Assembly: GCA_047495785.1 (NCBI GenBank) | Contig: JBLDXI010000019.1 | Span: 868,001-932,000, forward strand | DNA: 64,000 nucleotides | From: Lepidodermella squamata | Lineage: Eukaryota > Animalia > Gastrotricha | Direction of reading: 5' to 3' | In this document: piece by piece, positions 1 through 64,000 of the stretch | How the letters are laid out: each line of letters starts with the position of its first letter | Numbering within the stretch: position 1 is the stretch's first letter | The notes under the pieces: generated by a model | What the model saw: the letters and a program-made list of their open reading frames with translations, nothing else | The model's database searches: none | What the model was told of the DNA's origin: nothing | Position numbers and translations under genes: made by a program

Positions 1-3000
1 ACTGATAAGTGGCTGTGAACCCATTCGCGCTGATTGAAGGCGAGCCGGCATTCGCTACGATCGGTGGAGTGGTTTTCCGGCAATTGGGAGCTAAAATTAA
101 ATGAATTATTTTTACTCATGAAAATTCATAAAAATAAATTACTAGTAATTGAAGCTTTAAGGTAAGGATTGCCTTGAACCGAAATCGAGCTAACAGCCAC
201 TGTGCTAAAAGACCTGCGAACTCGCCGATTTCCAGTCAGTAAAGAACCGCCGGACCAAATTATATCCGAATGATTCATTGGAATTGCAAACGCTTCAACG
301 TTATCGGTAGTCAAAGGAATAGGGGCTGACGTGTCGTAGATGCTATCGTATTGTACGCCGAGAAAATCGCCAGGTAACGCTAAAATTCGGTTATTCTCAG
401 GCACGATGAAGTCCTGCTCATCGGTCGTTCGAGGGGTGAAAGTGTTGAAACCGACCAGCTGGTAAGTCCCGCCCGGTCTCGTCCGCCAGACCGTTAAATA
501 AATCGTAGTATCAGTTTCAATCGGCTTTAACCGCCATCTCCAGATATAGCCACCGCCTTGGCACTGGTTTAACGGCGAATTGGGGAATAAATACGTGTAA
601 GACGTTACTGTACGAGTCGGCCGGGTGAAATTTGTCAAACCAGCTAGGCAAGACTCGCCAGGTTGGCAGTTGACGTCAATAGGGACAGACCACGCGCCAC
701 GCGATCCACAAATCGCTCGAAAAACAGCGGATTTCGGCGACGGCTCGTAGCCTCCTCGACACGTGTAAGTGATTGATTGATTGAAATTAGCTGAATTCGC
801 ACTTGGGTCCGCATTTTCATACGACGGAGGCGGGGCCGGGCAGTTGGCGACTGAAATTTCCGCCCAGGCAGCTGGTAGAGCAATTCGAGACTCTAAGATC
901 ATTCGATCTCTTGAAATCGAATAAAACCTAGGCCCGCCGCCCATTTGATACCCGAAAACATTGCGGACTGTGTAAGCGTCCCATAGCGAGTTCAGATTAT
1001 TACCGCCTAATGACTCCCTGGTAATAGCCGATAGCAACGGGACGTCGAAAGGCGACATGTAATGCATCCCGATGACGTCATTCTGCTCGACTGGTATGAA
1101 TTCACCCGGTTTTAGAATGATAGTGTTAGTGCCTACGACACTTGGGACAACCTTCGTGAGACCAACGAGGTTATACGACGAGTCAATCAAACGCCAGACT
1201 GCTAGATAAGCTGATGCGTTGGTAGCAGGATCGGCATAGGCTGCGTAATACCGCCACTGGGTGATCATACCCGGGCAGGCGATTGGGTTGTTGTGGAAAA
1301 TGTACAAGCCCATGGATAACACCGAAAAGGTCCGGCCAGTCGGGTCGTTCCCAATCGAGCGGCAACTGGCTGGGGTGACCGCGTAGCCGCAGATCGGAGG
1401 CGTCCCGGTGAAACGATTGCCCCTCTGGCAGGTTATTGAAGCCGAACCCGCTCGAATAATACGGCCGCCTACGCAGGTGTAAGTAACACTTGAACCCAGC
1501 GCGACTGCGTCAGTGCCGTTGACAGTGGCCCAGGAGTCTTCGACGAATGGGGCGTTATCGCAGGTTTCTGACGGTGTAATGCTGGCGCTGAACATGGTCA
1601 TGCGGTAGTTAGGCATTAAAGCCCCGAAATCGAGTGGTTGACGGTTCCATGTTGTAGACATGTCAGTCAAAATATCGCTCGCGTCATACTTTCCAATGTA
1701 TACGTTGAGGAGACCAGCATCTAAAAATTGAATTTTTTAATAAGGCTTAAAGTTTAGTTAAAATTCTTCGACAAATTTCAAAAACCTGCAAGGCCATTTA
1801 TTTTTGCAATTTTTTAATAATTTGTTTGAAGTACAAATAACTAACCTGAAAAGTTTTGCGTGTAATTGCTTGCAAAGCCGAGTGTTGTAACGTTAATCGG
1901 CAGCTCTTTTGACTCGTAAAAATAGCCAATGACGTCGCCGGTTTTAACGACAATCGGAGGATTCGCAGGCACGGTGACATCCTTCAACCCGGAACCAACG
2001 TATGGTACATATTTTGTCGCGCCAACCAGGGTAAAATTGCTCGGCTGGGAAGAGGGCCGCCAGACGGCAAAATAAACCGGCTCTTCATCGTCACGAATAA
2101 AAGCTAGAAGAAAGGACATCAAAATTTGAAAAATAAACACAAAATTGCCAACCTTTCCAACTTCTGACAATGCCGTTACATTTGAATGCCAAGTTCGGGT
2201 AAACAACCGCGAAAGAGCTGCCCTCTAAAATTGTGCTGTTATACGTAAAATTCGCCCCAACCGTGCAAACTCCGCCCCTTTCCGTCACAGTCGTGGTAGT
2301 AGTAGTGGCCGTCGTCGAACTCGTTAACGTTGAGATTGTAGTAGTTCTTGAGGTCGTTTGACCAAATGGCGTGGTTGTGCTACTAGCTGTTGTAGTCTCC
2401 CGCTCTGGCCTAGTAGTTGTGGTGGTTGAAGTCGTTCGAGGGGACGTTCGAACTGTGGCATCAGTCACCACGCCACCCGTGACCGGATTGAAAGTCGGCG
2501 GGGTCCCGGGTGAAGTTGTGACAGTCGAGGGTGGCCGTTCCCCGGCGACCAATGCAAGCAACGGGTGTCTCAAGGTATAAACCTGGAACTCGTCAAGAAA
2601 TGCATAATCACCACCGATTTGGGTCGGCATATTAGTTGCATCGTACAAAGCGGCAACTGATAGGTAGACCTTATCGACATAACCGGCTCTGAACTCATCC
2701 ATACCGGCGAACGGGATGACAAATAGCTCTTTCGGCGTCTCGTAATGAGGGTAATGAATTCCCAAAACATCGAAAGCTCTAACTTGGAATTGCATATTCG
2801 AAGGGATGTTGTAAACATTTATTCCAACATTTGTCGTCCAAACTCGGTGAGTTCCAATCAGCTGCATGGTTGGCCCGATTTGCCGCCAGACGTCTAAGTA
2901 GATCACGTGAGGTGCGGTCATGCTGTAGAAAATCCATTGCTTAGTCAATCCCGTACAACCGACGGTTAGATTGAAGAAGACGTGGAGTAAGCTTGAATAG

Positions 3001-6000
3001 CTAGTTCCCGAGAATTTGTTGACATTATCGAATCGGGGAATGTTACTGCTGCACGTTAACAGACCAGGGCAAGCTGGCGGGGGAGTCCATTGCCCTTCAA
3101 TTGTGCAGTAGCTAGCTGTTGGTCCGAAAGCAGGTCCGTTGCTGCACTGGTAATTAGCGGTGAAGCCGTTGCCACTTCTCTGAGCAGCTGCTGCGGTAAT
3201 TACAGACGGGGTAGGGACATCAGCACAATCAGGGGCTAAATTTGAGAGAAATTATACAAATTAAATTTTTAAATAAATCTAAAAATTCACCCTAGATCAA
3301 AATATTTTTTAAATATTAAGAAATAAAAAAGTAAAAACTTTTAAGAAAATTTGAATAACAAATTCATCAGTTAAAAATTAAAAAAATTAAATTGAAAGAA
3401 AATTCAGGCTATTAATTTCGGGACAATTTTGCAAAAGGACGCGAATTTACAACCCAATCCATGAGCTAAGGTAGCTTCTCTTTTTCATCGAATTTTTTAA
3501 ATTTCCGAATTAATTTCAAGCTAAATTGAAACTGCAGCATAAATTATAAAAAGAATAGTTACTTGAAATCGAAGCTCTAAGCAACGGATTTCCTTGCGTT
3601 GAGACAACAGAACTCGAGACACTGACGACCCCACCGTTCCAGATTATATCCGTATGAGTGAGAGGCAACGCAAAAACTTGAACTGCATCCGCCGTAAGCG
3701 CTACCACACCTGTCGCCTCATCCGCTGATTCATAGTGAACACCGACGAAATCCCCAGGTAGGACCAAAATTCGAGCTACAGGTGGGACAATAAAGTCCTG
3801 TTCATCAGTTGATGATGCGTTGAACAGGTTCACGCCGACTAGGCGGAACGCAGCTGAACTGATTTGTCGCCAAACTGCGAGGTAAACCGGCATTTTCGTG
3901 GCAAAAGGCCTTAATCGCCAGCGCCATAGAAAACCGCCACCCTGACAGCCGGAAAAGGTGAGCCGCGGAAATAAATAGGCGTAAGATCGAACGGTTCGAA
4001 TGACAGAACTTGTTGATAAAATTCCGGCAGAACAAGACTCGCCAATTTGACATTTTATCGTATCAGGGGTCGTCCAATGACCTTCCGGTAGACAAGTTGT
4101 CGCGAAAGAGACATTTCTATTCACAGGTTCGAAACCGCCCCGGCATGTGTACGCAGCTGTTTGATTGACAACCCCGCTTAAAACCGTAGTTCTGGTGTTC
4201 GGAATTAAAGGAGGCGGGGTTGGGCAAGATGGAGTTGAAGTGGTTGCTTTCAGAGCCGGAACTGCGTACCAGGTTTTAAGATCCAGCGAAACCGATGGGT
4301 TGAAAAAATCGCCGGGGCCCCCGAGTTTGTAACCGAAAGCTGTTGTCGAGACATAAGCATTCCAAAGCTGATTTTCCGCATATTGCCCTCGATTTTGTTT
4401 TGTATTTGCCGTGATAATCGCCTCGTCAACTGCAAATTTTCAAAAAATTAAATGATAAGTTTCAACTCAGTAGAACTTACAGGGTGACATGTAGAAAAAG
4501 CCAAGGACATCTCGCTGTTGGAAAGCTATGAACTGCCCAGGTTGGAGAATTATCGAGTTCATGCCGACTGATTTCGGCGTAGCTTTCGTCAAATTCACCA
4601 GTAGATAGCTATCTGAGGCTAACGGTCGCCATACAGCCAGGAAAACCGACGCATTTCTACTTGGATCAGCGTAGGCCGCGAAATAGTCCCATTGGGTGAT
4701 GACCCCACTACAGCCGAACGGGTTGCTCGGGAAAATGTAGAAGCCAATAGGTAATACGCTGTAAGACTGGTCAGATCGCGGATTGCCGCCGAAAGATGCG
4801 CCACAGCTACTCGGCGGTAGAGCGTACGCACATTGCGGCGGGGCTGGAGACCAGTTATTGCCCGATTGGCAGGTAATGGTAGCGGATCCTGTGATTCTTG
4901 TACCCCGAACGCAGGTGTAGGTAACCGTAGCTCCTGATGGAAGCGATTGGTTGTAGTTCACAACATTAGCCTCAGCGAACTCCACAAATGGAACAGAGGG
5001 ACAAAACGGTGATCTGACTACACTCGCACTTATCGGGGTAGTAGGGTAACCCCTGATAAGCGGGCCGTTAAATTCAAGCGTTTTCGCCGGTAAAATCTGA
5101 CTGGATTTGTAACGAGCGATGTAGACGTCGTGCACGTTCAATTTGTTGTTTTTCGTCGTGTCATTTGTTACCGTTCCCATGGCGACGACTCGGGTGGCAA
5201 CTTGGTCGCTTTCGTAGAAAAATCCGATAAAATCACCGCGTTGAACGACAATTTGTTGCCTGGGATCGGTGAAGTTGTATATCCGAAAGCCGCGGCCGTC
5301 GTAAGGAACGATGAAATTAGCCCCGGCCAACTGGAATTGGTTGCTACGATTCGTTGGTCTCAGAACAGCGAGATAAAACGGTGCCTCGTCAACCCTAACG
5401 AAAGCTAAAACAACGACGAAAATTGAAAGAATAAGAAAAATTCTCAAAATTACTAGTCCAAGATCTCAGCACTCCAGAGCAAGGGAAGGTCCAATTTGGG
5501 TAGAAAACAGCGAATGAGCCGCCTTCTTGAAGTTGGTAAGAACGGTCAACGTTTTGAACCCCAGCCGAGCATGACGCGATCGGATCTGTCGTGGTCGAAG
5601 ATGTTGAAGTCGACGTGATTGCAACATTCGGCAGGCTTGTCGTAGTTTGACCCGGTGAAGTTGTAGTAGCTTGAGTTGTCGTAGTATCAACCTGCCGACC
5701 CGGAGTGATTGCACCGCTAGTTGTAGTTGTCACAAAATAAGTCCAAGTTGTAGAATCAGTGATCGATCCAGGTGTTGGTGGGGTGGTCCGTCTTGTCCGG
5801 TCTGGCATGGGAGTTGTAACCGCATCACCAGCTACTAACATCAACGCCGGGTTTCGAAGTACGTAAGACTGAAATTCTCCGATAAATGAGTACATCTGGC
5901 CCGGTTTCACTGGAAAATTGACCATGCCATACAGCCCAATCACAGTTAGATATAACCGGTCCACAATGCCCAAATTGACCTCATCAGCCCCAGCGTAGGG

Positions 6001-9000
6001 AATTACGTACAGCTCGAAGGGTGTCTTGTAATCAGAATAATGAACTCCAAGGCAGTCGGTAGGTTGGACGTCGAATTGAAATGCGTCAGGAATGTCGTAA
6101 ATGACGATACCCGTGTTATTTGCCCAAATTTTGTGAGTCCCAATTAGCATCATAGTCGGGCCCATTTGCCGCCAAACACTCAGATAGACAGTATGAGGCG
6201 CGGTGAGGCTGTAAAAAACCCACTGCTTCGTTTTGCCCGAGCAACCGACGGTTAAATTCATGAAAATATGCATGAATGTCGAGTAGCTGTAGCCAGTATA
6301 ACGAGGGACGTTCGCGAAATCTGGCATGAAACTGCCGCAGGCAATCGCTCGGCCACAAGCCGGAGGTTCAGACCACCTCGCGTCAAGGCCACATTGAATT
6401 GAGGGGGACCCGTAAATCGTACCCGGGCACTGGTAATTCGCGAAAAGGCCGTTGTTACTGATCTGAGCCGCGCCAGCATTTCTCACGACTGGGGTGGGTG
6501 TTAACGAGCAATCAGGGGATGCAACACTGGCGGACATCAAAGGTCGACCCAAAATTATACTCGCGTTGATTACGACGAATGAATTCGCCCCAATCGTGAT
6601 ATCATTCCCATCAGCGTAGTACAGCCGATTTCCAGACCAGGTTATGTTGCTATGAGATACCGGCATCGTGTAAGCTATTGAAGCTTTGTCAACGACAAGG
6701 CCTACAACTGACGATTCTGTGGAGACGTAGGAGTAATGGAATCCGATAAAATCCCCAGTTCGTACGAGAATTCGTTGCTTCGGTGGGATAATAACAAATT
6801 GATCGCCAGGCGATTTCGGGGTGAACTGGTTCACGCCGACCAGCCTTGCCCCTTGCGTCTGGCCGGGTAACGGCCGCCAAACTGCCATGAAAATAGTCCG
6901 ATCGGCGTATTGCGGCTGGATGCGCCATCTCCACAGATAGCCACCACCATTACAAGTCGAGAATTTAATATCCGGAAATAAGTAAGTCCAAGTCGCTGTG
7001 TAGAGTACACCAGGGCCGGATGATAACGACCCGGCTGAGCAGGTTTCAGCGATCCGACATGTAACAGGCGATGGAGACGACCATTGGCCGTTTCCGAGGC
7101 AAGTCACGGTAATAGGGGTTGATGAATTCGAAAGCTCAAACCCTGCTCGGCAGCGGAATGTAACCACTTGCCCGGCAGCTGCCGTGGTCGAACCAGCTGG
7201 TACAGCGTTTTCGATAACAGGTAGCGGTCCTAAGCATGCAGGTTGGCCCAGGGTTGCTCTCAAAGCCGGAAAAGCCAGTTTCGGGTAATAAGTCAGTAAG
7301 TCAATTGGTAATGAATAAAAGCCAGGGCCATTTTCCATTTGGTAACCAAATAAATTTGTAGACACGGCTGCGTCCCAGAATACGGTCGGATTCTGAGCCA
7401 GATTAACCGAGACAATAGGATTGTCATCTAGAAGCAAAAAAAGCAGATAAAATTCATTTATTCTAAAATTTTAGTAGCTAACAGGGTGACATGTGATGAA
7501 ATCCCATAACATCGCCTCTCCTAAAAGGAATAAGCTCTCCAGGCCGCAAAATTACAGTATTCAAACCAAGTCGCTTAGGAACAGCCTTTGTGAAATTGAC
7601 CCAGAGATACCGGTCTCCATTTCGGCGCCAAATCGATAGGTAAACTGAAGCGTTTCCTGTCGTGTTGAAAAACGATGCGTGATAATCCCATCTTGTGATA
7701 ACTCCATCGCAATTGATCGGATTGTTGACGAATATGTAGACACCGTTCGGAACCGGGCGATAGACTCCGAATTGCCTTGGATCATCTCCCAAGGCTTGGC
7801 ATGATCCTAGTTGGTAGTTATAGCCGCAGACGGGCAGTGGCGAGGACCAACTACCGCTTGGTTGGCAGGTTAAAATCCCCGAAGTTCCGTCAACAAATGT
7901 CGACCCGTTCGTGCAGTTGTACCGAATTGAACTGCCGACAGTTACAGTGCCGCCTGACCTGAAACTCGCCACGGCTAGGTCGACCTCAGGAACTGAGACG
8001 CAAACAGGGCGCCTTTCGACCTGGCCGCTGATCGGGGACAATCGGTACCGCCGCAACACCCCGCCGAAGTCGAGAGTTTGTTCCTGATCTACCGGTATCA
8101 ACTCCCGTTTGCTATAACCTGCGATGAAAACGTCCGTTAAATCAGTTCCGGCGTAGAAAGGCGATTCGATGATTGGCCCGTGAAAACTGAGAGCCACCAC
8201 TTCGGTTGAAGTTTCACTGCTTTCGTAGAAGTAGCCGATAATGTCACCAGCGCGAACTGTGATTTGCTCCTCCGGTTTAACCGCGTAAGTTCGACGACCG
8301 ATGCCTTCATAAGGTACGATCATATTCGCGCCGACCAGGTAAAATTTTCCTGTATCTTCCGACCGTCTCCACACAGCCATGTAAAACGGAGCCTCGGCAG
8401 CTCGAACATACACTAAAAAATATTGAATAAATCTAAATTATTTTTAATTAATGAAAAATTACTCGTCCAAGACCGAACGATCCCAGAACAAGTTATGGTC
8501 ATGTTCGGAAATACTACTGCGATCGAGCCACCCTCAATTTGCGGGTAGTAGCTTTGAACGTCTACCCCGGGATTGCAGAACGGACTCTGAGGCGTCGTTG
8601 TGGTTGGGAATGTTTGCGTTGATGGGAAAGCAGACCATGGGGCGAGAGTGGTGTCAACCTGGCGCCCGGGTGTTGGAAATGGTGACCAGCTAGTCGAAGT
8701 CCGCGATGTTGACCATGGCGCCCAATTCGACCAGCTTGTCGACGTGGTAAAACCTGAACCACCCCATGAAGTAGTGACAGGAGCAGCAGTTGTAGTGATT
8801 GAATCATCGGCTGGAACTTCGATTATTCGAGTATCTTAAAGAAAAATGCATGGCTACGCTAGATCTTCATCAATATTGCGAGCAAATTACTTGAAACACA
8901 GCCATTATCGAATGTGGTTGTTATTTCGTCAATAGCAATGTTGCTGTAAGGGGTAAGAACGCTCGTAGCTTCGAAAACCAGGACGAAGGACTGAAAATAC

Positions 9001-10320
9001 CAAAAATTAAATTAACTTATAAAAATTTCGCCGAATTTACATCAACGCCGGGAAATAAATTCGAGAGTGGAAAGCTAGCAGTAGCGTTGTTCCAGGTCTC
9101 ACGTGTCGACTGAGGGCCAACACGGCTGAAAATGAGCGATTGCGTTGGTGCAAATAAATTCCCAGATTTTTGGCGGACGTAAAGTGTTAATTTCCCTGTC
9201 GTCACGCCGAACATGTGGTAGAAAAATGCGATATTAACGCAGCCGGAGTTACTGCCGTAGTTTTGAACTGGCAGTGGCGAGCTAACTATTTTTGCTTTTT
9301 CAAAGTAATGCCCGGTCGATTCCGTATAGAGATAAGAAGCTGAAAGAAAAATAACTCATTCAAACTCAATTAGTACGGCTAAATGTCTTACGAGAGCTTG
9401 CCCTCGCTCCACTTTGAGGACCGCTCAAGGGGGTGAACGTTGGGCCAGTTTGCCAGGACCAGTCGAATGATTTGTATGGAACCGGAGTGTGCATGTTGTC
9501 AAAGCCGCACATATTATCCTCGAAATTGCAAAAATAACCGCCATTTTGAGTATTCCAATTATTGTTATCAGGTAATTCGCAGCCGCCGGGGTAAAATCTC
9601 AGTTCATCAATGGCCATATCAGACCTGGGACCTCTTCCACGAATCGCAAAAAATTCAATCTAAAGAAAAATTGGATAAAACTGACATTTAAACAATTTAA
9701 ACAATATTAATCCAGCTTACATTGAATGCATCATTCGGGGAAACAGATAGCGATATCCGTTGCCACCGATTCCCAAGAGACTGGCCTCCAAACCTTGCGA
9801 CTTCACTCCGGTTACCGACATCATTGACCAAATTTACAACCAGGAAGCCCATAGAGCTCCCGTAGAAATGAGCAGCAAATTGCAAACAACACACTTCTGA
9901 CTGACAAAATTGACGAGTAGTTCTCATGTAAGCGGTTGAGCCAAAGTCGCCCAGAGAACTATCCACGACGTACAGATAACCTGTAGAATATCACGTAAAT
10001 ATCAAAATGAAACTGAAAAAAATCGATCGAACCATCTGCTTTTCCCGTCGTGTAATCAAAACTTGGACCCGTTGGCGCTTCAACGTCGCCATAGGCAGAT
10101 GTCCACCGCCAACCGAACCCAGTTTTGTGGTAAGTAAGATCCATGTTGCATGGACCACAAGTAGCGCAGTCGCCGTTTTCGAACGAACATTGTATATCGC
10201 CGGCGACTAAAAACATGAAACGTTGTGAAATAAAGGTGATGACACGAATCTTTCAAAACCTGAGGGAATTATCACCAATAGTGCTATTACCAATTCGATC
10301 ACGAAGTATTCATCGTTCAT
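1..10320 (-). CDS. Large secreted/extracellular mosaic protein: signal peptide, 2 MAM domains, then repeats of Thr/Ser-rich linker + four ~140-aa unrecognised domains interleaved with Sushi/CCP domains; multi-exon, 3' end outside window
   Basis: Exon 1 (10320-10260) splices via a 53-nt GT-AG intron to give MNDEYFVIELVIALLVIIPSVAGDIQCSFENGDC. MAM hallmarks: CSFE..C, GP..D.T.G, C.L.F..H.YG..MG.L, MAIDE, CNFEDNMCGF. CCP hallmarks: VTYTC..G..I.GSA.ITCQ.G..WS..PP.C. The ORF-track pieces join through ~50-nt introns. Confidence 0.85.
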
Positions 10321-12042
10321 CTCGGTCAGACAAAACGACAAATATCAAGTCATATTTTTGCTGATTCAGGCAAAAAATCAGCCCCAATATAGCAGCTTAT
10401 AATTTATATGTTGCTTGGAAACATGCGCTATGCGTAGCCTCATTCACAACAGTATGAGCGGAGTCTTCAAGCAAATTTTGCTCATTTGGAATATTCATGC
10501 AGCTCAGGTATTCAGACTATCCATTCATCACTGGGCACGTCCAAAACAAATGCCGGCAAGAGCCAGTCAGTATTAAAGAAATACATCCTTTTCATTTGTA
10601 TGCGTGCACGATAGCGAATTTTTAAACTCATTTAAATTGCTTCAGAAATATTCATATTTAAGCTTAAAAGTATATTTCTCAGTTATCGAACATATGATAA
10701 ACACAGTCAATAGCTGTACATAGCCCTATCGATTTCTCATAATATAATAATAATGAAAGTGAATTTCACTTAACTCCATTCAGCTTGGTAAATCGTTTCG
10801 ATTTACATTGTCGTGCGACGAATTGTACATGCGTGAAGTCATACAAATACAAATTGGGACTTTTCGCGGAAATTTCCCGTGAAAATCGCCGTGCCCTATG
10901 CCTAGATATTTGAAAATAGGTAAATATTTGAAATCTATGAAGCCAGCGATAATTTTTACTGTAACTAAAGATCGCTGAATCCGATTATTTGTACGCAGTC
11001 ATAGCAAATTTAATCACCTACAAGGACACAAAAGCAAAGTGCAACAAAAAATCTTCAAAAAATACGATACCTACAGAAAAAATACGTTATAAAGAGCATA
11101 AGTGAGAGAAGCACTCGATTCGGAACAAACTATAAAACCATAGATGCATTTGAAATCGGCAGGAAAAAGATTCAGTTACTGAAGCGAAAGCATGCGTCAA
11201 GCATGTAGGTTGCTGTCGCTAAAACTGCGGCGAATGCTTGTAACGCAAGAAATAGCGTAAAGACTGGCATCCTTGTTCAGAGCCTCTGATTAATTCTGGG
11301 ATGAAAATTTTCACATGCATCTCAGTAGCAGCGATACCTCAGAACATCTCAATTAGCCGAAAAGGAGACAGACGGGCTTGGATGACCATCTTTCATTAAG
11401 CCGTTTCGAATTGTAACCAAGAGAAATTATTCCCAAGCAATTGCAACCTAATTGATTGCTCCCTAAAGCGCTGTGCCCTGGCATTACGACATCAAGCAGT
11501 TAACAACCAGAGTTAACGCGACAGGCAGTTTTTCCAGCAGCCACACAACATGCCACAACAGCATGCAGTAGTCTCACAAGACTCACCATCATAAGGTGTT
11601 TCTCTCGCCCTGCTCTAATATTCCCATGGAAGATAACATTTTTCATGGAGTTGAAGTCTTTCCTAACCATAGCCATCAGAGGTAATAACTGTTCTCCATT
11701 CATAGAAATTACAAAGAAACGACATAAGTATAAGTATCATCATCCTCATCATCATCATCATTTTATTGCTTACCTTCAGATTGCACCACGTTTGATTCTA
11801 TAAAAGAATAACAGTATTTAGGAATGGATTTATAAATGGGCAAAGAGAGGGCGTAAGTATGGCGACACCGTTTAAGGCAAATAGCCAACGCCGATTGATA
11901 GGGAGTAAATGCGGGAATTAAGCATATTAATGTCGCAATCACCTTCATTAAGAAATGGCGGCGGGCAATATCTCGACGTAAAGACTGAGAAACTAATGCC
12001 TGAGAAGCTATGGACCATTCGCTTTGGAGCCGCTCCGTACTT

Positions 12043-12545
12043 GGTGATTTAAAGAAGGAGCTGAGCTCAAAAAGGAGCTGAGCTCAATGGAGCTGAGCGC
12101 TAACGGAGCTGAGCTCCCTGAAAACCGCGCGCGGTCAAGTCAAAGGCCAAGTTCATGGAACAATGTCGGTTTTAATACCAAAATATAGATCGTTCAATTC
12201 TCTATCGATCGAATGTAGATTTCTCGATGGAAAAAATCAATCAGAAAAAAGTTTTACGCCCATGCTAGATTGCGTATTTAAGTGTGCATATCGCTTGAGA
12301 GTGCGCGCAAATGGCATTAATTTATTTACCAACTTAACTTTTTCCTGTTTAGTTTTTCGAGCGACAAACCTATATTCAGTCGATAGAGAATTGAACTATC
12401 TATATTTTGGTATTAAAACCGACATTGTTCCATGAACTTGGCCTTTGACTTGACCGCGCGCGGTTTTCAGGGAGCTCAGCTCCGTTAGCGCTCAGCTCCA
12501 TTGAGCTCAGCTCCTTTTTGAGCTCAGCTCCTTCTTTAAATCACC
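12043..12545. mobile_element. Palindromic MITE / foldback element (503 bp)
   Basis: GGTGATTTAAAG... at 12043 and its reverse complement ending at 12545. Arms are near-perfect for ~165 bp and degenerate out to ~215 bp, with four subterminal GGAGCTGAGC repeats per arm. No clear TSD. Confidence 0.9.
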
Positions 12546-12961
12546 GAATCTGAGGGGGCGCTTTGGAACATTGAGAGCAATTTTATGGAAGCAATGCAAT
12601 GCATGGCGCCTGATATCTAGAACGGCTCTCTCCTATGGCTTTCACTATGTATTTATCGCATAGCCCATGTTACCTATCCGATGTGATGATCGTTACAATC
12701 GAGGACAACCATCGGGACAATACGCAATACGTGTCGAATGGTCCAAGGAAATGTAAACGTTTCCATGTGTTCAGCTTTTGAAGTTACCGCCAGACCTTGA
12801 ATTACCATAAAAACTTGAGCACATGAAAATTATGAGCAAAACAAAATAATTTATAAATCAGAAAACATATTTTTCAATTGGGAGATTGCCGCCCCCGGGT
12901 TTATGCGAAATGACGCTTTCGTTTGGTAGTTTTCGTGGTGTAATTGAATTTACATTTTTGA

Positions 12962-14672
12962 ATGGCATCATCCGCCTACAGCAGGGTTTCTCAAATCGCT
13001 CGCTTCAGTCTACCCCTCTTGCCTCTCCGAAACCGCATCGCCTTTCCTGCTTCGCAACGTTTCTTTTCGATGTCTAACGGCAATCCTCAATCGGGAAGCG
13101 TCATTTCGGTGGCGACGCTGAACCCTAACGGTATGTTCCTCCTCTAACTCATTATCCTTGCAATAATACCTAGGGAAATCAGCCTTATCACTTAACAACA
13201 CATATCATAGCTCATAGCTACATCTTTGTTTTGCATCCGATTAATAACTTGTATTTTCAGTTGTCGAGATGCAATATGCAGTTCGTGGCCCAATCGTTGC
13301 CAAAGCTGCCGAAATTGAAAAGCAACTACGAGCTGGGGAGAAGAAACCGTTTGACACTGTAATGCGAGCAAACATTGGAGACTGCCATGCTACTGGACAG
13401 CAACCGATCACATTTTTGCGTCAAGTGCTTGCACTCTGTGTGGAGCCCTCTCTGTTTGAATCAAATCTGTATCCCGAAGATGCAAAATCTCATGCCCGAG
13501 CCATTCTAGCAAGCTGCAGCGGCAAAAGCTTGGGATCGTATACTGATTCTGTTGGTTTGGAAGTTGTACGCCGTCACATTGCTGAGTATATCAAGAATCG
13601 TGATGGCGGTATCGACTCTATTCCTGAAGACATTTTTCTGTCCAATGGTGCTAGTGAATCAATCAAGGCTGTCATGCGCTTGGTAATGACAGGTCGCCAG
13701 GGAAAGGAGCGCGCGGGTGTTCTTATTCCTGTACCACGATATCCACTATACACCGCAACACTCTCCGAGTTCGGTGCCGTTCCTATCGGATATTATCTTG
13801 ATGAAGACAATGAGTGGGGACTTCAGGCTGATGAGCTTCAGCGTTCGTTGAACGAGGCACGTGGTAACTGCATTCCGCGAGCTATCGTCATAATCAACCC
13901 TGGCAATCCCACCGGCCAAGTCTTATCTGCCGAAAACATCAAGCAAATTATCAAGTTCGCGCATCGCGAGAAGCTCTTGATCTTGGCTGATGAAGTATAT
14001 CAGCATAATGTTTATGCCGAAGGCAAGCAATTCCATTCCTTCAAGAAGATTCTCCGCCAGCTTGAAGATTCTGGTGAAATCTCCAAGGGTTTGGAGCTCG
14101 CATCTTTCATGTCTACGTCTAAGGGCTACATGGGCGAGTGCGGTCTTCGTGGTGGATATTGCGAACTTGTCAACTTCAACGCTGATGTCAAGGCTCAGCT
14201 ATTCAAGAGTATTTCTGCTTCGCTCTGTTCCACTACAATTGGCCAAGCTGCAATGGATGTTGTCGTCAATCCGCCTAATGCTTCAGAGCCATCGTATGCT
14301 CAGTTTGTCAAGGAGCGAGATGCTGTTCTTGCTGGACTGAAGAAGAAGGCGAAACTTATTTCTGATACCTTCAATTCAATGCCAGGCATCAAGTGTAACC
14401 CTGTTCAGGGTGCTATGTACGCTTTCCCGCGACTGGAGCTGCCTGCGAAGGCGATTGAAGCTGCCAAGCAGAGGAATCAACAACCCGACGAGTTCTATTG
14501 CTTTGAGCTACTTGAGCAAACTGGTATTTGCGTCGTTCCTGGGTCTGGCTTCGGTCAAAGACCCGGCACTTTTCACTTTCGCACCACGATTCTGCCTCAA
14601 GTTGAAATGATTCAAGAATCGATGGAACGTTTCAAAAAGTTCCACTTGAGCTTCTTGGAAAAGTATCAATAA
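12962..14672 (+). CDS. GPT: Alanine aminotransferase (PLP-dependent); exons 12962-13130 and 13261-14672
   Basis: MQYAVRGPIV, ANIGD, INPGNPTGQ, ADEVYQ, STSKG(PLP Lys)YMGECGLRGG, VPGSGFGQ..GTFHFRTTILP. The phase-1 intron 13131-13260 joins in frame (LNPN-V-VEMQY). Confidence 0.96.
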
Positions 14673-15030
14673 ACATTTTTTCAACATAAATGACTGAAAT
14701 ATTTGGAAAGACTCTCCAGTTTTAGAGATTGTTTTCTTGAGAATGCTTTATTCGCCGATCTTGTATTCAAGATTCTAATTTTGTTTATCGCAAAATTCCT
14801 TGATTTGCCTTATATTTGTTTTTAATATGAATTCTGCTTCCCCTAACACCATTGATTCAAAATTGAAAAAATCAAGTGCTACTAATTTGCTGGTTATCGG
14901 TGATTACAAATAATATCGGTGTATTTTTCACAGGCAGGTTTAGTATCCTATGGAATTTGATTTTCAGCTGCCGTTAAATGGAAATAAATCGTTTATTTAT
15001 TATACATTTCTGTGCTTGATTAGATTTTAA

Positions 15031-16809
15031 ATGTCAATACCCCCCTCTTTCACGCTTGCCTTGTCGCTCGAGGACATTGGTCTGGAGAATATTTCGATCC
15101 CAATCACCTGCCAGCAACCTCTACCCGATGCTCCTTACAATTTAGTCAGTCGAGCGGCAGCAGCATCCGCGGCGAAAAATCGATCGTTACCGCCACCTCT
15201 ACTAATCAACGAAGCGTTACTGTCGAATTTCGAAAAGCAAACCGAAGAAGGTCGCGTTGCGTTTTCTCGAGAGAAGTGCGACCCTTTGGTAACAGCTGTT
15301 GATCCAACCGATTTTTCTAGTAAAGAAGAGTTAGTCGAGGCCTGGCGTAACCTCTATGATCACACATGGGCTGAATTCGCGTGTAAAAAGAGCAATAATG
15401 GTTCGATAGACAATAATCTAGTATCATTTGTCGACTCATATGGCGCGCTGGCGGCCTCGCCTGGTCTAACATGGATTTTCAGTGAAGTCCAGCGTCTAAC
15501 TGCAGAATGGGCGGAGCTACAAATAAAACAGCAAACCGAGGAAGATAGTCTAGAGAGTGGGCATAGAAAATTGGTTGATTCACTGGCGGTTAACGGTGCT
15601 ATCGACGCTTCCGCCATCAACCTAGCCGCGAGGGAACATATCGAGGCCAGGGAGAGGTTGAAAGCTCACCACCGAGCTGATGCTGCTGACTTGCATCGAG
15701 CTCTATCGCAAAGGCTTCGGTTGGGGGTTATCGCCAAAGCCTCAGCGTTTCGCCTCAATCGTTCTGAATCGACTCGATCACCTACAATGTCATTGAGTGG
15801 GACTAACGATCCAGATTCTCCGAGCGTTGAAGGCCGCCTACCAAGTGGTAGTGATGTTTCATTCACAGCGAGTAGTTTACGGCAAGATTGTTTCACCATC
15901 GCACTTGGGACTCAAGTAAGAAGCACGGCTAATGTGAAGTTGTTAGCTGCTGACTTGACCGATATTGTGAAGTCGGTCGCACACGTTCCAAAAGCTCAAT
16001 GGCTTCACAATATAATGACCCTATACAGCATGGACCAGTCTGCGTTGGTAGTCATGGTCGATAACGATTTATCACTATTCAGCGAGCCAATTTCAACGAT
16101 TAGATCTGCGACTAAACCAGTGCCAGAGTTGCATTTCGCTTCCTATGCTGATCAAATAAAAGAAGTCGCGAGTATTGCCCGAAAAAATCGAGTTGGTGAT
16201 CCTACGAGTGCAGACTCGCCTGTCCTGGAAGCGGGTGATTTTTTCGCGACTCGTCACTCAAATTTATCTGGGGTCGATGTAATTTTCCATTTGGTATGGT
16301 CAGAAGCCGATATGCAACGAAAACCTCAAAAATCGAACGTGTTAGACGGCGGTGAGATCACCTCCCGGCATCCAGTGATAGGCGGCCTGAGAACTCTAAT
16401 TCGAACTTGCCTTGAACATGATATCACATCGATAACTGTCCCGCTTTTGTTGACAACGTCTACGAAGCTACCTGAATCGGCTACTCTGGCTTGGTGTGCT
16501 CGCCGGGCTGAGTTGGTTCTGAAATGTATTAAAGGCTATCTACTTGAGCATACCAATAACTCTGGCGCATCTTCAACCGCGTGTTGTTTTGCGGGTGGAA
16601 TTCCGCTGGGAACAACTGCGGCTGAACTGAGTGCCCCGGGTGGTCGCACGCCAACGATTCAATTTCTGGCACCTAAAGAAGTTTCTGACGAATTATTCGC
16701 GATTTTAACGCAACAAGTTACGCAAATTTTCCGCGTCTCTTCACCTCTCGTTCTTCAAACCAGCTTAGCCAACACGCCGTCATCTTCGAATTTAGGCGAT
16801 AAGAAATAA
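15031..16809 (+). CDS. FERRY3: C12orf4 / FERRY3 (DUF2362) homolog, intronless
   Basis: FTIALGTQ, GDFFATRHSNLSGVDVIFHLV, ITSRHPVIGGLR, ITVPLLL and WCARRAELVLKCIKG match family motifs as I recall them. Confidence 0.85.
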   Translation: MSIPPSFTLALSLEDIGLENISIPITCQQPLPDAPYNLVSRAAAASAAKNRSLPPPLLINEALLSNFEKQTEEGRVAFSREKCDPLVTAVDPTDFSSKEELVEAWRNLYDHTWAEFACKKSNNGSIDNNLVSFVDSYGALAASPGLTWIFSEVQRLTAEWAELQIKQQTEEDSLESGHRKLVDSLAVNGAIDASAINLAAREHIEARERLKAHHRADAADLHRALSQRLRLGVIAKASAFRLNRSESTRSPTMSLSGTNDPDSPSVEGRLPSGSDVSFTASSLRQDCFTIALGTQVRSTANVKLLAADLTDIVKSVAHVPKAQWLHNIMTLYSMDQSALVVMVDNDLSLFSEPISTIRSATKPVPELHFASYADQIKEVASIARKNRVGDPTSADSPVLEAGDFFATRHSNLSGVDVIFHLVWSEADMQRKPQKSNVLDGGEITSRHPVIGGLRTLIRTCLEHDITSITVPLLLTTSTKLPESATLAWCARRAELVLKCIKGYLLEHTNNSGASSTACCFAGGIPLGTTAAELSAPGGRTPTIQFLAPKEVSDELFAILTQQVTQIFRVSSPLVLQTSLANTPSSSNLGDKK

Positions 16810-17023
16810 TTTATTTAATAACGTGGCAATCGTGTTATATATATACTACTGCTCATCAAATGATTTGTGTTGTATTTCCTGTTTCCAATCAACTTGATGC
16901 TTTCGAAAGAGAACGTTTTATTGAATATTTTAAAATTATTTTCATTTATCTCAATCTTTTTCGATTTATTTTTGATAGTGTCGTGTTACTTGCTGCAATA
17001 TTTAAAAGAACCTCAAGTATAAA

Positions 17024-20000
17024 ATGGCTTACAATATGCCGATGGCTGGTGGTTTCGCCTCTATGCTCAAGGAGGGCACTCAGGTTTGTAAATTATTCTT
17101 TAAAGCCACCTTGAAATTGACGAATATTGTTTTTCTCAGTCGTTCAAAGGAATGGACGAGGCGGTGTTCCGCAACATCGAGGCCTGTAAGGAGCTGGCTA
17201 AGAGCGTGCGCTCGTGCTTCGGCCCGAACGGTCGCAACAAGATGGTGATCAACCACCTCGAAAAGCTGTTCGTCACCAACGACGCTGCGACCATTGTCAA
17301 GGAAATCGAAGTGCAACACCCGGCGGCGAAAATCGCCGTCATGGCCAGCCACCAGCAGGAGGAGGAGTGCGGCGACGCGACCAATCTCGTTCTCATTCTC
17401 GTCGGCGCCCTGCTCGAACAGGCCGAAGAACTCCTGCGCATGGGTCTGTCCGTGGCTGAAATCACTTCCGGCTACGAGCGTGCCAGCAAGAAGGCGCTCG
17501 AAATCCTGCCAACGCTCAGCTGCGGTAAAATCGAAGATTTGCGCACCGAGCAGGAGGTGATCAAGGCCCTCTGCTCAGCCGTTGCCTCGAAGCAGTACGG
17601 CAATGAATTCACCCTGGCCAGGCTGATTGCTCAAGCGTGTATCTCCGTGTTGCCTGAGGATAAAATCCGTTTCAACGTCGATTCCGTCCGCGTGTGCAAG
17701 GTCCTCGGCTCGAGCCTGGCCCAGTCGCAAATCGTCAACGGCATGGTGTTCAAGCGCCTCGTTGAAAGCGACATCATTAAGGTGGAAGACGCGAAAGTCG
17801 CCGTTTTCGCCTGCGCCCTCGACGTCATGCAGACCGAGACGAAAGGCACCGTCCTGCTGCAGAACGCCCAGGAACTCATGTCGTTCAGCAAGGGCGAGGA
17901 GAACGTTGTCGAGAAGCAGATCAAGGCGATTGCCGATGCCGGCATTCGCGTCATTGTTACCGGTGGCAAGATCGGCGATCTTGCGCTTCACTTCTGCAAT
18001 CATCATCATCTGATGACCGTCCGCGTCATGTCCAAGTTCGACCTGCGCCGCATTGCCAAATTGGTGGGCGCCACCGCTCTTCAGCGTATGCAGGTCCCGA
18101 CCCCCGAAGAGACTGGCCACTGCAGCTCGATCTACCAGGTGAGCAAAATCTTCAAAAAATTGCTAATTATTTGCTAAATTTCCCATATTTTTCAGGACGA
18201 AATCGGTGAAAACCACGTTATTGTCTTCAAGCAAAACCAGAAGGACTCCAACGTTGCGACCATTGTCCTGCGCGGTGCCACCGAAAACTCGATGGACGAC
18301 ATGGAGCGTGCCGTCGATGATGGTGTCAACACGTACAAGACCCTGACTAAGGACAACCGCATCCTGGCCGGCGCCGGTGCTGTCGAGGTCGAACTCGCCC
18401 GTCAGTTGACGGAATTCGGCCGCAAGCAGCCTGGTCTTGACCAGTATGCTATTAAGAAGTTCGCCGAGGCTCTTGAGGATGTGCCGAAGACTCTGGCTGA
18501 TAACTGCGGCGTCAAGTCGATGGAACTCATGGCTGCTCTTCACGCTGCCCACCAGAAGGGCGAGAAGCACGCTGGCTTCGACATTGAGGTAACATTATTT
18601 TCCCTAGCATTTTTACCCGGCTGATTTTGGGCCAGGTTTAGTTTTGAAATTTAGGCGCTAGCACTAAATTTCGATAAAGTATTGAGATACCTTAGCAGCT
18701 TTCGCAGATTAAAATGCTCGAAACAGGCCTATATTTAGATGGATCGGACGAGTCGCGTTTAAAACACTCATTCACATGAAAAATGGCAACATTCCATGTG
18801 AATTTCATGTGAATGGAATGTGAATTTCCATGTGAATGGGATCTGGCCTTCGTTAAAACAGCGAGAGAAGATTATGGATAAGGAAAGGAAAGGACATGAG
18901 CTAGTTTATGAATGAGTATGGCCGGTAAATTATCAGGTCCACCCGAATCCTGCTCCTTTGATCTAGGCATGAAAGGTAATACAGAATCAGAGCATATTTT
19001 GATGAAAGTCGTTAATTTTAGAAAATTGCTATGCCGAAATATACGATTTAGAATTGTAGGAAAGAGAAATCGTGTTTTCAATATGTCCGCTTTTTCGAAT
19101 TATCGGAAAATGTCCCTTCATTCGATGCTTGTAGCTGCTTCAACAGCAAAGAAGCTAATGTACGGCCTAGGTACCCCTATACTCGTCCCGGCGTGCAGTG
19201 AACTCGCTGGAGCTCGCCAACTGACCTGGCTTGCAATTGCTTGCTAGCCTGGAACACGTACCCAGTTTTTGACATGTGCAAGTACAATGTGGCCAGGTAC
19301 ACCCGACTGTTACAGCGCGTCCAACCGTCATCGCCACTATGCACGCGCATCAGTCTGGCAGGATGCGGAGGCTCCTTGTTAACCCTCCGTGCTTCAGCGT
19401 ACACGGCAGTTGTGTCTTCAGGTCTCCAGTTTTACTAGATGGCTAAGTACGTAGTAAGTCACGTTGAGTAGAGTGTTCACGAAGTTAGTAGCCCTAAACC
19501 CACTGAACATGCCCTGTATGACTCGAATCTGTCGTCATTTGAGTATAGCCCGTACTAGTTCATACAGGCTTCCAACGTCCAAGTCACTGCCTCGAGCCAG
19601 TCTGATGAGCCACATCTTTTCTGGACGGCAACAATTTTCAGAGCATGGAAGATAGAGCGTTGCGCCTCCGACAAGTGCTATAATCGGCGTAGTCGAGCAT
19701 CAAAGACCCATCTGGGCAGTGCTCAGCCCCTATCCAGGATGAGCACCTAGGGTTAGAAATTCGTTGATAATATCAGGAGTGGAATTGTTCAGCAAATCGG
19801 GACTGTCATTTTCGAGCTCCAAAGTAACGCAGTCGAGAGTGTCGGATCGCTTATTCTTCGGTTGATGGTCACTCTTAACAGCCTCTGTGCTGCGGCGTCT
19901 AGTAGCGCCGGTTTCCGTCAGTTCGATACCTGTCTTAGTGGGCTCGTTTGGGCTCGCGCGATCGGACGTTACGCCAGCATTGGACACAATCTGCGGCGAC

Positions 20001-21120
20001 GGCGTATATTTCATGTCTCCTCGAAATACGATAACTTGGATTTAGCAATTTTTGCGACTGGCAAATTCATCGACTCCAATTCATTCTTCCTGAGTTGATG
20101 CTTCCCCGTACTTGATCTTCTAATTCGCGAGTGCTCTTCTTTGAGGATGGAAATATGCTCAGTTCTTCGTGCAGACCGGATAATATCTAACTTTTGAAGT
20201 TCGAAATCCAGCAACAATCAAAACAATCAAGAATCACAAAAAGAAAGTTACAATTTTGATAGCAACAAGAGAACATGAATAGGTGATTCAGATGCCTTTT
20301 CGGGCATTTCGCTCAGCGATTTCTACTCGAACCGTCTCTGACAGGCGGTCAAGATCGGCTCACTTTTCGGCCCTCTGTCTCACGGTCAGCTCGGTGATGG
20401 CTTTTTGTATCTCCTTCCCCTCATTCAATCATGAAATCGATACCTACGATAAAGAGCCCAAGGCTAAACCTAGGATGCCATTAATCTAAACAAGGTCGCC
20501 TAAGCCGTCGAAGCTTCAAAGTCCGTGAATAAATCCATAATAGATGTGCGCGTTTATTCTTCCGACGTTTCGGTCATTTTCTATGACTATCTTTAGGGAA
20601 AATTAGTTGAGAAATTAGATCAAATTTGGAGATATTTTTTAAGGTGGATGTGAATAAATATTTAAGCGTGAAAAAGTTAGGTCTCAATTAATTTAATGAA
20701 TATACGATTATCCTTCTAACGAAACCTAAAATCAAATGAAAAAGAAAACACTCCAAAAATGAAAAAAAATATTTTCTTTTCTGATATTCAAAAATATATG
20801 AAAAATGAGTGGATAAAGGAGCGATATTTTTGAGGTGGACGTTTTTCAAGTGTGTCGTTGTTTTAATTAGGCTGGCACTGCCGTGACCAAGGACGCCGTT
20901 GCGTCTGGCATTTACGATCTTTATCTGACCAAGCACTGGGCGATCAAGTTCGCCACCCACGCCGCGAACACGATCCTGTGCGTCGACCAGGTACGTTGTT
21001 GTCACCGGGTGACCCTTTTGACCACGTGTTAACCTGCGCCCTGATTTCTAGATTATCATGGCGAAACCGGCCGGCGGCCCGAAGCCGCGCGATGGCAAGG
21101 GCTGGGACAACGACGACTAG
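17024..21120 (+). CDS. CCT8: T-complex protein 1 subunit theta; exons 17024-17083, 17140-18138, 18196-18588, 20871-20990, 21052-21120
   Basis: GPNGRNKMVINHLEKLFVTNDAATI, TETKGTVLL, SKFDLRR, ERAVDDGVNTYK and C-terminus VDQIIMAKPAGGPKPR...WDNDD*. All junctions are GT-AG and in frame. Confidence 0.97.
18835..19110 (-). mobile_element. Decayed non-LTR retrotransposon (CR1/L2/Jockey-type) ORF2 fragment
   Basis: With one frameshift it reads SGGPDNLPAILIHKLAHVLSFP/LSIIFSRCFNEGQIP, the pre-RT S.GPD.IP..L...A..L..PL..IF......G..P motif of LINE ORF2. Confidence 0.75.
19115..19750 (-). pseudogene. Endogenous viral element: RdRp fragment of a toti-like (Ghabrivirales) dsRNA virus
   Basis: Motif A MLDYADY/(Q)H at 19700-19680. 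Motif B RVIQGMFSGFRATNFVNTLLNVTYY at ~19525-19450. Motif C RVHSGDDGW with GDD at 19335-19327. Motif D GYVFQASKQ and motif E GELQRV...GYLGRTLASL follow. Order and spacing are correct; several frameshifts and stops. Confidence 0.88.
19750..20602 (-). mobile_element. 5' fragment of a Penelope-like element (hammerhead-bearing pLTR plus decayed ORF N-terminus)
   Basis: Hammerhead-like motif and AATAAA at 20553-20602, followed by decayed coding (GKEIQKAITELTVRQRAEK*ADLD...; DLLNNSTPDIINEFLTLG) resembling PLE ORF N-terminal regions. No RT or GIY-YIG sequence is visible. Confidence 0.55.
20557..20602 (-). ncRNA. Degenerate minimal type-I hammerhead ribozyme
   Basis: TTTTCC-CTAAAGA-T-AGTCAT-AGAAA-ATGACC-GAAA-CGTC-GGAAGA: helix I TTTTCC/GGAAGA, stem II GTCAT/ATGAC, GAAA box and GUC site. 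The CUGANGA box carries a G-to-A change. Confidence 0.65.
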
Positions 21121-21683
21121 ACGAAGGCGAGAAGTGGATGGAATACTAAACCGTTCAGCAGCAGTAACAACGAACATGACGGCGTTAGGACATTTATTAT
21201 GCATTGCATGTTATCTGACTTGCGTTTATGTGTGTGTGTGTGCGTGTCTTGGCAGATACTGATAAGCAGATTTAGACACAGTTACGTTTGCAACAAGAAG
21301 AACACTTTCCTCCTCATCATGCATTCATTCATTGAACGGCAAAATTTGTGATAAGCGCACCTGCTTTGATCGTGATCAAGCGCGTTATTTCTCTTGTCAT
21401 TGACAAATTCTGCTGAATAAAAAAGTATATATAGTTATGCCATGTTCTACTATAGAAGAGATGAAGAAATTTATCAATAAAACAACGCACCAAAAACGAT
21501 ACGTATCGATTTTTTTCATCCGTTCTTTTTGCTTGTTTATTATAGTTTGTTCGTTTCGTTTTGTTTTAACCTTTTCACGTTCGTACCTACTGTTTTACAC
21601 TGATAACCTTTAACCACAATTACCTAACAACGCTTTTTAACCCAACAATGCACCTGTTACGAGACGTGTGAGCCGAGGACGAG

Positions 21684-24600
21684 ATGCCGAGCAAATACCA
21701 ATGTAAGTACCTCTAACGCTTTTCGCATGTTGTACCGGTGTGTTTTTTGTTGTGAATTGGAGTGAGTATTTTCGGCTTCAATTGCGGGGGATATTATAAC
21801 AAGATCAAGTTCCAACAGATTGACCGTACAACTTCACACACGAGCAACATGGATGCACAGCAAACTACTTTTATAGCTATTATTGTTGTGTATTGCTGCT
21901 GCCTCGGCTGACTATGATATATCATCTACAAGAGGGCTAAAATGCGCGTGTTTAATAACAAAACAGGGTCGGATTTAGTCATGCTTGAATGTTTTGGTAA
22001 CAACGCGCCACATCGAAATTGTATGCTACAAGCGGGTTTTACCTGAAATACGTATACGTTCGAGGCGCAGCAGTCTGTTTTCTATCTCATCACCGGCTGC
22101 ATTCATACCGTCATTAAAAACTGTTTACCCCAGGCGTCGGATGTCTAACACCGGAGCGAGAGCCCTCTCTCTCAATCTATTACGAATAAATGGGCGTGGT
22201 AATCGACGTAGTAGTAGTAGTAGTCGTGTACTAATCTCATTGTGTTCGCGATCTGATCGCGCGCGTGCTGCCGTTTGATCGCGAGCCGAGATAAAACCGC
22301 GCCTCTTCTTCGCGGCCGAGAGACAAAGTTATTGTTTCGACCGGCCCGGCTGTCAAAAGTAGCCAGCGTTATCTGATTCAGCCGGCGCCGCTGTGGCAAT
22401 TTCGTCTGCGCCTAAATATTTGTAGCGAGTGAACGGCGGGCGGGTATGGTAATATAACTGCAACGTTTTTACGATGAGGATGATACCTTTTAATACGCTC
22501 AAACGAGTAAGTAGCAGCAGTAGCAGTACTGGTATAGTAGCGGGAGATAACCCGTCTGCAATACTCGCGCGTGTTATTCTTCGTTTGTTTAGTTACATTG
22601 AGGCCTGCGGGCGGCGGCGAAAAGGCGCCCGCGAGTTAACTAACTCGGCGGGTAAACGGTTGATTTAGCCCGATGTAAATTGTTGATACTTTGCCATCAA
22701 CCGAATTCGCTTGGTCAAACACGGACAAAATTCCGATCAACCTTCCACTACTTATTACTATGATGTATCCAAACGCCCAAAAAAACCACAGAAATTCCAC
22801 ACCTTTTTTTACCGCTTTCGTTTTTTGTATAGACGGTGTGTGAAACGCTACATAAACGATGGCCTCTTGTTCGTGGTTAATCAACCAAAAGGAATTTTTG
22901 CTGTATCATTTTGCAATTTATCATAGGATCAGTTTAATTCTCATTAACTGTTATCTCGGCCTCATTTTCGATGGGAAAAGCTTTTAAGGCGGTGTTTTTA
23001 TTATTTAACAGCGATAAAATCCGGTTTTATCTTTAAGAAAATGAGATTGTTCAGTATTTTCATTGCTCACTTTTTTAAATGACAGAATTTATCGACAATT
23101 TTTTTTGCCGAAATACCATTTTGCATAATAGAATTTATTTCCTGCACTTTAGTACCAAACCAGGCTATCTAAATATTGAAATAATATTGTACCGGTAATT
23201 CGTTCATTTTAGATAGTGTATAAAATGTAATAAAAAAATATTCGTTGTCATTATAATAATTAATATTCTTACGAATCGACTTGTGTCTTCTTCGACTTGG
23301 ACTCAGTAGTGCTAAATATGAGTTCGGCAGCAGCATCAGCGAGTCAACAGCAGTCGCCGCCGCCGCCACCGGCAGGTAAAAATCTGTTCTATCTATGTCT
23401 CACTTTGCGGTGATGGCGGTGAAAATTTGGCATGCATAACAGCATCCTTAATAACTTGTACCACGCTGCTCTTGGTTTTGGCATGTTTTGTTAATGTAGT
23501 AATAACAATAATAAATATATTATCATTCGTTGTCACTGCCCCGTCACTAACAAGCAGTTTCATGGTTTAATTGCTAGAGTTCTAGTGGTCTATTAAAGCG
23601 CTGGTGATGGCGCTTGTTAACGCCGGCGCTGTTGTTAATAGGCCGACGTTTAGGGCGCGCACCCCACGAGACGCCTTGCCGAAATGTTTACAGACCGCAA
23701 TTATTTAGTGTTGACATAATCGCCGTCCTTCGTAGACATCCAGTCGCAACAGCATCATCGTCGTTTGTACACGACGGTGTGACTTGTATTTGCCCTACCC
23801 TCAATCTACCACGGTTCATGTCTTGTATTTTGTGCCCGGCCTGAACCATCCGGATACCGGTCTTATCCCGAGTGTATATGGGGTATGGGCCCCTGTCTAA
23901 GCCATGATATAATACTCGCCCTTATTGCTGTATACTATTTTTCAAGCCCCGTACGCGCGTTGTTTGCCAAAGTAGGTTGCACGTAAATATACCTACAGCA
24001 GCGCGCACAGTGTTTTGTACCCGAAGATGCGACATTGCGCAAATGAATGAATGAATCGGCCACCGTTGCACCAAATAGCAACGTGTTGGGCCGTCTTACT
24101 TACCTATTTCTAGCCGAAATGATAATATTTCCATTGCCGACATGCGGCGACGTCTTTTCGTTGTCGTTTGTTAACTGCTAGACGTGCCTCGCATTAGGAG
24201 ATTTTACTGTTATACATAGAACAAGTTCAATCCAGGTCGACTGCTGTCTTCGTCGTCGTCGTCGTCGCCGCTTCTGCATTCTTAAGACAAAGCAGTAGCG
24301 TATTAATGTCGCGAGGAAAAGATATGCCCGTGATAATAGGCCGAACTGCTGACGAGTGTTAACATGACACAGCGCACTGGTGACGCGCCGCTAACAGGTT
24401 AATCGCAGCCAAACAGCCGAGCAATAATAAATAATTAGCTGCAGAAATATTCACCTGCTCGCTCATTTTTTACATGCCCTAATCCACTCAGTCACTCGCT
24501 CAGTAGAACGAACACCTGTAGCCCCTAAATTATGCATGCCGATTACTAATCTCTCGTGTGCTTTTTTCTCACATGCTTTTGTCAACAGATTTTTTATTAC

Positions 24601-27600
24601 ATTATACACTATTATTAATAACATCAATACGGTCATGCTGTTGTTGTTTATCGAGTTACAGCAGCGGCTTTTGATGAACTAACCAACTAACGTGTTTTGT
24701 CGACGCGAGAGATAGCCTTAGAAACATGCCGAGCGTTAGTTGTAACTATCCCAATATTTATGTTCCAGACGAAAACGAAGAGGTGCTATGCGATGCGCTA
24801 ACTCGATGGATTAATTGGCACCTGGAATCGGTAAAATAAATTACTCAATGAATTTGGCGAAATTATCGTGATTTTTTTCTAGCATAATTTATTACCCATC
24901 CCGGACTTGGTCGAAGGAGTGAAAGACGGCCGGGCTCTTCTGCAACTTGTCGAATGCTTGTCTGGTCAACCGCTAACGCCGGAACGCGGCCAAACGCGGA
25001 TACACTGTGTTGGCAATGTAAATAAACTGCTGGACTTTCTTCGCCTTCAATCTACGGTTTGCCTTGAAATTTGCCTTGAGATTTTTATTAATTTTTGTTC
25101 ATTTTTAGTTAAAATTATCCAACATCGTTCCGGAAGATATTATCGACGGAAACGTTAAAATTATATTATCCCTGGTGTGGAATATTGCTCTGTATTATCA
25201 GGTGAGTTATTTTAAGGTGGATTTTTTTAATTTTAATCCAATTTTTTTAGATCATTCGTGTTCTCGTTTTGGACGGCTATGTAAGCCGCGATTGTCAATT
25301 ATCAGCCTGTGAACAGGCGATATTATCATGGTGCCAGCAATGTACAGAGAATTATTCAACAGTCGATATTACAAATCTAACATCGTCGTGGCGCGACGGC
25401 CTAGCGCTGAACGCCGTTTTACACGCGCATTTATCGGCAACGTTCGACTTTAGCCGCGTTTTGCGCATGCAACCGGCCGAACGGGTTGCCAACGCGTTGG
25501 AACTCGCTAACCGGCATTTAGGCATTCGGCCGATTTTCGGCCCCGAGGCTATTGCTTCAACCTCGAATGCCGGTCTGGATAAGAAGACACTGCTGCTTTA
25601 CCTCAGCATGTTATTCGAACGGCTGCCCCGCCTGCCGTCAGCTGGCGGCCTCATCCACCGGTCTGACTCGCATAGCCCGACTGATATACAATCGTCGGGC
25701 TACGAGAAGCAGTCTATGACTTCGTCCATGACCGATAACGACGGCGGGGCGAGTGGCGGGTTAGGCTCGAGTATGGGCGGGCCGTCGATTTCGTTCGGCG
25801 AATCGATTGAAAGCATGTTATCGTGGCTCGCAGTCGCTGAGGGCCAACTCACCCTCGCCGAGTCGGAACCCCTGGGCGAGGGGACCCCCGCCCTGGTCGA
25901 ACAACTGGCCCAACACGAAGAACTCATGGGCGATATGGCGAAACAGCAAACCACAGTCGGACAGTTACTATTAGACGGGTCTTTACCCCCAACTTCCGAC
26001 TCGGACCAGCAACAGCACGAAGTCCAACAGCGCCAAGTTGCGTTATTAAGGCAGCGCTGGGAGGATTTAAGGACTCGAGTCATCGCGAGGTTAGGTGCTA
26101 TCCAAGACAGATTAAGAGTTGTCCGAAAATCTGATCTAGACCGAATTTCCCACGCGTTGCCTCAGTTGGAAAACGCGATTCGAGACCAACTCGACTCGGC
26201 GAATGGCCGCAATGTTTTAGCTGTTGTTAACTCGCTGGAAGGCCTTAATACCCATGTTAACCTTATTCACAACTTCGAGGCATCGGTTGAGGGTTATCTA
26301 AGGACAACCGAGGCTGTTCACGCGAATTTAATCGCTTGTGAAGAATCGGAGGAATTCGGCGAGGATGGGCCGCAATTACTGCAAAAAGCTGTGTCGTTCG
26401 GTGAACGACTCGCGAATTTGCAGCGGCAACTGGAGCAACAGCGTGATATCGTCGACCGGGCCCTTCGCGCCTGGCGGTTTTTCGCCGAGGAAGAGGGCTT
26501 ATTCAACGCGTGGTTGGCTGAAAAAGAGGCGATAATGGAACGAATGGTTGCAACGAAACTGTCCGGCTCGACTACAACCGGGTCTTCATCTGGGTCCGGG
26601 TCTCCGTCCCCGTTTGCTCAAACCGTGATCAGGCAGGTGCGACTGCTGAAATCTATCGAGTTGGAAATGGATAGCCAAGTTCGGCGGTTCGATTCGTTGA
26701 ATGACCATGCCCAGTTGGTGGTCAGTTCCCTAGGGGGTAACACGGCGGTTCTAGCCACCGTATCCGGGCAACTCGAAGCTATGCAACAACGGTGGGAAGC
26801 GCTAGTCCTGGCTATGGAGACTCACTCTCAGGTTTTAGCCGCGACTGGGGTGGATTTAAGCGAGGCCTTACTACCCTCACCCAGCGATAGCCAAGAAATG
26901 CAGAGATCAGTCGGGGGTGGAGGGTCGAGTGGGGGTAGCAGCACCCAGGGCGGTGCCGGGTTGGTGCCAAGTGGGTCCGGAAATCTGGCGAGTAGTGGCA
27001 ATGCCGCTTCCATCAGCCCGGCCAGTTCTTGCCTCAGCGAATTCGAATTCGCGGCTCGACAACTCATCGAATGGCTCGAACGGGCTGAGAGTGGGGTAGG
27101 GCTAATGGCGGTCGGTGACACCCGTCACCCAATGTCAACCGAGGAGCAGTTATCTCTTCTCGCCGAGATGCGGAATGAATTAGCAGGTCAAGTCAGCCAG
27201 TTAGACTCTGTTAAACAACTCGGAGGTCGGCTGGTTCAAGACCTGGAACAAGCCGGCGAGTCGGGGGGTGACGTGACCGAGGCTATCCGATCCCTAGAAA
27301 CCCGCCTCGAACGCCTCTCCCAAACCGCTAATGCCTCAGAACGGCGGTTATTAGTCGGAATTGATATCAGGGTGATTCAAGAGGAGGTCTCTTCGTTGAA
27401 TGAAGTTTTGGCTGGGTATGAAAAATTCCTGAAGTCGATCAGTAACGACCGGCCAACCGACCCGGGTATGACGTCATGCCTCATCGATCAATGCCGCGTT
27501 AAGCTAAAATTGATGTCATCCTATGGCGATCGCATCGAAAGCCTCGAACATCGATCTTCGGCCCTTCAAGCGCCGGAAGACTCGATGTTGGAAGAGGTGA

Positions 27601-30600
27601 ATCATCTTCACCAGGAGGTTGATCGATTCGTGGGGAATTGGAACGGAGTTAGGGCGCAAATCGATGAAAGACTGAAAATTTTAAAGACAATAGCCGCTCA
27701 ACGGCCGCCGAAATCAGTCGTGGAGTCGATTAATGCCCTATCTAAATGGCTCGCTGAGGTCGAAGGAGTGCTGCAAAGCGAGAGAATTGAGGCGAATGAG
27801 GTCAGCGCGCTGGAGGATCAGCATAACCAACTTCGCGAGTTGGGTAACGCTGTTCGAGAATACGAGGATTATTTAAGCCGGGTTGAAGCCGGGGTTCGAG
27901 CTAACGCGGCGTCTGCTGGTATCGGCTCGCAAGAACAGGCTAATCTACAAACCTCAGTCACTCGGCTAGTCGAGCAATACGCCACTGTTCGAGAAACTAT
28001 CGACGCTCATGGGACTCAGTTGCAGCGGCTGATCGCGGATTTGACTGAGTTACAGTCAAACTGCGATGGTTTGAACACCTGGTTAGACGAAATGAGGTCC
28101 TACATCACGGAAACTCGACCCTCAGTTGGCGATCTTGAAACTCTCCGCCAACAGGTTAACGAATGGAGTGACGCTGAGCGCGATGTTAGTACCCTCGAAC
28201 AGACTTTGTCGGTTATTCAAAGTTTAACTAATCGCCTACTGGCCAGTGCGAATAGCCCGGCTTTTGCTGATAAACTCGTCAAGCAATTATCGTCACTTCA
28301 ATCGCGATTTTCTGACACAGCGGGTGAAACTCGTGGCTTGGGCAGCCGCCTTAAAACTAGCCTAGCGACTGTTGAGCAGTTGTGGTCTGACTGCGAGCGT
28401 TTGACAAATTGGCTTGAACAGCGAATTGCCAGCCTTGAATCGGATAAAGTCAGCGAAACTGGTCTGCCGAGTGGTCCGATTTCGGATGAAGCCCAGCTGC
28501 AAGAACGGTTTCAACAGGCTCAGGAGGGTCGTCGGGAATTCGAAGAGCAGAGCTCGGAATACGCGTCGTTGCAGCAAACCTACGACCAGTTAGTGCCATC
28601 AGGCGCGTCGACCACTGACACGCCGTTAAACCGCCGTTTACAGAAATTAAACAACGTCTGGGACCAGTTAGGTGGCATGATTGCCGAGCGACTTGCAGTT
28701 CTACAACGGGCCCAAACTGAGGTCCATTCGGTTAAAGAGCTGGCTAAGCAGGAAGATGATTGGCTGAATGATGTCGAACATCGGCTGACGATTTGCCGCC
28801 GGCCGTTGACGGACGCTGAGGATATCAGTGAGCAGAGTTACGAGCTGGAAAATATCTGGCAGCGCGACTCAGCCGCTCATATTTCGACTGAATTACGGAC
28901 CGTTTCAGACCGGCTGATTTCAGCTGAAATTTGCGCGTCTCTTGTCTCGCAAGTTCGGGAGAAGGCGGATAAGCGGCGCGATGAGGTTAGCGAGAAGGTG
29001 ACTCAAGAACTCGCTAGACTCGAGGCGATGCTGCAGCAGAGCCAGGAAATTGAGCGAACCCTACTTGGGGTTATGCAGTGGCTATGCGATGCGGATGAGT
29101 TGCTGCAAAGCCGTCTCGAGGCCGATATTCTGGCCGCTGATGTCCCGCAAGAATTCGAGGCGTTGCAAAATGAGTTCGGCGAGCACGAGCGAGTTGTTAA
29201 CCGGCTCGAATCGATCAAAGACGGGCTGTCGAGCGAAGGCCGTGAGCTAGCGGCTGCTCGTCTCAAGCAGCAAATGGATTTGATAAGGGAGCGATTCGCG
29301 GCTGTTAACCACAAATTCGCCAAGTTTCAAAGACCGGCTGATTTCGAGACGAAACTCGACCGGGTTCGGCGTGTTCTCGACGATGTTGAGGAGCGGTTGA
29401 ATTTACTTGAGATTCGCGAGGCTGATGTCGATACGTTGAGCTCGCAACTCGACCACTGTTTACGCTTCTATCGAACCCTAAGTGAGGCGAAACCTGAGGT
29501 TGAGTACGTGCTAAGAACTGGCCGGCAGGTTGTTGAGAAGCGCCAAGTCGACTACCCCGAGAAGCTATCAGCCACGCTAGACACGATAAAGCACCGATTC
29601 AACCAGCAGGGTAGCCAAGTGACGCAGTCGAAAGGCCTGTTGGAGCGGGCGGTGAAATTGTCGAAAAAGTTGACGAAAGACGCGAATGTTTTGAAAGATT
29701 TGTACGCGAAAGTGGACGCGGCTGTTGCTGACGTCCAGCAGAACCAGGACGACGCCCCGGCTGGTCAACCGGCCATGTCCGTTGACGACGGTTTGCGGCT
29801 GCTCGAAGTTCTCGACGGCCAGTTACGGCGGCGGCAGCAAACGTTGCGATCTGCTGAGGACTGTATGGCTCAACTCACTGATCTAGCGAGTGTTTGTTGC
29901 TCAGGGGGCGAGTTGGCGCAGGGTGCGATGAAGGACTGGTTAACGCTACGCTATGGCGCGTTGCCTGTTCGCATGGAGCGCGCGAATAGCGAGTTGAATG
30001 ATGCTATCAGCCGTTTACGTGAGCAGCAACAGCGCATTCAATCGATACAGGCCGATATTCAAACCGCCATGGAGTCGATAGGTTCGGCGTTGTTTCGAGC
30101 CGAGGCGCAACTGCGACGCTGGACGACCACCGGGGAATTGACGGCGGCGGATCGCCAGAAGCTACAGGTTTGTGTTTATTATTAAGGTGGTTGTTGATAC
30201 TATTTTTCGCGCTTCATTTGCCCCTCTCATCAGTGTATAACCAAGTTTCGCGATATATTTAACTGTAAATAGCATGCCATTACCCGGGCCTATAATCGAT
30301 CGCAAACACGCGATATGCATATATACACTTATATTATAATTCAATTCGACCGCAGTGATAACGATAGTCTATGTGAAGAGAGGTGGCGCCGCTGCTCAAG
30401 GGGAAGGGGAAAAAATAGCCGATGGTAGTAGGGAGGCTGCTCTGTCTTTCCATTGCCTTGTAAATATAATCCGCCTGCGTATAACTGGACACGTAGTTTT
30501 TATCTTGATTATATTTTCTTGCATTATTTATTATGAAAAAAAGCTCGCGAATAATGCTAATTTTTCTCGTTATTACATTGTAATCACGCTATTGTGAAAA

Positions 30601-33600
30601 ATTATTGTCGGTTTTTCTTCCTCATCTGCGAACAATAGACGTTGCAAGGCGAACTCGAAACAACTGTTGCTGGTACTCTGTTCTCAAGTGTTCGCTCGCT
30701 GGCGTCCCAACTCGGCGACATCGAGCCGCGGCTGCGCTCTGTTGTCGACGCGCAAATTGCCGACTTTTCGACAAAACTCGGCGACGTGCAAACTCGAATT
30801 CAGGTGAGACATTTAACATTTTTTATTAGTCTATTTTTGGGGGAATTATTGAAAAATTGCTACCATTCAGATTTGCTGGTTCTATTTTCGTTGATAGGTG
30901 CAATATAATATTGTTTATGGCATTTTTATGGCATTTTTACGGTAATCGTAGACTTGCCTGAGAATATTTTATCGCACTCTTTCGAGCTCATAAAAATGGT
31001 ACATATTTTATTTCCGGGATAAGTACCTCGTCCGAAAATTTGGCAGTAATTGATTTTCTCCTGCTGAGATCGAAATTGCGATCTCTAGATTCGAGCTTTA
31101 ATTATTAAATATTTTTCTATATTATTGCATTCATTTTTTAGATGGCTCTAGCCCAATCGGAAGCAAACGAGTTGGAAAAAAGTTCTATTAAGGAGGCTGT
31201 TTCTACCTCCGCCGATGATGTTATCCTCGCCCTTCAGTCATGCCTCGAAAAAGTTCAATCACTGCATCAGCCCGATCTCACGACAACACTGTCATCCGAA
31301 GCCGCTGATCAACTAGTCCAGGCGTATACAAGCGAATTCGAGGCAACTGACGAGGCTGTTCGAGCGTGTATAGCTCGAATCGGAGTTTGGCTCGAGGAAA
31401 CCGCGGAAGGCGAAGAGGCGGAACGAGTCGCTGGAATGCTGGACGATCTCAAAAAGCAGGCGCAAACCCTGGTCGATCATCACGCCTCAGTCACCCGGCT
31501 GAGTCGCGGTGTTTGCGATTTGCGAGAAATGGAACTACTTCGAGATCAACTATCCGAACGACTGGCTCGAGTTTTCGACGCGGCCGACGGAATTTCAGGC
31601 ACATTGGCCGGGGTCACCCAGGAAGACCTGGACGTTGTTCAAACCGAGGCTGGAGATTTGCAGACTATCCTAAACAGGGTAGCCGCCTCGGGTTTCCAAC
31701 CAGACTCCAGCGCTGTTCGGTTATTAAGGCGGTGCGATGATTTATTGTCACTGAGTACCTCAGGCCTGTTGCTTCAATCCCAGCAGTCTGTCACGAATTC
31801 GACGATTGGAGTCGGGAAGGATGACGCAATGTTCTTATCCGCCCTTTCAGTTCAAACTAACTCGAGATCTATTGTCTTCGACACGCCCCATGGCGGTAGT
31901 ACTGATCTAGTCGGGGAGGAAGGTACCCTCTCGTTATCAATGGCTAACGAAGTCTCGGCCTTCAACACAACGGTCGAAGATGTCAGTCACCGAATTTTGA
32001 CAATTCAGCGCAGTTTGGCGAAGGCTGATCACGTCGCCACTGTCGTACTACTCGAGAACGAATTCGTTAACACGTGTAACAGCCAGCTGCAAACAGTCGA
32101 GGCGCAATGCAGTGAAGTTGTCGAAAATTGCCTGCAAACTGGCGAGGCTAATCACTTGGAAACTGGCGAGAAGCTCAAGTCCTCCGTCGATCTGTTACGC
32201 CTGCAGACGTCTCGGTTAAGGCGGTCGTTTGACGAGCGGCGGACGGATATTCAGCGCGTCGACTCGCTGGAGGACCGCTTTGAGGCGGCTCTTCGCGACA
32301 TGGACGCGATTTTGTCGCGCCGCCAGAAGTCGCCGAAGCCGCAGTTGTTCGCCAACTCGCCGTCGCTGTTCGGCCTCGCGTTGTACGGTCTTGAGGCCGA
32401 GCTTTCGGCCTGTTTAGGCGAGTGCAATCTTTCGGAGTCTTCAGAAGACTCGCCGCTCGCCTCAAGAGCGTCGCAACTGCGAGCGAAAATCGCGGCTAAT
32501 CTCGACCGGCTGAAGTCGACGATCGCTGATACGCCGAAATCGCTCGACAAGGCTGACATTGTCAAATGCCTGCATGAAGGCGAGGAGTTCGGCGACAATG
32601 AGTGGTACCAAAGCGCGGGTGTTGTGCTGAAATGGGCCCAGTTATCGCCGATTGCGAATGACGAAATTCAACAAATCCACGATATCTCGATCGCGTTAGC
32701 CGACGAACGCGCTGCCTTTGCGAAACAGGTCGATGCCTGGGTCGATCGCATTCTGCCTGAAGTTCTCGAGGGCGGTGTTGTTGATATCAGCTCAATTCTC
32801 GCTGAAATTGAGCGGAAAAAGCGGCGGTTATCCATCGTCGAAGACCCGGCTAAGGCGGAGGAGTTGCGGCAAAAACTGAGCAAATTACGCCAGGCTGTTG
32901 TCACATCGGCCGGGCAAGACCTATGCCGCTGGTTGGGCGTGATTCGCGAGCTGGTCACCGCCGGCCGGGTTCGGATCGGCGACTCGGATCAGGTCGAATC
33001 TGAGATGGATAAGCTCACGAAACTTGGCGCGGATTTCGAGGAGAAGCAGGGTGTTCTGAAGCAGATCATCGACGACGCAACCAACGACGAAATTGCCATT
33101 CAAAGTGAGTGGTAGCCTTAATTATTAATGACTATATAAATTAGCCTGGGGGTGGTGTGGTTGATGGGGCGGGGACAAAACCCACCAGAAAAAGGCCTAC
33201 TCAATGCACTTGAGGCGTGAAGTTTTTCGGTTCTTGATTATTGTTTTTTCTGCCGTGCTTTATTACGAGCAATATGACTAGCTTTGAGCGGAAATTCTGG
33301 CAATTTCGCACCTAGCCTTCGTTTCCGTACTTTGTTTCCGGGCGGCCCGCCGTCCGATTTGACGCCGCTGTATTAAATACCGCGACAAAATGCGATTTTT
33401 CCCTCGCATTCTGGCGACCAATAGTTGCGACCTTTTTGAAATGTGGACATTATATCAGATTTCAGTGTATAGCCGTTCCGCTTCCCATAAAACCATTTCG
33501 CTCGCTACGCGGGGGTGAAAATTAGCCGATTTATTGAGCTGGATTATACATTTTAATGCATAGCGTGAAATACTATTAGAGAAGCTTGATTTTCGGGCCA

Positions 33601-36600
33601 ATTAATTTATCGTTTCTTGGTTTCTGAGTAAACATATCATGTGACGCTTTTCCACCGCATATAATGGTCTCATCTACTTTGTTTGACCGCATCGCGCTCG
33701 TTATTTCGATTATTGGCGCCCATCGCTACAAATAATTGCCCTTCCTCCTTGAATAAGTTGCGCGCGCGTGATCGCCTAATCCAATATGACCAGTGGACTT
33801 TATTAAAGGGACCAAAATCTGCTCGATGTACTACTATCTTTTCAACGCCTCAAATCCGCCATTGTCTCGGCTTATTATGATGATTGTTTTTGTTGTACTA
33901 TATTGGCCCATAATTTATATATTATTATTATAAAATGCCACAAGAGACCACTGCACCAAAACGCCTTTTGTCTCCTCTATTTCGCGCCATCGCGTCTTAC
34001 AGCAAAAAATGTGTCAAGAATAATAACCCGCAAATCGCGTCCTAAGAAGCAATTTATAAGGAACTTGTCAGTTTTTCGTCTTCCCCTGTCAATTTTCGCT
34101 TTTTTCTAATGTTATTTATTATCATATTTTTTTATCGCCGTAAGAAAATCAGCCAATGTATAGAATCCCCCGGGTACCATATATTTTGCGCGTATTTTTT
34201 CTACATTTTCGATTTGCTACTGCGGACGTGTGCGAGTCCTGTATATACATGGTCTAATTCACCGTCTGAGGAGATGAAGCAGTAGGGGCAAAAAAATTCT
34301 CGCGAGAATTGGAATTGTTTTATACATTGTCGTTGCATGCCACCACACCCAGTCCAATCATTTGCGCCGGACTGCTCTATTATTTTGCGACGAAATAATC
34401 GCGCGCCACATCCTTGTAGCAGTAGTCAAGTTGTTGAAAATCAAAATCGAAAATGCGCGGAATTATGGCCAGAGCGACAGACACATCTCGGCCGCTCGAG
34501 GCCGTGTCCGCGCGTGTATTTATAGATTACGAGCGCGATGTAGTAATTATTATTGATATAGACATGCACTACTAATGCTACATTTTTAGCCACTCCCAGC
34601 CAGCTTAATAACTTGCGCGCGAAACATGAACTGAGGCGAGATATTTGTAATTACAAAGCGTTCGATCTTTTTTTATTGCATTTAATTAATATATGTAGAT
34701 GGAACTTTGTTTTCAAACAAATAATGTCGTGCTATCACAGTAGAATAGCATGAAACCGGCCTCGGCCAGAAATCATCGTCATCATCGTCATCATTATAGG
34801 CACCCTCCGCCGCCGAGTAGTAGAAGCTGTTTTCATAACTTTTTAATGCAAATATAAAATAATTTTTGTACTGGAAATGTCTTTTCTTCGAGGGTTCGGT
34901 ATGCCGAATCTAAGTAACTGAATAATTTTCCGCAAATAACCTATAAATTGATTAATCGTTTTTTCAGTGAATGACCTCAAAAAACAGTGGGACTCTGCTG
35001 TAGTGGCTGTTGAGGAGCGGAAAACTCAATTGGCCGGAATTTTATCGATCGGTACCGAAATCAACGACCAGGCGGAAAAATTGGATGGCCTAACGGGTCG
35101 ATTACTCGAGTCTACGCAGGAAGCGAAGAGCAAAACGTTAGAAGCTGCTGGGCTCATGACGCCGCCGTCTTCGACAAAGCCGGCCGAATCCGTGGCGCCA
35201 TCAACGCCGTCTTCGGTGCGGCCGAGCCAGGGCGAGTCTGCCTCAACGTTATCAGCCGCGATTTCAACCCCGTCGATGCCATCGCCGTCGTTATCGTCCC
35301 ATGCCGGTTCTCAGGCTGCTGCGTCGGAGATTGAAGCTTCGAAAGATTCGGTGCAAACTGCTGCTAATTTAGCGGATAAGCTGACTGAAAAAGGCAATGA
35401 AGCTGAGGCGTTGGCAAAAACAACTGGTGATGACTCATCGATGGTCCGAGACCGCATCGACAAATCGATCAGAAAATTCAGTACTCTCGTTAACCGACGG
35501 TAAGTCGAATTTTATGGTGAAATTTTATTAAAAAAAATACAAATTAGTTTTAAATTAAAATTTTGAAATATAATTCAATTTTCGAATTTTTTTAAATATT
35601 TTTTACGTCCGTTTTTAGGGCAACAATTATTTTTTCCTGTAAATTCTCAATTTATTTAATCAATTTTTTGTTTCTCTGAATTTTTTTGTAATTTTTTCAA
35701 TTATTTCTTAGCCGGTCAGAATAGGGTACTATTTTTTGTATTTAGCCTCAGGCGGCACGCGTTTAATTTGCCCGACCACTACTACAAGATCCAGTGACTG
35801 TTGACATTTTTTGTCGATCAAAAATGATAGTAGTGGAAAAACGTCTTAACTAAATCAGTTGCACTTGACCACGCTACTAGTGCTGGGCACTAGATCTAAT
35901 CGACGCGCGTTAAGATAATTACATTTTTAAAGAGCAGCCTGGACATGCTGCTATTAAGTATAAAGTAATAATAGCGTTTTATAGGGTGGTCTAATATATG
36001 TTTGTCCAGCTTTTATTTCTGGCCACCAAATATGCCGTATGTTTACTCTGAAGAGTTGTGGCTTTCCTTGCGAGCCTACAACAATTTATCCGCCTTAAGA
36101 TGTTGTTTTGATGCTATATATGGTCCTTTTTCTTTGTTGTAGCTTCTCTTTTATCTGGCTGCTGTGTATCAGATATATTTTTTACGTTTTAAGCTGTTTA
36201 CTATTATTGGCGTAAATAACTGCTACTACCTTGCTTTAAAAAATAATGCGATCGAGTTACTCAATCGATTCGGCGAGTGAAATCGATGATTTTGAGGACA
36301 TAGAAGAAGATGACCTAACCGATATTGACGATTACGGTTATGATGACAGGTTGAGTCTCGCGTCGATCGCCTCGTCGGCCGGCAAAAAAACGCTCGACGA
36401 ACAGCTGAAGGACACGTCCGACTGGCTGTCCGCCGCCGAATCGCGCCTTACCACCGTAAACCGCACGTTCGACGCGCAACTCAGCGCCATTTCACCGTCT
36501 GCCATCGTTCCTGTCGAAGAACTCGGCCAACAACTCTCGGTAAGATTGTAATAAATTGTTTTATCATTATTATGACACAGCGAATAAAAGCCAGACGCGC

Positions 36601-39600
36601 TATTGTTTTCGCGCGCGGCGTGAGATAATTTTTATCTCGAGCGGCCATCACGATATATACGAATATAATATATAAATGCGATCGCTTGAAACCGTGCAAC
36701 ACCTGGCTATTTTTTTGTGCGTTAGACGCCTTCCGCACTTCCGCGCAATGTATTGATTAAGCGCGCGGTCAAGTTGCATTAAACGCAACTCTAGGCATTT
36801 GTTTTCTGCGAGCTCGAGAGGCCACTACAAGTGTACCCCGAGGCCATTAAGGGAGCGCTTTCTCACTTTTTGCTCGATGTAGCTATCTATTTGCTGTAAT
36901 AAAAATAACGCCTTGTAATCTTATAGCTATGCGTGTAAATTTTGCCGAGAATTTGGGTGTGTAATATGATGTTACTTTCGGTTAAAAAACAATGTTATTG
37001 AGTCTAGCCAGCTTAATAAGGAGACGTATATTTTTTGGCACGGCCTCTTTTTCAAACTCGTAGTATCTAGTTTCGATACTAAATGCGTAAGCTCCCCCTT
37101 CTGTTCGCTGTTCTTATCGCGGAAAATTGGTTTGCGCCCCGCGTCTATCGACCGACCGACCCAATTGCGCATGCCGCGACCACTGCGTCGGCTAATTTTT
37201 CGTCTGAATTTCTTTTCATATCCTATACACATATTTTCGCTGTTATAATATGCACTGCGCACTGATACTTTTACTACACTTACACTTTGTTGTCGACGCT
37301 GTTGATTGCGCCATTAGTTTTAAGGAGGATGCGCGCCTGAAAGTTTTAATTTGTAGCTTTGTCTTGACTTTGGCGTCGCTTTAATAGGTGGTATTAATGG
37401 CTTGTGTATCATGCATTTCCGCCGCGTTGAAGACCCCGAATATAAGTGAGGACATGATGTATATGCATTCGCTTGCAATGCACCCGCCAATTGCTGCTGT
37501 AAACTTGATGAGCGCAAGAGCATGTGAAATTTCGCGAATTCAAGCGTAAATCCGCCTATTTTTGCGTGTTTGCTGGCCATCTTCCGCCCAGCGCGGCGAT
37601 AATACTATCATCTCACGTTGTTTTTACAACTTTGCATGTGTAGTGAGTTATTACTCATCATTGTTTTGATGATATGTTGTTGGTGGAAGTGCATTCTAGT
37701 ACTCTACATGATGGTTGTTTCATCTAGGATCTGCAACGAGAGCTCGCTAACCAACAATGCCAAATGGAAGCTATGCAGAAGCAACATCCTGACCTAACTG
37801 CTGTCATCGCGTTTCGCGACCGCATGAATCGGTTGCAGACCGCCGGCAAAGACCTCGGGTGAGCTTTTGTGACAACACGCGCTTCGAAAAGCCGTTTTCA
37901 AAATTCTATCCAGCTTAAAAAAATATTTACCAATATAATTCCTACTAATCTTTTGTTTATCAAATTCTGTTCTTCTTTTTTCTAAATATTTACAAAATAT
38001 TAATGAATAACAGAGTAAAGTTCTCAAATATAGAGAAGTCTGACCCTCCCGTTTTAGAAAACGATGAATATTTTCAAAATATTTTAAATATTTCAAATTT
38101 TATATTTCGCTAATTTTCCTAATAAATGAAGATATTTTGGACAATCTCAATTTAACTGAATTTTTTCTAAATTTTGTTTGGCATACTTATTATTGAAATT
38201 TGACTTGATACTTTGAGAGAAATCGTTCTTTTCCGATTTTTGTGAAAATTAATATTTTATTTTTAGTAATTTTTCCTATTTTTTGTCCTTACTCTGTGTC
38301 CTTAGACTCTGTTCTCAATTCATCGCAATTTAATTTAAATTTTTTGCCCTTCTTATTTTTAGTGAGAAGCTTGCCGAGCCTACTTGGCAACGCATAGCCG
38401 CCGCCTTAAAACTGCAGACCACGTGGGCGACGTCGACCCACGCGACCGTCGCCGCCGATTTCCACCAGCTTCCATCTAGCTCAGAGCAACTCGCAAAACT
38501 CCGGTCACGCCTACAAGAATTACGCCGTGAGATCGAAGTGAAACGGCCGGTGGTCGACCGGCTGATCACAAATGGCCACTCGGTGCTGGTCAATGTCGAC
38601 TCGCGCGCGGCCGACGACCTCGGCAAGTGCCTTCGAACGTCGCGCGAGAAGTGGGACCAACTTCTGGCGACCGCAACGCGGGCTGAACAGCGCCTCACCA
38701 CCGCGACCCCGCTAATCAACGAACTCGAGACTTGCACGCGGTTGGCGACGGAAAAACTCGAAAAGGCCGAACAAGCCTCGTCATCCTGGGTCGCCCCGGG
38801 TGATTTACCCATCGACGCGTTAGACGCAGAGTTGGAACGGGTGAGAAGCCTCGAGTTAGCCCTACTACCCATCCAATCTCGCCTCGACTGCCTTGAGCAA
38901 CTATGCGACCGGTTGAATCAAATTGACGCGCCGCTAGATTCGAACGCCAAGTCGCAGGTTGAAAATTTGAGGTCGAGATGGCGTAGCCTACACGCAGCGA
39001 CCGCTCAACGTCACGCTGATTTGCATCGACTCCTCAGCGAATTCGGGCCGCATCACTTTTTGGCGGCAAGTGTCGAGCCGCCGTGGGAGCGTGCCCTCAC
39101 GCAACCAGGTCGCATACCGTACTACGTCAACCACCAGGCGGAGACAACGAGTTGGGACCACCCGGCTATGCAAATTTTGGTCGATTCGTTCCGTGAGTTG
39201 AACAACATTCGATTCGCGGCGTACCGGACCGGGCAGAAGCTGCGAGCTGTGCAACGCGCGACTTGCCTCGATCAAATACCTCTTCTCGATTTCTCGCGCT
39301 GCTGCGATAAACTGGGCTTCCCGGCGTCGAACGGCGTCGCCATGTCGATTTCGGCCGATGCCGCGCCGTCGATTGACATTTTGGACATGGTCACGTGTCT
39401 GTCGCAGGTGTTCGAATCGGCCGCTGAGCAGACAATCAACATTGCGCCGATGAATGTGCCGCTTTGCGTCGATCTCACCCTCAACTGGCTGCTCAACTGT
39501 TATGACCCGGCGCGGACGGGTCGCATCCGCCTGGCTGCCTTCAAAACCGGCGTGGCGTTGCTGGCCGGTGGAACTCTGGAGGAGAAATATCGCTATCTTT

Positions 39601-42600
39601 TTAAAGTAAATTTTACAATATTTACTGAGCTTTTTGAACTTCGTTGGAGTGGAAAATTTCTAAAATTCACTGATAAAATGCGTTTCAGTTAAGATTATAT
39701 TTCTAAATATTTTTCGCAATTTGAAATTTGAAGGGAATTAGATTTCGTAATTCTCTTAGGGAATTTATAGTGGGACTATAATTGAGTTTGTAGCGCACTG
39801 GCAATAAATTTTTCCGATTTTTTGTGACTTCGTGCTTTTCTCTTTTCAATCGGTACTCAGTCCCTATATGGATTCTTTATTTTGGGTACCTGGTCCCATC
39901 AGCTAGGTAGAAATATTTTCAATTGTGGCTTCCAATACTGCGATATCGGAAAAATCACTGATTTTTGAAATCGATAATTAAAATCGATATCGCCTCTGGA
40001 GGCTGAAGAATAATTCATAAATTGACTGGCGATTCTAGTGACTTGAAGCACCAACCTTTTTTGGAAAGTTTAGTGGCAGGGCCTCAAATTTGGCGCTGGA
40101 ACCTCATTTTCAAAAACATTTTAAAATTTGGGGAAAATTTGAAATATGACCCGAAAAATTGATATTTTTGTTAAATTTATTAAGGTGGCTTCCGATCCAT
40201 CTGGACGCTGCGATGCTCGTCGCCTTGCTCTGCTCATCCACGACTGCCTTCAACTACCTCGTCACCTGGGTGAAGTCGCAGCGTTTGGCGGTACCAATGT
40301 CGAACCCAGTGTCCGCTCCTGCCTCGCCCTCGCCGAACAGCAAATGGAAAAGACAGCAAATGGAAAAGGGCCGCGGTAACAACAACACCAAACCCCCGAC
40401 CTCTCCCCGCCCAGCCCACCGGTCAATGGCTACCTCTGAAATATCGACCGGGCAGCAACCAGGCGGCGGGGCGTTTGACAACGGCGCTGTTATGGTGACA
40501 TCGACAACGTCGGCCGGCGGTGCTCAGATGCAGTCTCAGACGCTGATGATCAGCGTGGAGACGTTCCTCGAGTGGCTGCAACTCGAACCTCAGTCTTTCG
40601 TGTGGCTACCTGTGCTGTACCGCCTGGCACTATCGGAGACTGCCGAGCACCCGGGCGTGCGGTGCGCGATTTGCAAGTCGCACCGGCTGATGGGCCTTCG
40701 CTATCGCTGCCTTCGCTGTTTTTCGTTCGACATTTGCCAGACGTGCTTTTTCAGCGGGCGCGTGGCTAAATCGCACAAGTTGACGCACCCTATCCAAGAG
40801 TACTGTACAACAACAACGTCGTCGGAAGAAGTGCGCGATTTGACGACCGTTTTTTGCAACCAGTTCCGGCCGCGCTCCTACTTCAAAAAACACCGCCGAT
40901 TCGGCTACCTGCCCGTCCAAACCGTGTACGAGGGCACTCCAATCGAAGGGTAAGCAGCTAATTAGCTCACTTTTTTCGAGAGCTGATTTTTGATTAATTT
41001 TTTTGCGGAATAAAAGACTAAAGCAAGTTCATTGAATTCCCTTTAGACATTTGCGGTAGTTTTTTGTGTAAAATATGAGTCGATTTGATATCGCGTTAGA
41101 GCTAACTGGCCTAATTTCAACGACTTCTAGAATTTTTTCGGGGTTTCGTCAAATTTTTGAACTGTACGTTTTTCATCCCTGAATTTTTTATATTTTTTTC
41201 GATCGAACTTCCAGCCCTGCTTAAATATTCATCCGATAGTCCTTTGTTTCTTGGTCGATATAGAGTCATTTTAGCTATTGATCTCCACGTCTGACAATCA
41301 ACTTTTTTCGTCGTTGTAAAAATATTTACGGATGAATTAGGATTTGCTTCGCTAAAAAATGGCTTAATCGTATTGATTCTTCCCGTTGAGTGGCGCCTGG
41401 TCGTTTTTGCTAGCGATAATTACCATGCATTAGGACGATTAAGGCCGCAATTTTTTACTGTATTGTAATGATTTTTGACGCGTTGGCCTCTAGGGTATCA
41501 CCCGGAGTCGCAAAGTAGTAATGATGACGCTGGATGGAAAGCGAAAAACATATGAGGCCGTAATTTGATTGTGTCATTATCAACTTAGGCGCTATATACT
41601 TGTATAGAAAAAGAGGTCGGCAGTCGGAGAAAAGCCGCGGATACTATTACGCTTGGCCGAACAGCACGCAGCCGCGGCGCATTATCGATTGATTAAGGCG
41701 TTGTTTTGTTGTTGTGTGTCCGGCTAGCTTTTTTCCGCGCCACAAATGCAATTTTCGTTTCCCCTGCGCGCGATAAGTAGTAGCCGAGTCGCAATTTATA
41801 GCCCTGTTAACCCATTTGAAAAATTTTAAGGAGGCTTTTTTAATTTTTCTTTTCTAAATATAGGCCTGCGCCAACTTCTGTCGCGAGACATAGCCATCCG
41901 CCACCGCGCGTGTTCGACGAATATTCCGATCAAAACACGATCGAAAACACGTTTTCAGAACCGTCTCAGCCGATAACGCTGGCGGTGCCTGTTCGTGAGC
42001 AACAGCCGCCTCAAATTACAACAAGCAACGCATCGACGCCGCCAAGCGAGACGAATAACAACGCTACCTCGGCGCCGCAAATGCCTGTACCATCGTCGAC
42101 AGTCGCCACGCAGGGCGATATGTCCACCACGCTGGAGGAGACGTTCAGCTCGACGACGAGCAATGGGCGTTTCAACAATACTACGATGCCAACAATTCCG
42201 GCGAGTGATTCCGACCAGCAGGTGACGTCGACCGAGTCGGGCGATGACGAACATCTGTTGATAGCTCGTTACGCGCGAGTCTTGGAAACCGGCCCTGGCA
42301 ATTTCCGCCGCCAGTCGAACGGCGTCACTGTGATTTCGTACGATCAACACCGGCGTTCGAGCCGCGGCGAGGGCGTCGATTTGACGACGCCGTCCAGCGG
42401 CGAGAACAGCATGACGGTCGACTCGCCGAGCCATACGAGCCAGGCGACAGTTGTCACCGTTGTCCGGCATCAGCAGCAGCAGCAACAGCAGCCAGGGTCG
42501 TTGAGAATGGAACAACAGCCGCAGAGCCCGATGCAGATTTTAGCGGCGTTGGAGGCGAACCGGCTGCGTGATGATGTCGAAAATCGCATCAGGCAGCTGG

Positions 42601-43454
42601 AAAATGAAAGCGCGCGCCTTCAGGCCGAATATTCCCGCCTTCTGGTTAGTTTTTTTCAATCTCGATAATGCGTTTTTTTAACCCCGAAATTGCACCAAAA
42701 TCCCGTTTATTTATCTGAGACATTTTTTCTGCACTTGAAAAATGGTTTTCGAAATTTATAAATTAAGCGAATATTCAGCTTTGAATCAAGCAACGTTATC
42801 ATGTTGCCATTGTGGGCAAAGATATTACCCGGCTTATACTCGCCCTAAGCGGTACCAAGTTCGATTTAAGGAGGATTTTTTGGTAGCAAATTTTAATGAA
42901 TTTTTTTGTATATTTATGCGATTTTTTTCCCACAGACACAACAACGTCAAGTTGCCAACGGCACGCTAGGTCGAATTGGCGCCAGCCAGGAGGTGTTGGG
43001 CGAGGGTAAGGACGCGGCTGATGGGCCTCAGAAACCAGCCACCGAGGCTGATATGGCGAGCGAGGCGCGGTTATTGCGTCACCACCGCGACCGCCTCGAA
43101 CTTCGCCTCAGGATATTGGAGGAGCACAACGGCCAACTCGAGAATCAACTGGCTCGACTGCGGTTGTTGCTTGCCGATCACAACAACCGAAACCCGGCGA
43201 CTAACCAGCAACAGCAGCAGCAACAACAGCCGCAAATTCCGGCCTTTGACGGGAACCAGGGCGTAGCTCGGCCGCTTGGTGCCTCGCAATCGGCGCTGAG
43301 TGGCTCCGGAGCCCCGCCGGCCTATCGGCGGACAGGCGCGGCGGCGAATATGTCCGAGCTGCTGCAAATGGCCGATAGTATTGGCCAGGCTGTAGGCACC
43401 CTGGTGACCGTTTTAACGGATTCGGAAAGCGAAACGCCCGGAACGACTGCTTGA
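21684..43454 (+). CDS. DMD: Dystrophin/utrophin ortholog (~3845 aa if the 16-bp duplication is removed); exons 21684-21702 (or 23318-23375), 24769-24830, 24883-25056, 25109-25201, 25251-30167, 30639-30803, 31142-33104, 34968-35499, 36350-36539, 37728-37858, 38363-39605, 40185-40949, 41864-42644, 42936-43454
   Basis: CH1/CH2 ([42 protein letters not shown]), spectrin repeats, WW ([24 protein letters not shown]), EF-hands ([37 protein letters not shown]), ZZ (CAICK...[20 protein letters not shown]) and C-terminal coiled coils ([22 protein letters not shown]). Confidence 0.95.
40337..40368 (+). repeat. Perfect 16-bp tandem duplication (ACAGCAAATGGAAAAG x2) inside a dystrophin exon
   Basis: Copies at 40337-40352 and 40353-40368. 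The upstream frame stops at 40379 while the conserved ZZ region continues in another frame. Confidence 0.95.
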
Positions 43455-44306
43455 AATAAAACATTTCTTCGTTCATTTCTCTCTTTTCTTTCTCAAGGTG
43501 CTAAAAAAATAACTGGAAAATCGACAGTCAGAATGGGTTTTTTTCTTGTATATAAAACCGCCCTAATCTGGCGCAATCCTTCCATAAAGATTTTCTTGTT
43601 GATTGTTATATTCTACCTTAATTATATAATAAATTGTTGTATAAAGAAAATAACCGAGGCGCTGAGCGAAATTATTTACATTGAAAACACCTGCTTAACC
43701 TTATAAATAAATTTATTTATTTAATTCGAGGAGTATAGATGCGCCTTAAAAATGCCGTTTTTTTCGTTTTCATGTCGCCAAAAAAAATCATGCATCATCA
43801 AAATCGCACCCTGATTTGTTGCTGTTTATTGTTTCCTTCGCGTTTTCAATCACTGTTGAGGAGCAGGCAGTGTTCTTTTTTTCTGAGCAATACACGGTTT
43901 TTCGATGACGTGTGTTCTTATTGCGAGTTGAATGCAAAAAAAATGAAATGTCGCCAATTTTTCTGCTCTTATTCTCTAACTGTATCTCCGTACACCGCGA
44001 TTCTGACTCGCCAATTTTTCTCTTTTCTTCTGCGTTTTTGTACGAATTGTTATAATATTATCAAATAATATTATATATTAGCTATTTATGAAAATTGAGC
44101 GACGGCGAGTCTTGAACGTGTAAATAACTGATGAGATATAATAAGAGAAAATAAATCGATCTGTGAGTTCTAAAACCTGAGTTATTTCTTTTTCGGCAAG
44201 AGATTGTGTAACGCGTTACCTGTTGCGCAACAGTGCGTTAAGGTGGATTGGTTTCAGCCGAGTGCGAACCCGTATCCTGACAATGAGTTTTCAGTCCAGC
44301 TGAAAG

Positions 44307-45356
44307 ATGAAATTTATCAAAATTTCGCACTCTGTCATATTCATTTTGATGTACAGCCTATGTGCTGTGCTCGTTTTAATCATTTTCTGGCTGATCAGCG
44401 GCAATTATACCCAGGCTGAAGATGATCAAAATTACCCCATCGCTGCGCAGAAAAACACCGAAATACCTCGATTCACCCGGCGGAGGAACGTGATAGTCTA
44501 CCTGATGAAGGATGCTCTAATGCACCGCGGTCTTTTCACTGTTTCCCTTAACAAATTATTCAAGAATTTCAACTTACGGCGGCGCTATAAGGTCGTAGTA
44601 TTCCACGAGAAGTCCCTAGATTTACCTGCCCTGAAAGCCGATATAGCTAACACGACGGTTTTCTCGAAGAATAATTTGTTAGAGGAGCTTGTCGAATTTG
44701 TTGAAATTTCATTCAAATTTCCAGACCATTTCAACCCGGAAAAGGAAGATATTTCTTCCTTTGTCTACAGCCATGCCTTCCCCAGTTATCATAGCATGAT
44801 TCGATTTTGGTTTATTCAGGTTTTTCAAGAGCCAGTTATGCGTGACGTCGACTACGCCTGGAGGTTAGACTACGACAGCTTGCTAACGAACCCGATCGAC
44901 TACGACATTTTCAAGCTTATGGCCCAGAAAGGAGCGATTTACGGCTACCGAATATCTGATAAAGATTCGCTCGAAGTCACCAGAAATTTGAAGGAATTCA
45001 CTGAACATTTCATTGAGAAAAATAAGGACATTATTTACCCATTTGCGAAGGATCAAGTTTGGAATAAGACCATGTCATCCTATATGCCGACTTATTACAA
45101 TAACTTCGAGATATTTCACGTACCAACATTTCGCAATCACCCTGGGATTACTCATTTTACGAATGAAATCGACCGATCTCATGGCATTTATAAATTTCGC
45201 TGGGGCGATGCTCCGTTGCGATATCTCTCGATTAATCTGTTTTTCGACGTCAAAGAACGGGCGCATCAATTCTGCGATATTCCTTACTACCACCAAAGAC
45301 TTTATAAGAAGACTTGCAAACCTCCAAGAATGTTCAAGAATTTTTCGAAAAATTAG
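44307..45356 (+). CDS. GT15 family (KRE2/MNT1-like) alpha-1,2-mannosyltransferase, type II membrane protein, intronless
   Basis: N-terminal TM; YHSMIRFW, DYAWRLDYDS, YGY, YYNNFEI and GIYKFRWGDAPLR are Glyco_transf_15 motifs. Confidence 0.88.
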   Translation: MKFIKISHSVIFILMYSLCAVLVLIIFWLISGNYTQAEDDQNYPIAAQKNTEIPRFTRRRNVIVYLMKDALMHRGLFTVSLNKLFKNFNLRRRYKVVVFHEKSLDLPALKADIANTTVFSKNNLLEELVEFVEISFKFPDHFNPEKEDISSFVYSHAFPSYHSMIRFWFIQVFQEPVMRDVDYAWRLDYDSLLTNPIDYDIFKLMAQKGAIYGYRISDKDSLEVTRNLKEFTEHFIEKNKDIIYPFAKDQVWNKTMSSYMPTYYNNFEIFHVPTFRNHPGITHFTNEIDRSHGIYKFRWGDAPLRYLSINLFFDVKERAHQFCDIPYYHQRLYKKTCKPPRMFKNFSKN

Positions 45357-45526
45357 CCGAATTTTAGTTACTATTGAAATAAAATGCAATTATTTAGGAT
45401 TGCCTCAAATTTCCATTTGAATTTAATATGAACGTGTTTCGTGAAAGGATTGGTACATACTTCTGCATAAGTTTATGGGAAGACAGACATTTCAAGTTCT
45501 TGATGATCCCCCAGAAATAATTTAGG

Positions 45527-46798
45527 ATGCATAATTTGTCTATGTTACGTGGCTCTGACATTCGGCGAGCTGTGATTGTAATCAGCGTCGTTTTTGTTAT
45601 CACCTTCATAATATTGGCGACTGGTCCCACGCCTGAGCACAAAGGCGAGGAGGCCAAAATCACTACAACTCAGTCGACAGCATTGCTTGCCGCTGCTGTG
45701 CCTCTGAAACGCTTCCCAGATTTCGACGAGTATGCGAAAGACCAAGAGAAAACCATCGTCCTGGTTGAGGAATTCGAATCTAGGCTATTGGTGAATACGC
45801 CTGAAAAGCCGAGGACAAAGCCTGCTGCAATTCAAGCAGATCCTACTACTACTACAATAACGAAAAAGCAAAATAAACGGAAAAATGTTATCGTTTATCT
45901 AATGAAAGATGTCGTCATGCACAGGGCAATTTTTTCGACTTCTCTCGCAAAACTGTTCAAAAATTTCAATGCGAAGTATGGCTACGAAGTTCTAGTCTTC
46001 CATGAACCGACCCTTGACGTTGATGCCTTCAAAACTGCGCTTAAAAACAACGCTTACTTTCGTGAACATTCTCAGTTTCTGCAAAATCTCGTCAGATTTG
46101 TTGAGGTGACCTTCAAATTTCCCGAGAATTTCGATCTCAAATCCGAAAATACGTCGAGCTACGTTAACGCAAACGCGTTCCCTGGCTACCACGGGATGAT
46201 AAGATTCTGGGTGAAGCAAGTTTTCAATGAAACCGCTTTGGACGACGTCGAGTATTACTGGCGTCTCGACTACGATTCACACATCAAAGTTCCGATTAAT
46301 TACGATTTATTCCAAGTTATGGCAGATGAGAAAGCGAAATACGGTTATCGATGCATGGATGGCGATACGCATGAGTTCACACGAGGTTTATGGCCGCTGG
46401 TCGCAGATTTCGCGGCGAATAACAGCGAATTAGTGCTGGATAATGGCAGCCAATTAGGACGCAATTTAAGTGCGAAAACCTACGACGACGTTCCGGTTTT
46501 TTACAACAATTTCGAAATTGTCCACGTGCCGACGTTTCGCTACCATCCTGGAATTGTCAAGTTCACGAATACGGTCGATCAAAGTTTCAACATTTATCGC
46601 AGGCGATGGGGCGATGCGCCGTTGCGATATCTTACAGTGAACTTATTCCTAAATCGGACTACAGAAGTTCATCATTTTTGCGATATTCCCTACTACCATC
46701 AGAGGCAGTATAACCCCGACTGCCCATCAGCTAGAAAATCAATAAAAGCGAAAGAACGTGGCTATCAATTTATTTTCATGAAATCTCATAACAACTGA
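45527..46798 (+). CDS. Second GT15 (KRE2/MNT1-like) mannosyltransferase, tandem paralog with longer stem
   Basis: N-terminal TM; GYHGMIRFW, EYYWRLDYDS, FYNNFEIVHVPTFR, IYRRRWGDAPLR. Clearly paralogous to 44307-45356. Confidence 0.88.
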   Translation: MHNLSMLRGSDIRRAVIVISVVFVITFIILATGPTPEHKGEEAKITTTQSTALLAAAVPLKRFPDFDEYAKDQEKTIVLVEEFESRLLVNTPEKPRTKPAAIQADPTTTTITKKQNKRKNVIVYLMKDVVMHRAIFSTSLAKLFKNFNAKYGYEVLVFHEPTLDVDAFKTALKNNAYFREHSQFLQNLVRFVEVTFKFPENFDLKSENTSSYVNANAFPGYHGMIRFWVKQVFNETALDDVEYYWRLDYDSHIKVPINYDLFQVMADEKAKYGYRCMDGDTHEFTRGLWPLVADFAANNSELVLDNGSQLGRNLSAKTYDDVPVFYNNFEIVHVPTFRYHPGIVKFTNTVDQSFNIYRRRWGDAPLRYLTVNLFLNRTTEVHHFCDIPYYHQRQYNPDCPSARKSIKAKERGYQFIFMKSHNN

Positions 46799-48853
46799 TT
46801 GGCCGCTAGCCAAGGCATTACAACGAATAGAACAACAGGTGACAAGAAAGCGGTTAACGATGCTATAATCATAAGGCTGTTGTCTACGAAGCACGACACA
46901 TCAGCCCAGGTCTCAAACATGGGCGGGCAGTTCGATTGATAACCGCACGGTGTTTTTATCTGATTAGTCGACTCAGCCGATGGGACGCCGATTCTAATAT
47001 CAACAGGTGGTCGATTTTCGATAGAAGGGTTGTTGGGCAGGTTCAAACTCTGCCGCATTTTCAATGTGTTGCTATATTGGCTGAGGAAGGTCTCCGAGAT
47101 TTGAACAGATCCTTCGATATTTGTAGTCCCGCTAGGGTCGGATATTCGAAAAATGCTCTCCACCTGGGCGAGGGGGGCCTGTTTACGCGCGGGTGATGGG
47201 TCGAGGCGGCGGGTACTACTCGGCGTAGCCTGGCTTTGATCACCACTGGTCTGGTCAAGGGAAAAGCATCGTTGCTTCCGATGTCTCGAGCAGATGTATA
47301 CTGGGTGAGGTATGCGTTTGAGCCAACGTGGAAGAGGAACGTTTTTTGTATGCTGGACAACGTATTTAGCCACTAGTACCGATGTAGCGACTGACAAACC
47401 GGACACGACAATCACGCAGAAAATGTATATAGCTGGAAAAGAATTCAATTCAACGTATTTGCTCAACTTGAATGAAACTTACAAAGTAAAGGAACATCTG
47501 TAGAGGTCTTCGGCAACTATAACAGGAAATTTTTCTCATAAATTGATTTATAAAATGGAAAAAATACCTGAGAAACGACCACAGTTTGAAATACAATAAC
47601 AGAAAGTAGGATTGTTGTAGAAGACCCAACTCGCTGCGGATGAGTTCCGGGTAGGATGAAGAACAGCACTTGCATTGCGGACAATATGAAAGCCGGTAAG
47701 ATGAAGTTAATTAAATGATAAATATTGGCACGTTCGATTTGCATAAAAAATTCAACCCGAGTGAATAGCGTTTTAGATCCAACCTAAAACGATTCCAAAA
47801 AAATTACAAAACAAAATCAGTTGATTCCGAATAGAATACCTGGTTTATAATATTGCGACCCGAAAATGAGATCAATTTCCAAGTTTCGCCATCAGTATAC
47901 ATTCGAGTATCCACTGGCTGACTCTTGGAGCGAAGAGTCAGATTCATGAAACGAATGTCCAGAGTTGGACTTTCAAAAATGAAGGGACATCGCTGTTTAT
48001 CGTAAGGGTAGTACTTCAAGCTGAGCTTGCAGTATGTCCGAACAATTCCAGTTGGATGCCACCAAACCCGACCGGTACTTTCGACCTTTACCTCAAATCT
48101 CATATCACGAACGACGTGGTAGACATCGTAAACACTGTTCCTGAAATTTTGAAATTAATTTGCCGTAATTGTGAAAAAAATTGATTTTTTACATTATGGC
48201 AATGTCGGGTGACCAAACTGAATGGGCTGGAACTACAACCTCGCTCAAATCTGAGTAGTTCTTTGGATTCCATGCCAACCTTTTGTCTTGCCAAGTCTAT
48301 AACAAAAAATTGAAACCTAATTATTCCTCTAATTTTTACCATTACCAGCTGGAGCCTTAGCGTAGTTTCAAGAACTTCATTTCGCTCTGTCAGGTCCTGA
48401 ATCTTCACCGGCATCAGCTTGATCAACACCTGAATCGGAAGCTCATCAACATTTGGCTGCTGCAAGACAGGATTTCGGACGAAATGTTGTAGTAGCTTGA
48501 ATCGGCCAGCAGAGTGACCACGAGGCATCGGAGCGCCAACAACCGGTAGAGTGAATGCTACCTTCGGTCTATCAGTCGCCGAAATCGAGTCTTTTTCAGT
48601 ATAATTGCTTGCAACCAGCCCGAATTCGCTGCTTTCGATTGAGCCAGTAACTGCTTTTCCAACAGTTTTTTCCGCTTCGCTCTGAGCATTTTTCGGTTGA
48701 ACGAACCGCAGCAATAGCTCCGAACTCGTTTCCTCACTTTGAGCATCTATAAATACGAAAAATTTCAAACAATTACAACGCAATTAAATACAAGTTATTA
48801 CCGTTGTTTCGAAAGATTATGAGCAAATTTGTTAAAAGAAATATTGTTTGCAT
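46786..48853 (-). CDS. Cys-loop ligand-gated ion channel subunit (nAChR-like, non-alpha), ~7 exons
   Basis: Spliced TWQDKRLAWNPKNY...VWSPDIAI, Cys-loop CKLSLKYYPYDKQRC, M1 LINFILPAFILS, M2 RVGSSTTILLSVIVFQ, LPKTSTDVPLL, M3, and M4 WADVSCFVDN. ATG at 48853; ~50-nt introns. Confidence 0.9.
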
Positions 48854-50681
48854 TTTTTGCCGCGTAACTGCTCATCCGGCGTGTTTGCGCAGAAAATCGG
48901 TCATTTTTATCTGCTGCGCAGACCACTAACAATAACCTAAATCATTGAGGAAAATTAATCATCACTGCTTTTAGCACTCTTGTTTATCGAGGCTATGCCC
49001 TTCTTCTTTTATCTTCTATAATAAAGGCATCAGGAGAAATCGGCTGTTTCGAGGGAGTAAAATGTTGCGATCGCGGGTGTAATGCAATAATATAGGCATA
49101 GCGCGCAAGTGGAACGGCGCCTTTGTTTAGCGCGCCGCTTCGTGCATTATTTTTCGGCCGCGCCTTTTCACCGGCCCGATCGCGACGATAAAGACTGATT
49201 GAAGTTGTAACACCCAATGATCTTTCTTGTTATTTTGACAGATTTTTCAGCGGTTTTACAGCTCGTTGTTTTTAGTAAATTCCAATTTTACATAATTAAT
49301 GAGAGTCTCTGAATGTGTGGATAATAATAAAAAAATTTGCATTATATTTTTCGGGGCCGAATATCTGAAATTAAAAAGAACATGACCTACTTCCATACCA
49401 ATAAAAGGAGGATATTTTACGAATCATCGAAAAGATATTTTGGGATAATGATGTCCCGCTATCATTATCTAATATTGGTTAAATTTCCTGGTTTTTCCCA
49501 CCCTGTGGTAATAACAAAAAGATGACATAATTTGCGCGCTTTGCCACCAGTTGCAAGCGATATATAGGGCTGACTAGATATAATTTTCTGCCATTGGTAT
49601 CGCGGTTTGTGTAAACTGGAGCTGTCATGTAATACGTATATTTTATCGGGCCTGTCATCGCCTCGCTCATTTTCGATGGTCAATATTGAATTATCGGACA
49701 GCTCATCGATACAATGAACATGCTGCTGGTCGCGTAGTCAGGAAATGGGTCGCAGGCAGCTTTTCGTAAACAAAAAAATTAATTCGAATGACATTCGAAT
49801 TTTAACCGAGTCTGAAATGCTGTAAGACTTGGTTTTTACTCTGGGAACTGGTAGTGATTTTTATCAATCGAAATTTAAAAGTGAGATATGAATCATATGA
49901 ATTCAGAATTTTAGCCATCATTTCAGAATCTGAATCGAAATTTTGGAAAAAGTCCATTTTCCTTTCTTCGATTGGCAAGAGCTTTCACCTGGAAATAACT
50001 GGACTGTTGAAATGCTTTGAATCCGTGAAGCTTATCATTTTAATTTTTACGATTATAGCATTGCTATAAAAATGACGACAATAAAATAAGCCATTGGCGC
50101 CGTGGCGGCACGAGTTTGAGTGTTGAATTAAGGCATGCGAGTACTCAGCCTGCGTTATACCACGATATAAGTCGACTGTGGCACTCAACAAGTTCACAGC
50201 TAGAATAAAACTGTACAAACGACAGCGCTCTATGTGGAAGGATGGATGGCTACAGGTATTTCGTCCTTTTGGTCATTATAGTGCTGTGTGTTAAGAGAGT
50301 TATTTAACACTAGCTTTGCATCTCGCCAGTCTGTGCACTCGTATTCGGGTATAAATGCCGCTGAATAAAGCAAGATCATGATATCACGCTCCGCAGCTTC
50401 CATTACACCACCGTGCACGAGGTACTAATATCAGCCCCATCAGATATAGGTCGTAAATCTCTTTTGGATCATCGCTAGGTTTTCAGCCATGACTTGTGGG
50501 TCTAGCATCCTTTGTTTACAGTAGTAAATAGAAGAACTTCTCAGCTTTCAGCATTCATTTTACATGTGAAATATCAATCAGCCAACCCAAACTGTTTTTT
50601 TTCGCTTCTAAATCCTTGAAATAATACGGTTTCTTTTACGATAGAACAACAGTTCTTAATTTCTTAGGATAATGCTGTCAT

Positions 50682-51173
50682 ATGATTCATAACTTTCTAA
50701 CGTTTTTCCTCGCCTCAATCGCCTTGCATTTGGGGTATGTGATCGGGTCCTCGAAATGGGTCGATTTTACTGAAAGCGAAGACCCGCCAGAAATTCGAGG
50801 CGAAAAGGCTAAAACGCTCTACGCCAAAATGTCGCCTGAACAACGCTACGTCATCGAGGCTGTAGCAACTGTTCTCGAGGGCGAGTACGTCAACAAATAT
50901 GCCGATCTGGCTAGGCGAACTTCGAATGAGTTGAACCAAAGAACGGAGGAACTAGCGGAGCTATCGTCGAAAATCACTGAAATGGTACGGATAACTCATC
51001 AGCGCAACTGGACTAGGCTGATGGTCGAGGCGACTCTATCGTGTCTAGCTTGTGCTTTAACTCTACTGCTGACTTACACGCTTAGGAAGGCGATGAATCA
51101 GGAAAAATGGATTGCGGAAGCTATAAGGCAGCAAAACCAGCAAAACGTTATTTTCGGTCGGGCGCCTCTGTGA
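50682..51173 (+). CDS. Orphan 163-aa protein: hydrophobic N-terminus, coiled coil, C-proximal TM segment
   Basis: Uninterrupted ORF with coding-like composition in AT-rich flanks, a splice-acceptor-like TTTCTTAG just upstream and AATAAA ~12 nt after the stop. Confidence 0.6.
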   Translation: MIHNFLTFFLASIALHLGYVIGSSKWVDFTESEDPPEIRGEKAKTLYAKMSPEQRYVIEAVATVLEGEYVNKYADLARRTSNELNQRTEELAELSSKITEMVRITHQRNWTRLMVEATLSCLACALTLLLTYTLRKAMNQEKWIAEAIRQQNQQNVIFGRAPL

Positions 51174-51621
51174 AATTTTATGGCAATAAAGCGACGAAAC
51201 TTGCGAAATATTCAAAGCTGTTTTGTTTATTATTTTTCACAGCCTTTTGCTTCGCACTTTTGCTTCGAGGAAAAAGCCACATCGAGTCAAAGTTCATGCG
51301 GCATGCGGCGTCCCGTGTTTGTTGAAAAAGATGAGTATATTAAAATGTAATATACTATTAACAACTCGATACCTCAACACCTCAACTAGAGCGTCGCAGC
51401 TCGGCCCGCTCGAATTTCGCGCTGCGCGCGCGCGTTACCCGCGATTTTCGGCGGGGTGAGCAAATTCCAATTTGTTTTATCAATTTTTTGCAATGAGATA
51501 AAAATAATACGAATAAAAATGTATTGCATTATGAATTTTGCCACGTGATTCGCGTTTTCCGGGGGCGCCGCCGCGCGGGTTTTTTGCTTTTTATTATGCC
51601 GTGACCGCAGCGTGACAGGTG

Positions 51622-52305
51622 CAGTAGCGGCGCCAGAGGGGGGCCTGACGAGATTTTTCTCGAACTCTCGCCCCCTGGAAATTATGTACAGCTCTCAACC
51701 CAAATTCGGAGCATTTTTAGGCTATTCCTGCGGAAAACGCCACAGAAATAGCGCCAGCTAAAGCTCGCTTCGCTCGCGTTATAGCCAGTAGTTAACATTT
51801 GCGCTCTGGTTCTAGAACTCCTAGGTTTTTTTGTATAGAATGCTTTCTCAGGGATCTAAACTCAATTCAACAATCTTTAATAAGGTTGCAAAAGCTTTAC
51901 TTTTAACCGGTATAGCTAAGGCGGCCAATGGGCAGAAATGCACTCAACAAGGTGGTGACGGTTTACGACGCCTCACGCCCGTGTCAGAAGAAGAATTTGC
52001 TGATATCGAGACTCCTGACAACTCCAGATTAGGGAATTGGGTCAAAATATTGAAGCATTTCCAAGTTAGTCCCCGAGTTTAATTTGAAAAATAGCTTTAG
52101 CTAAAGCTCGCTTCGATCGCATGGAGATTTTTGTGTCTTCATTGGTCTTCATTGGTAGCGTTAGATACTATCTCCAATTTCAACGCTCAGCTACAATCTT
52201 TCGCACACATACACACAAAATTGAAGTATTTTCGCTAGCTTAGTATCGATAGTTATTGCCCCCAGTTTCGCCCAGTTCGACAGCAGAACCCTGGTGCCGT
52301 CCCTG
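51622..52305. mobile_element. Non-autonomous hAT-type element (684 bp)
   Basis: Imperfect TIRs CAGTAGCGGCGCCAG / CTGGTGCCGTCCCTG and a perfect 8-bp TSD GACAGGTG at 51614-51621 and 52306-52313. Confidence 0.8.
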
Positions 52306-52599
52306 GACAGGTGGAGCGCAAGCTCGCGATTTTCTCACTAGCTCCTAGCTCCGCCTAATGGCGGAGGCTCGAGTCCGTCCGGGCGAAGAGAAATCGTCAT
52401 CGTTTACCGTCATCGTGCGCCGGCACTCCCTGCCCTCTGCTCTGCCCTAGCGCTTTTCCTGACGTTTTCCGCCTACTGACATGGCTGATTGTGCTCTTGT
52501 TTCATGCTGTGCTTCATACCTGAGGTATGAGGTATGAGGTATGAGGTTGCTGTTGCTACAATTTTCAGTAATTTTAAATCTCAGCCACTAAGTGGAGTC

Positions 52600-53590
52600 A
52601 TGTAACTGCACCCCTGCGTTTCTGCATCAGCAATCTTGAACTCTTATTTTGAAGCGAGCAGGTGTATGTGGCAGGTGTATACTACATGGGATCATGTAAC
52701 TCTTCAAAGAGCATGCAATAGAAGCACGACTGAACATAATGGACTAATGCGAGTACCTTGATTACTGGTGTCCAAATAAGATCAAAGCCTCATATCAGCT
52801 TTTCTGATTTTAGTTGCTGTAGTCGTTCAAATGCGAAAAGAGATCAAATTTTATGACGAAGTTGACTCCCAATATGAATCGAAAAAGACCTTGTCACCAT
52901 ATGAACAGCGTACTCCTTGCTTCGGCATTTCACCTCCGCAGTCGTATCTGTGAATATAATCTATGACGTTTCACTTCAAATGACAGAAATTGTCGTCGAT
53001 ATTGTCTTTTGAGACAGCGACGTATCAACCTCATCATCGTCTTTAATGTCGTCATTATTGTGCTTAGCCTATGAATCCAACCCGAAATATCAACCTATCC
53101 CATTCCAGGCTATGATTTTATCATGTACGCAATCTCAATTCGAAAGAAAGCAAGAAAAATTGACATAACGCAAAATAAAATTGAAGAAAATTATCTTTAA
53201 TTCGATGCTCGATCAAGTTAATCGATAAATTACGAAAATTTCAGTAACAATGATCAGCCCACTGATAACTAGGGGCCTCCCATTGATCATTTGCATCGAC
53301 AAGCAACATATCGACAAACAGATCGATGATGTTGCGCATGCATATCAACAAGCATCCTTAAAAAAGCGCGACACGGCAATGTTGCGATCAACCAGGGTGC
53401 AGTCTTCACTTCTAGCAGAGCTGGGATCTTCTTACCAGCAGCAGCCATTGTATGGCCAGCTGGGGAACATTTTCCCCATACCCCATACCCCATACCTGTT
53501 GAACGCGTAACGTTGACGTTCGGTGTTGAGGAACCAACTTCGCTTTTCAGTCTTGAAGAGCTGCAATGTTCATAAAATGTAAACAAATTC
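52600..53590 (+). pseudogene. Possible highly decayed hAT transposase remnant
   Basis: Fragments across frames (IPVERV.., RNQLRFSVLK, AMFIKC) resemble the hAT C-terminal dimerisation motif; many stops. Confidence 0.3.
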
Positions 53591-53801
53591 GAAATAGATG
53601 AGTTTTATAGGTGGCAAACTAACGAGTGAACATCAGACATAAGACTTTGTGTGACAATAAACGTCAAAGTTCGACGATTAACGACCGCAACTACATTGCA
53701 AAAAAGCTGGCTTTTTCTCAAGTCTGAGAACGTGGGGCAGTCAAAAACTCAACACAGCTGATCTGGACAAGACATATACCTTACAAGGCATTGCTCTTGC
53801 A

Positions 53802-56228
53802 CATAGAGAACAGAAGTACAAGAGAGGAAACTCGCGCTGGAAACTTGAAACATTAATTCGAAGCGGTTTTTTTAAGCCGGATCTTTTCACAAAATGCGCG
53901 TTCTTTTTTAGCGCTCTTTTCTCGCGCAAACCCACAAAATTTCGGCAAAGCTTTTCTCCGGCTGTACTACTCCAAATCGGATTCCCTTTTTTATGGTGAA
54001 TAGACCTTGTCTGGAACTTCAAAATTGCAAAAGGTTGGGCCGATATGTGCAACGGCCAAGCCTTGGCACCCTTCTGAAGCTGAAAAAATTCAGCGAAAAA
54101 TTTCGCAAAAATAGCTCATTTTCGACGAATTTTTTCGTCGAAAGGTGTGTCGCCGATTTTAAGGAATTTTCGCATGGAGATAGAGAATGCTTTGAACTAC
54201 TTAACCCCAAAGGGGCGGGTCCGTATACGCAATAGCAAATGTTTAGGAAGTGTTGGCGTAACACCCACTTTTTCACATAATGCGCGTGGAAATAGCTGTT
54301 CCACACAGCAGCAAATCGTCATTCGGTGATATAGTTTTGTTGTAAAATCTTCATCTGGCAAACCAACCCAGTTGGTTCGATGCAAAATCAAAGTTTACTC
54401 CATCGCTACTTGCCTACCTCAAGCTATTTTTCCGATTTAATGGGTCCAAATCCGAAGATGGCTATTTGTTTACCGTTAGCTATGACATAATGGCCGCTTG
54501 CCACTTGTCGGCTCAACCATTGCATTATTACGTATATTTTCTGGCTAGTTTTAGCGAAAAATAGCATCTGGACATACAGAATGGGACAAAATAGCTACCT
54601 CTAGGGAAATAACTAACCTATTAAAAATCAAATAATTATCTGATTGGGACTATGCCGACTTTCAAGATTTAATATCATAAAGGTCGCCAAGGTCGCGAAG
54701 TACGATGGAGCCCAACTGATGACTTATTGATGACAGACTTCAGTAGAACTAGTAACAGTAACCTTGAACTGAATTGACTTAATATCACGGAGTTGATTTG
54801 CTCCCTTTTTAGACTTATCAGTAGACTTGATTCGAGTTGCTTTGTGTTGTTTTTCAGTTGCCAGCGGGTACGAAATTTGCGTACTATTTGCGCAAGCGCC
54901 AATAAGTCTTGATGAGTTGAGTTGTTAGTTGAGTTACAAAATGAAAGCATATCAACTTAATTCGAGACTGGAAAATAATGTTGGATTATTATGTGACCTA
55001 TGTGACCTATTGTTTCTTGCTTATTTGCTCCTCGGAGACCAATTTCTGCTCACTCTCACTTCTGCTTTCTCTGCTCACCTGATTTTATTTGGAATTCGGT
55101 CAGTTGAGTTTCTCAAAGCTCAAAGCTCGTTTTATAGTTGGATGCCACCTATTTGCATATGTCGTAGGAGATAACGATAACTTTCTTTTAGCCATGATGG
55201 AAGTAGATACGAACTTATAGTATTCTGCTTCCTAATGCTGCTTCCTAATTCAAGGACAGCTGCTTTTTCTAAGATAGCATATGGCATATAGTTAATTCCT
55301 AATTGCTAAATGTTGAAAGACAAATTGCAAAATGAAACAGTATCAGTATCAGTATCAGTATATTGAAGAGATTTTTCGATTTACCGCTCAAGCACTTCTA
55401 CCCCTCTAGTTTTCTTAGGGGCGAGACTCACGCAATTTCATGTAAAGTTTGCCCCTTCTAGTTGACCAAAGAAGAGGATAAAATGCTCAAGAAAGGACTC
55501 GGATTTCTCAAGATCGATAAGCGAGCAATTACCTAACGGCTAACGATGAAATTATTTGGTTCGAAAATAGTCTAAATAGTCTAAACAGGCTAATTTTCTT
55601 CTTGATTGATCGAATCGAGGCATCAGTCCAGCAATGGCTGATCATAACGAAGGCGTAAAAAAATCATCTGGAAGACTTTATAAATTTTGACTCATAAAGT
55701 AAGATAAAGATGGTAGAACTTTGTAAGAGATAGTTCACAGTATGGTTGCAATATCACGAAAATAGGTTTCCTTCGAAGAGATCCTAAACATTTGCTATTG
55801 CGTATACGGACCCGCCCCTTTGGGGTTAAGTAGTTCAAAGCATTCTCTATCTCCATGCGAAAATTCCTTAAAATCGGCGACACACCTTTCGACGAAAAAA
55901 TTCGTCGAAAATGAGCTATTTTTGCGAAATTTTTCGCTGAATTTTTTCAGCTTCAGAAGGGTGCCAAGGCTTGGCCGTTGCACATATCGGCCCAACCTTT
56001 TGCAATTTTGAAGTTCCAGACAAGGTCTATTCACCATAAAAAAGGGAATCCGATTTGGAGTAGTACAGCCGGAGAAAAGCTTTGCCGAAATTTTGTGGGT
56101 TTGCGCGAGAAAAGAGCGCTAAAAAAGAACGCGCATTTTGTGAAAAGATCCGGCTTAAAAAAACCGCTTCGAATTAATGTTTCAAGTTTCCAGCGCGAGT
56201 TTCCTCTCTTGTACTTCTGTTCTCTATG
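53802..56228. mobile_element. Non-autonomous foldback DNA transposon, probably P superfamily (2427 bp)
   Basis: 447-bp inverted repeats at 53802-54248 and 55782-56228 that appear identical, beginning CATAG (fits CANRG). 8-bp TSD CTCTTGCA at 53794-53801 and 56229-56236. Confidence 0.92.
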
Positions 56229-56569
56229 CTCTTGCATCATTATTTCACAAAAGAAAGACTTGATAAAAGTAGAAAGTTGAACAAAATCCGAGTTGGCGGG
56301 TACCCCTACCACGATAACGCTTTCTCGTGTTTGGAGACCCCGATGTATTCCGAATCTCGGTTAAATCGACCTAAAAACATCATAGGCGTTACGATACACC
56401 GTTGATATATCATTATAACACAAAAGAAAGACCTGGCCGAAGTAAAAACTTGAAAAAATTTCCACTTTCCACTTTTTCAGAGGGCCAGTGTTGTAAATCT
56501 AGATAACACAGCCCGGCAAGAGTGGGGTCTATGGATAGCCCTTAATAATCCCTATTTGAGGCACGCATA

Positions 56570-59500
56570 TTCATTTCAGTTGCCTTCGCCATTTGGTGAC
56601 ACTGGAGAAAACCGGGTCGGACGAGTGTTATCAAGTACCCTATTAATACTGGCAACGCTCTTCCTTCTCGCCAACCCCCGCGTCGGTATGCGCCCAAAAT
56701 TCATCAAATTATCGATGAAGAGTTGGAGAAAATGATTAAACATGGGATAGTTCGACCATCTAAGAGTCCCTGGTGTTCTCAAATCGTAGTTGTATTCAAA
56801 TCTGATGGTTCACCCCGCGCATGTGTTGATTTTCGCGATGTCAACAGGAAAACGATTCGTGATTCCTATCCCTTGCCCAGAATTGATGATAGCCTCGATG
56901 CGTTGTCGAATAGCCGTTATTTTTCAGTGCTCGACCTTCAAAGTGCTTATTGGCAAGTGGAGCTCGAAGATGATGCTATTCCTAAAACCGCGTTTGCCAC
57001 GAGGCGAGGGTTGTTCGAGTTTGTTACCTTGCCCTTTGGACTTTGTAATGCCCCGGCGAATTTTCAACGCTTAATGGAAGTAGTTTTGGCTGGTTTGCTC
57101 TGGACTCATTGCCTTGTTTATCTTGATGACACTATCGTGAAATCTGTTTCAATTGATGATCACTTTGTGCGCCTGCGTGAAGTCTTTGAGCGTTTTCGTA
57201 AGCACGGGCTGAAACTCAAACCCAGCAAGTGTAACTTCTTTCAGGACAAAGTCAAATATCTAGGTCATATCGTCTCGGCTGATGGAGTGCGTGCGAACCC
57301 TGAAAAAATTAAAGCTGTGAAAGAATTTCCCCGGCCTGACTCGCGTGAAAAAGTTCGCCAATTTCTCGGGTTAGCGGGTTATTTTCGTCGTTTAATCAAG
57401 GATTTCGCCGAAATTGCCGCACCGTTACATAAGCTTTCAGCTCCTAGGTCAAATTTTGTGTGGTCTGAAGCGGAGGAAAAATCTTTTCTGTCTCTTAAGG
57501 CTGCTCTTTGTTCTGACCCAGTTATTGCTTTTCCTGACTTTAATAAGAAGTTCTATGTGCACTGTGACGCATCTGATACTGCGATTGGTGCTGTGTTGGT
57601 GCAAAAAGATGACCAAGGGTTTGATCGGCCTATTTCTTATGCATCGCGTGTGTTAACGCCTATTGAGGCGGGCTGGTGTGTGACTGAGCGTGAAGCTTTG
57701 GCGTGTTATTGGAGCGTTGAGTATTTTCGGCCGTATTTATATGGTCGGAAATTTACCTTGGTTACCGATCATCGCGCGTTAGCATGGCTGCGTTCTCTTA
57801 AGAAACCCACTCGTCGAGTTGCGCGTTGGATTCTAGCTTTGGATCCTGAAGATTATGATGTTGTGCATAAGCCTGGCAGGTTGAATTCTGACGCTGATGC
57901 GCTGTCGCGAAATCCGGTTCCAGCCGACGAACCGCTGAATCCTTTGTCTGCTATTGATCGTGTTTGTGCTGCCTTAGTTTTTGACAAGGATGCTCCTTTT
58001 TCGAATACCGATTTGGTTGCAGCTCAGAACGCTGATAAGGATTTCAAGGCGATTATTGAGGCTAAACGCCGTAATTTTCTTTCTTTTCATCTTCCGAAAA
58101 AAGCCTCTTTCACTTTACGTAAACTTGCGAAACTATATAACTTTCTTGAGCTTAATAATGACGGCTTGCTAGTTTGGGCTCCAAATGGGTTGCCCAGCTC
58201 GAAAAGGTTACTTGTTGTTCCTACTTCTTTGCGTTTGCCTTTACTTCGGGTTTTCCACGATCTACCTACTTCTGCTCACACTGATGCTCGTCGAACCTTC
58301 CTGAAAATGAGTACTGCTTATTATTGGCCAGGGATGCGCAATGACGTCGCCTATTACTGTCGAGCGTGCTTTAAATGTTGTCTTCATAAAATTTCCACGA
58401 AATCGAAATCGCCTCCTTTAACTCCTATTTACTCAGGCCGTGAACCTTTTGAGCAAATTGGCATTGATATTGTTGGTCCTCTACCCACTTCTAGCCTAGG
58501 CTACCGATATATCTTGGTTATCTCGGATTATATGACTCGATGGGCTGAGTTTTATTGCCTCAAAACTATTGACTCTCAACATGTTGCAAAATGCGTGGAG
58601 GACTGGATAACTCGTCATGGGGTTCCGCGTATTTTAATATCTGATCAAGGTTCCCAGTTTGAGTCTAGCCTATTTTCGGATCTCTGCCGTTTGTTCGGCA
58701 TTGAAAAACGTCGGACGGCCGCCTTTAGACCTCAAACTGACGGTCTGGTTGAGCGCCTCAACCGCTCCTTGAAAGAGATGCTCAGTAAGTTTTGCGATGA
58801 AAATCGTGCAAGTTGGCCCACATTCTTGCCTCAAGTCGCCATGGCCTATAGGACCTCTTGTCATTCTTCTACTGGTTTTACTCCGTTTGAGTTGGTTTAT
58901 GGTCGGAAACCAGTTTTACCTGCTCATATCTTATTTTCTTCTTCTTTTACTCCATCTCCTTCTCTTTCTCGTTCGTATGCGGAATTTCTTCAGCAGTTGA
59001 AACATCGTCTCGAATTAGTTTGGGATGAGGCAAATTGTAAATCGGATGCTTCGCGTCAAGCGGCTGCTGATCGTCAGCGTAGTTGTGTGATCCGTAAATT
59101 TTCCCCTGGGGACACCGTTTTATTGGATGTTCCCAGCGTGGTTCACCGCTCTACCTTTGCGCCCCGTCGTAATGGGCCTTTCCGCGTTGTTCAAACGATA
59201 TCCGACTCCTTGGTCACTATCTGCCCGGTTAATAAAGATGGCTGGGTCGATCTTAATAATCGTCAGAATGTAAATATTTCGCGCCTAGAGCGTTATTCGC
59301 CTTTCCTTTCTTTACCTTCTGCATCTTCGTCTTCTTCTACCCCTATGTCGAAATCTGGCTTGCAACCTACTGCTGAGTCTTGTCCTCGTGTGGCCGATGA
59401 TTCTGGTGCCTCTCCGTTGATATCTTTCGATGATGGCTCGTCTTGTGATGATTTTGTTTTTCCTTTTTCCCAAGTTGCTGACATTTCGGGTCTGTACCAA

Positions 59501-59797
59501 CGGAAGGGAGGGGAGAGGATAAGGGTTGGTAGTGATTTGGTTTCGGGCTCAAAAATTGAGGTTAACCCGTTTCATTTCAGCCCTGTTTCTGCGCCTGGTT
59601 CATCTGGTTCGTCTGGTTTTCCTGCTGTTCGGAAGTCTAAACGGAAGTCTGTCGCCACGCGTGTTAAATCGTCTAATGTTACTACTAGCCGTCAATCGAA
59701 TGTTCGCGTCTTGCGTGACCGGTCGAAGATTGGCCGATGGAACCCGTATGGGGCGGTTACGGATCCGTCTGGGAAAGCGAAATTCGTTTTGAAATAA
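56570..59797 (+). mobile_element. Ty3/Gypsy LTR retrotransposon pol (RT-RNaseH-integrase), 5'-truncated
   Basis: SPWCSQIVVV, CVDFRDVN, LDLQSAYWQ, PFGLCNAP, YLDD, CDASDTAIGAVL, HHCC zinc finger, IDIVGP/SDQGSQF/GLVERLN and a GPF motif. No gag, protease or 5' LTR upstream. Confidence 0.95.
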
Positions 59798-59939
59798 TAA
59801 TTTGATCATCTTATTTGAATGATTTGGAATCATAATTATTATTGGATTGAATTGATTCAATATTGGATTTGAATTGTACAATTATACTTGTTATTCATTG
59901 TCCCTCCAGTTTTCGGAAAAATGGCTTCACAATTTTGTG

Positions 59940-59956
59940 TATATATATATATATAT
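59940..59956. repeat. (TA)n microsatellite
   Basis: tatatatatatatatat. Confidence 0.85.
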
Positions 59957-61690
59957 GTATTAATATGTGCTGTCCTTTCCTCGTGATTGGCGCACGTTGT
60001 TTTCATTGAAACATTCCTTATTGAATGGAATTTAATTGCGTTATTATCACTACGCTTTACCTATGCACTCGGAAATGAAAGTGAATTGTTCTGATTTCTG
60101 TTGAAATATAACTGAATTTAATCCGTGGGGTATGTTAGACCCATATCTTATATATTACTATGATTCATTCGTGTTATGATTCATTATACGACCGCATGGT
60201 CGGACCACGTGGCGGTGGCCTTATAAACGAGAAATATCGACAATAAAAATGACTTCCGGTTGGTACGCATTCGACTTGTTATATATGGCATTGGCCTAAC
60301 AAAATACAAAATTTTCGGTAACGTAGATGACGCGAAAAGTGCACATCTTGTTAGGAGTCCCCAGGGTCAAAAAAACAGATTAGCGCGACAGCAATCACAC
60401 ATACTGATGAGGGTACCCTAGTGAACACTAATACGAGGTCCAATTACTTCCAGTCCTTCAGAGACTGAAGAACGGCTAAGTCAAAGTTGGTCGAAATTCG
60501 ACAGTCAGAAATTCGCGGTCACAGCTGAACTGGCTTGGCCGAGTTCTGAAAAAGTAAAACAGATGCGCGAAAACTGACTGCGGTTTAGTGAACTACCCTG
60601 TTAGAACTAAATAATAGCGCATGAAACAGCCCGATAGGAGATAACTTTCCTCGGACCCCTCTGGTTACGTTTAACGGAAAAACACCCATGTAGTTGATTT
60701 GAATACAGCAACTCCGAACATAGTGCCAGCTATAGCTCGCTTCGCTCGCGTTACCACAAATGCGCTCTGCGCTATAGGGCTCTCTAGGTTTTCTAAAATG
60801 GCGGAAGCCACAAATTTTACTGAAACCCTGCCTCCTTTCATCTGCGGCTGTTGAAGCATTCGGAGTGAACAGCATACTTATTCTTGTTTATATGGCGTGT
60901 TGGCATGGGGATTTAAGACTAGTCTTTTAATCTTGTTTGTAGAGCTTGCTTAGATCATGTACATTGAGCTGCGGGCTTATCACAATCTTGTGGCTCACTT
61001 CTTGTGTTGTTAAATCACAAAGGTCTTATGGATGTTGTATTTTCTATTTAGGCCATTAAATGCTGAATCGTCCTGAAAATGGCAATTCGATGCCTGTGCT
61101 TGCACGTGTATCGTGTGCCCCTGAATGGCTGGACAGCAATATTGGATGAATGGGTGACTCGGGAACTCGGCTGGAAAAAGTCTCCGGCACTACAATCAAT
61201 CAAAAGTGCAACCAATCATTTACTACAATCTACTACAATCAATCATCTGCTCAGGAATCATCTGCCGGCAGGAACTTTTTTGTGCCCGCCCTTTAACTTA
61301 CCCGATTAACTTGTCATCATTGGATCCAAGGACCAGCTTCGTGTCGAAATGAAACTGGGTTATCTTTCATTACTGTTCTTGAGTTCCAGCTGGGAGTTGA
61401 TAATCACACATCTCTGACTGTGCCTGATTGTTTGACACGCGGCCGATTGGTTGGCCGAGCCGAATTACGGACCTGTTACCTTGATTCTCTTTACTTCATC
61501 GTTCACCTATCCATGGCAGCGTTGATAGTTCAGGATTGCATTTTTCTGTCTTAACAAAGCAATATCACCGGCCGAGTTGAATTTCGGGTCTTTAGATGCT
61601 CTTCAGAACGTTCAATCAATTCAATCTTCTAAAGCAAGTTGTATATTTTTTCAATGCTTTTTTGATTTCATACATTTATTTTAATTTTAG

Positions 61691-61858
61691 GAATGGTTAC
61701 TGCAATCAAACTGCCGAGTTTCATGCTTGCCTTTCGTCACCGCGAAGCTTGTCTAATTGCCAAGAAAACGTCAATGACCGAGCCGCATTATGGACCTATT
61801 TTACCATGACTCTTAACTGTACCTATGAATGGCAGAGTTATCAAGAGAATGCGTGCTG
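61691..61858 (+). other. Isolated exon-like segment encoding a Cys-rich peptide
   Basis: TTTTAG acceptor, open frame NGYCNQTAEFHACL...NCTYEW, GT donor and a downstream TTTAG at 61930. A full gene could not be reconstructed. Confidence 0.35.
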
Positions 61859-62507
61859 GTTGATTACCATTGTTAATCATAATAAAATGATTTCATTTTG
61901 CTTTGCCAAATTTTTACCCCACTTGTTTAGGACCATTGTATGATAGTGCCAAGTTTTTGCATGCAGACTTGGCGCATAAATTCAAAGGAAGACAATGGTT
62001 CTCTCTGTTTATCACTCTGGATAATAAATGGATTGTGTGAAATTTGTTGATCATTTCGATTGGCCAGGTCAACTGGGACAAGGGAGCAATGTGACAATCG
62101 AGATGTAACTGAAGTCAACGAGGAGTTGTGATTACCCGTGACATCATGCTAAATGATGACAGTTGTGACCAGAGGATGAACACACTAACAAGAGTACAGG
62201 AACAAATGCAGAATTCTTGGTTGGAAACTGAAGTCAGGAGTAAAACTAACACGAAAATTGGAAAAGCAATCATTGTTTCCGCTGGTTATTTGGGCTATCA
62301 AGTTGATTTGAACAAAGAGTTCAGTTCAAGGCAATAAATTGAAGAAGCAATGAACATTTGGTTGCTGAGAATAAGCTAAGAATGATCTGCACCTCAGCCA
62401 GCCCGTGCTGGTGAGAAATACCTGACAGTACGGAACAGTAATAAGACATGCCGAATTTAGGAGGTAAAATGAAACTGTTCAATGAATTTGAGATGAGCAA
62501 AGAAGAG

Positions 62508-62600
62508 ATGCTGAATGCTGAATGCTGAATTTAAGGAAGAATGAAGAAATGCTGAATGCTGATTTCGCTGAATTTAGGATGTGCGACAATGCTGACTGCT
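62508..62600. repeat. Degenerate (GAATGCT)n minisatellite
   Basis: Repeated ATGCTGA/GAATGCT units. Confidence 0.6.
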
Positions 62601-62771
62601 GATCCTGATTCGTGAATGTGAAAAAGTCACTTGGATTGATTTGATTGATGATCACGAGTCGTGGAAATATTGATCGATTTAAGAATCAGGCATTATATCC
62701 GATCTCTTCATTCAATCGACCGCATGTAGATATCTTATTTATTTATTTATTTATTTATATTTATTTTCTCA

Positions 62772-63720
62772 ATGGCAATGCTCGCAACGCCCGTCGTTAG
62801 CGACTTCTTGACGGCAGAAGCTCGGCAAGCCGGCGCAACAACGACACTTGCTGAGCTGAATTATGGGCCTTCAGACACGCAAACGCTCTACCTTCGCATC
62901 CGTCGGCTATCTGATTGCCGCACCGTCGCCAGACCGAACCCTCACACGCATGTCAGCAATTTAGTGGTGTGCGAGAGTCCTCGCTACATCAAAGGCGTCG
63001 TCATCATGGAGCGGTGGATCCACGCCAACGACCGGCTTCATGCTGATATGAAACTTGGCTCCTTTCTCACCATTCGCCACCTTGAGTTCCAGCTGGGAAT
63101 TGAGAATCACAATTACAGCTTGGTGGAGCACATGACCGACCTCGTCAGCCCGACCATGGAGCGCGGCCAAATCTCGAATTCGGCCGAATGGCCATGCCTC
63201 ATTGTGCGACACCCGGCTTCAATTACCTTGGGCGCTGAAGCAGCGTCCATGCTGGAGTTATCAGTTATTGAAAACGCTCGCTACAGTGATGAGTTTGATT
63301 TCCGGCCTCGGAACAGCGCAACCGAGCGCGAGATCAACGTGAATATTGTCGGCCAAATTTTCCATGAGACGTAGCTACGTCTCATGAAATTTTCGGCTTC
63401 ACGGACAAGGGCGCACGACCTGTCTACCAGGGCAACAGGAAAGTAGACGTTGAGCTGTGCATCGTCGAAATCCGGAACCTGAGCAATGACATGCTGTGCT
63501 AGTTATTTCAATTGAGCTCTCCAAATATTTATAAACTATGTTTTCCCATATTTCTTGTACAGCGATTTCGCTGTGGGGCCGTGCTGAGAAGCAGGCTATG
63601 CTGAAGGCCATGTCCGAGATGAACCAGGAAAAGCTCGATGGAGGCGACAATTTTCAGCCCTGGTGGCTTTATTTGCTGGAAGCAGGGGTCTCTGATAATG
63701 GCGTTGTTGGCACCTGTGCC
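62772..63720 (+). pseudogene. Disrupted gene for a putative tandem OB-fold (RPA70-like) protein
   Basis: LYLRIRRLSDCRTV...KLGSFLTI, INVNIVGQIF/GFTDKG...CIVEIRN and, after a probable intron, ISLWGRAE resemble RPA DBD-A/B patterns. The frame is broken by the 63363-63394 insertion. Confidence 0.45.
63355..63394. mobile_element. Transposon footprint: 24-bp perfect palindrome between 8-bp TSD copies
   Basis: AAATTTTC-[CATGAGACGTAGCTACGTCTCATG]-AAATTTTC. Confidence 0.88.
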
Positions 63721-64000
63721 AGGACTGTCATTTCCTTTGACAGGGTGCTGCGCTACGATCTGATTGCTAGAGGTGGCGACAATTTTGAAATTCGTCGCCC
63801 TCATACCGATGCTAGCTTGTTAAAATTTCGCCGTCGGCAGCAAATGAATCTGCAATTTCGTTCAGCTCGGCTGCCACAGCTGCCTGCTAGTATTGGCGAG
63901 CCACCGGCGAAAAAGCCACAGAACCCCACCTTAACTGACGCGCCTTCAGTCGAGTTTGGCGTCCAGGAACCTCAGCCAAACATGTTAAGCGATTTCCTCT

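What the first reader, a model, noticed from the sequence alone, without database searches (positions are those of the whole stretch)
126..8580. Unrecognised ~140-aa domain repeated 11 times in an ordered A-B-C-D/Sushi super-repeat
Seen: each module shares the pattern C..G...Y.(F)P....C.G....W......YLAVWR......LVG.......G......P...I.V..GD.IG..Y. Four subtypes recur in fixed order: A (RSW..VR..E.P.Y), B (NP..C.G.IT.W), C (C.GGG(Y/F).WRWR) and D (NLTVGC.G.TKQW). They are separated by CCP domains, and each ~3.2 kb unit starts with a Thr-rich linker. Units span ~8830-5830, ~5830-2540 and 2540 to the edge. I cannot assign the domain to a named family. Inference: an aromatic-rich beta-sandwich, possibly glycan-binding, in a giant MAM-capped adhesive, mucus or immune-recognition protein.
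Basis: partly seen in the sequence, partly recalled or inferred. Interest (0 to 1): 0.75.

Follow-up and report, generated by a model that had tools for sequence, protein, structure and literature searches.

The report
Unnamed lectin-like domain, giant secreted protein
A small-intron invertebrate encodes a roughly 8,000-residue secreted protein built from 28 copies of a ~170-residue sugar-binding-type beta-sandwich domain that no protein-family database names, although it occurs in many marine animals and in some bacteria.

Summary
Window 126-8835 (minus strand) holds 11 related modules in the order A-B-C-D, A-B-C-D, A-B-C. Sushi/CCP domains separate them, a Thr-rich linker precedes each A, and two MAM domains sit upstream.

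Corrections to the finding:
- The module is 165-180 aa, not 140.
- The gene runs 15 kb past the window edge: signal-like peptide, 2 MAM, then 7 x (linker-A-CCP-B-CCP-C-CCP-D). That is 28 modules, with a stop right after D7 and no membrane anchor.

No window module matches Pfam, NCBIfam or PDB sequences. A profile search of 1.84 billion proteins finds 722 relatives. All named ones are "uncharacterized" (molluscs, annelid, nemertean) except one "polycystin-1-like" (hemichordate). Some relatives are bacterial: signal peptide, one module, PEP-CTERM anchor (hhalign 99.6%).

AlphaFold (pLDDT 92) gives a jelly-roll sandwich. It is closest to the Cwp84 "lectin-like" domain, an esterase CBM-like domain and phage tail-tip domains (Z 8-9.7). 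Kinship with Pfam DUF4082 is hinted at by three weak lines but not proven.

Verdict: an undescribed domain family of a known fold class, expanded here to at least 147 exon-level copies. Multivalent glycan or surface binding is inferred, not shown. No earlier scan note covers it.

The parts
10260..10320 (-). Candidate first exon: ATG plus a hydrophobic signal-like peptide. A 47-bp GT..AG intron (about 10259-10213) joins it in frame to MAM1.
   Evidence: The n-region is acidic, and no signal-peptide predictor was run.
9369..10212 (-). MAM domain 1, spread over three exons
   Evidence: Pfam PF00629 hits on exon pieces; canonical introns
8892..9355 (-). MAM domain 2. It includes a small exon (about 8892-8990) carrying the NIAIDEI motif, joined by a 56-bp intron to linker 1.
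8587..8835 (-). Thr/Ser/Pro-rich linker 1 (T 25%, S 16%, P 12%)
8006..8586 (-). Module A1, split by a 50-bp intron (8462-8413) after the C-x-G-x-VRSW strand
7484..7816 (-). Module B1, N-terminal two thirds. It continues in the next exon after the 55-bp intron 7482-7428. The CCP domain between A1 and B1 lies at about 7817-8005.
6514..7053 (-). Module C1 (180 aa, one exon); a CCP domain lies upstream at about 7054-7250
5824..6351 (-). Module D1 (176 aa, one exon), the module that was modelled; a divergent CCP lies upstream at 6352-6513
5584..5823 (-). Thr-rich linker 2 (T 39%). It lies in the same exon as D1 and the start of A2, so the units belong to one gene.
5007..5583 (-). Module A2, split by a 49-bp intron (5453-5405)
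4482..4820 (-). Module B2, N-terminal part; the 51-bp intron 4480-4430 follows
3558..4046 (-). Module C2 (163 aa)
2535..3065 (-). Module D2 (177 aa)
2280..2534 (-). Thr-rich linker 3 (T 45%)
1844..2279 (-). Module A3, split by a 49-bp intron (2152-2104)
843..1376 (-). Module B3 (178 aa, unsplit)
138..662 (-). Module C3 (175 aa). The gene goes on past window base 1 to G000:C19:853197 (D3, then units 4-7).

Best explanation
This is one intact minus-strand gene of about 25 kb (G000:C19:853197-878320). It encodes a secreted, mucin-linked giant protein of roughly 8,000 residues: a signal-like peptide, two MAM domains, then seven copies of a super-repeat. Each super-repeat is a Thr-rich, presumably O-glycosylated linker followed by A-CCP-B-CCP-C-CCP-D. 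A, B, C and D are four old, separately conserved subtypes of one ~170-residue domain. The domain is a jelly-roll beta-sandwich of the galactose-binding-domain/CBM-like class. A disulfide (C5-C37 in D1 numbering) is inferred to staple it. Its signature is C..C-x-G-x4-W ... VWR ... L-[VI]-G-x-N ... G ... V-x3-D-x2-G-x2-Y. The domain belongs to an undescribed family found in sponges, annelids, molluscs, nemerteans and hemichordates. Some bacteria carry a cysteine-free form as a single-domain PEP-CTERM surface protein. The family is probably a distant branch of the DUF4082 / Cwp84 lectin-like / phage tail-tip sandwich group. Inferred mechanism, not shown: 28 binding modules are held apart by rigid CCP spacers and extended glycosylated linkers, giving a multivalent binder of carbohydrate-rich surfaces such as the animal's own matrix or mucus, or microbes. 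Four specificities would recur in a fixed order. My confidence is about 0.9 for the gene structure, the fold class and the family, and about 0.35 for glycan or surface binding.
For: Gene model:
- Open exons and canonical short introns.
- D(n), the linker and the start of A(n+1) share one exon.
- A stop follows D7 directly, with no transmembrane segment.
- Hydrophobic N-terminal exon.

Constraint: synonymous sites between copies are saturated (pS 0.75-0.8) while pN is 0.25-0.39. D3-D5 has dN/dS of about 0.11, and there are no internal stops.

Subtypes: identity is 45-64% within a type and 21-32% between types.

No named family fits: Pfam, NCBIfam; PDB.

Relatives:
- 722 at E<=1e-3 and 127 at E<=1e-10.
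- Named ones are 'uncharacterized' in Ylistrum, Haliotis x3, Babylonia, Owenia and Tubulanus, and 'polycystin-1-like' in Ptychodera.
- The atlas places C1 next to unnamed annelid and sponge clusters at 0.97.
- Bacterial PEP-CTERM members match at hhalign 99.6%, E 3.7e-24, and occur in Fimbriimonadales genomes.

Fold:
- AF2 pLDDT 92.3, pTM 0.88.
- VIA Z 8.0-9.7 over 139-152 residues to the PBCV-1 minor capsid protein, Bxb1 tail tip, PbeAcXE CBM-like domain, Cwp84 lectin-like domain, phi812 baseplate and PVA esterase. Generic CBM, F-lectin and PHR domains follow at Z 5-6.5.
- Foldseek against BFVD gives 4 hits at E<=1e-3, all to phage proteins; the named ones include a neck passage structure protein, and minor tail proteins follow just below that threshold.

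DUF4082 hints: P0112 scores 25.8 bits, E 1.2e-5. The only genome-wide PF13313 hit falls inside a module copy. The atlas's nearest named neighbours are DUF4082/Lectin_like phage clusters at 0.90-0.91.

The signature is conserved over 178 instances.
Against: - No binding, expression or localisation data exist.
- The closest structural neighbours are themselves poorly characterised. The Cwp84 authors leave the domain's function open and note that the usual sugar site is missing (PMC4089489). The AcXE CBM-like domain contributes only three ligand-contacting residues at a domain interface (PMC9105624).
- The same fold also serves protein binding (PHR, IFT25).
- The DUF4082 link failed a profile-profile test with a thin four-sequence profile (probability 2.7%, P 0.017).
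- The signal peptide has an acidic n-region and was not checked with a predictor.
- The spliced protein was not assembled, so exon joins are inferred from splice signals only.
Confidence: 0.6

Rival explanations
1. The module is simply a divergent DUF4082 (PF13313) domain. It would then be a member of an already catalogued family of unknown function, not an unrecognised domain.
For: One animal-type relative (P0112) hits PF13313 at E 1.2e-5 over residues that overlap the module match. Three of 112 relatives hit it weakly. The single genome-wide PF13313 hit (19.1 bits) lies in a module copy at C55:515683-515934. The atlas's nearest named clusters are DUF4082/Lectin_like. The hhalign register places G-x-I-x2-W-x-FYS..VWR against G-x-V-x-G-x-RFYK..LW.
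Against: No window module, and none of the 27 modules from this genome that were scanned, reaches even E<=5 against PF13313. No hit anywhere passes the 28.4-bit cut-off. hhalign against genuine DUF4082 sequences gives probability 2.7%. The bacterial PEP-CTERM branch does not hit PF13313 either. At best this is superfamily-level kinship.
Confidence: 0.3
2. The modules are protein-protein interaction or purely structural units of an extracellular matrix, cuticle, egg-coat or cell-aggregation polymer, and are not glycan binders.
For: The same fold class includes the protein-binding PHR and IFT25 domains (PMC4089489). MAM domains mediate protein oligomerisation (established knowledge of meprin and MAM-domain receptor-type protein tyrosine phosphatases). 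Partner domains in relatives include PAN, SEA, EB, kringle, Kunitz and astacin, which is typical of matrix and protease-network proteins. One bacterial relative weakly resembles the flocculation protein PepA.
Against: The best fold matches are CBM-like or lectin-like domains and phage domains that recognise the host surface. Four conserved subtypes held in fixed order suggest distinct ligands rather than a uniform structural repeat.
Confidence: 0.25
3. The array is a decaying repeat, a pseudogene or an assembly artefact, not a functional gene.
For: Long tandem repeats are prone to mis-assembly. The A5 envelope is short, and A7 is broken between two frames at about C55... no: at about C19:855660-855678.
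Against: There are no stops in any module exon. Copies are 32-86% identical with saturated synonymous sites and pN far below pS, which is the opposite of recent artefactual duplication or neutral decay. Splice sites are conserved in phase. Relatives exist in many phyla.
Confidence: 0.03

Closest known systems
Cwp84 'lectin-like' domain (Pfam PF18560; PDB 4ci7), Clostridioides difficile S-layer protease
   Same: A jelly-roll sandwich of about 170 residues in an extracellular protein. VIA Z 9.0, rmsd 3.4 over 145 residues; Foldseek probability 0.94-0.97; atlas neighbour at 0.87-0.88.
   Different: There is no detectable sequence match. Cwp84 has a Ca2+ site and packs against a protease domain, and its own function is unknown (PMC4089489). 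The animal module has a Cys pair and is strung in arrays with CCP domains.
DUF4082 (Pfam PF13313), bacterial and phage surface proteins
   Same: Same approximate size and the same order of conserved strands. Sub-threshold HMM hits in a bridging relative and in one copy in this genome. Nearest named atlas clusters.
   Different: No module reaches the Pfam cut-off, and hhalign with genuine DUF4082 is not significant. DUF4082 lacks the VWR / L-V-G-x-N / G-D-x-I-G-x-x-Y signature and the Cys pair.
N-terminal CBM-like domain of FjoAcXE/PbeAcXE acetyl-xylan esterases (PDB 7tog, 7tok)
   Same: VIA Z 9.4 over 147 residues, covering the whole domain 9-175. That domain is also unclassified among CBM families, and it contacts a sugar ligand through three residues (PMC9105624).
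   Different: It is bacterial, fused to an SGNH esterase, and binds ligand at the inter-domain interface. There is no sequence similarity.
Distal domains of phage tail-tip, minor-tail, neck-passage and capsid-decoration proteins (Bxb1 9d93_Pa, Douge gp20, phi812 baseplate, cyanophage A4 9jwb_Z, PBCV-1 8h2i_bG)
   Same: These are the best fold matches in both PDB and BFVD. They sit on exposed tips that recognise cell surfaces.
   Different: The similarity is in fold only (8-14% identity). They are viral proteins, often trimeric, with no CCP or MAM context.
Bacterial single-domain PEP-CTERM proteins (P0109, P0118, P0123, P0136; Fimbriimonadales)
   Same: True homologues: hmmsearch E 1e-10 to 1e-11 against 1.84 billion proteins, and hhalign 99.6%. 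They share the W / VWR / LIGQN / D-x-x-G-F core.
   Different: They have no Cys pair and only one module, and are anchored through an exosortase PEP-CTERM signal. They are not covered by a named NCBIfam model above cut-off; the FxDxF family is the closest at 28.4 bits against a cut-off of 50.
Multi-CCP mosaic proteins of animals (for example SVEP1 and CSMD-type proteins, complement regulators)
   Same: CCP domains serve as spacers between binding modules in very large secreted or surface proteins. This comparison rests on established knowledge and was not tested here.
   Different: Those proteins alternate CCP with CUB, EGF, VWA or pentraxin domains. None is known to carry this module, and the four-type ordered super-repeat was not found in any relative.

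Membership tests
Pfam DUF4082 (PF13313) | Match to the Pfam HMM at or above the gathering score (28.4 bits) | tested here: not met
   None of the 27 modules from this genome in A2 hits it at E<=5. The six-frame genome-wide best is 19.1 bits. The best relative, P0112, scores 25.8 bits.
Pfam DUF4082 (PF13313) | Profile-profile homology to genuine members | tested here: inconclusive
   hhalign A2 against A5 (4 genuine instances) gives probability 2.7%, P 0.017, over 41 columns in a plausible register. The DUF4082 profile was very thin.
Pfam Lectin_like (PF18560, Cwp84) | Match to the Pfam HMM | tested here: not met
   No hit.
Pfam Lectin_like (PF18560, Cwp84) | Same fold as the solved domain (4ci7 residues 331-496) | tested here: met
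   VIA Z 9.0, rmsd 3.4, 145 aligned residues.
Pfam Lectin_like (PF18560, Cwp84) | Ca2+-coordinating residues | not tested
Galactose-binding-domain-like / CBM jelly-roll fold class | Two-sheet jelly-roll beta-sandwich | tested here: met
   The AF2 model has pLDDT 92.3 and is almost all beta-strand with three short helices. Z 5-9.7 to CBM32/35/36, F-lectin, discoidin, PHR and AcXE CBM-like domains.
Galactose-binding-domain-like / CBM jelly-roll fold class | Demonstrated carbohydrate binding | not testable with these tools
   Needs glycan arrays or ITC with recombinant modules.
Sushi/CCP (PF00084), spacer domains | Pfam HMM above cut-off; four-Cys pattern | tested here: met
   and PDB CCP hits. 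The third CCP of most units is divergent and sub-threshold.
MAM (PF00629), N-terminal cap | Pfam HMM above cut-off | tested here: met
   36.4 and 33.8 bits on exon pieces. C-terminal motifs lie on neighbouring exons.
PEP-CTERM exosortase substrates (TIGR02595) | C-terminal PEP motif, transmembrane helix and basic tail | tested here: not met
   The window protein ends directly after D7. Only the bacterial relatives carry the signal.
Secreted gel-forming or tethered mucins | Long Pro/Thr/Ser-rich O-glycosylation regions | tested here: inconclusive
   The linkers are T 25-45%, S 11-16%, P 10-12% but only about 80 residues each. No VWD, CK or SEA domains are present in this gene.

The most novel reading that the evidence does not exclude
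The module defines a previously unrecognised, animal-wide class of lectins or pattern-recognition domains. It shares ancestry with bacterial exosortase-anchored surface proteins and with phage receptor-binding tips, possibly through ancient transfer between bacteria and early animals. In this lineage it has expanded to well over a hundred copies. The fixed A-B-C-D order would give a combinatorial, multivalent reader of microbial or matrix glycans, which would be a new arm of invertebrate surface recognition.
Probability: 0.15. Interest if true: 0.75.

Novelty: new variant of a known kind. Interest (0 to 1): 0.5.

Why it matters
If the family is confirmed, it fills a blank in the annotation of marine invertebrate proteomes. 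Hundreds of large "uncharacterized" extracellular proteins in sponges, annelids, molluscs, nemerteans and hemichordates would gain a defined domain with a confident fold and a testable binding hypothesis.

The homology with bacterial PEP-CTERM surface proteins, and the fold kinship with phage tail tips, link animal extracellular recognition modules to microbial surface-binding modules.

The large expansion in this genome (at least 147 exon-level copies), together with the strictly ordered four-type super-repeat kept under purifying selection, points to a functionally important system that diversifies ligands. Possible roles are adhesion, mucus, or host-microbe recognition. The family merits a Pfam entry and a structure.

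Tried and rejected
- The word-indexed homologue search with the 680-aa exon found nothing. With the A2 profile it found only 5 unnamed short proteins. The length window and word index make it insensitive for a domain embedded in giant proteins.
- The first AF2 run used a 6-row alignment and gave a poor model (pLDDT 63). Its weak TNF/C1q-like Foldseek hits were discarded after the 51-row alignment gave pLDDT 92 and a different, consistent neighbour set.
- A DUF7323 hit (E 0.086 to 0.002) is short, sub-threshold and not reproducible across modules. I rejected it.
- HRM hits overlap the CCP domains and are cross-matches.
- PDB sequence searches with a genuine DUF4082 sequence and with the bacterial profile gave nothing, so the DUF4082 sequence family could not be tied to the fold hits.
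- The A/B/C/D types were sought in relatives and have no clear counterparts.
Earlier notes call the organism an unidentified small-intron invertebrate.
- The window is not human.


Full report
**1. The observation**

Translating the minus strand of window 1-12000 gives a chain of long open frames (8835-8416, 8437-7481, 7470-5398, 5465-4470, 4439-3519, 3251-2094, 2224-1844, 1736-129). Each neighbouring pair can be joined by a frame-preserving GT..AG intron. Five of these are 49-55 bp and two are longer, about 125 and 297 bp.

The frames contain 11 copies of one module in the order A1 B1 C1 D1 A2 B2 C2 D2 A3 B3 C3. A profile of six single-exon modules recovers every module of the gene. Single-exon modules score iE 1e-27 to 1e-68, and intron-split modules score more weakly piece by piece.

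Mean identity is 45-64% within a subtype and 21-32% between subtypes, so the four subtypes and their fixed order are real. Two corrections apply. Second, A modules are interrupted by a phase-conserved intron after the C-x-G-x-VRSW strand. A7 lacks that intron, which shows that the two halves form one domain.

**2. The whole gene**

The window is G000:C19:868001-932000. The flank I fetched shows the array continuing to C19:853197, for seven super-repeats and 28 modules. Off-window exons again contain only Sushi domains plus the unmatched modules.

D(n), the linker and the first half of A(n+1) lie in one exon, so the units belong to a single gene. The last exon stops immediately after D7, with no hydrophobic segment. 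The next genes downstream are three tandem Cys-loop-channel-like ORFs.

Upstream there are two MAM domains. The C-terminal motif of MAM2 sits on a small exon (about 8892-8990), which a 56-bp intron joins in frame to linker 1. An ATG at 10320 opens a short exon encoding a hydrophobic, signal-like peptide, and a 47-bp intron joins it in frame to MAM1. All searches were run exon by exon, by reference, and the joined step was left out.

**3. Is it a live gene?**

No module exon contains a stop. Between copies of the same subtype, synonymous sites are saturated (pS 0.75-0.8) while pN is 0.25-0.39. The one unsaturated pair, D3-D5, gives dN/dS of about 0.11. The duplications are therefore old, and each copy has been kept under purifying selection. 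This excludes a recent assembly artefact or neutral decay.

**4. What the module is not**

- Pfam-A (24,736 models) matches only Sushi, MAM and, spuriously, HRM on the CCP domains. No window module matches anything, even at E<=5.
- NCBIfam gives nothing.
- PDB sequence searches with an exon and with a 51-sequence profile find only CCP chains, or nothing.

**5. Relatives**

An exhaustive profile search of 1.84 billion cluster representatives finds 722 proteins at E<=1e-3, 127 at E<=1e-10 and 18 at E<=1e-30. The named ones are all "uncharacterized" or loosely named:

- *Ylistrum balloti* XP_060070288.1 (4303 aa, 21-22 near-identical modules)
- three *Haliotis* species
- *Babylonia areolata*
- *Owenia fusiformis*
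- *Tubulanus polymorphus*
- *Ptychodera flava* "polycystin-1-like"

The protein atlas places C1 next to unnamed annelid and sponge clusters at 0.97. Partner domains in relatives are Sushi (the commonest), PAN, SEA, EB, kringle, Kunitz, LDLa, and astacin-ApeC-CUB-kringle-C-lectin mosaics. Pfam never covers the module region.

Within this genome the profile finds at least 147 exon-level matches on more than 15 contigs, often alternating with Sushi and sometimes ending in Cys-rich EB/EGF-like tails. The A/B/C/D subtypes have no clear counterparts in other species, so the ordered super-repeat looks lineage-specific.

Over 178 domain instances in the relatives, the signature is conserved as follows:

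| Position (D1 numbering) | Conserved in |
|---|---|
| W44 | 96% |
| G102 | 95% |
| G39 | 93% |
| R61 | 93% |
| D99 | 91% |
| G71 | 84% |
| W60 | 81% |
| G81 | 81% |
| C37 | 79% (a partner Cys 15-45 residues upstream in 125 of those 140) |

**6. A bacterial branch**

Four relatives (P0109, P0118, P0123, P0136) consist of a signal peptide, one module and a PEP-CTERM anchor. Three of them pass the TIGR02595 cut-off. They keep the W / VWR / LIGQN / D-x-x-G-F core but lack the Cys pair. hhalign of the animal alignment against them gives 99.6% probability and E 3.7e-24 over 110 columns. tblastn finds such genes in Fimbriimonadales (Armatimonadota) genomes. One of them has sub-threshold similarity to the NCBIfam "FxDxF family PEP-CTERM protein" model and to the flocculation protein PepA. 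The domain is therefore not an animal invention.

**7. Fold**

With a 51-row alignment, AlphaFold2 models D1 at mean pLDDT 92.3 and pTM 0.88, as a nearly all-beta domain.

VIA-align against 48,161 PDB representatives gives a leading group at Z 8.0-9.7 over 139-152 residues:

- PBCV-1 minor capsid protein
- Bxb1 tail tip
- PbeAcXE N-terminal CBM-like domain
- Cwp84 lectin-like domain
- phi812 baseplate protein
- PVA esterase N-terminal domain
- cyanophage A4 capsid-associated chain

PHR (Z 6.5), F-lectins (5.9) and CBM32/35/36, discoidin and neuropilin b domains (about 5) follow. Foldseek ranks the same entries first in the PDB, though none passes E<=1e-3. In BFVD it finds 4 hits at E<=1e-3 and many more at probability 1.00, among phage minor-tail, neck-passage and tail-fibre proteins.

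The fold is a galactose-binding-domain/CBM-like jelly-roll. The tool notes that a best Z of 7-8 is common by chance, so Z 9-9.7 is moderate rather than decisive evidence for a specific relationship.

**8. The DUF4082 question**

Three weak lines point to Pfam DUF4082/Lectin_like:

- A bridging relative, P0112, matches my profile at 2e-11 and PF13313 at 1.2e-5 (25.8 bits; cut-off 28.4) over overlapping residues.
- The only six-frame PF13313 hit in the 121-Mb genome (19.1 bits) lies inside a module copy.
- The atlas's nearest named clusters for C1 and D1 are phage DUF4082/Lectin_like, Cwp84 Lectin_like and PHR.

Against this, hhalign with four genuine DUF4082 instances from Armatimonadota is not significant (probability 2.7%, P 0.017), although the register is sensible. 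The bacterial branch does not hit PF13313 either. I therefore do not file the module as DUF4082. Superfamily-level kinship is plausible, at about 0.3-0.5.

**9. Function (inferred)**

The architecture suggests a multivalent extracellular binder: a signal-like peptide, oligomerising MAM domains, 28 sandwich modules spaced by CCP rods and short mucin-like linkers, and no anchor. The nearest folds are carbohydrate-associated or recognise cell surfaces, but their own evidence is thin. The Cwp84 authors leave the function open and note that the canonical sugar site is absent (PMC4089489). In PbeAcXE, three CBM-like residues contact the MeGlcpA side group at a domain interface (PMC9105624). The same fold class also mediates protein binding (PHR, IFT25). 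I put glycan or surface binding at about 0.35, a protein-binding or structural matrix role at about 0.25, and leave the rest open.

**10. Novelty and verdict**

It needs the corrections above on length, copy number and phyletic range. The fold class is known. The family itself, its cysteine-stapled animal form, its bacterial PEP-CTERM cousins, its large expansion here and the four-type ordered repeat appear to be undescribed. Literature searches found nothing on it, and no earlier scan note covers it. I classify it as a new variant of a known kind, with interest 0.5.

Noticed in passing
L031:1-4436 (G000:C19:848001-852436), minus strand: Three tandem, apparently single-exon ORFs (415-448 aa) lie immediately downstream of the giant gene. 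Each has an N-terminal signal-like peptide, an extracellular domain and C-terminal hydrophobic helices. They look like Cys-loop ligand-gated-channel-type receptors.
   Followed up: no
G000:C15:4.98-5.04 Mb; C55:0.10-0.15 and 0.515-0.53 Mb; C19:0.50, 0.74, 2.48-2.52, 2.83, 3.24 and 3.43 Mb; also C13, C21, C32, C7, C74: There are at least 110 further exon-level copies of the same module in many gene clusters. They usually alternate with Sushi domains. This is a major lineage-specific expansion.
   Followed up: partly
L026:1-2187:- and L027:121-1887:-: Paralogous module-Sushi genes end in a Cys-rich tail that resembles EB/EGF modules. This is a different C-terminal architecture from the window gene.
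   Followed up: partly
P0005 (Ylistrum balloti XP_060070288.1): The scallop relative carries about 21 almost identical modules in tandem, all with the same type scores. This is a recent homogeneous array, unlike the old four-type repeat here.
   Followed up: partly
P0060, P0131 (EukProt transcriptome proteins, about 1,700 aa): These relatives come from EukProt transcriptomes and lack the conserved Cys37. They may come from non-animal eukaryotes, which would widen the family's range.
   Followed up: no
P0136 (bacterial relative): It has sub-threshold similarity to NCBIfam NF038126 (FxDxF family PEP-CTERM protein; 28.4 bits against a cut-off of 50) and to NF033554 (flocculation-associated PepA). 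This may be a functional lead towards cell aggregation or exopolysaccharide binding.
   Followed up: partly
window 6352-6513, and the equivalent position in each unit: The third CCP of each super-repeat, between C and D, is divergent. It keeps four Cys but falls below the Pfam Sushi threshold in most units.
   Followed up: partly
window 13269-14672 (+) and 15031-16809 (+): An apparently intronless 467-aa aminotransferase-like ORF lies here, next to a 592-aa ORF that I could not identify by eye. They sit between the giant gene and a CCT-chaperonin-like gene.
   Followed up: no

Follow-up and report, generated by a model that had tools for sequence, protein, structure and literature searches.

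The third intron of an animal CCT8 gene, located in the 64 kb stretch of DNA analysed here (the window), contains a degraded fragment that is, judged by its sequence, a Ghabrivirales-type RdRp. The fragment occupies positions 19127–19700 of the minus strand (GC 52%), comprises the palm motifs A–E of a toti-like dsRNA virus, likely one related to Spiciviridae, and is directly followed on its 3' side by what is likely a piece of a non-LTR retrotransposon. We hold with moderate confidence that the viral piece is a decayed, inherited DNA copy of the RdRp that was likely made by a LINE reverse transcriptase (RT) leaving its own RNA for the viral plus-strand RNA. An earlier note on this DNA had proposed an endogenised viral RdRp in a CCT8 intron; the LINE-like fragment adjoining it and the half sequencing depth of the insert are observations that go beyond that note.

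The RdRp motifs that the earlier note had read on the minus strand are all present in the order it gave, spread over three frames, and both sequence comparisons that it had proposed, a profile search with HMMER and RdRP_4 and a frameshift-aware alignment, bear out its assignment to Ghabrivirales. One frame of the viral piece, with stops read as X, matches the Pfam family RdRP_4 (PF02123) at profile positions 395–460 with 29.4 bits (E 5.3e-7), above the gathering threshold of 22 bits, and a second frame gives a weak match at positions 357–381, which include motif B (E 0.032). In the frameshift-aware alignment, 43 of 44 relatives score 163–255 at 35–44% identity, compared with a mean of 38 and a maximum of 49 for 30 shuffles aligned with the best relative. 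Palm motifs A, B, C, D and E keep their order and spacing and are colinear over ~179 aligned residues, with motif tallies made over 55 references. The unbroken 83-residue ORF covering motifs C–E yielded 13 matches at E up to 0.001 in a search of 1.84 billion representatives, of which 10 are RdRP_4 proteins; the other three (P0125, P0129 and P0131) are not RdRps and were dropped. When the relatives were searched back on the window, they aligned over ~80 residues at 38–45% identity and, where a separate segment was reported, over motif B (45–72% across 23–31 residues, or 35% in one longer segment). Since the relatives had been gathered with the motif C–E piece only, motif B being outside the query, the motif-B match constitutes independent evidence. 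A profile of eight related RdRps, scored with the null2 correction off, reached 101 bits on 19680–19111 and 38 bits on the motif-B frame, and nothing else in a six-frame reading of the window scored above 4.0 bits; the short motif-A frame by itself was not significant in this profile (−2 bits). A word-based protein search with an X read-through of the viral piece returned nothing among 714 candidates, a PDB sequence search with the piece gave no match, and two 15-residue matches from a viral-contig scan with the motif C–E ORF were judged spurious.

The viral piece amounts to only ~190 codons and includes no ORF1. Its reading frame is broken by three frameshifts (near 19680, near 19520–19560, and between 19350 and 19455) and two stops (19555–19557 and 19177–19179), and it is ~15 codons longer than its relatives between motifs B and C. 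Most of the span 19115–19750 given in the earlier note stands, with two corrections at its ends: the viral sequence likely ends at 19127, so that the last bases belong to the neighbouring repeat, and firm similarity starts at 19700, leaving 19701–19750 (minus strand) as a possible weak upstream extension which 2 of the 44 relatives reach (to 19748). From two stops in ~575 nt, the change since insertion can be put at ~8% (range 1–30%), which would explain part of the long branch and of the identity gap described below. These breaks argue against a protein role, and the piece is likely without function as a protein.

The host gene, CCT8 (TCP1-theta), is on the plus strand at 17024–21120 and is intact, with five exons (17024–17083, 17140–18138, 18196–18588, 20871–20990 and 21052–21120) that encode 546 amino acids. 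Its introns measure 56, 57, 2282 and 61 nt, and it is the exceptional third one (18589–20870, GT..AG) that carries the viral piece, antisense to the gene, which confirms the intronic location proposed earlier. The splice joints of CCT8 are found in contigs of runs X2, X3 and X5 with intron 3 removed exactly; the host gene is thus correctly spliced despite the insert, and its transcription would yield antisense viral RNA as excised intron. A CCT8 of 80% identity on a 33.5 kb metagenome contig (P0002) likewise passes into an intron at this codon, so intron 3 is likely older than the insert. The best named matches of the CCT8 protein are only 61–67% identical, and a metagenome scan for CCT8 gave no close relative, the best being 64% identical. 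The genes near CCT8 (dystrophin, Sushi-repeat and FERRY-subunit) identify the host as an animal.

At least three pieces of repeats are patched together in intron 3. The ~850 nt that lie 5' of the viral piece (19751–20603) are partly repetitive and were assigned to no family; the segments from 19936 to at least 20007 and at 20549–20603 recur elsewhere in the genome. The frames of the flanks have no Pfam family, Rfam gave no match, and none was found in PDB, plasmids or viral contigs. Comparison of the flanks with 14 related viral loci, ORF1 included, gave no match beyond one stretch of 25% identity (E 0.019), the remainder of the window gave none, its gypsy element included, and an Atlas query with 20014–20217 returned nothing. 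A Penelope-like reading of the upstream stretch, made by eye, had no computed support and was set aside, as was an inverted repeat with TTAA ends (18759/20866, 72%), which is likely due to chance, one of its arms being the 3' splice region.

Several other features of the window deserve mention in their own right. A series of long minus-strand ORFs at 126–8835, each with scattered Sushi domains, is probably one very large extracellular protein, and two 17-nt tandem arrays with mutually reverse-complementary units (12055–12116 and 12472–12533) likely mark the two termini of a MITE-like element of 480 nt. The dystrophin/utrophin-like gene at 25251–41000 (plus strand; CH, spectrin, WW, EF-hand and ZZ domains) has one open stretch of 1644 codons and is unusually intron-poor. 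Tandem long ORFs at 44304–45356 and 45521–46798 (plus strand) contain Glyco_transf_15 domains (PF01793, alpha-1,2-mannosyltransferase; E 1.8e-24 and 3.6e-31); this family is mainly fungal, and the two ORFs may have been acquired horizontally by the animal. An RT-RNaseH-integrase ORF of 1065 codons in gypsy order lies at 56600–59797 (plus strand), 37 kb from the insert; as it is uninterrupted, it points to a young LTR element, and it has no similarity to the intron insert.

The sequence that directly follows the viral piece on its 3' side (18690–19126, minus strand, the lower boundary being approximate) is likely an ORF2 fragment of a non-LTR retrotransposon from a multicopy family, including the linker, motif 0 and the start of the RT domain. 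In one minus-strand frame at ~18690–19126 it contains, in order, 'EKA..L', 'GPD' and 'YRPVS', of which the first and third are presumably motifs of non-LTR ORF2 proteins. Motif 0 (PGPDG) has been described as general to non-LTR elements (PMC4117753). The ordered set of three motifs occurs once in the 64 kb window and in none of 300 shuffles, in a test that was chosen after seeing the sequence. The fragment has no match in Pfam or PDB and falls between the endonuclease and RT domains; in the Atlas, a 'Lian-aa1 retrotransposon protein' cluster ranked third (0.92, low recognition), which serves as a lead only. At the junction the GC content changes from 52% on the viral side to 38% in the LINE-like fragment. 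Within the window the fragment has no other copy; among the run X1 contigs, other copies are ~85–90% identical and leave at 19126 and 18720, and one contig compared with 18825–19111 differs by 35 substitutions and 11 gaps. Two contigs depart from the window at 19126 into non-viral letters in which the LINE-like frame, read by eye, is carried on. Those letters were not found beyond the viral piece, where matches are at chance level; a complete LINE into which the virus was merely inserted is therefore not the explanation. A 70-nt patch of short repeats and palindromes (18755–18824) belongs to this copy in particular; in a different copy the site is taken by 36 other letters, with a LINE-type 'V.PIFK..G' on the minus strand (by eye).

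This layout looks like an RNA/LINE chimera, which we do not offer as proof of a single event of target-primed reverse transcription (TPRT). We favour one LINE-driven event because the layout matches RNA/LINE chimeras, an RT of a non-LTR element is known to jump templates, and the viral clade has a route to germ cells. A foreign RNA joined in the same orientation to a 5'-truncated LINE is what template switching or RNA ligation is known to yield (10.1101/2025.02.02.635956), the R2 RT is reported to jump between templates via microhomology (PMC4117753), and SsTV2, the nearest named relative of the viral piece, is reported to be transmitted vertically in its tapeworm host, through eggs (PMC7305300), so that a route to germ cells exists for the clade. 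Under the favoured reading, a vertically transmitted virus would have brought plus-strand RNA into a germ-line cell, where a LINE RT engaged in TPRT would have copied the LINE RNA back to 19126 and then jumped to the viral RNA (or read through a ligated RNA), giving 5'-virus/LINE-3'. The product would have inserted, in antisense orientation to CCT8, into a short intron that was already there, where splicing could survive it, on one of two diverged haplotypes, and later decay would have introduced the three frameshifts and two stops and removed the 3' half of the LINE. Against the LINE jump stand the absence of two hallmarks of a single TPRT event, the ~850 nt on the 5' side that are unexplained, and the fact that no profile library confirms the LINE. 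For Aedes, moreover, the usual partners of endogenous viral elements (EVEs) are described as LTR elements, not LINEs (10.1101/127498).

The strongest competitor, clearly the less probable of the two and still a serious one, is that virus and LINE arrived separately: a viral cDNA, made by any cellular RT, would have been patched in, a 5'-truncated LINE would have inserted within it or next to it, and a later deletion, taking away the 3' half of the LINE and whatever viral sequence lay beyond, would have joined them. Separate insertions joined by deletion retain this weight because neither the LINE 3' end nor a poly(A) nor a target-site duplication is present. The fragment stops near the start of the RT domain, which means that a deletion occurred in any case; no poly(A) or repeat tail is present, the sole A-run of the intron being at 20762; and the best candidates for a target-site duplication are 5–7 nt long, at chance level, and not at the boundaries. 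The patchwork make-up of the intron agrees with such a history, and the shared orientation of the two pieces has a 1 in 2 chance of arising at random. Separate arrival, however, needs an extra event, no viral sequence resumes past the LINE piece, and the layout is exactly that of known RNA/LINE chimeras.

As to the source virus, the first named matches were Emileo virus, Mute swan feces associated toti-like virus 2, Totiviridae sp. and a hypothetical protein encoded on a sandfly contig of 96 kb; another 37 proteins came from a profile search, including Schistocephalus solidus toti-like virus 2 (SsTV2), Culex vishnui subgroup totivirus, Atrato virus and several labelled 'totivirus'. The sandfly protein (P0122, GAB0089599.1; 635 amino acids, Sergentomyia squamirostris) belongs to this clade of RdRP_4 proteins and is likely a further endogenous element, one whose frame is open. 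Of the five named relatives whose taxonomy was examined, SsTV2 (Spicivirus kyu) and Culex vishnui subgroup totivirus (Spicivirus shichi) are species of Spicivirus (Spiciviridae, Alphatotivirineae); NCBI lists two others as unclassified Orthototiviridae and the last as unclassified Riboviria. Identity of the viral piece is highest to SsTV2 (P0136; 42% over 169 columns); it is 35–42% to 43 members of the clade, within which the median is 54%, 33–39% to nine rows of a sister group, most of which have a Pro/Ala-rich first ORF, and 23–26% to two outgroup rows. The phylogeny suggested in the earlier note, made with 14 viral loci added and an outgroup of only 2–3 unnamed rows, groups the piece with the animal-associated clade with support of 0.92 and 0.91 in FastTree and, on a long branch, at 92/97 in IQ-TREE (23 of 56 rows) (the fragments P0124 and P0132 were left out of the trees, and P0167 does not have the region). 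Its exact position stays less firm, as the AU test rejects neither placement with the sister clade with the Pro/Ala-rich ORF1 (p 0.35) nor placement outside both clades (p 0.34). The piece thus likely belongs to Spiciviridae, and the broader 'toti/chryso/megabirna-like' label of the earlier note, correct as to Ghabrivirales, can be narrowed, with the support of these data, to animal-associated toti-like viruses whose two ICTV-classified members (among the five examined) are Spicivirus species. The possibly undescribed lineage that the earlier note suspected is, at the species level, a fair description: among the sequences reached by our searches the source virus species appears undescribed, with decay accounting for part of the gap between its best identity and the clade median. 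Spiciviridae genomes are described as non-segmented, with a PArP ORF1 and an RdRp ORF2 (10.64898/2026.10.09.758028).

The source virus might instead have come from a symbiont or food organism (a fungus or protist), its RNA or cDNA then passing to the germ line, a proposal that fits either insertion route and that we consider unlikely. Its appeal is that the placement of the viral piece is not statistically fixed and that toti-like viruses in animal samples can be mycoviruses, as discussed for SfToLV1 (PMC10636211). It is opposed by the best tree, which groups the piece with viruses of animal samples, and by the origin of the relatives themselves. Every near relative that bears a name was obtained from an animal sample: mosquitoes or other insects (to judge by the virus names), a tapeworm, bird faeces and the sandfly genome contig.

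Evidence that the insert is part of the genome comes from two runs. Run X1 yields a single 2309-nt contig over 18563–20871 that has 0 differences from the window and runs hundreds of bases past the viral part on either side; it enters exon 3 by 26 nt and exon 4 by 1 nt, the link to the exons being made by overlaps of 30 nt with the contigs next to it. Run X2, which belongs to a different study and year and may be RNA, gives identical pieces of 82–88 nt inside the intron (19711–19798 and 19920–20001), with a thin cover that leaves no bin empty between 18588 and 20501. These data, along with the stops and frameshifts, support the earlier claim of endogenisation: the viral piece is endogenous and contiguous with host DNA, and a live virus is excluded because of the two stops and three frameshifts. 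In run X1 the depth is 49 for the intron contig and 92–105 for the exon contigs, a ratio of 0.50, contig depth being a crude measure. At CCT8 intron 2 (window 18078–18216), the same run contains two allelic contigs, one identical to the window with a depth of 48.6, the other with a depth of 59.5 and differing by 12 substitutions and 4 gaps in less than 140 nt, as expected of a very polymorphic, hybrid or asexual lineage; 16 of the 17 exon differences checked among those listed are silent. Since the intron contig has half the exon depth, matching that of the window-type intron 2 allele, it is quite probable that the insert sits on one of two diverged haplotypes; the other intron 3 allele was not seen among the contigs.

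The depth data also bear on the proposal that a virus-LINE cassette was built elsewhere, for example at a repeat-dense or piRNA-producing locus, and that DNA duplication or repair afterwards brought a 2.2 kb block into the intron. Mixed truncated repeats and outer ends devoid of retrotransposition hallmarks would agree with such an origin, as would the gathering of mosquito EVEs in loci of this kind described for Aedes (10.1101/127498); nonetheless, the viral core (19284–19631) is present in run X1 as a single contig with a depth of exactly 49 and has no second copy at ≥85% identity, and we regard the cassette as improbable. An assembly artefact or contaminant, with viral sequence mis-joined into the intron, the possibility that the earlier note had itself raised, is largely refuted and highly improbable: run X1 may itself be the sample behind the assembled window and runs X3 and X5 have no cover over intron 3 (by itself not evidence either way), but dsRNA viruses pass through no DNA stage, stops and frameshifts of this kind would be absent from a live genome, and the unbroken short-read contig is joined by identical pieces from a second study.

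If the favoured single event is taken together with its wider implications, namely a virus/LINE chimera in a little-studied invertebrate that would record, as a direct fossil, a non-LTR retrotransposon jumping onto RNA of a cytoplasmic dsRNA virus from an unsampled spicivirus-like lineage, present on one haplotype within the intron of a housekeeping gene, with antisense intron RNA that could feed a small-RNA defence, the composite is tentative, falling somewhat short of an even chance. The viral piece itself extends the host record of spicivirus-like dsRNA viruses to an animal group that has no annotated close genome, and its source virus, at most 42% similar to any sequence retrieved, got into the germ line. 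With the junction, ideas on how non-retroviral RNA is turned into DNA in invertebrates can be sharply tested, LTR elements being the agents usually suspected there. Should the insert be confined to one haplotype, its counterpart would supply the empty site from which to date the event and to read its insertion signature.

Elements of this class are themselves well known. Toti-like endogenous elements, frameshifted and heterozygous, are reported from planthoppers and widely from arthropods (PMC10636211), and non-retroviral EVEs of all genome types have been described, with LINE hallmarks in mammals and not in insects (PMC2987831). In the literature listings searched, no Spiciviridae-type element fused to a LINE or located within CCT8 was encountered. 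Like known toti-like EVEs, which are RdRp or capsid fragments, usually frameshifted and variable or heterozygous among individuals, the present element is a broken RdRp fragment; unlike them, it is intronic, antisense, adjoins a LINE-like fragment, bears no sign of domestication, and resides in an invertebrate with no annotated close relative. With Spicivirus and the unclassified Emileo virus, Atrato virus and Mute swan feces associated toti-like virus 2 it shares RdRp motifs A–E in the same form, and it differs from that clade in its long branch, the extra codons between motifs B and C, and the reduction to an RdRp fragment. Tripartite chimeric insertions of the RNA/LINE type reportedly occur also in Magnaporthe. 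As in the LTR-associated EVEs described from Aedes (10.1101/127498), a retroelement RT would have made integrated DNA from a non-retroviral RNA, with a neighbouring element on the same strand, although the neighbour here is non-LTR and not Ty3/gypsy or Bel-Pao. In mammalian EVEs made by L1 (PMC2987831), a retroelement RT likewise turns non-retroviral RNA into DNA, whereas here poly(A) and target-site duplication are absent and the viral piece is joined directly to LINE sequence. The closest structural parallel is with the U6/L1, U3/L1 and tRNA/L1 chimeras described in 10.1101/2025.02.02.635956, which have the same arrangement of a foreign RNA copy at the 5' side, a 5'-truncated LINE at the 3' side, a shared orientation and a direct junction; in contrast to these, the passenger here is a viral RNA and the LINE 3' end is missing along with the terminal hallmarks. 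The added value of this case comes from a virus not sampled before, a host that has been little studied, a likely restriction to one haplotype, and the junction with a LINE.

Follow-up and report, generated by a model that had tools for sequence, protein, structure and literature searches.

Features of the locus

The window, by which we mean the whole 64-kb stretch of DNA analysed, contains a gene identified as CCT8 by its named homologues. Named relatives share at most 67% identity with it, and the top ones are from gastropods and a nemertean. Its intron 3 is 2282 nucleotides long, versus 56, 57 and 61 nucleotides for the other three CCT8 introns, and holds a toti-like RdRp fragment, a LINE fragment and the probable 5′ body of a Penelope-like element (PLE) next to a degenerate hammerhead motif (Table 1). 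The RdRp, LINE and PLE-like pieces all read on the minus strand. Spliced contigs from three of the four runs examined (X2, X3 and X5) skip exactly 2282 nucleotides, from GT to AG. Both the enlargement of the intron relative to its 56–61-nucleotide neighbors and the common orientation of the pieces had been proposed in a preliminary description of the sequence, and both are borne out here. A close orthologous intron was not found, the top match being 64% identical among the 80 metagenome loci retained out of 106.

Table 1. Features in and next to CCT8 intron 3 (positions within the window)
Feature	Position	Strand	Basis or remark
CCT8 exon 3	18196..18588	+	
CCT8 (TCP-1 theta) intron 3	18589..20870	+	2282 nt; spliced joints in runs X2, X3, X5
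LINE ORF2 fragment, linker before RT through first RT motif	18670..19126	-	Scores vs LINE ORFs L096 and L093; X1 copy
Local 11/23-nt tandem duplication within LINE piece	18755..18838	.	TRF
Toti-like RdRp fragment, motifs A, B, C, E	19127..19700	-	Pfam RdRP_4; relatives; frameshift-aware alignment
Probable 5′ body of Penelope-like element, decayed ORF start	19750..20557	-	Hammerhead; X1 repeats; depth bins
Degenerate type-I minimal hammerhead	20558..20602	-	Descriptor search; several X1 contigs match 20549-20603
AT-rich stretch, 26% GC	20603..20841	.	Within half-depth bubble

The assembled intron is matched over its whole length, with no differences, by a 2309-nucleotide contig of run X1, which may be the source sample. 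The zone between the RdRp and PLE pieces is bridged, again with no differences, by an 88-nucleotide contig of X2, a separate study. In what is likely a DNA run, the intron has a depth of 49, versus 92–105 for the exons. This half depth, together with three sources that have no kinship, might point to an assembly in which host DNA was fused to reads of viral or repeat origin, but the two contigs, one of them independent, and an RdRp with frameshifts impossible in a replicating virus make such an artefact vanishingly improbable. The half depth rather suggests that the insert is probably confined to one of two haplotypes. A second intron allele was not found in the contigs of the runs; these contig sets drop records, and its absence proves nothing.

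The viral, LINE and Penelope-like pieces

The RdRp piece matches the Pfam family RdRP_4 (E = 3.5e-6, 26.7 bits against a cut-off of 22), and the same family was found in all seven scanned members of a set of 130 relatives. Among the 20 relatives looked up, six are named viruses, four of them with “toti” in the name, and two are proteins from arthropod genomes. The top viral relative shares 44% amino-acid identity with the piece, which amounts to approximately 190 codons of a protein of approximately 1000 amino acids. The frameshift-aware alignment places frameshifts near 19678, 19526 and 19399 and stops near 19555 and 19177, that is, at least three frameshifts and two stops in total. A fragment at 19750-19115 had been described earlier; its identity holds, but homology is firm only over 19700-19129. 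The piece is embedded in host DNA, as a single contig links both exon flanks and other runs show splicing of the intron. With its RdRP_4 homology, it is a toti-like non-retroviral endogenous viral element (EVE). In a tree of 44 rows, which contains 43 of the best 57 matches and omits 14 without motifs A to C, its terminal branch is 2.45 long, versus a median of 0.46, and with this long branch the tree gave no resolved placement. Viral contigs yielded just two short, chance-like matches to the piece. In word-index protein searches, none of 22 candidates scored for the RdRp piece and none of 9 for the LINE piece, PDB searches with pieces of the window and one RdRp relative gave no relevant match, and a search of a phage collection gave no match.

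The LINE piece scores 130 against a LINE ORF (L096), versus a shuffle maximum of 62, and 118 against a second one (L093), versus 51. It is cut on its 5′ side at 19126, carries the motif of the RT start at 18760-18719, and lacks the 3′ part and tail. Beyond approximately 18670 there is weak LINE similarity, perhaps to 18615, so that the LINE identity previously assigned to 19110-18835 is upheld while its lower end has to be moved. A related copy in X1 is 85–88% alike and carries 36 different letters at the site of the tandem duplication. Pfam gave no RT match on the piece, which is too decayed, and the LINE motif had no matches in viral contigs. An Atlas search with the piece led to a cluster named after a retrotransposon, at 0.92 and low recognition, which we treat as a lead only.

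The hammerhead motif has a 6-bp helix I, an A at core position 5, and a 5-bp helix II with an A at 10.1; helix III is replaced by a palindromic CG, and an AATAAA lies next to it at 20558-20553. These features were checked against PMC4209133 and File S2 of PMC8557442. With a descriptor composed after the motif had been seen, 20602-20558 is the sole match in the window, and 3 of 1000 intron shuffles reach one. An Rfam search over 18500-21000 gave two chance-level matches and no match to a hammerhead model, and six matches to the hammerhead pattern in viral contigs are all without PLE similarity. From 20595 upward the sequence is matched by one X1 contig whose end resembles another hammerhead. 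The AT-rich stretch above the motif contains a weak internal repeat (64 of 2000 shuffles) and could be either upstream pLTR sequence or old intron.

The PLE-side segment is repetitive in X1, where the patches 19936-20007 and 20024-20092 match other contigs at 85–94%. Depth bins bound its lower edge between 19730 and 19790; 19700-19750 falls outside firm RdRp homology, and a weak alignment (E = 0.62) links 19810-19739 to a LINE motif. The protein of the segment had no match by Pfam, Atlas or PDB. Pfam found neither a PLE RT nor a GIY-YIG endonuclease in three minus frames, as the piece ends before these domains. The protein motifs presumably resemble the start of a Penelope ORF. Taken with the ribozyme, these motifs suggest that 19750..20557 is probably Penelope-derived. 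Thus, of the hammerhead/PLE-like segment first described, the hammerhead and the repetitiveness in X1 were recovered, and the Penelope protein was matched by none of the tools.

Joints and origin of the insert

The RdRp and LINE pieces are separated by 0–2 nucleotides on the same strand. Of 129 alignments, 49 lose RdRp homology at 19129 and most of the rest extend no more than a few codons below it, and two LINE-family X1 contigs match up to 19126, beyond which they translate like the upstream LINE motif. The joint of the PLE and RdRp pieces can be placed only to within approximately 50 nucleotides, so that the abutment earlier suggested for all pieces is confirmed at one joint and located loosely at the other. 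No target-site duplication (TSD) was found around the insert or around any piece, the longest exact flank repeat being 7 nucleotides, equal to that in shuffles. A 14-nucleotide repeat with two mismatches (18638 and 20603) might be the trace of an old TSD of the insert, the outer edges of which are placed only approximately, although 26 of 200 shuffles contain a repeat as long. No 3′ pLTR or tail was found, and each piece is without a 3′ end.

A flush joint on one strand fits capture by reverse transcription with a jump from RNA to RNA. Of the template-switch capture postulated in the preliminary description, this joint and the lack of a TSD of its own for any piece are in favor, whereas the hallmarks of an ordinary LINE or PLE insertion (tail, TSD and 3′ pLTR) are missing. 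We give about even weight to the reading that all three pieces came in at once, as cDNA that patched a chromosome break, and are now a neutral relic on one haplotype. A short intron would have been broken, and the reverse transcriptase of a LINE, started from a priming site within the LINE RNA and moving towards the 5′ end, would have switched at 19126 to a toti-like viral plus strand, of which it copied approximately 600 nucleotides, followed by a jump to Penelope RNA or a joining to Penelope cDNA. Repair would then have sealed the patch without a TSD. Splicing and the allele could have survived because the patch is antisense to CCT8, and all parts would have decayed since. The source of the reverse transcriptase, the single event and the neutrality are steps that we infer; neutrality is suggested by the frameshifts and stops, the long terminal branch, the changed ribozyme core and the half depth. 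Double template jumps by LINE reverse transcriptases have been described (PMC2104539), and doubly truncated, multi-fragment inserts without TSDs are described as products of RT-product break repair and endonuclease-independent L1 insertion (PMC4516963).

The most specific form of this reading, which we put forward tentatively, is a single event that ran from LINE RNA to the plus strand of a dsRNA virus to Penelope RNA and sealed a break in an intron of approximately 58 nucleotides. It would be a three-template retro-chimera made without an LTR element, in an animal lineage without a close named relative, with the empty allele surviving. Some observations count against a single event. Three pieces share a strand with one chance in four, and purging of sense insertions from introns would raise this chance. 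Later deletions yield identical flush joints. The PLE piece keeps an uncut ribozyme and perhaps upstream sequence, both of which self-cleaved PLE RNA would lack.

Deletions are central to the main rival, a stepwise origin, in which a LINE (or a LINE-virus chimera) and a Penelope element entered separately, one of the two received the viral cDNA, and loss of the 3′ parts later made the joints flush. This is possible but somewhat doubtful. The 3′ ends are missing from every piece, as deletions would leave them, the LINE piece underwent a later local duplication, and nested PLE-in-LINE insertions without TSDs are reported from Adineta (PMC3846280). However, a tiny target on a single haplotype would have to have been struck by three rare events and to have undergone two or more deletions, the inner joints show no TSD for any piece (longest exact match 7 nucleotides), and the viral piece is flanked by two different elements. 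It is unlikely that the 2-kb block was built elsewhere, for instance in a cluster rich in TEs and EVEs, and copied in, whether in the form of DNA or of a single read-through transcript. Mosquito piRNA clusters are described as typically holding EVE and TE fragments on the same strand (10.1101/127498), but X1 has no second contig over 19156-19729 at 80% likeness or more, in contig sets that drop records, and its depth there is a constant 49.0. Even less probable is that the viral and LINE RNAs were captured in trans by Penelope machinery, in the way that PLEs take up host sequence lying between pLTRs. The hammerhead/pLTR at the 5′ end, the unrelated sequence that PLEs are reported to have captured elsewhere (PMC3846280) and a 10-nucleotide inverted match to the hammerhead start at 18597-18606 would accord with it, but a direct 3′ pLTR and a TSD are both absent and the inverted pair is at chance level (233 of 300 shuffles).

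Known systems and candidate function

The locus shares features with several systems as far as their published accounts describe them. As in the bipartite and tripartite chimeric retrogenes made by LINE template switching (PMC2104539), different RNAs are joined directly in one orientation with a 5′-truncated LINE on the 3′ side; unlike in these, no TSD was found here, there is no LINE 3′ end or tail, and the 5′ parts are internal fragments, one of them viral, rather than cellular RNAs copied over their full length. RT-product break repair and endonuclease-independent L1 insertion (PMC4516963) likewise give truncation at both ends and several fragments per site without tail or TSD, although they are described in mammalian cells and do not demand the same-strand order. 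The hammerhead resembles that of Penelope pLTRs (PMC4209133; PMC3846280) in its type-I minimal motif, the bulged base before helix II and the palindromic 15.2-16.2, and differs in that G5 and G10.1 are A, that it is single-copy, and that RT, endonuclease and a second pLTR are lacking. As in the ToEVEs reported from arthropods (PMC10636211), a decayed toti-like RdRp fragment lies in a host genome and is apparently polymorphic, but here it is intronic, between a LINE and a probable PLE, in a host whose CCT8 is at most 67% identical to named relatives. The LTR-associated EVEs described in Aedes piRNA clusters (10.1101/127498, PMC5497376) also have an EVE and a retroelement in a shared orientation, opposite to that of the transcript, whereas the partners here are a non-LTR element and a PLE, and the setting is a 2-kb intron rather than a cluster of more than 50 kb.

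The candidate function proposed at the outset, a small-RNA trap in which CCT8 transcription yields antisense piRNAs or siRNAs against the virus and two elements, is compatible with any origin, and we regard it as quite improbable. CCT8 pre-mRNA is antisense to all three pieces; in partial parallel, 24–29-nucleotide RNAs are reported from most planthopper toti-like EVEs (PMC10636211) and piRNA-like reads from a suspected mollusc EVE (PMC6085071). On the other hand, the insert is heavily decayed and probably on a single haplotype, its closest LINE copy and viral relative are as distant as given above, and three runs show the intron removed by splicing. In X2, the sole independent RNA-like run, intron cover is approximately 0.4% of exon cover and climbs with GC (rho = 0.57), the pattern of background pre-mRNA or DNA; X2 intron contigs have strand-switch joints and an adapter end that look like library artefacts, and these were excluded from use. 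It is most improbable that the retro-chimera also yields antisense small RNAs and so became a candidate intronic immune cassette in one step. The locus is so far one decayed copy without sign of function, and the block is likely a decaying relic, not an immune device.

The germline entry of RNA viruses without their own reverse transcriptase has been argued mostly from mosquito LTR neighbors. Here a viral piece lies flush against a LINE, a Penelope element is the probable further partner, and an empty allele probably survives, so that the route could be read directly from the donor sequences and the other haplotype. The locus is, in addition, a dated trace of infection by a toti-like virus that has not been sampled, in an animal with little sampling of its own. 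In the protein of a relative (P0136, 80%), for which no intron length is given, the non-matching residues begin at the same position, and this break in sequence similarity hints at the same intron site in that relative.

Host intron and allele state of the insert

All of the best 120 of 4304 exon 2 homologs are T-complex protein 1 subunit theta, which identifies the host gene as CCT8; among these 120, two relatives reach 84% and 80% identity, named animals stay at or below 67%, and gastropods and a nemertean head the named-animal matches. By this search the host is an animal with no near relative among the named ones, and it may be a spiralian. In three sequencing runs (X2, X3 and X5), spliced contigs lack intron 3 at a length of exactly 2282 nt, bearing out the preliminary description, which had set its length against those of the other CCT8 introns (56, 57 and 61 nt).

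X1 is likely a DNA run and may be the source sample itself. One of its contigs, of depth 49, spans 18563-20871 without a single difference and shares 30 nt on each side with neighbors of depth 105 and 96. Half depth and 30-nt overlaps form the pattern of an assembly bubble with two alternative paths, and thus the insert (Penelope-like, toti-like RdRp and LINE pieces) is probably carried by only one member of a pair of haplotypes or homeologs, depth not being a copy number. The bubble's other path was not seen among the X1 contigs; at intron 2, X1 has two paths, of depth 48.6 and 59.5. Since X1 depth stays constant at 49.0 across 19156-19729, no second RdRp copy of at least 80% identity lies among the X1 contigs over this stretch.

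Joining 18589-18617 to 20842-20870 yields 58 nt, similar to the other CCT8 introns, and the empty allele is predicted to have an intron of this length. The haplotypes show 15 differences in exon 2, 14 of them synonymous, and 12 substitutions and four gaps around the 57-nt intron 2 in X1; so many differences leave time for one-sided decay of the insert. X2, from a different study, carries both letters at many of the X1 haplotype-difference sites, a hint that heterozygosity at CCT8 is shared or fixed. X2 also contains intron pieces that match without differences; their depth is roughly 0.4% of that of the exons and increases with GC, and the contigs carry no strand information.

Composition of the insert

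Pfam RdRP_4 recognizes one minus-strand frame of the RdRp piece (26.7 bits against a cut-off of 22; E 3.5e-6). Searching 1.84 billion representatives with 19120-19431 returned 130 proteins at E ≤0.001 (best 1.3e-10), none more than 44% identical, and RdRP_4 was present in all seven relatives scanned. Twenty relatives were looked up: six named viruses (Totiviridae sp., Mute swan feces associated toti-like virus 2, Sogatella furcifera toti-like virus 2, Murri virus, Hangzhou paraphaenocladius impensus totivirus 1 and Emileo virus), two proteins from arthropod genomes (sand fly and sea louse) and 12 unnamed or hypothetical proteins. The toti-like identity proposed earlier therefore stands, for a shorter extent than the 19750-19115 first assigned. 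A tree of the relatives did not place the piece, whose end branch (2.45 vs a median of 0.46) may owe part of its length to misread frame near the breaks.

To obtain LINE references, contigs of prokaryote genomes were scanned for a LINE motif; this gave 10 loci, six with the motif in frame. The LINE-type RT frames in these prokaryote bins (L089, L093 and L096) are probably eukaryotic contamination; RVT_1 in all three contigs tested and an APE-type endonuclease in two make them usable as references. Against four references the LINE piece scores 130, 118, 104 and 96, with shuffle maxima of 62, 51, 51 and 63 (20 shuffles each). Its LINE identity is thus upheld, but not its lower edge: 18835, formerly given as the end of a segment from 19110, is only where a local duplication within the piece starts. 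X1 has a related copy, 85-88% identical, without this duplication. Two further X1 contigs agree up to 19126 and diverge beyond, where their minus-strand letters, read by hand, look like the motif preceding this point in L093. With RdRp homology extending to 19129, the spacer is 0-2 nt, as little as had been claimed, and the two pieces are mutually in frame (one chance in three).

The hammerhead is the sole match to its motif in the window, and three of 1000 intron shuffles reproduce the motif, with a descriptor written after it was seen. Its core has A in place of G at positions 5 and 10.1; a G-to-A change at position 5 abolishes activity. Type-I minimal hammerheads of the same layout are described in metazoan PLEs (in part of PMC4209133), and core rows in PMC8557442 File S2, as far as excerpted, share it. 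Downstream patches are 85-94% like other X1 contigs. Since the protein has no match by Pfam, protein atlas or PDB search, the PLE assignment of this piece, previously placed at 20602-19750, is only probable; depth bins put the repeat's lower edge between 19730 and 19790. The second copy of a weak direct repeat extends exactly as far as the half-depth bubble.

Coordinates of features in the window
Feature	Coordinates	Strand	Remarks
Strongly diverged CCT8 haplotypes	17140-18216		
CCT8 intron 3	18589-20870		
Type-I minimal hammerhead	20602-20558	-	6-bp helix I, bulged base, 5-bp helix II, palindromic CG
RdRp alignment	19700-19129	-	74/173 columns identical (profile of 99 of the 130 relatives)
RdRp frameshifts	near 19678, 19526, 19399	-	same profile alignment
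RdRp stops	near 19555, 19177	-	same profile alignment
LINE match	~19122 to ~18670	-	weak on to 18615
LINE RT-start motif	18760-18719	-	
53-nt direct repeat	20599-20651, 20790-20842		64 of 2000 shuffles
Large repetitive multi-exon gene	126-8437	-	Sushi domains, Thr-rich linkers, repeated unannotated domains
Gene with 1644-aa open frame	25251-43454	+	
Tandem gene pair	44304-46798	+	apparently intron-poor
LTR-retrotransposon pol	56600-59797	+	stop-free, 1065 aa; RT, RNase H, integrase in Gypsy-like order

Origin and antisense orientation

A LINE chimera is defined by four features: its parts join directly on the same strand, it keeps the 3′ end of the LINE, its 5′ parts are full-length, and it has a TSD (excerpts of PMC2104539). 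Of these, the block shows only the direct joints. It matches the products of RT-product break repair and endonuclease-independent insertion, in which a site may contain several pieces, each truncated on both sides, with neither TSD nor tail (PMC4516963, in part). The preferred origin is a single RT-made patch, at about even odds. The preliminary description had named a TSD for each fragment as one sign of independent insertions; on the block's flanks only chance-level repeats were found. Separate stepwise insertions followed by deletion are a less probable course. Capture driven by a PLE, as outlined in part of PMC3846280, is opposed by the lack of a 3′ pLTR and TSD in the block. The Gypsy-like pol frame indicates that this genome also has an LTR source of RT, which could likewise have made the cDNA.

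The block is antisense to CCT8, as first described, and planthopper toti-like EVEs often yield piRNA-sized reads (PMC10636211, in part), both of which favor the proposal that CCT8 transcription yields antisense small RNA against a virus and two TEs. That role is nevertheless very improbable, as the block has decayed, is unlikely to be fixed, is removed with its intron by splicing and is distant from every known target. The block varies on known themes: toti-like EVEs are common (5686 across 593 arthropod species in the same excerpt), EVE-retroelement co-orientation is known chiefly with LTR elements (parts of 10.1101/127498 and PMC5497376), and viral helicases captured by LINEs are described (PMC6338049, in part). 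No report of a Penelope-virus-LINE block was found in a full-text literature search, most subscription papers being beyond its reach.

Other genes in the window

The gene with the 1644-aa frame is a putative dystrophin-like gene, judging by its spectrin-repeat, WW and ZZ-like motifs. The first gene of the tandem pair matches Glyco_transf_15 (alpha-1,2-mannosyltransferase; E 1.8e-24), a mainly fungal family, and is a candidate for horizontal transfer worth a check.
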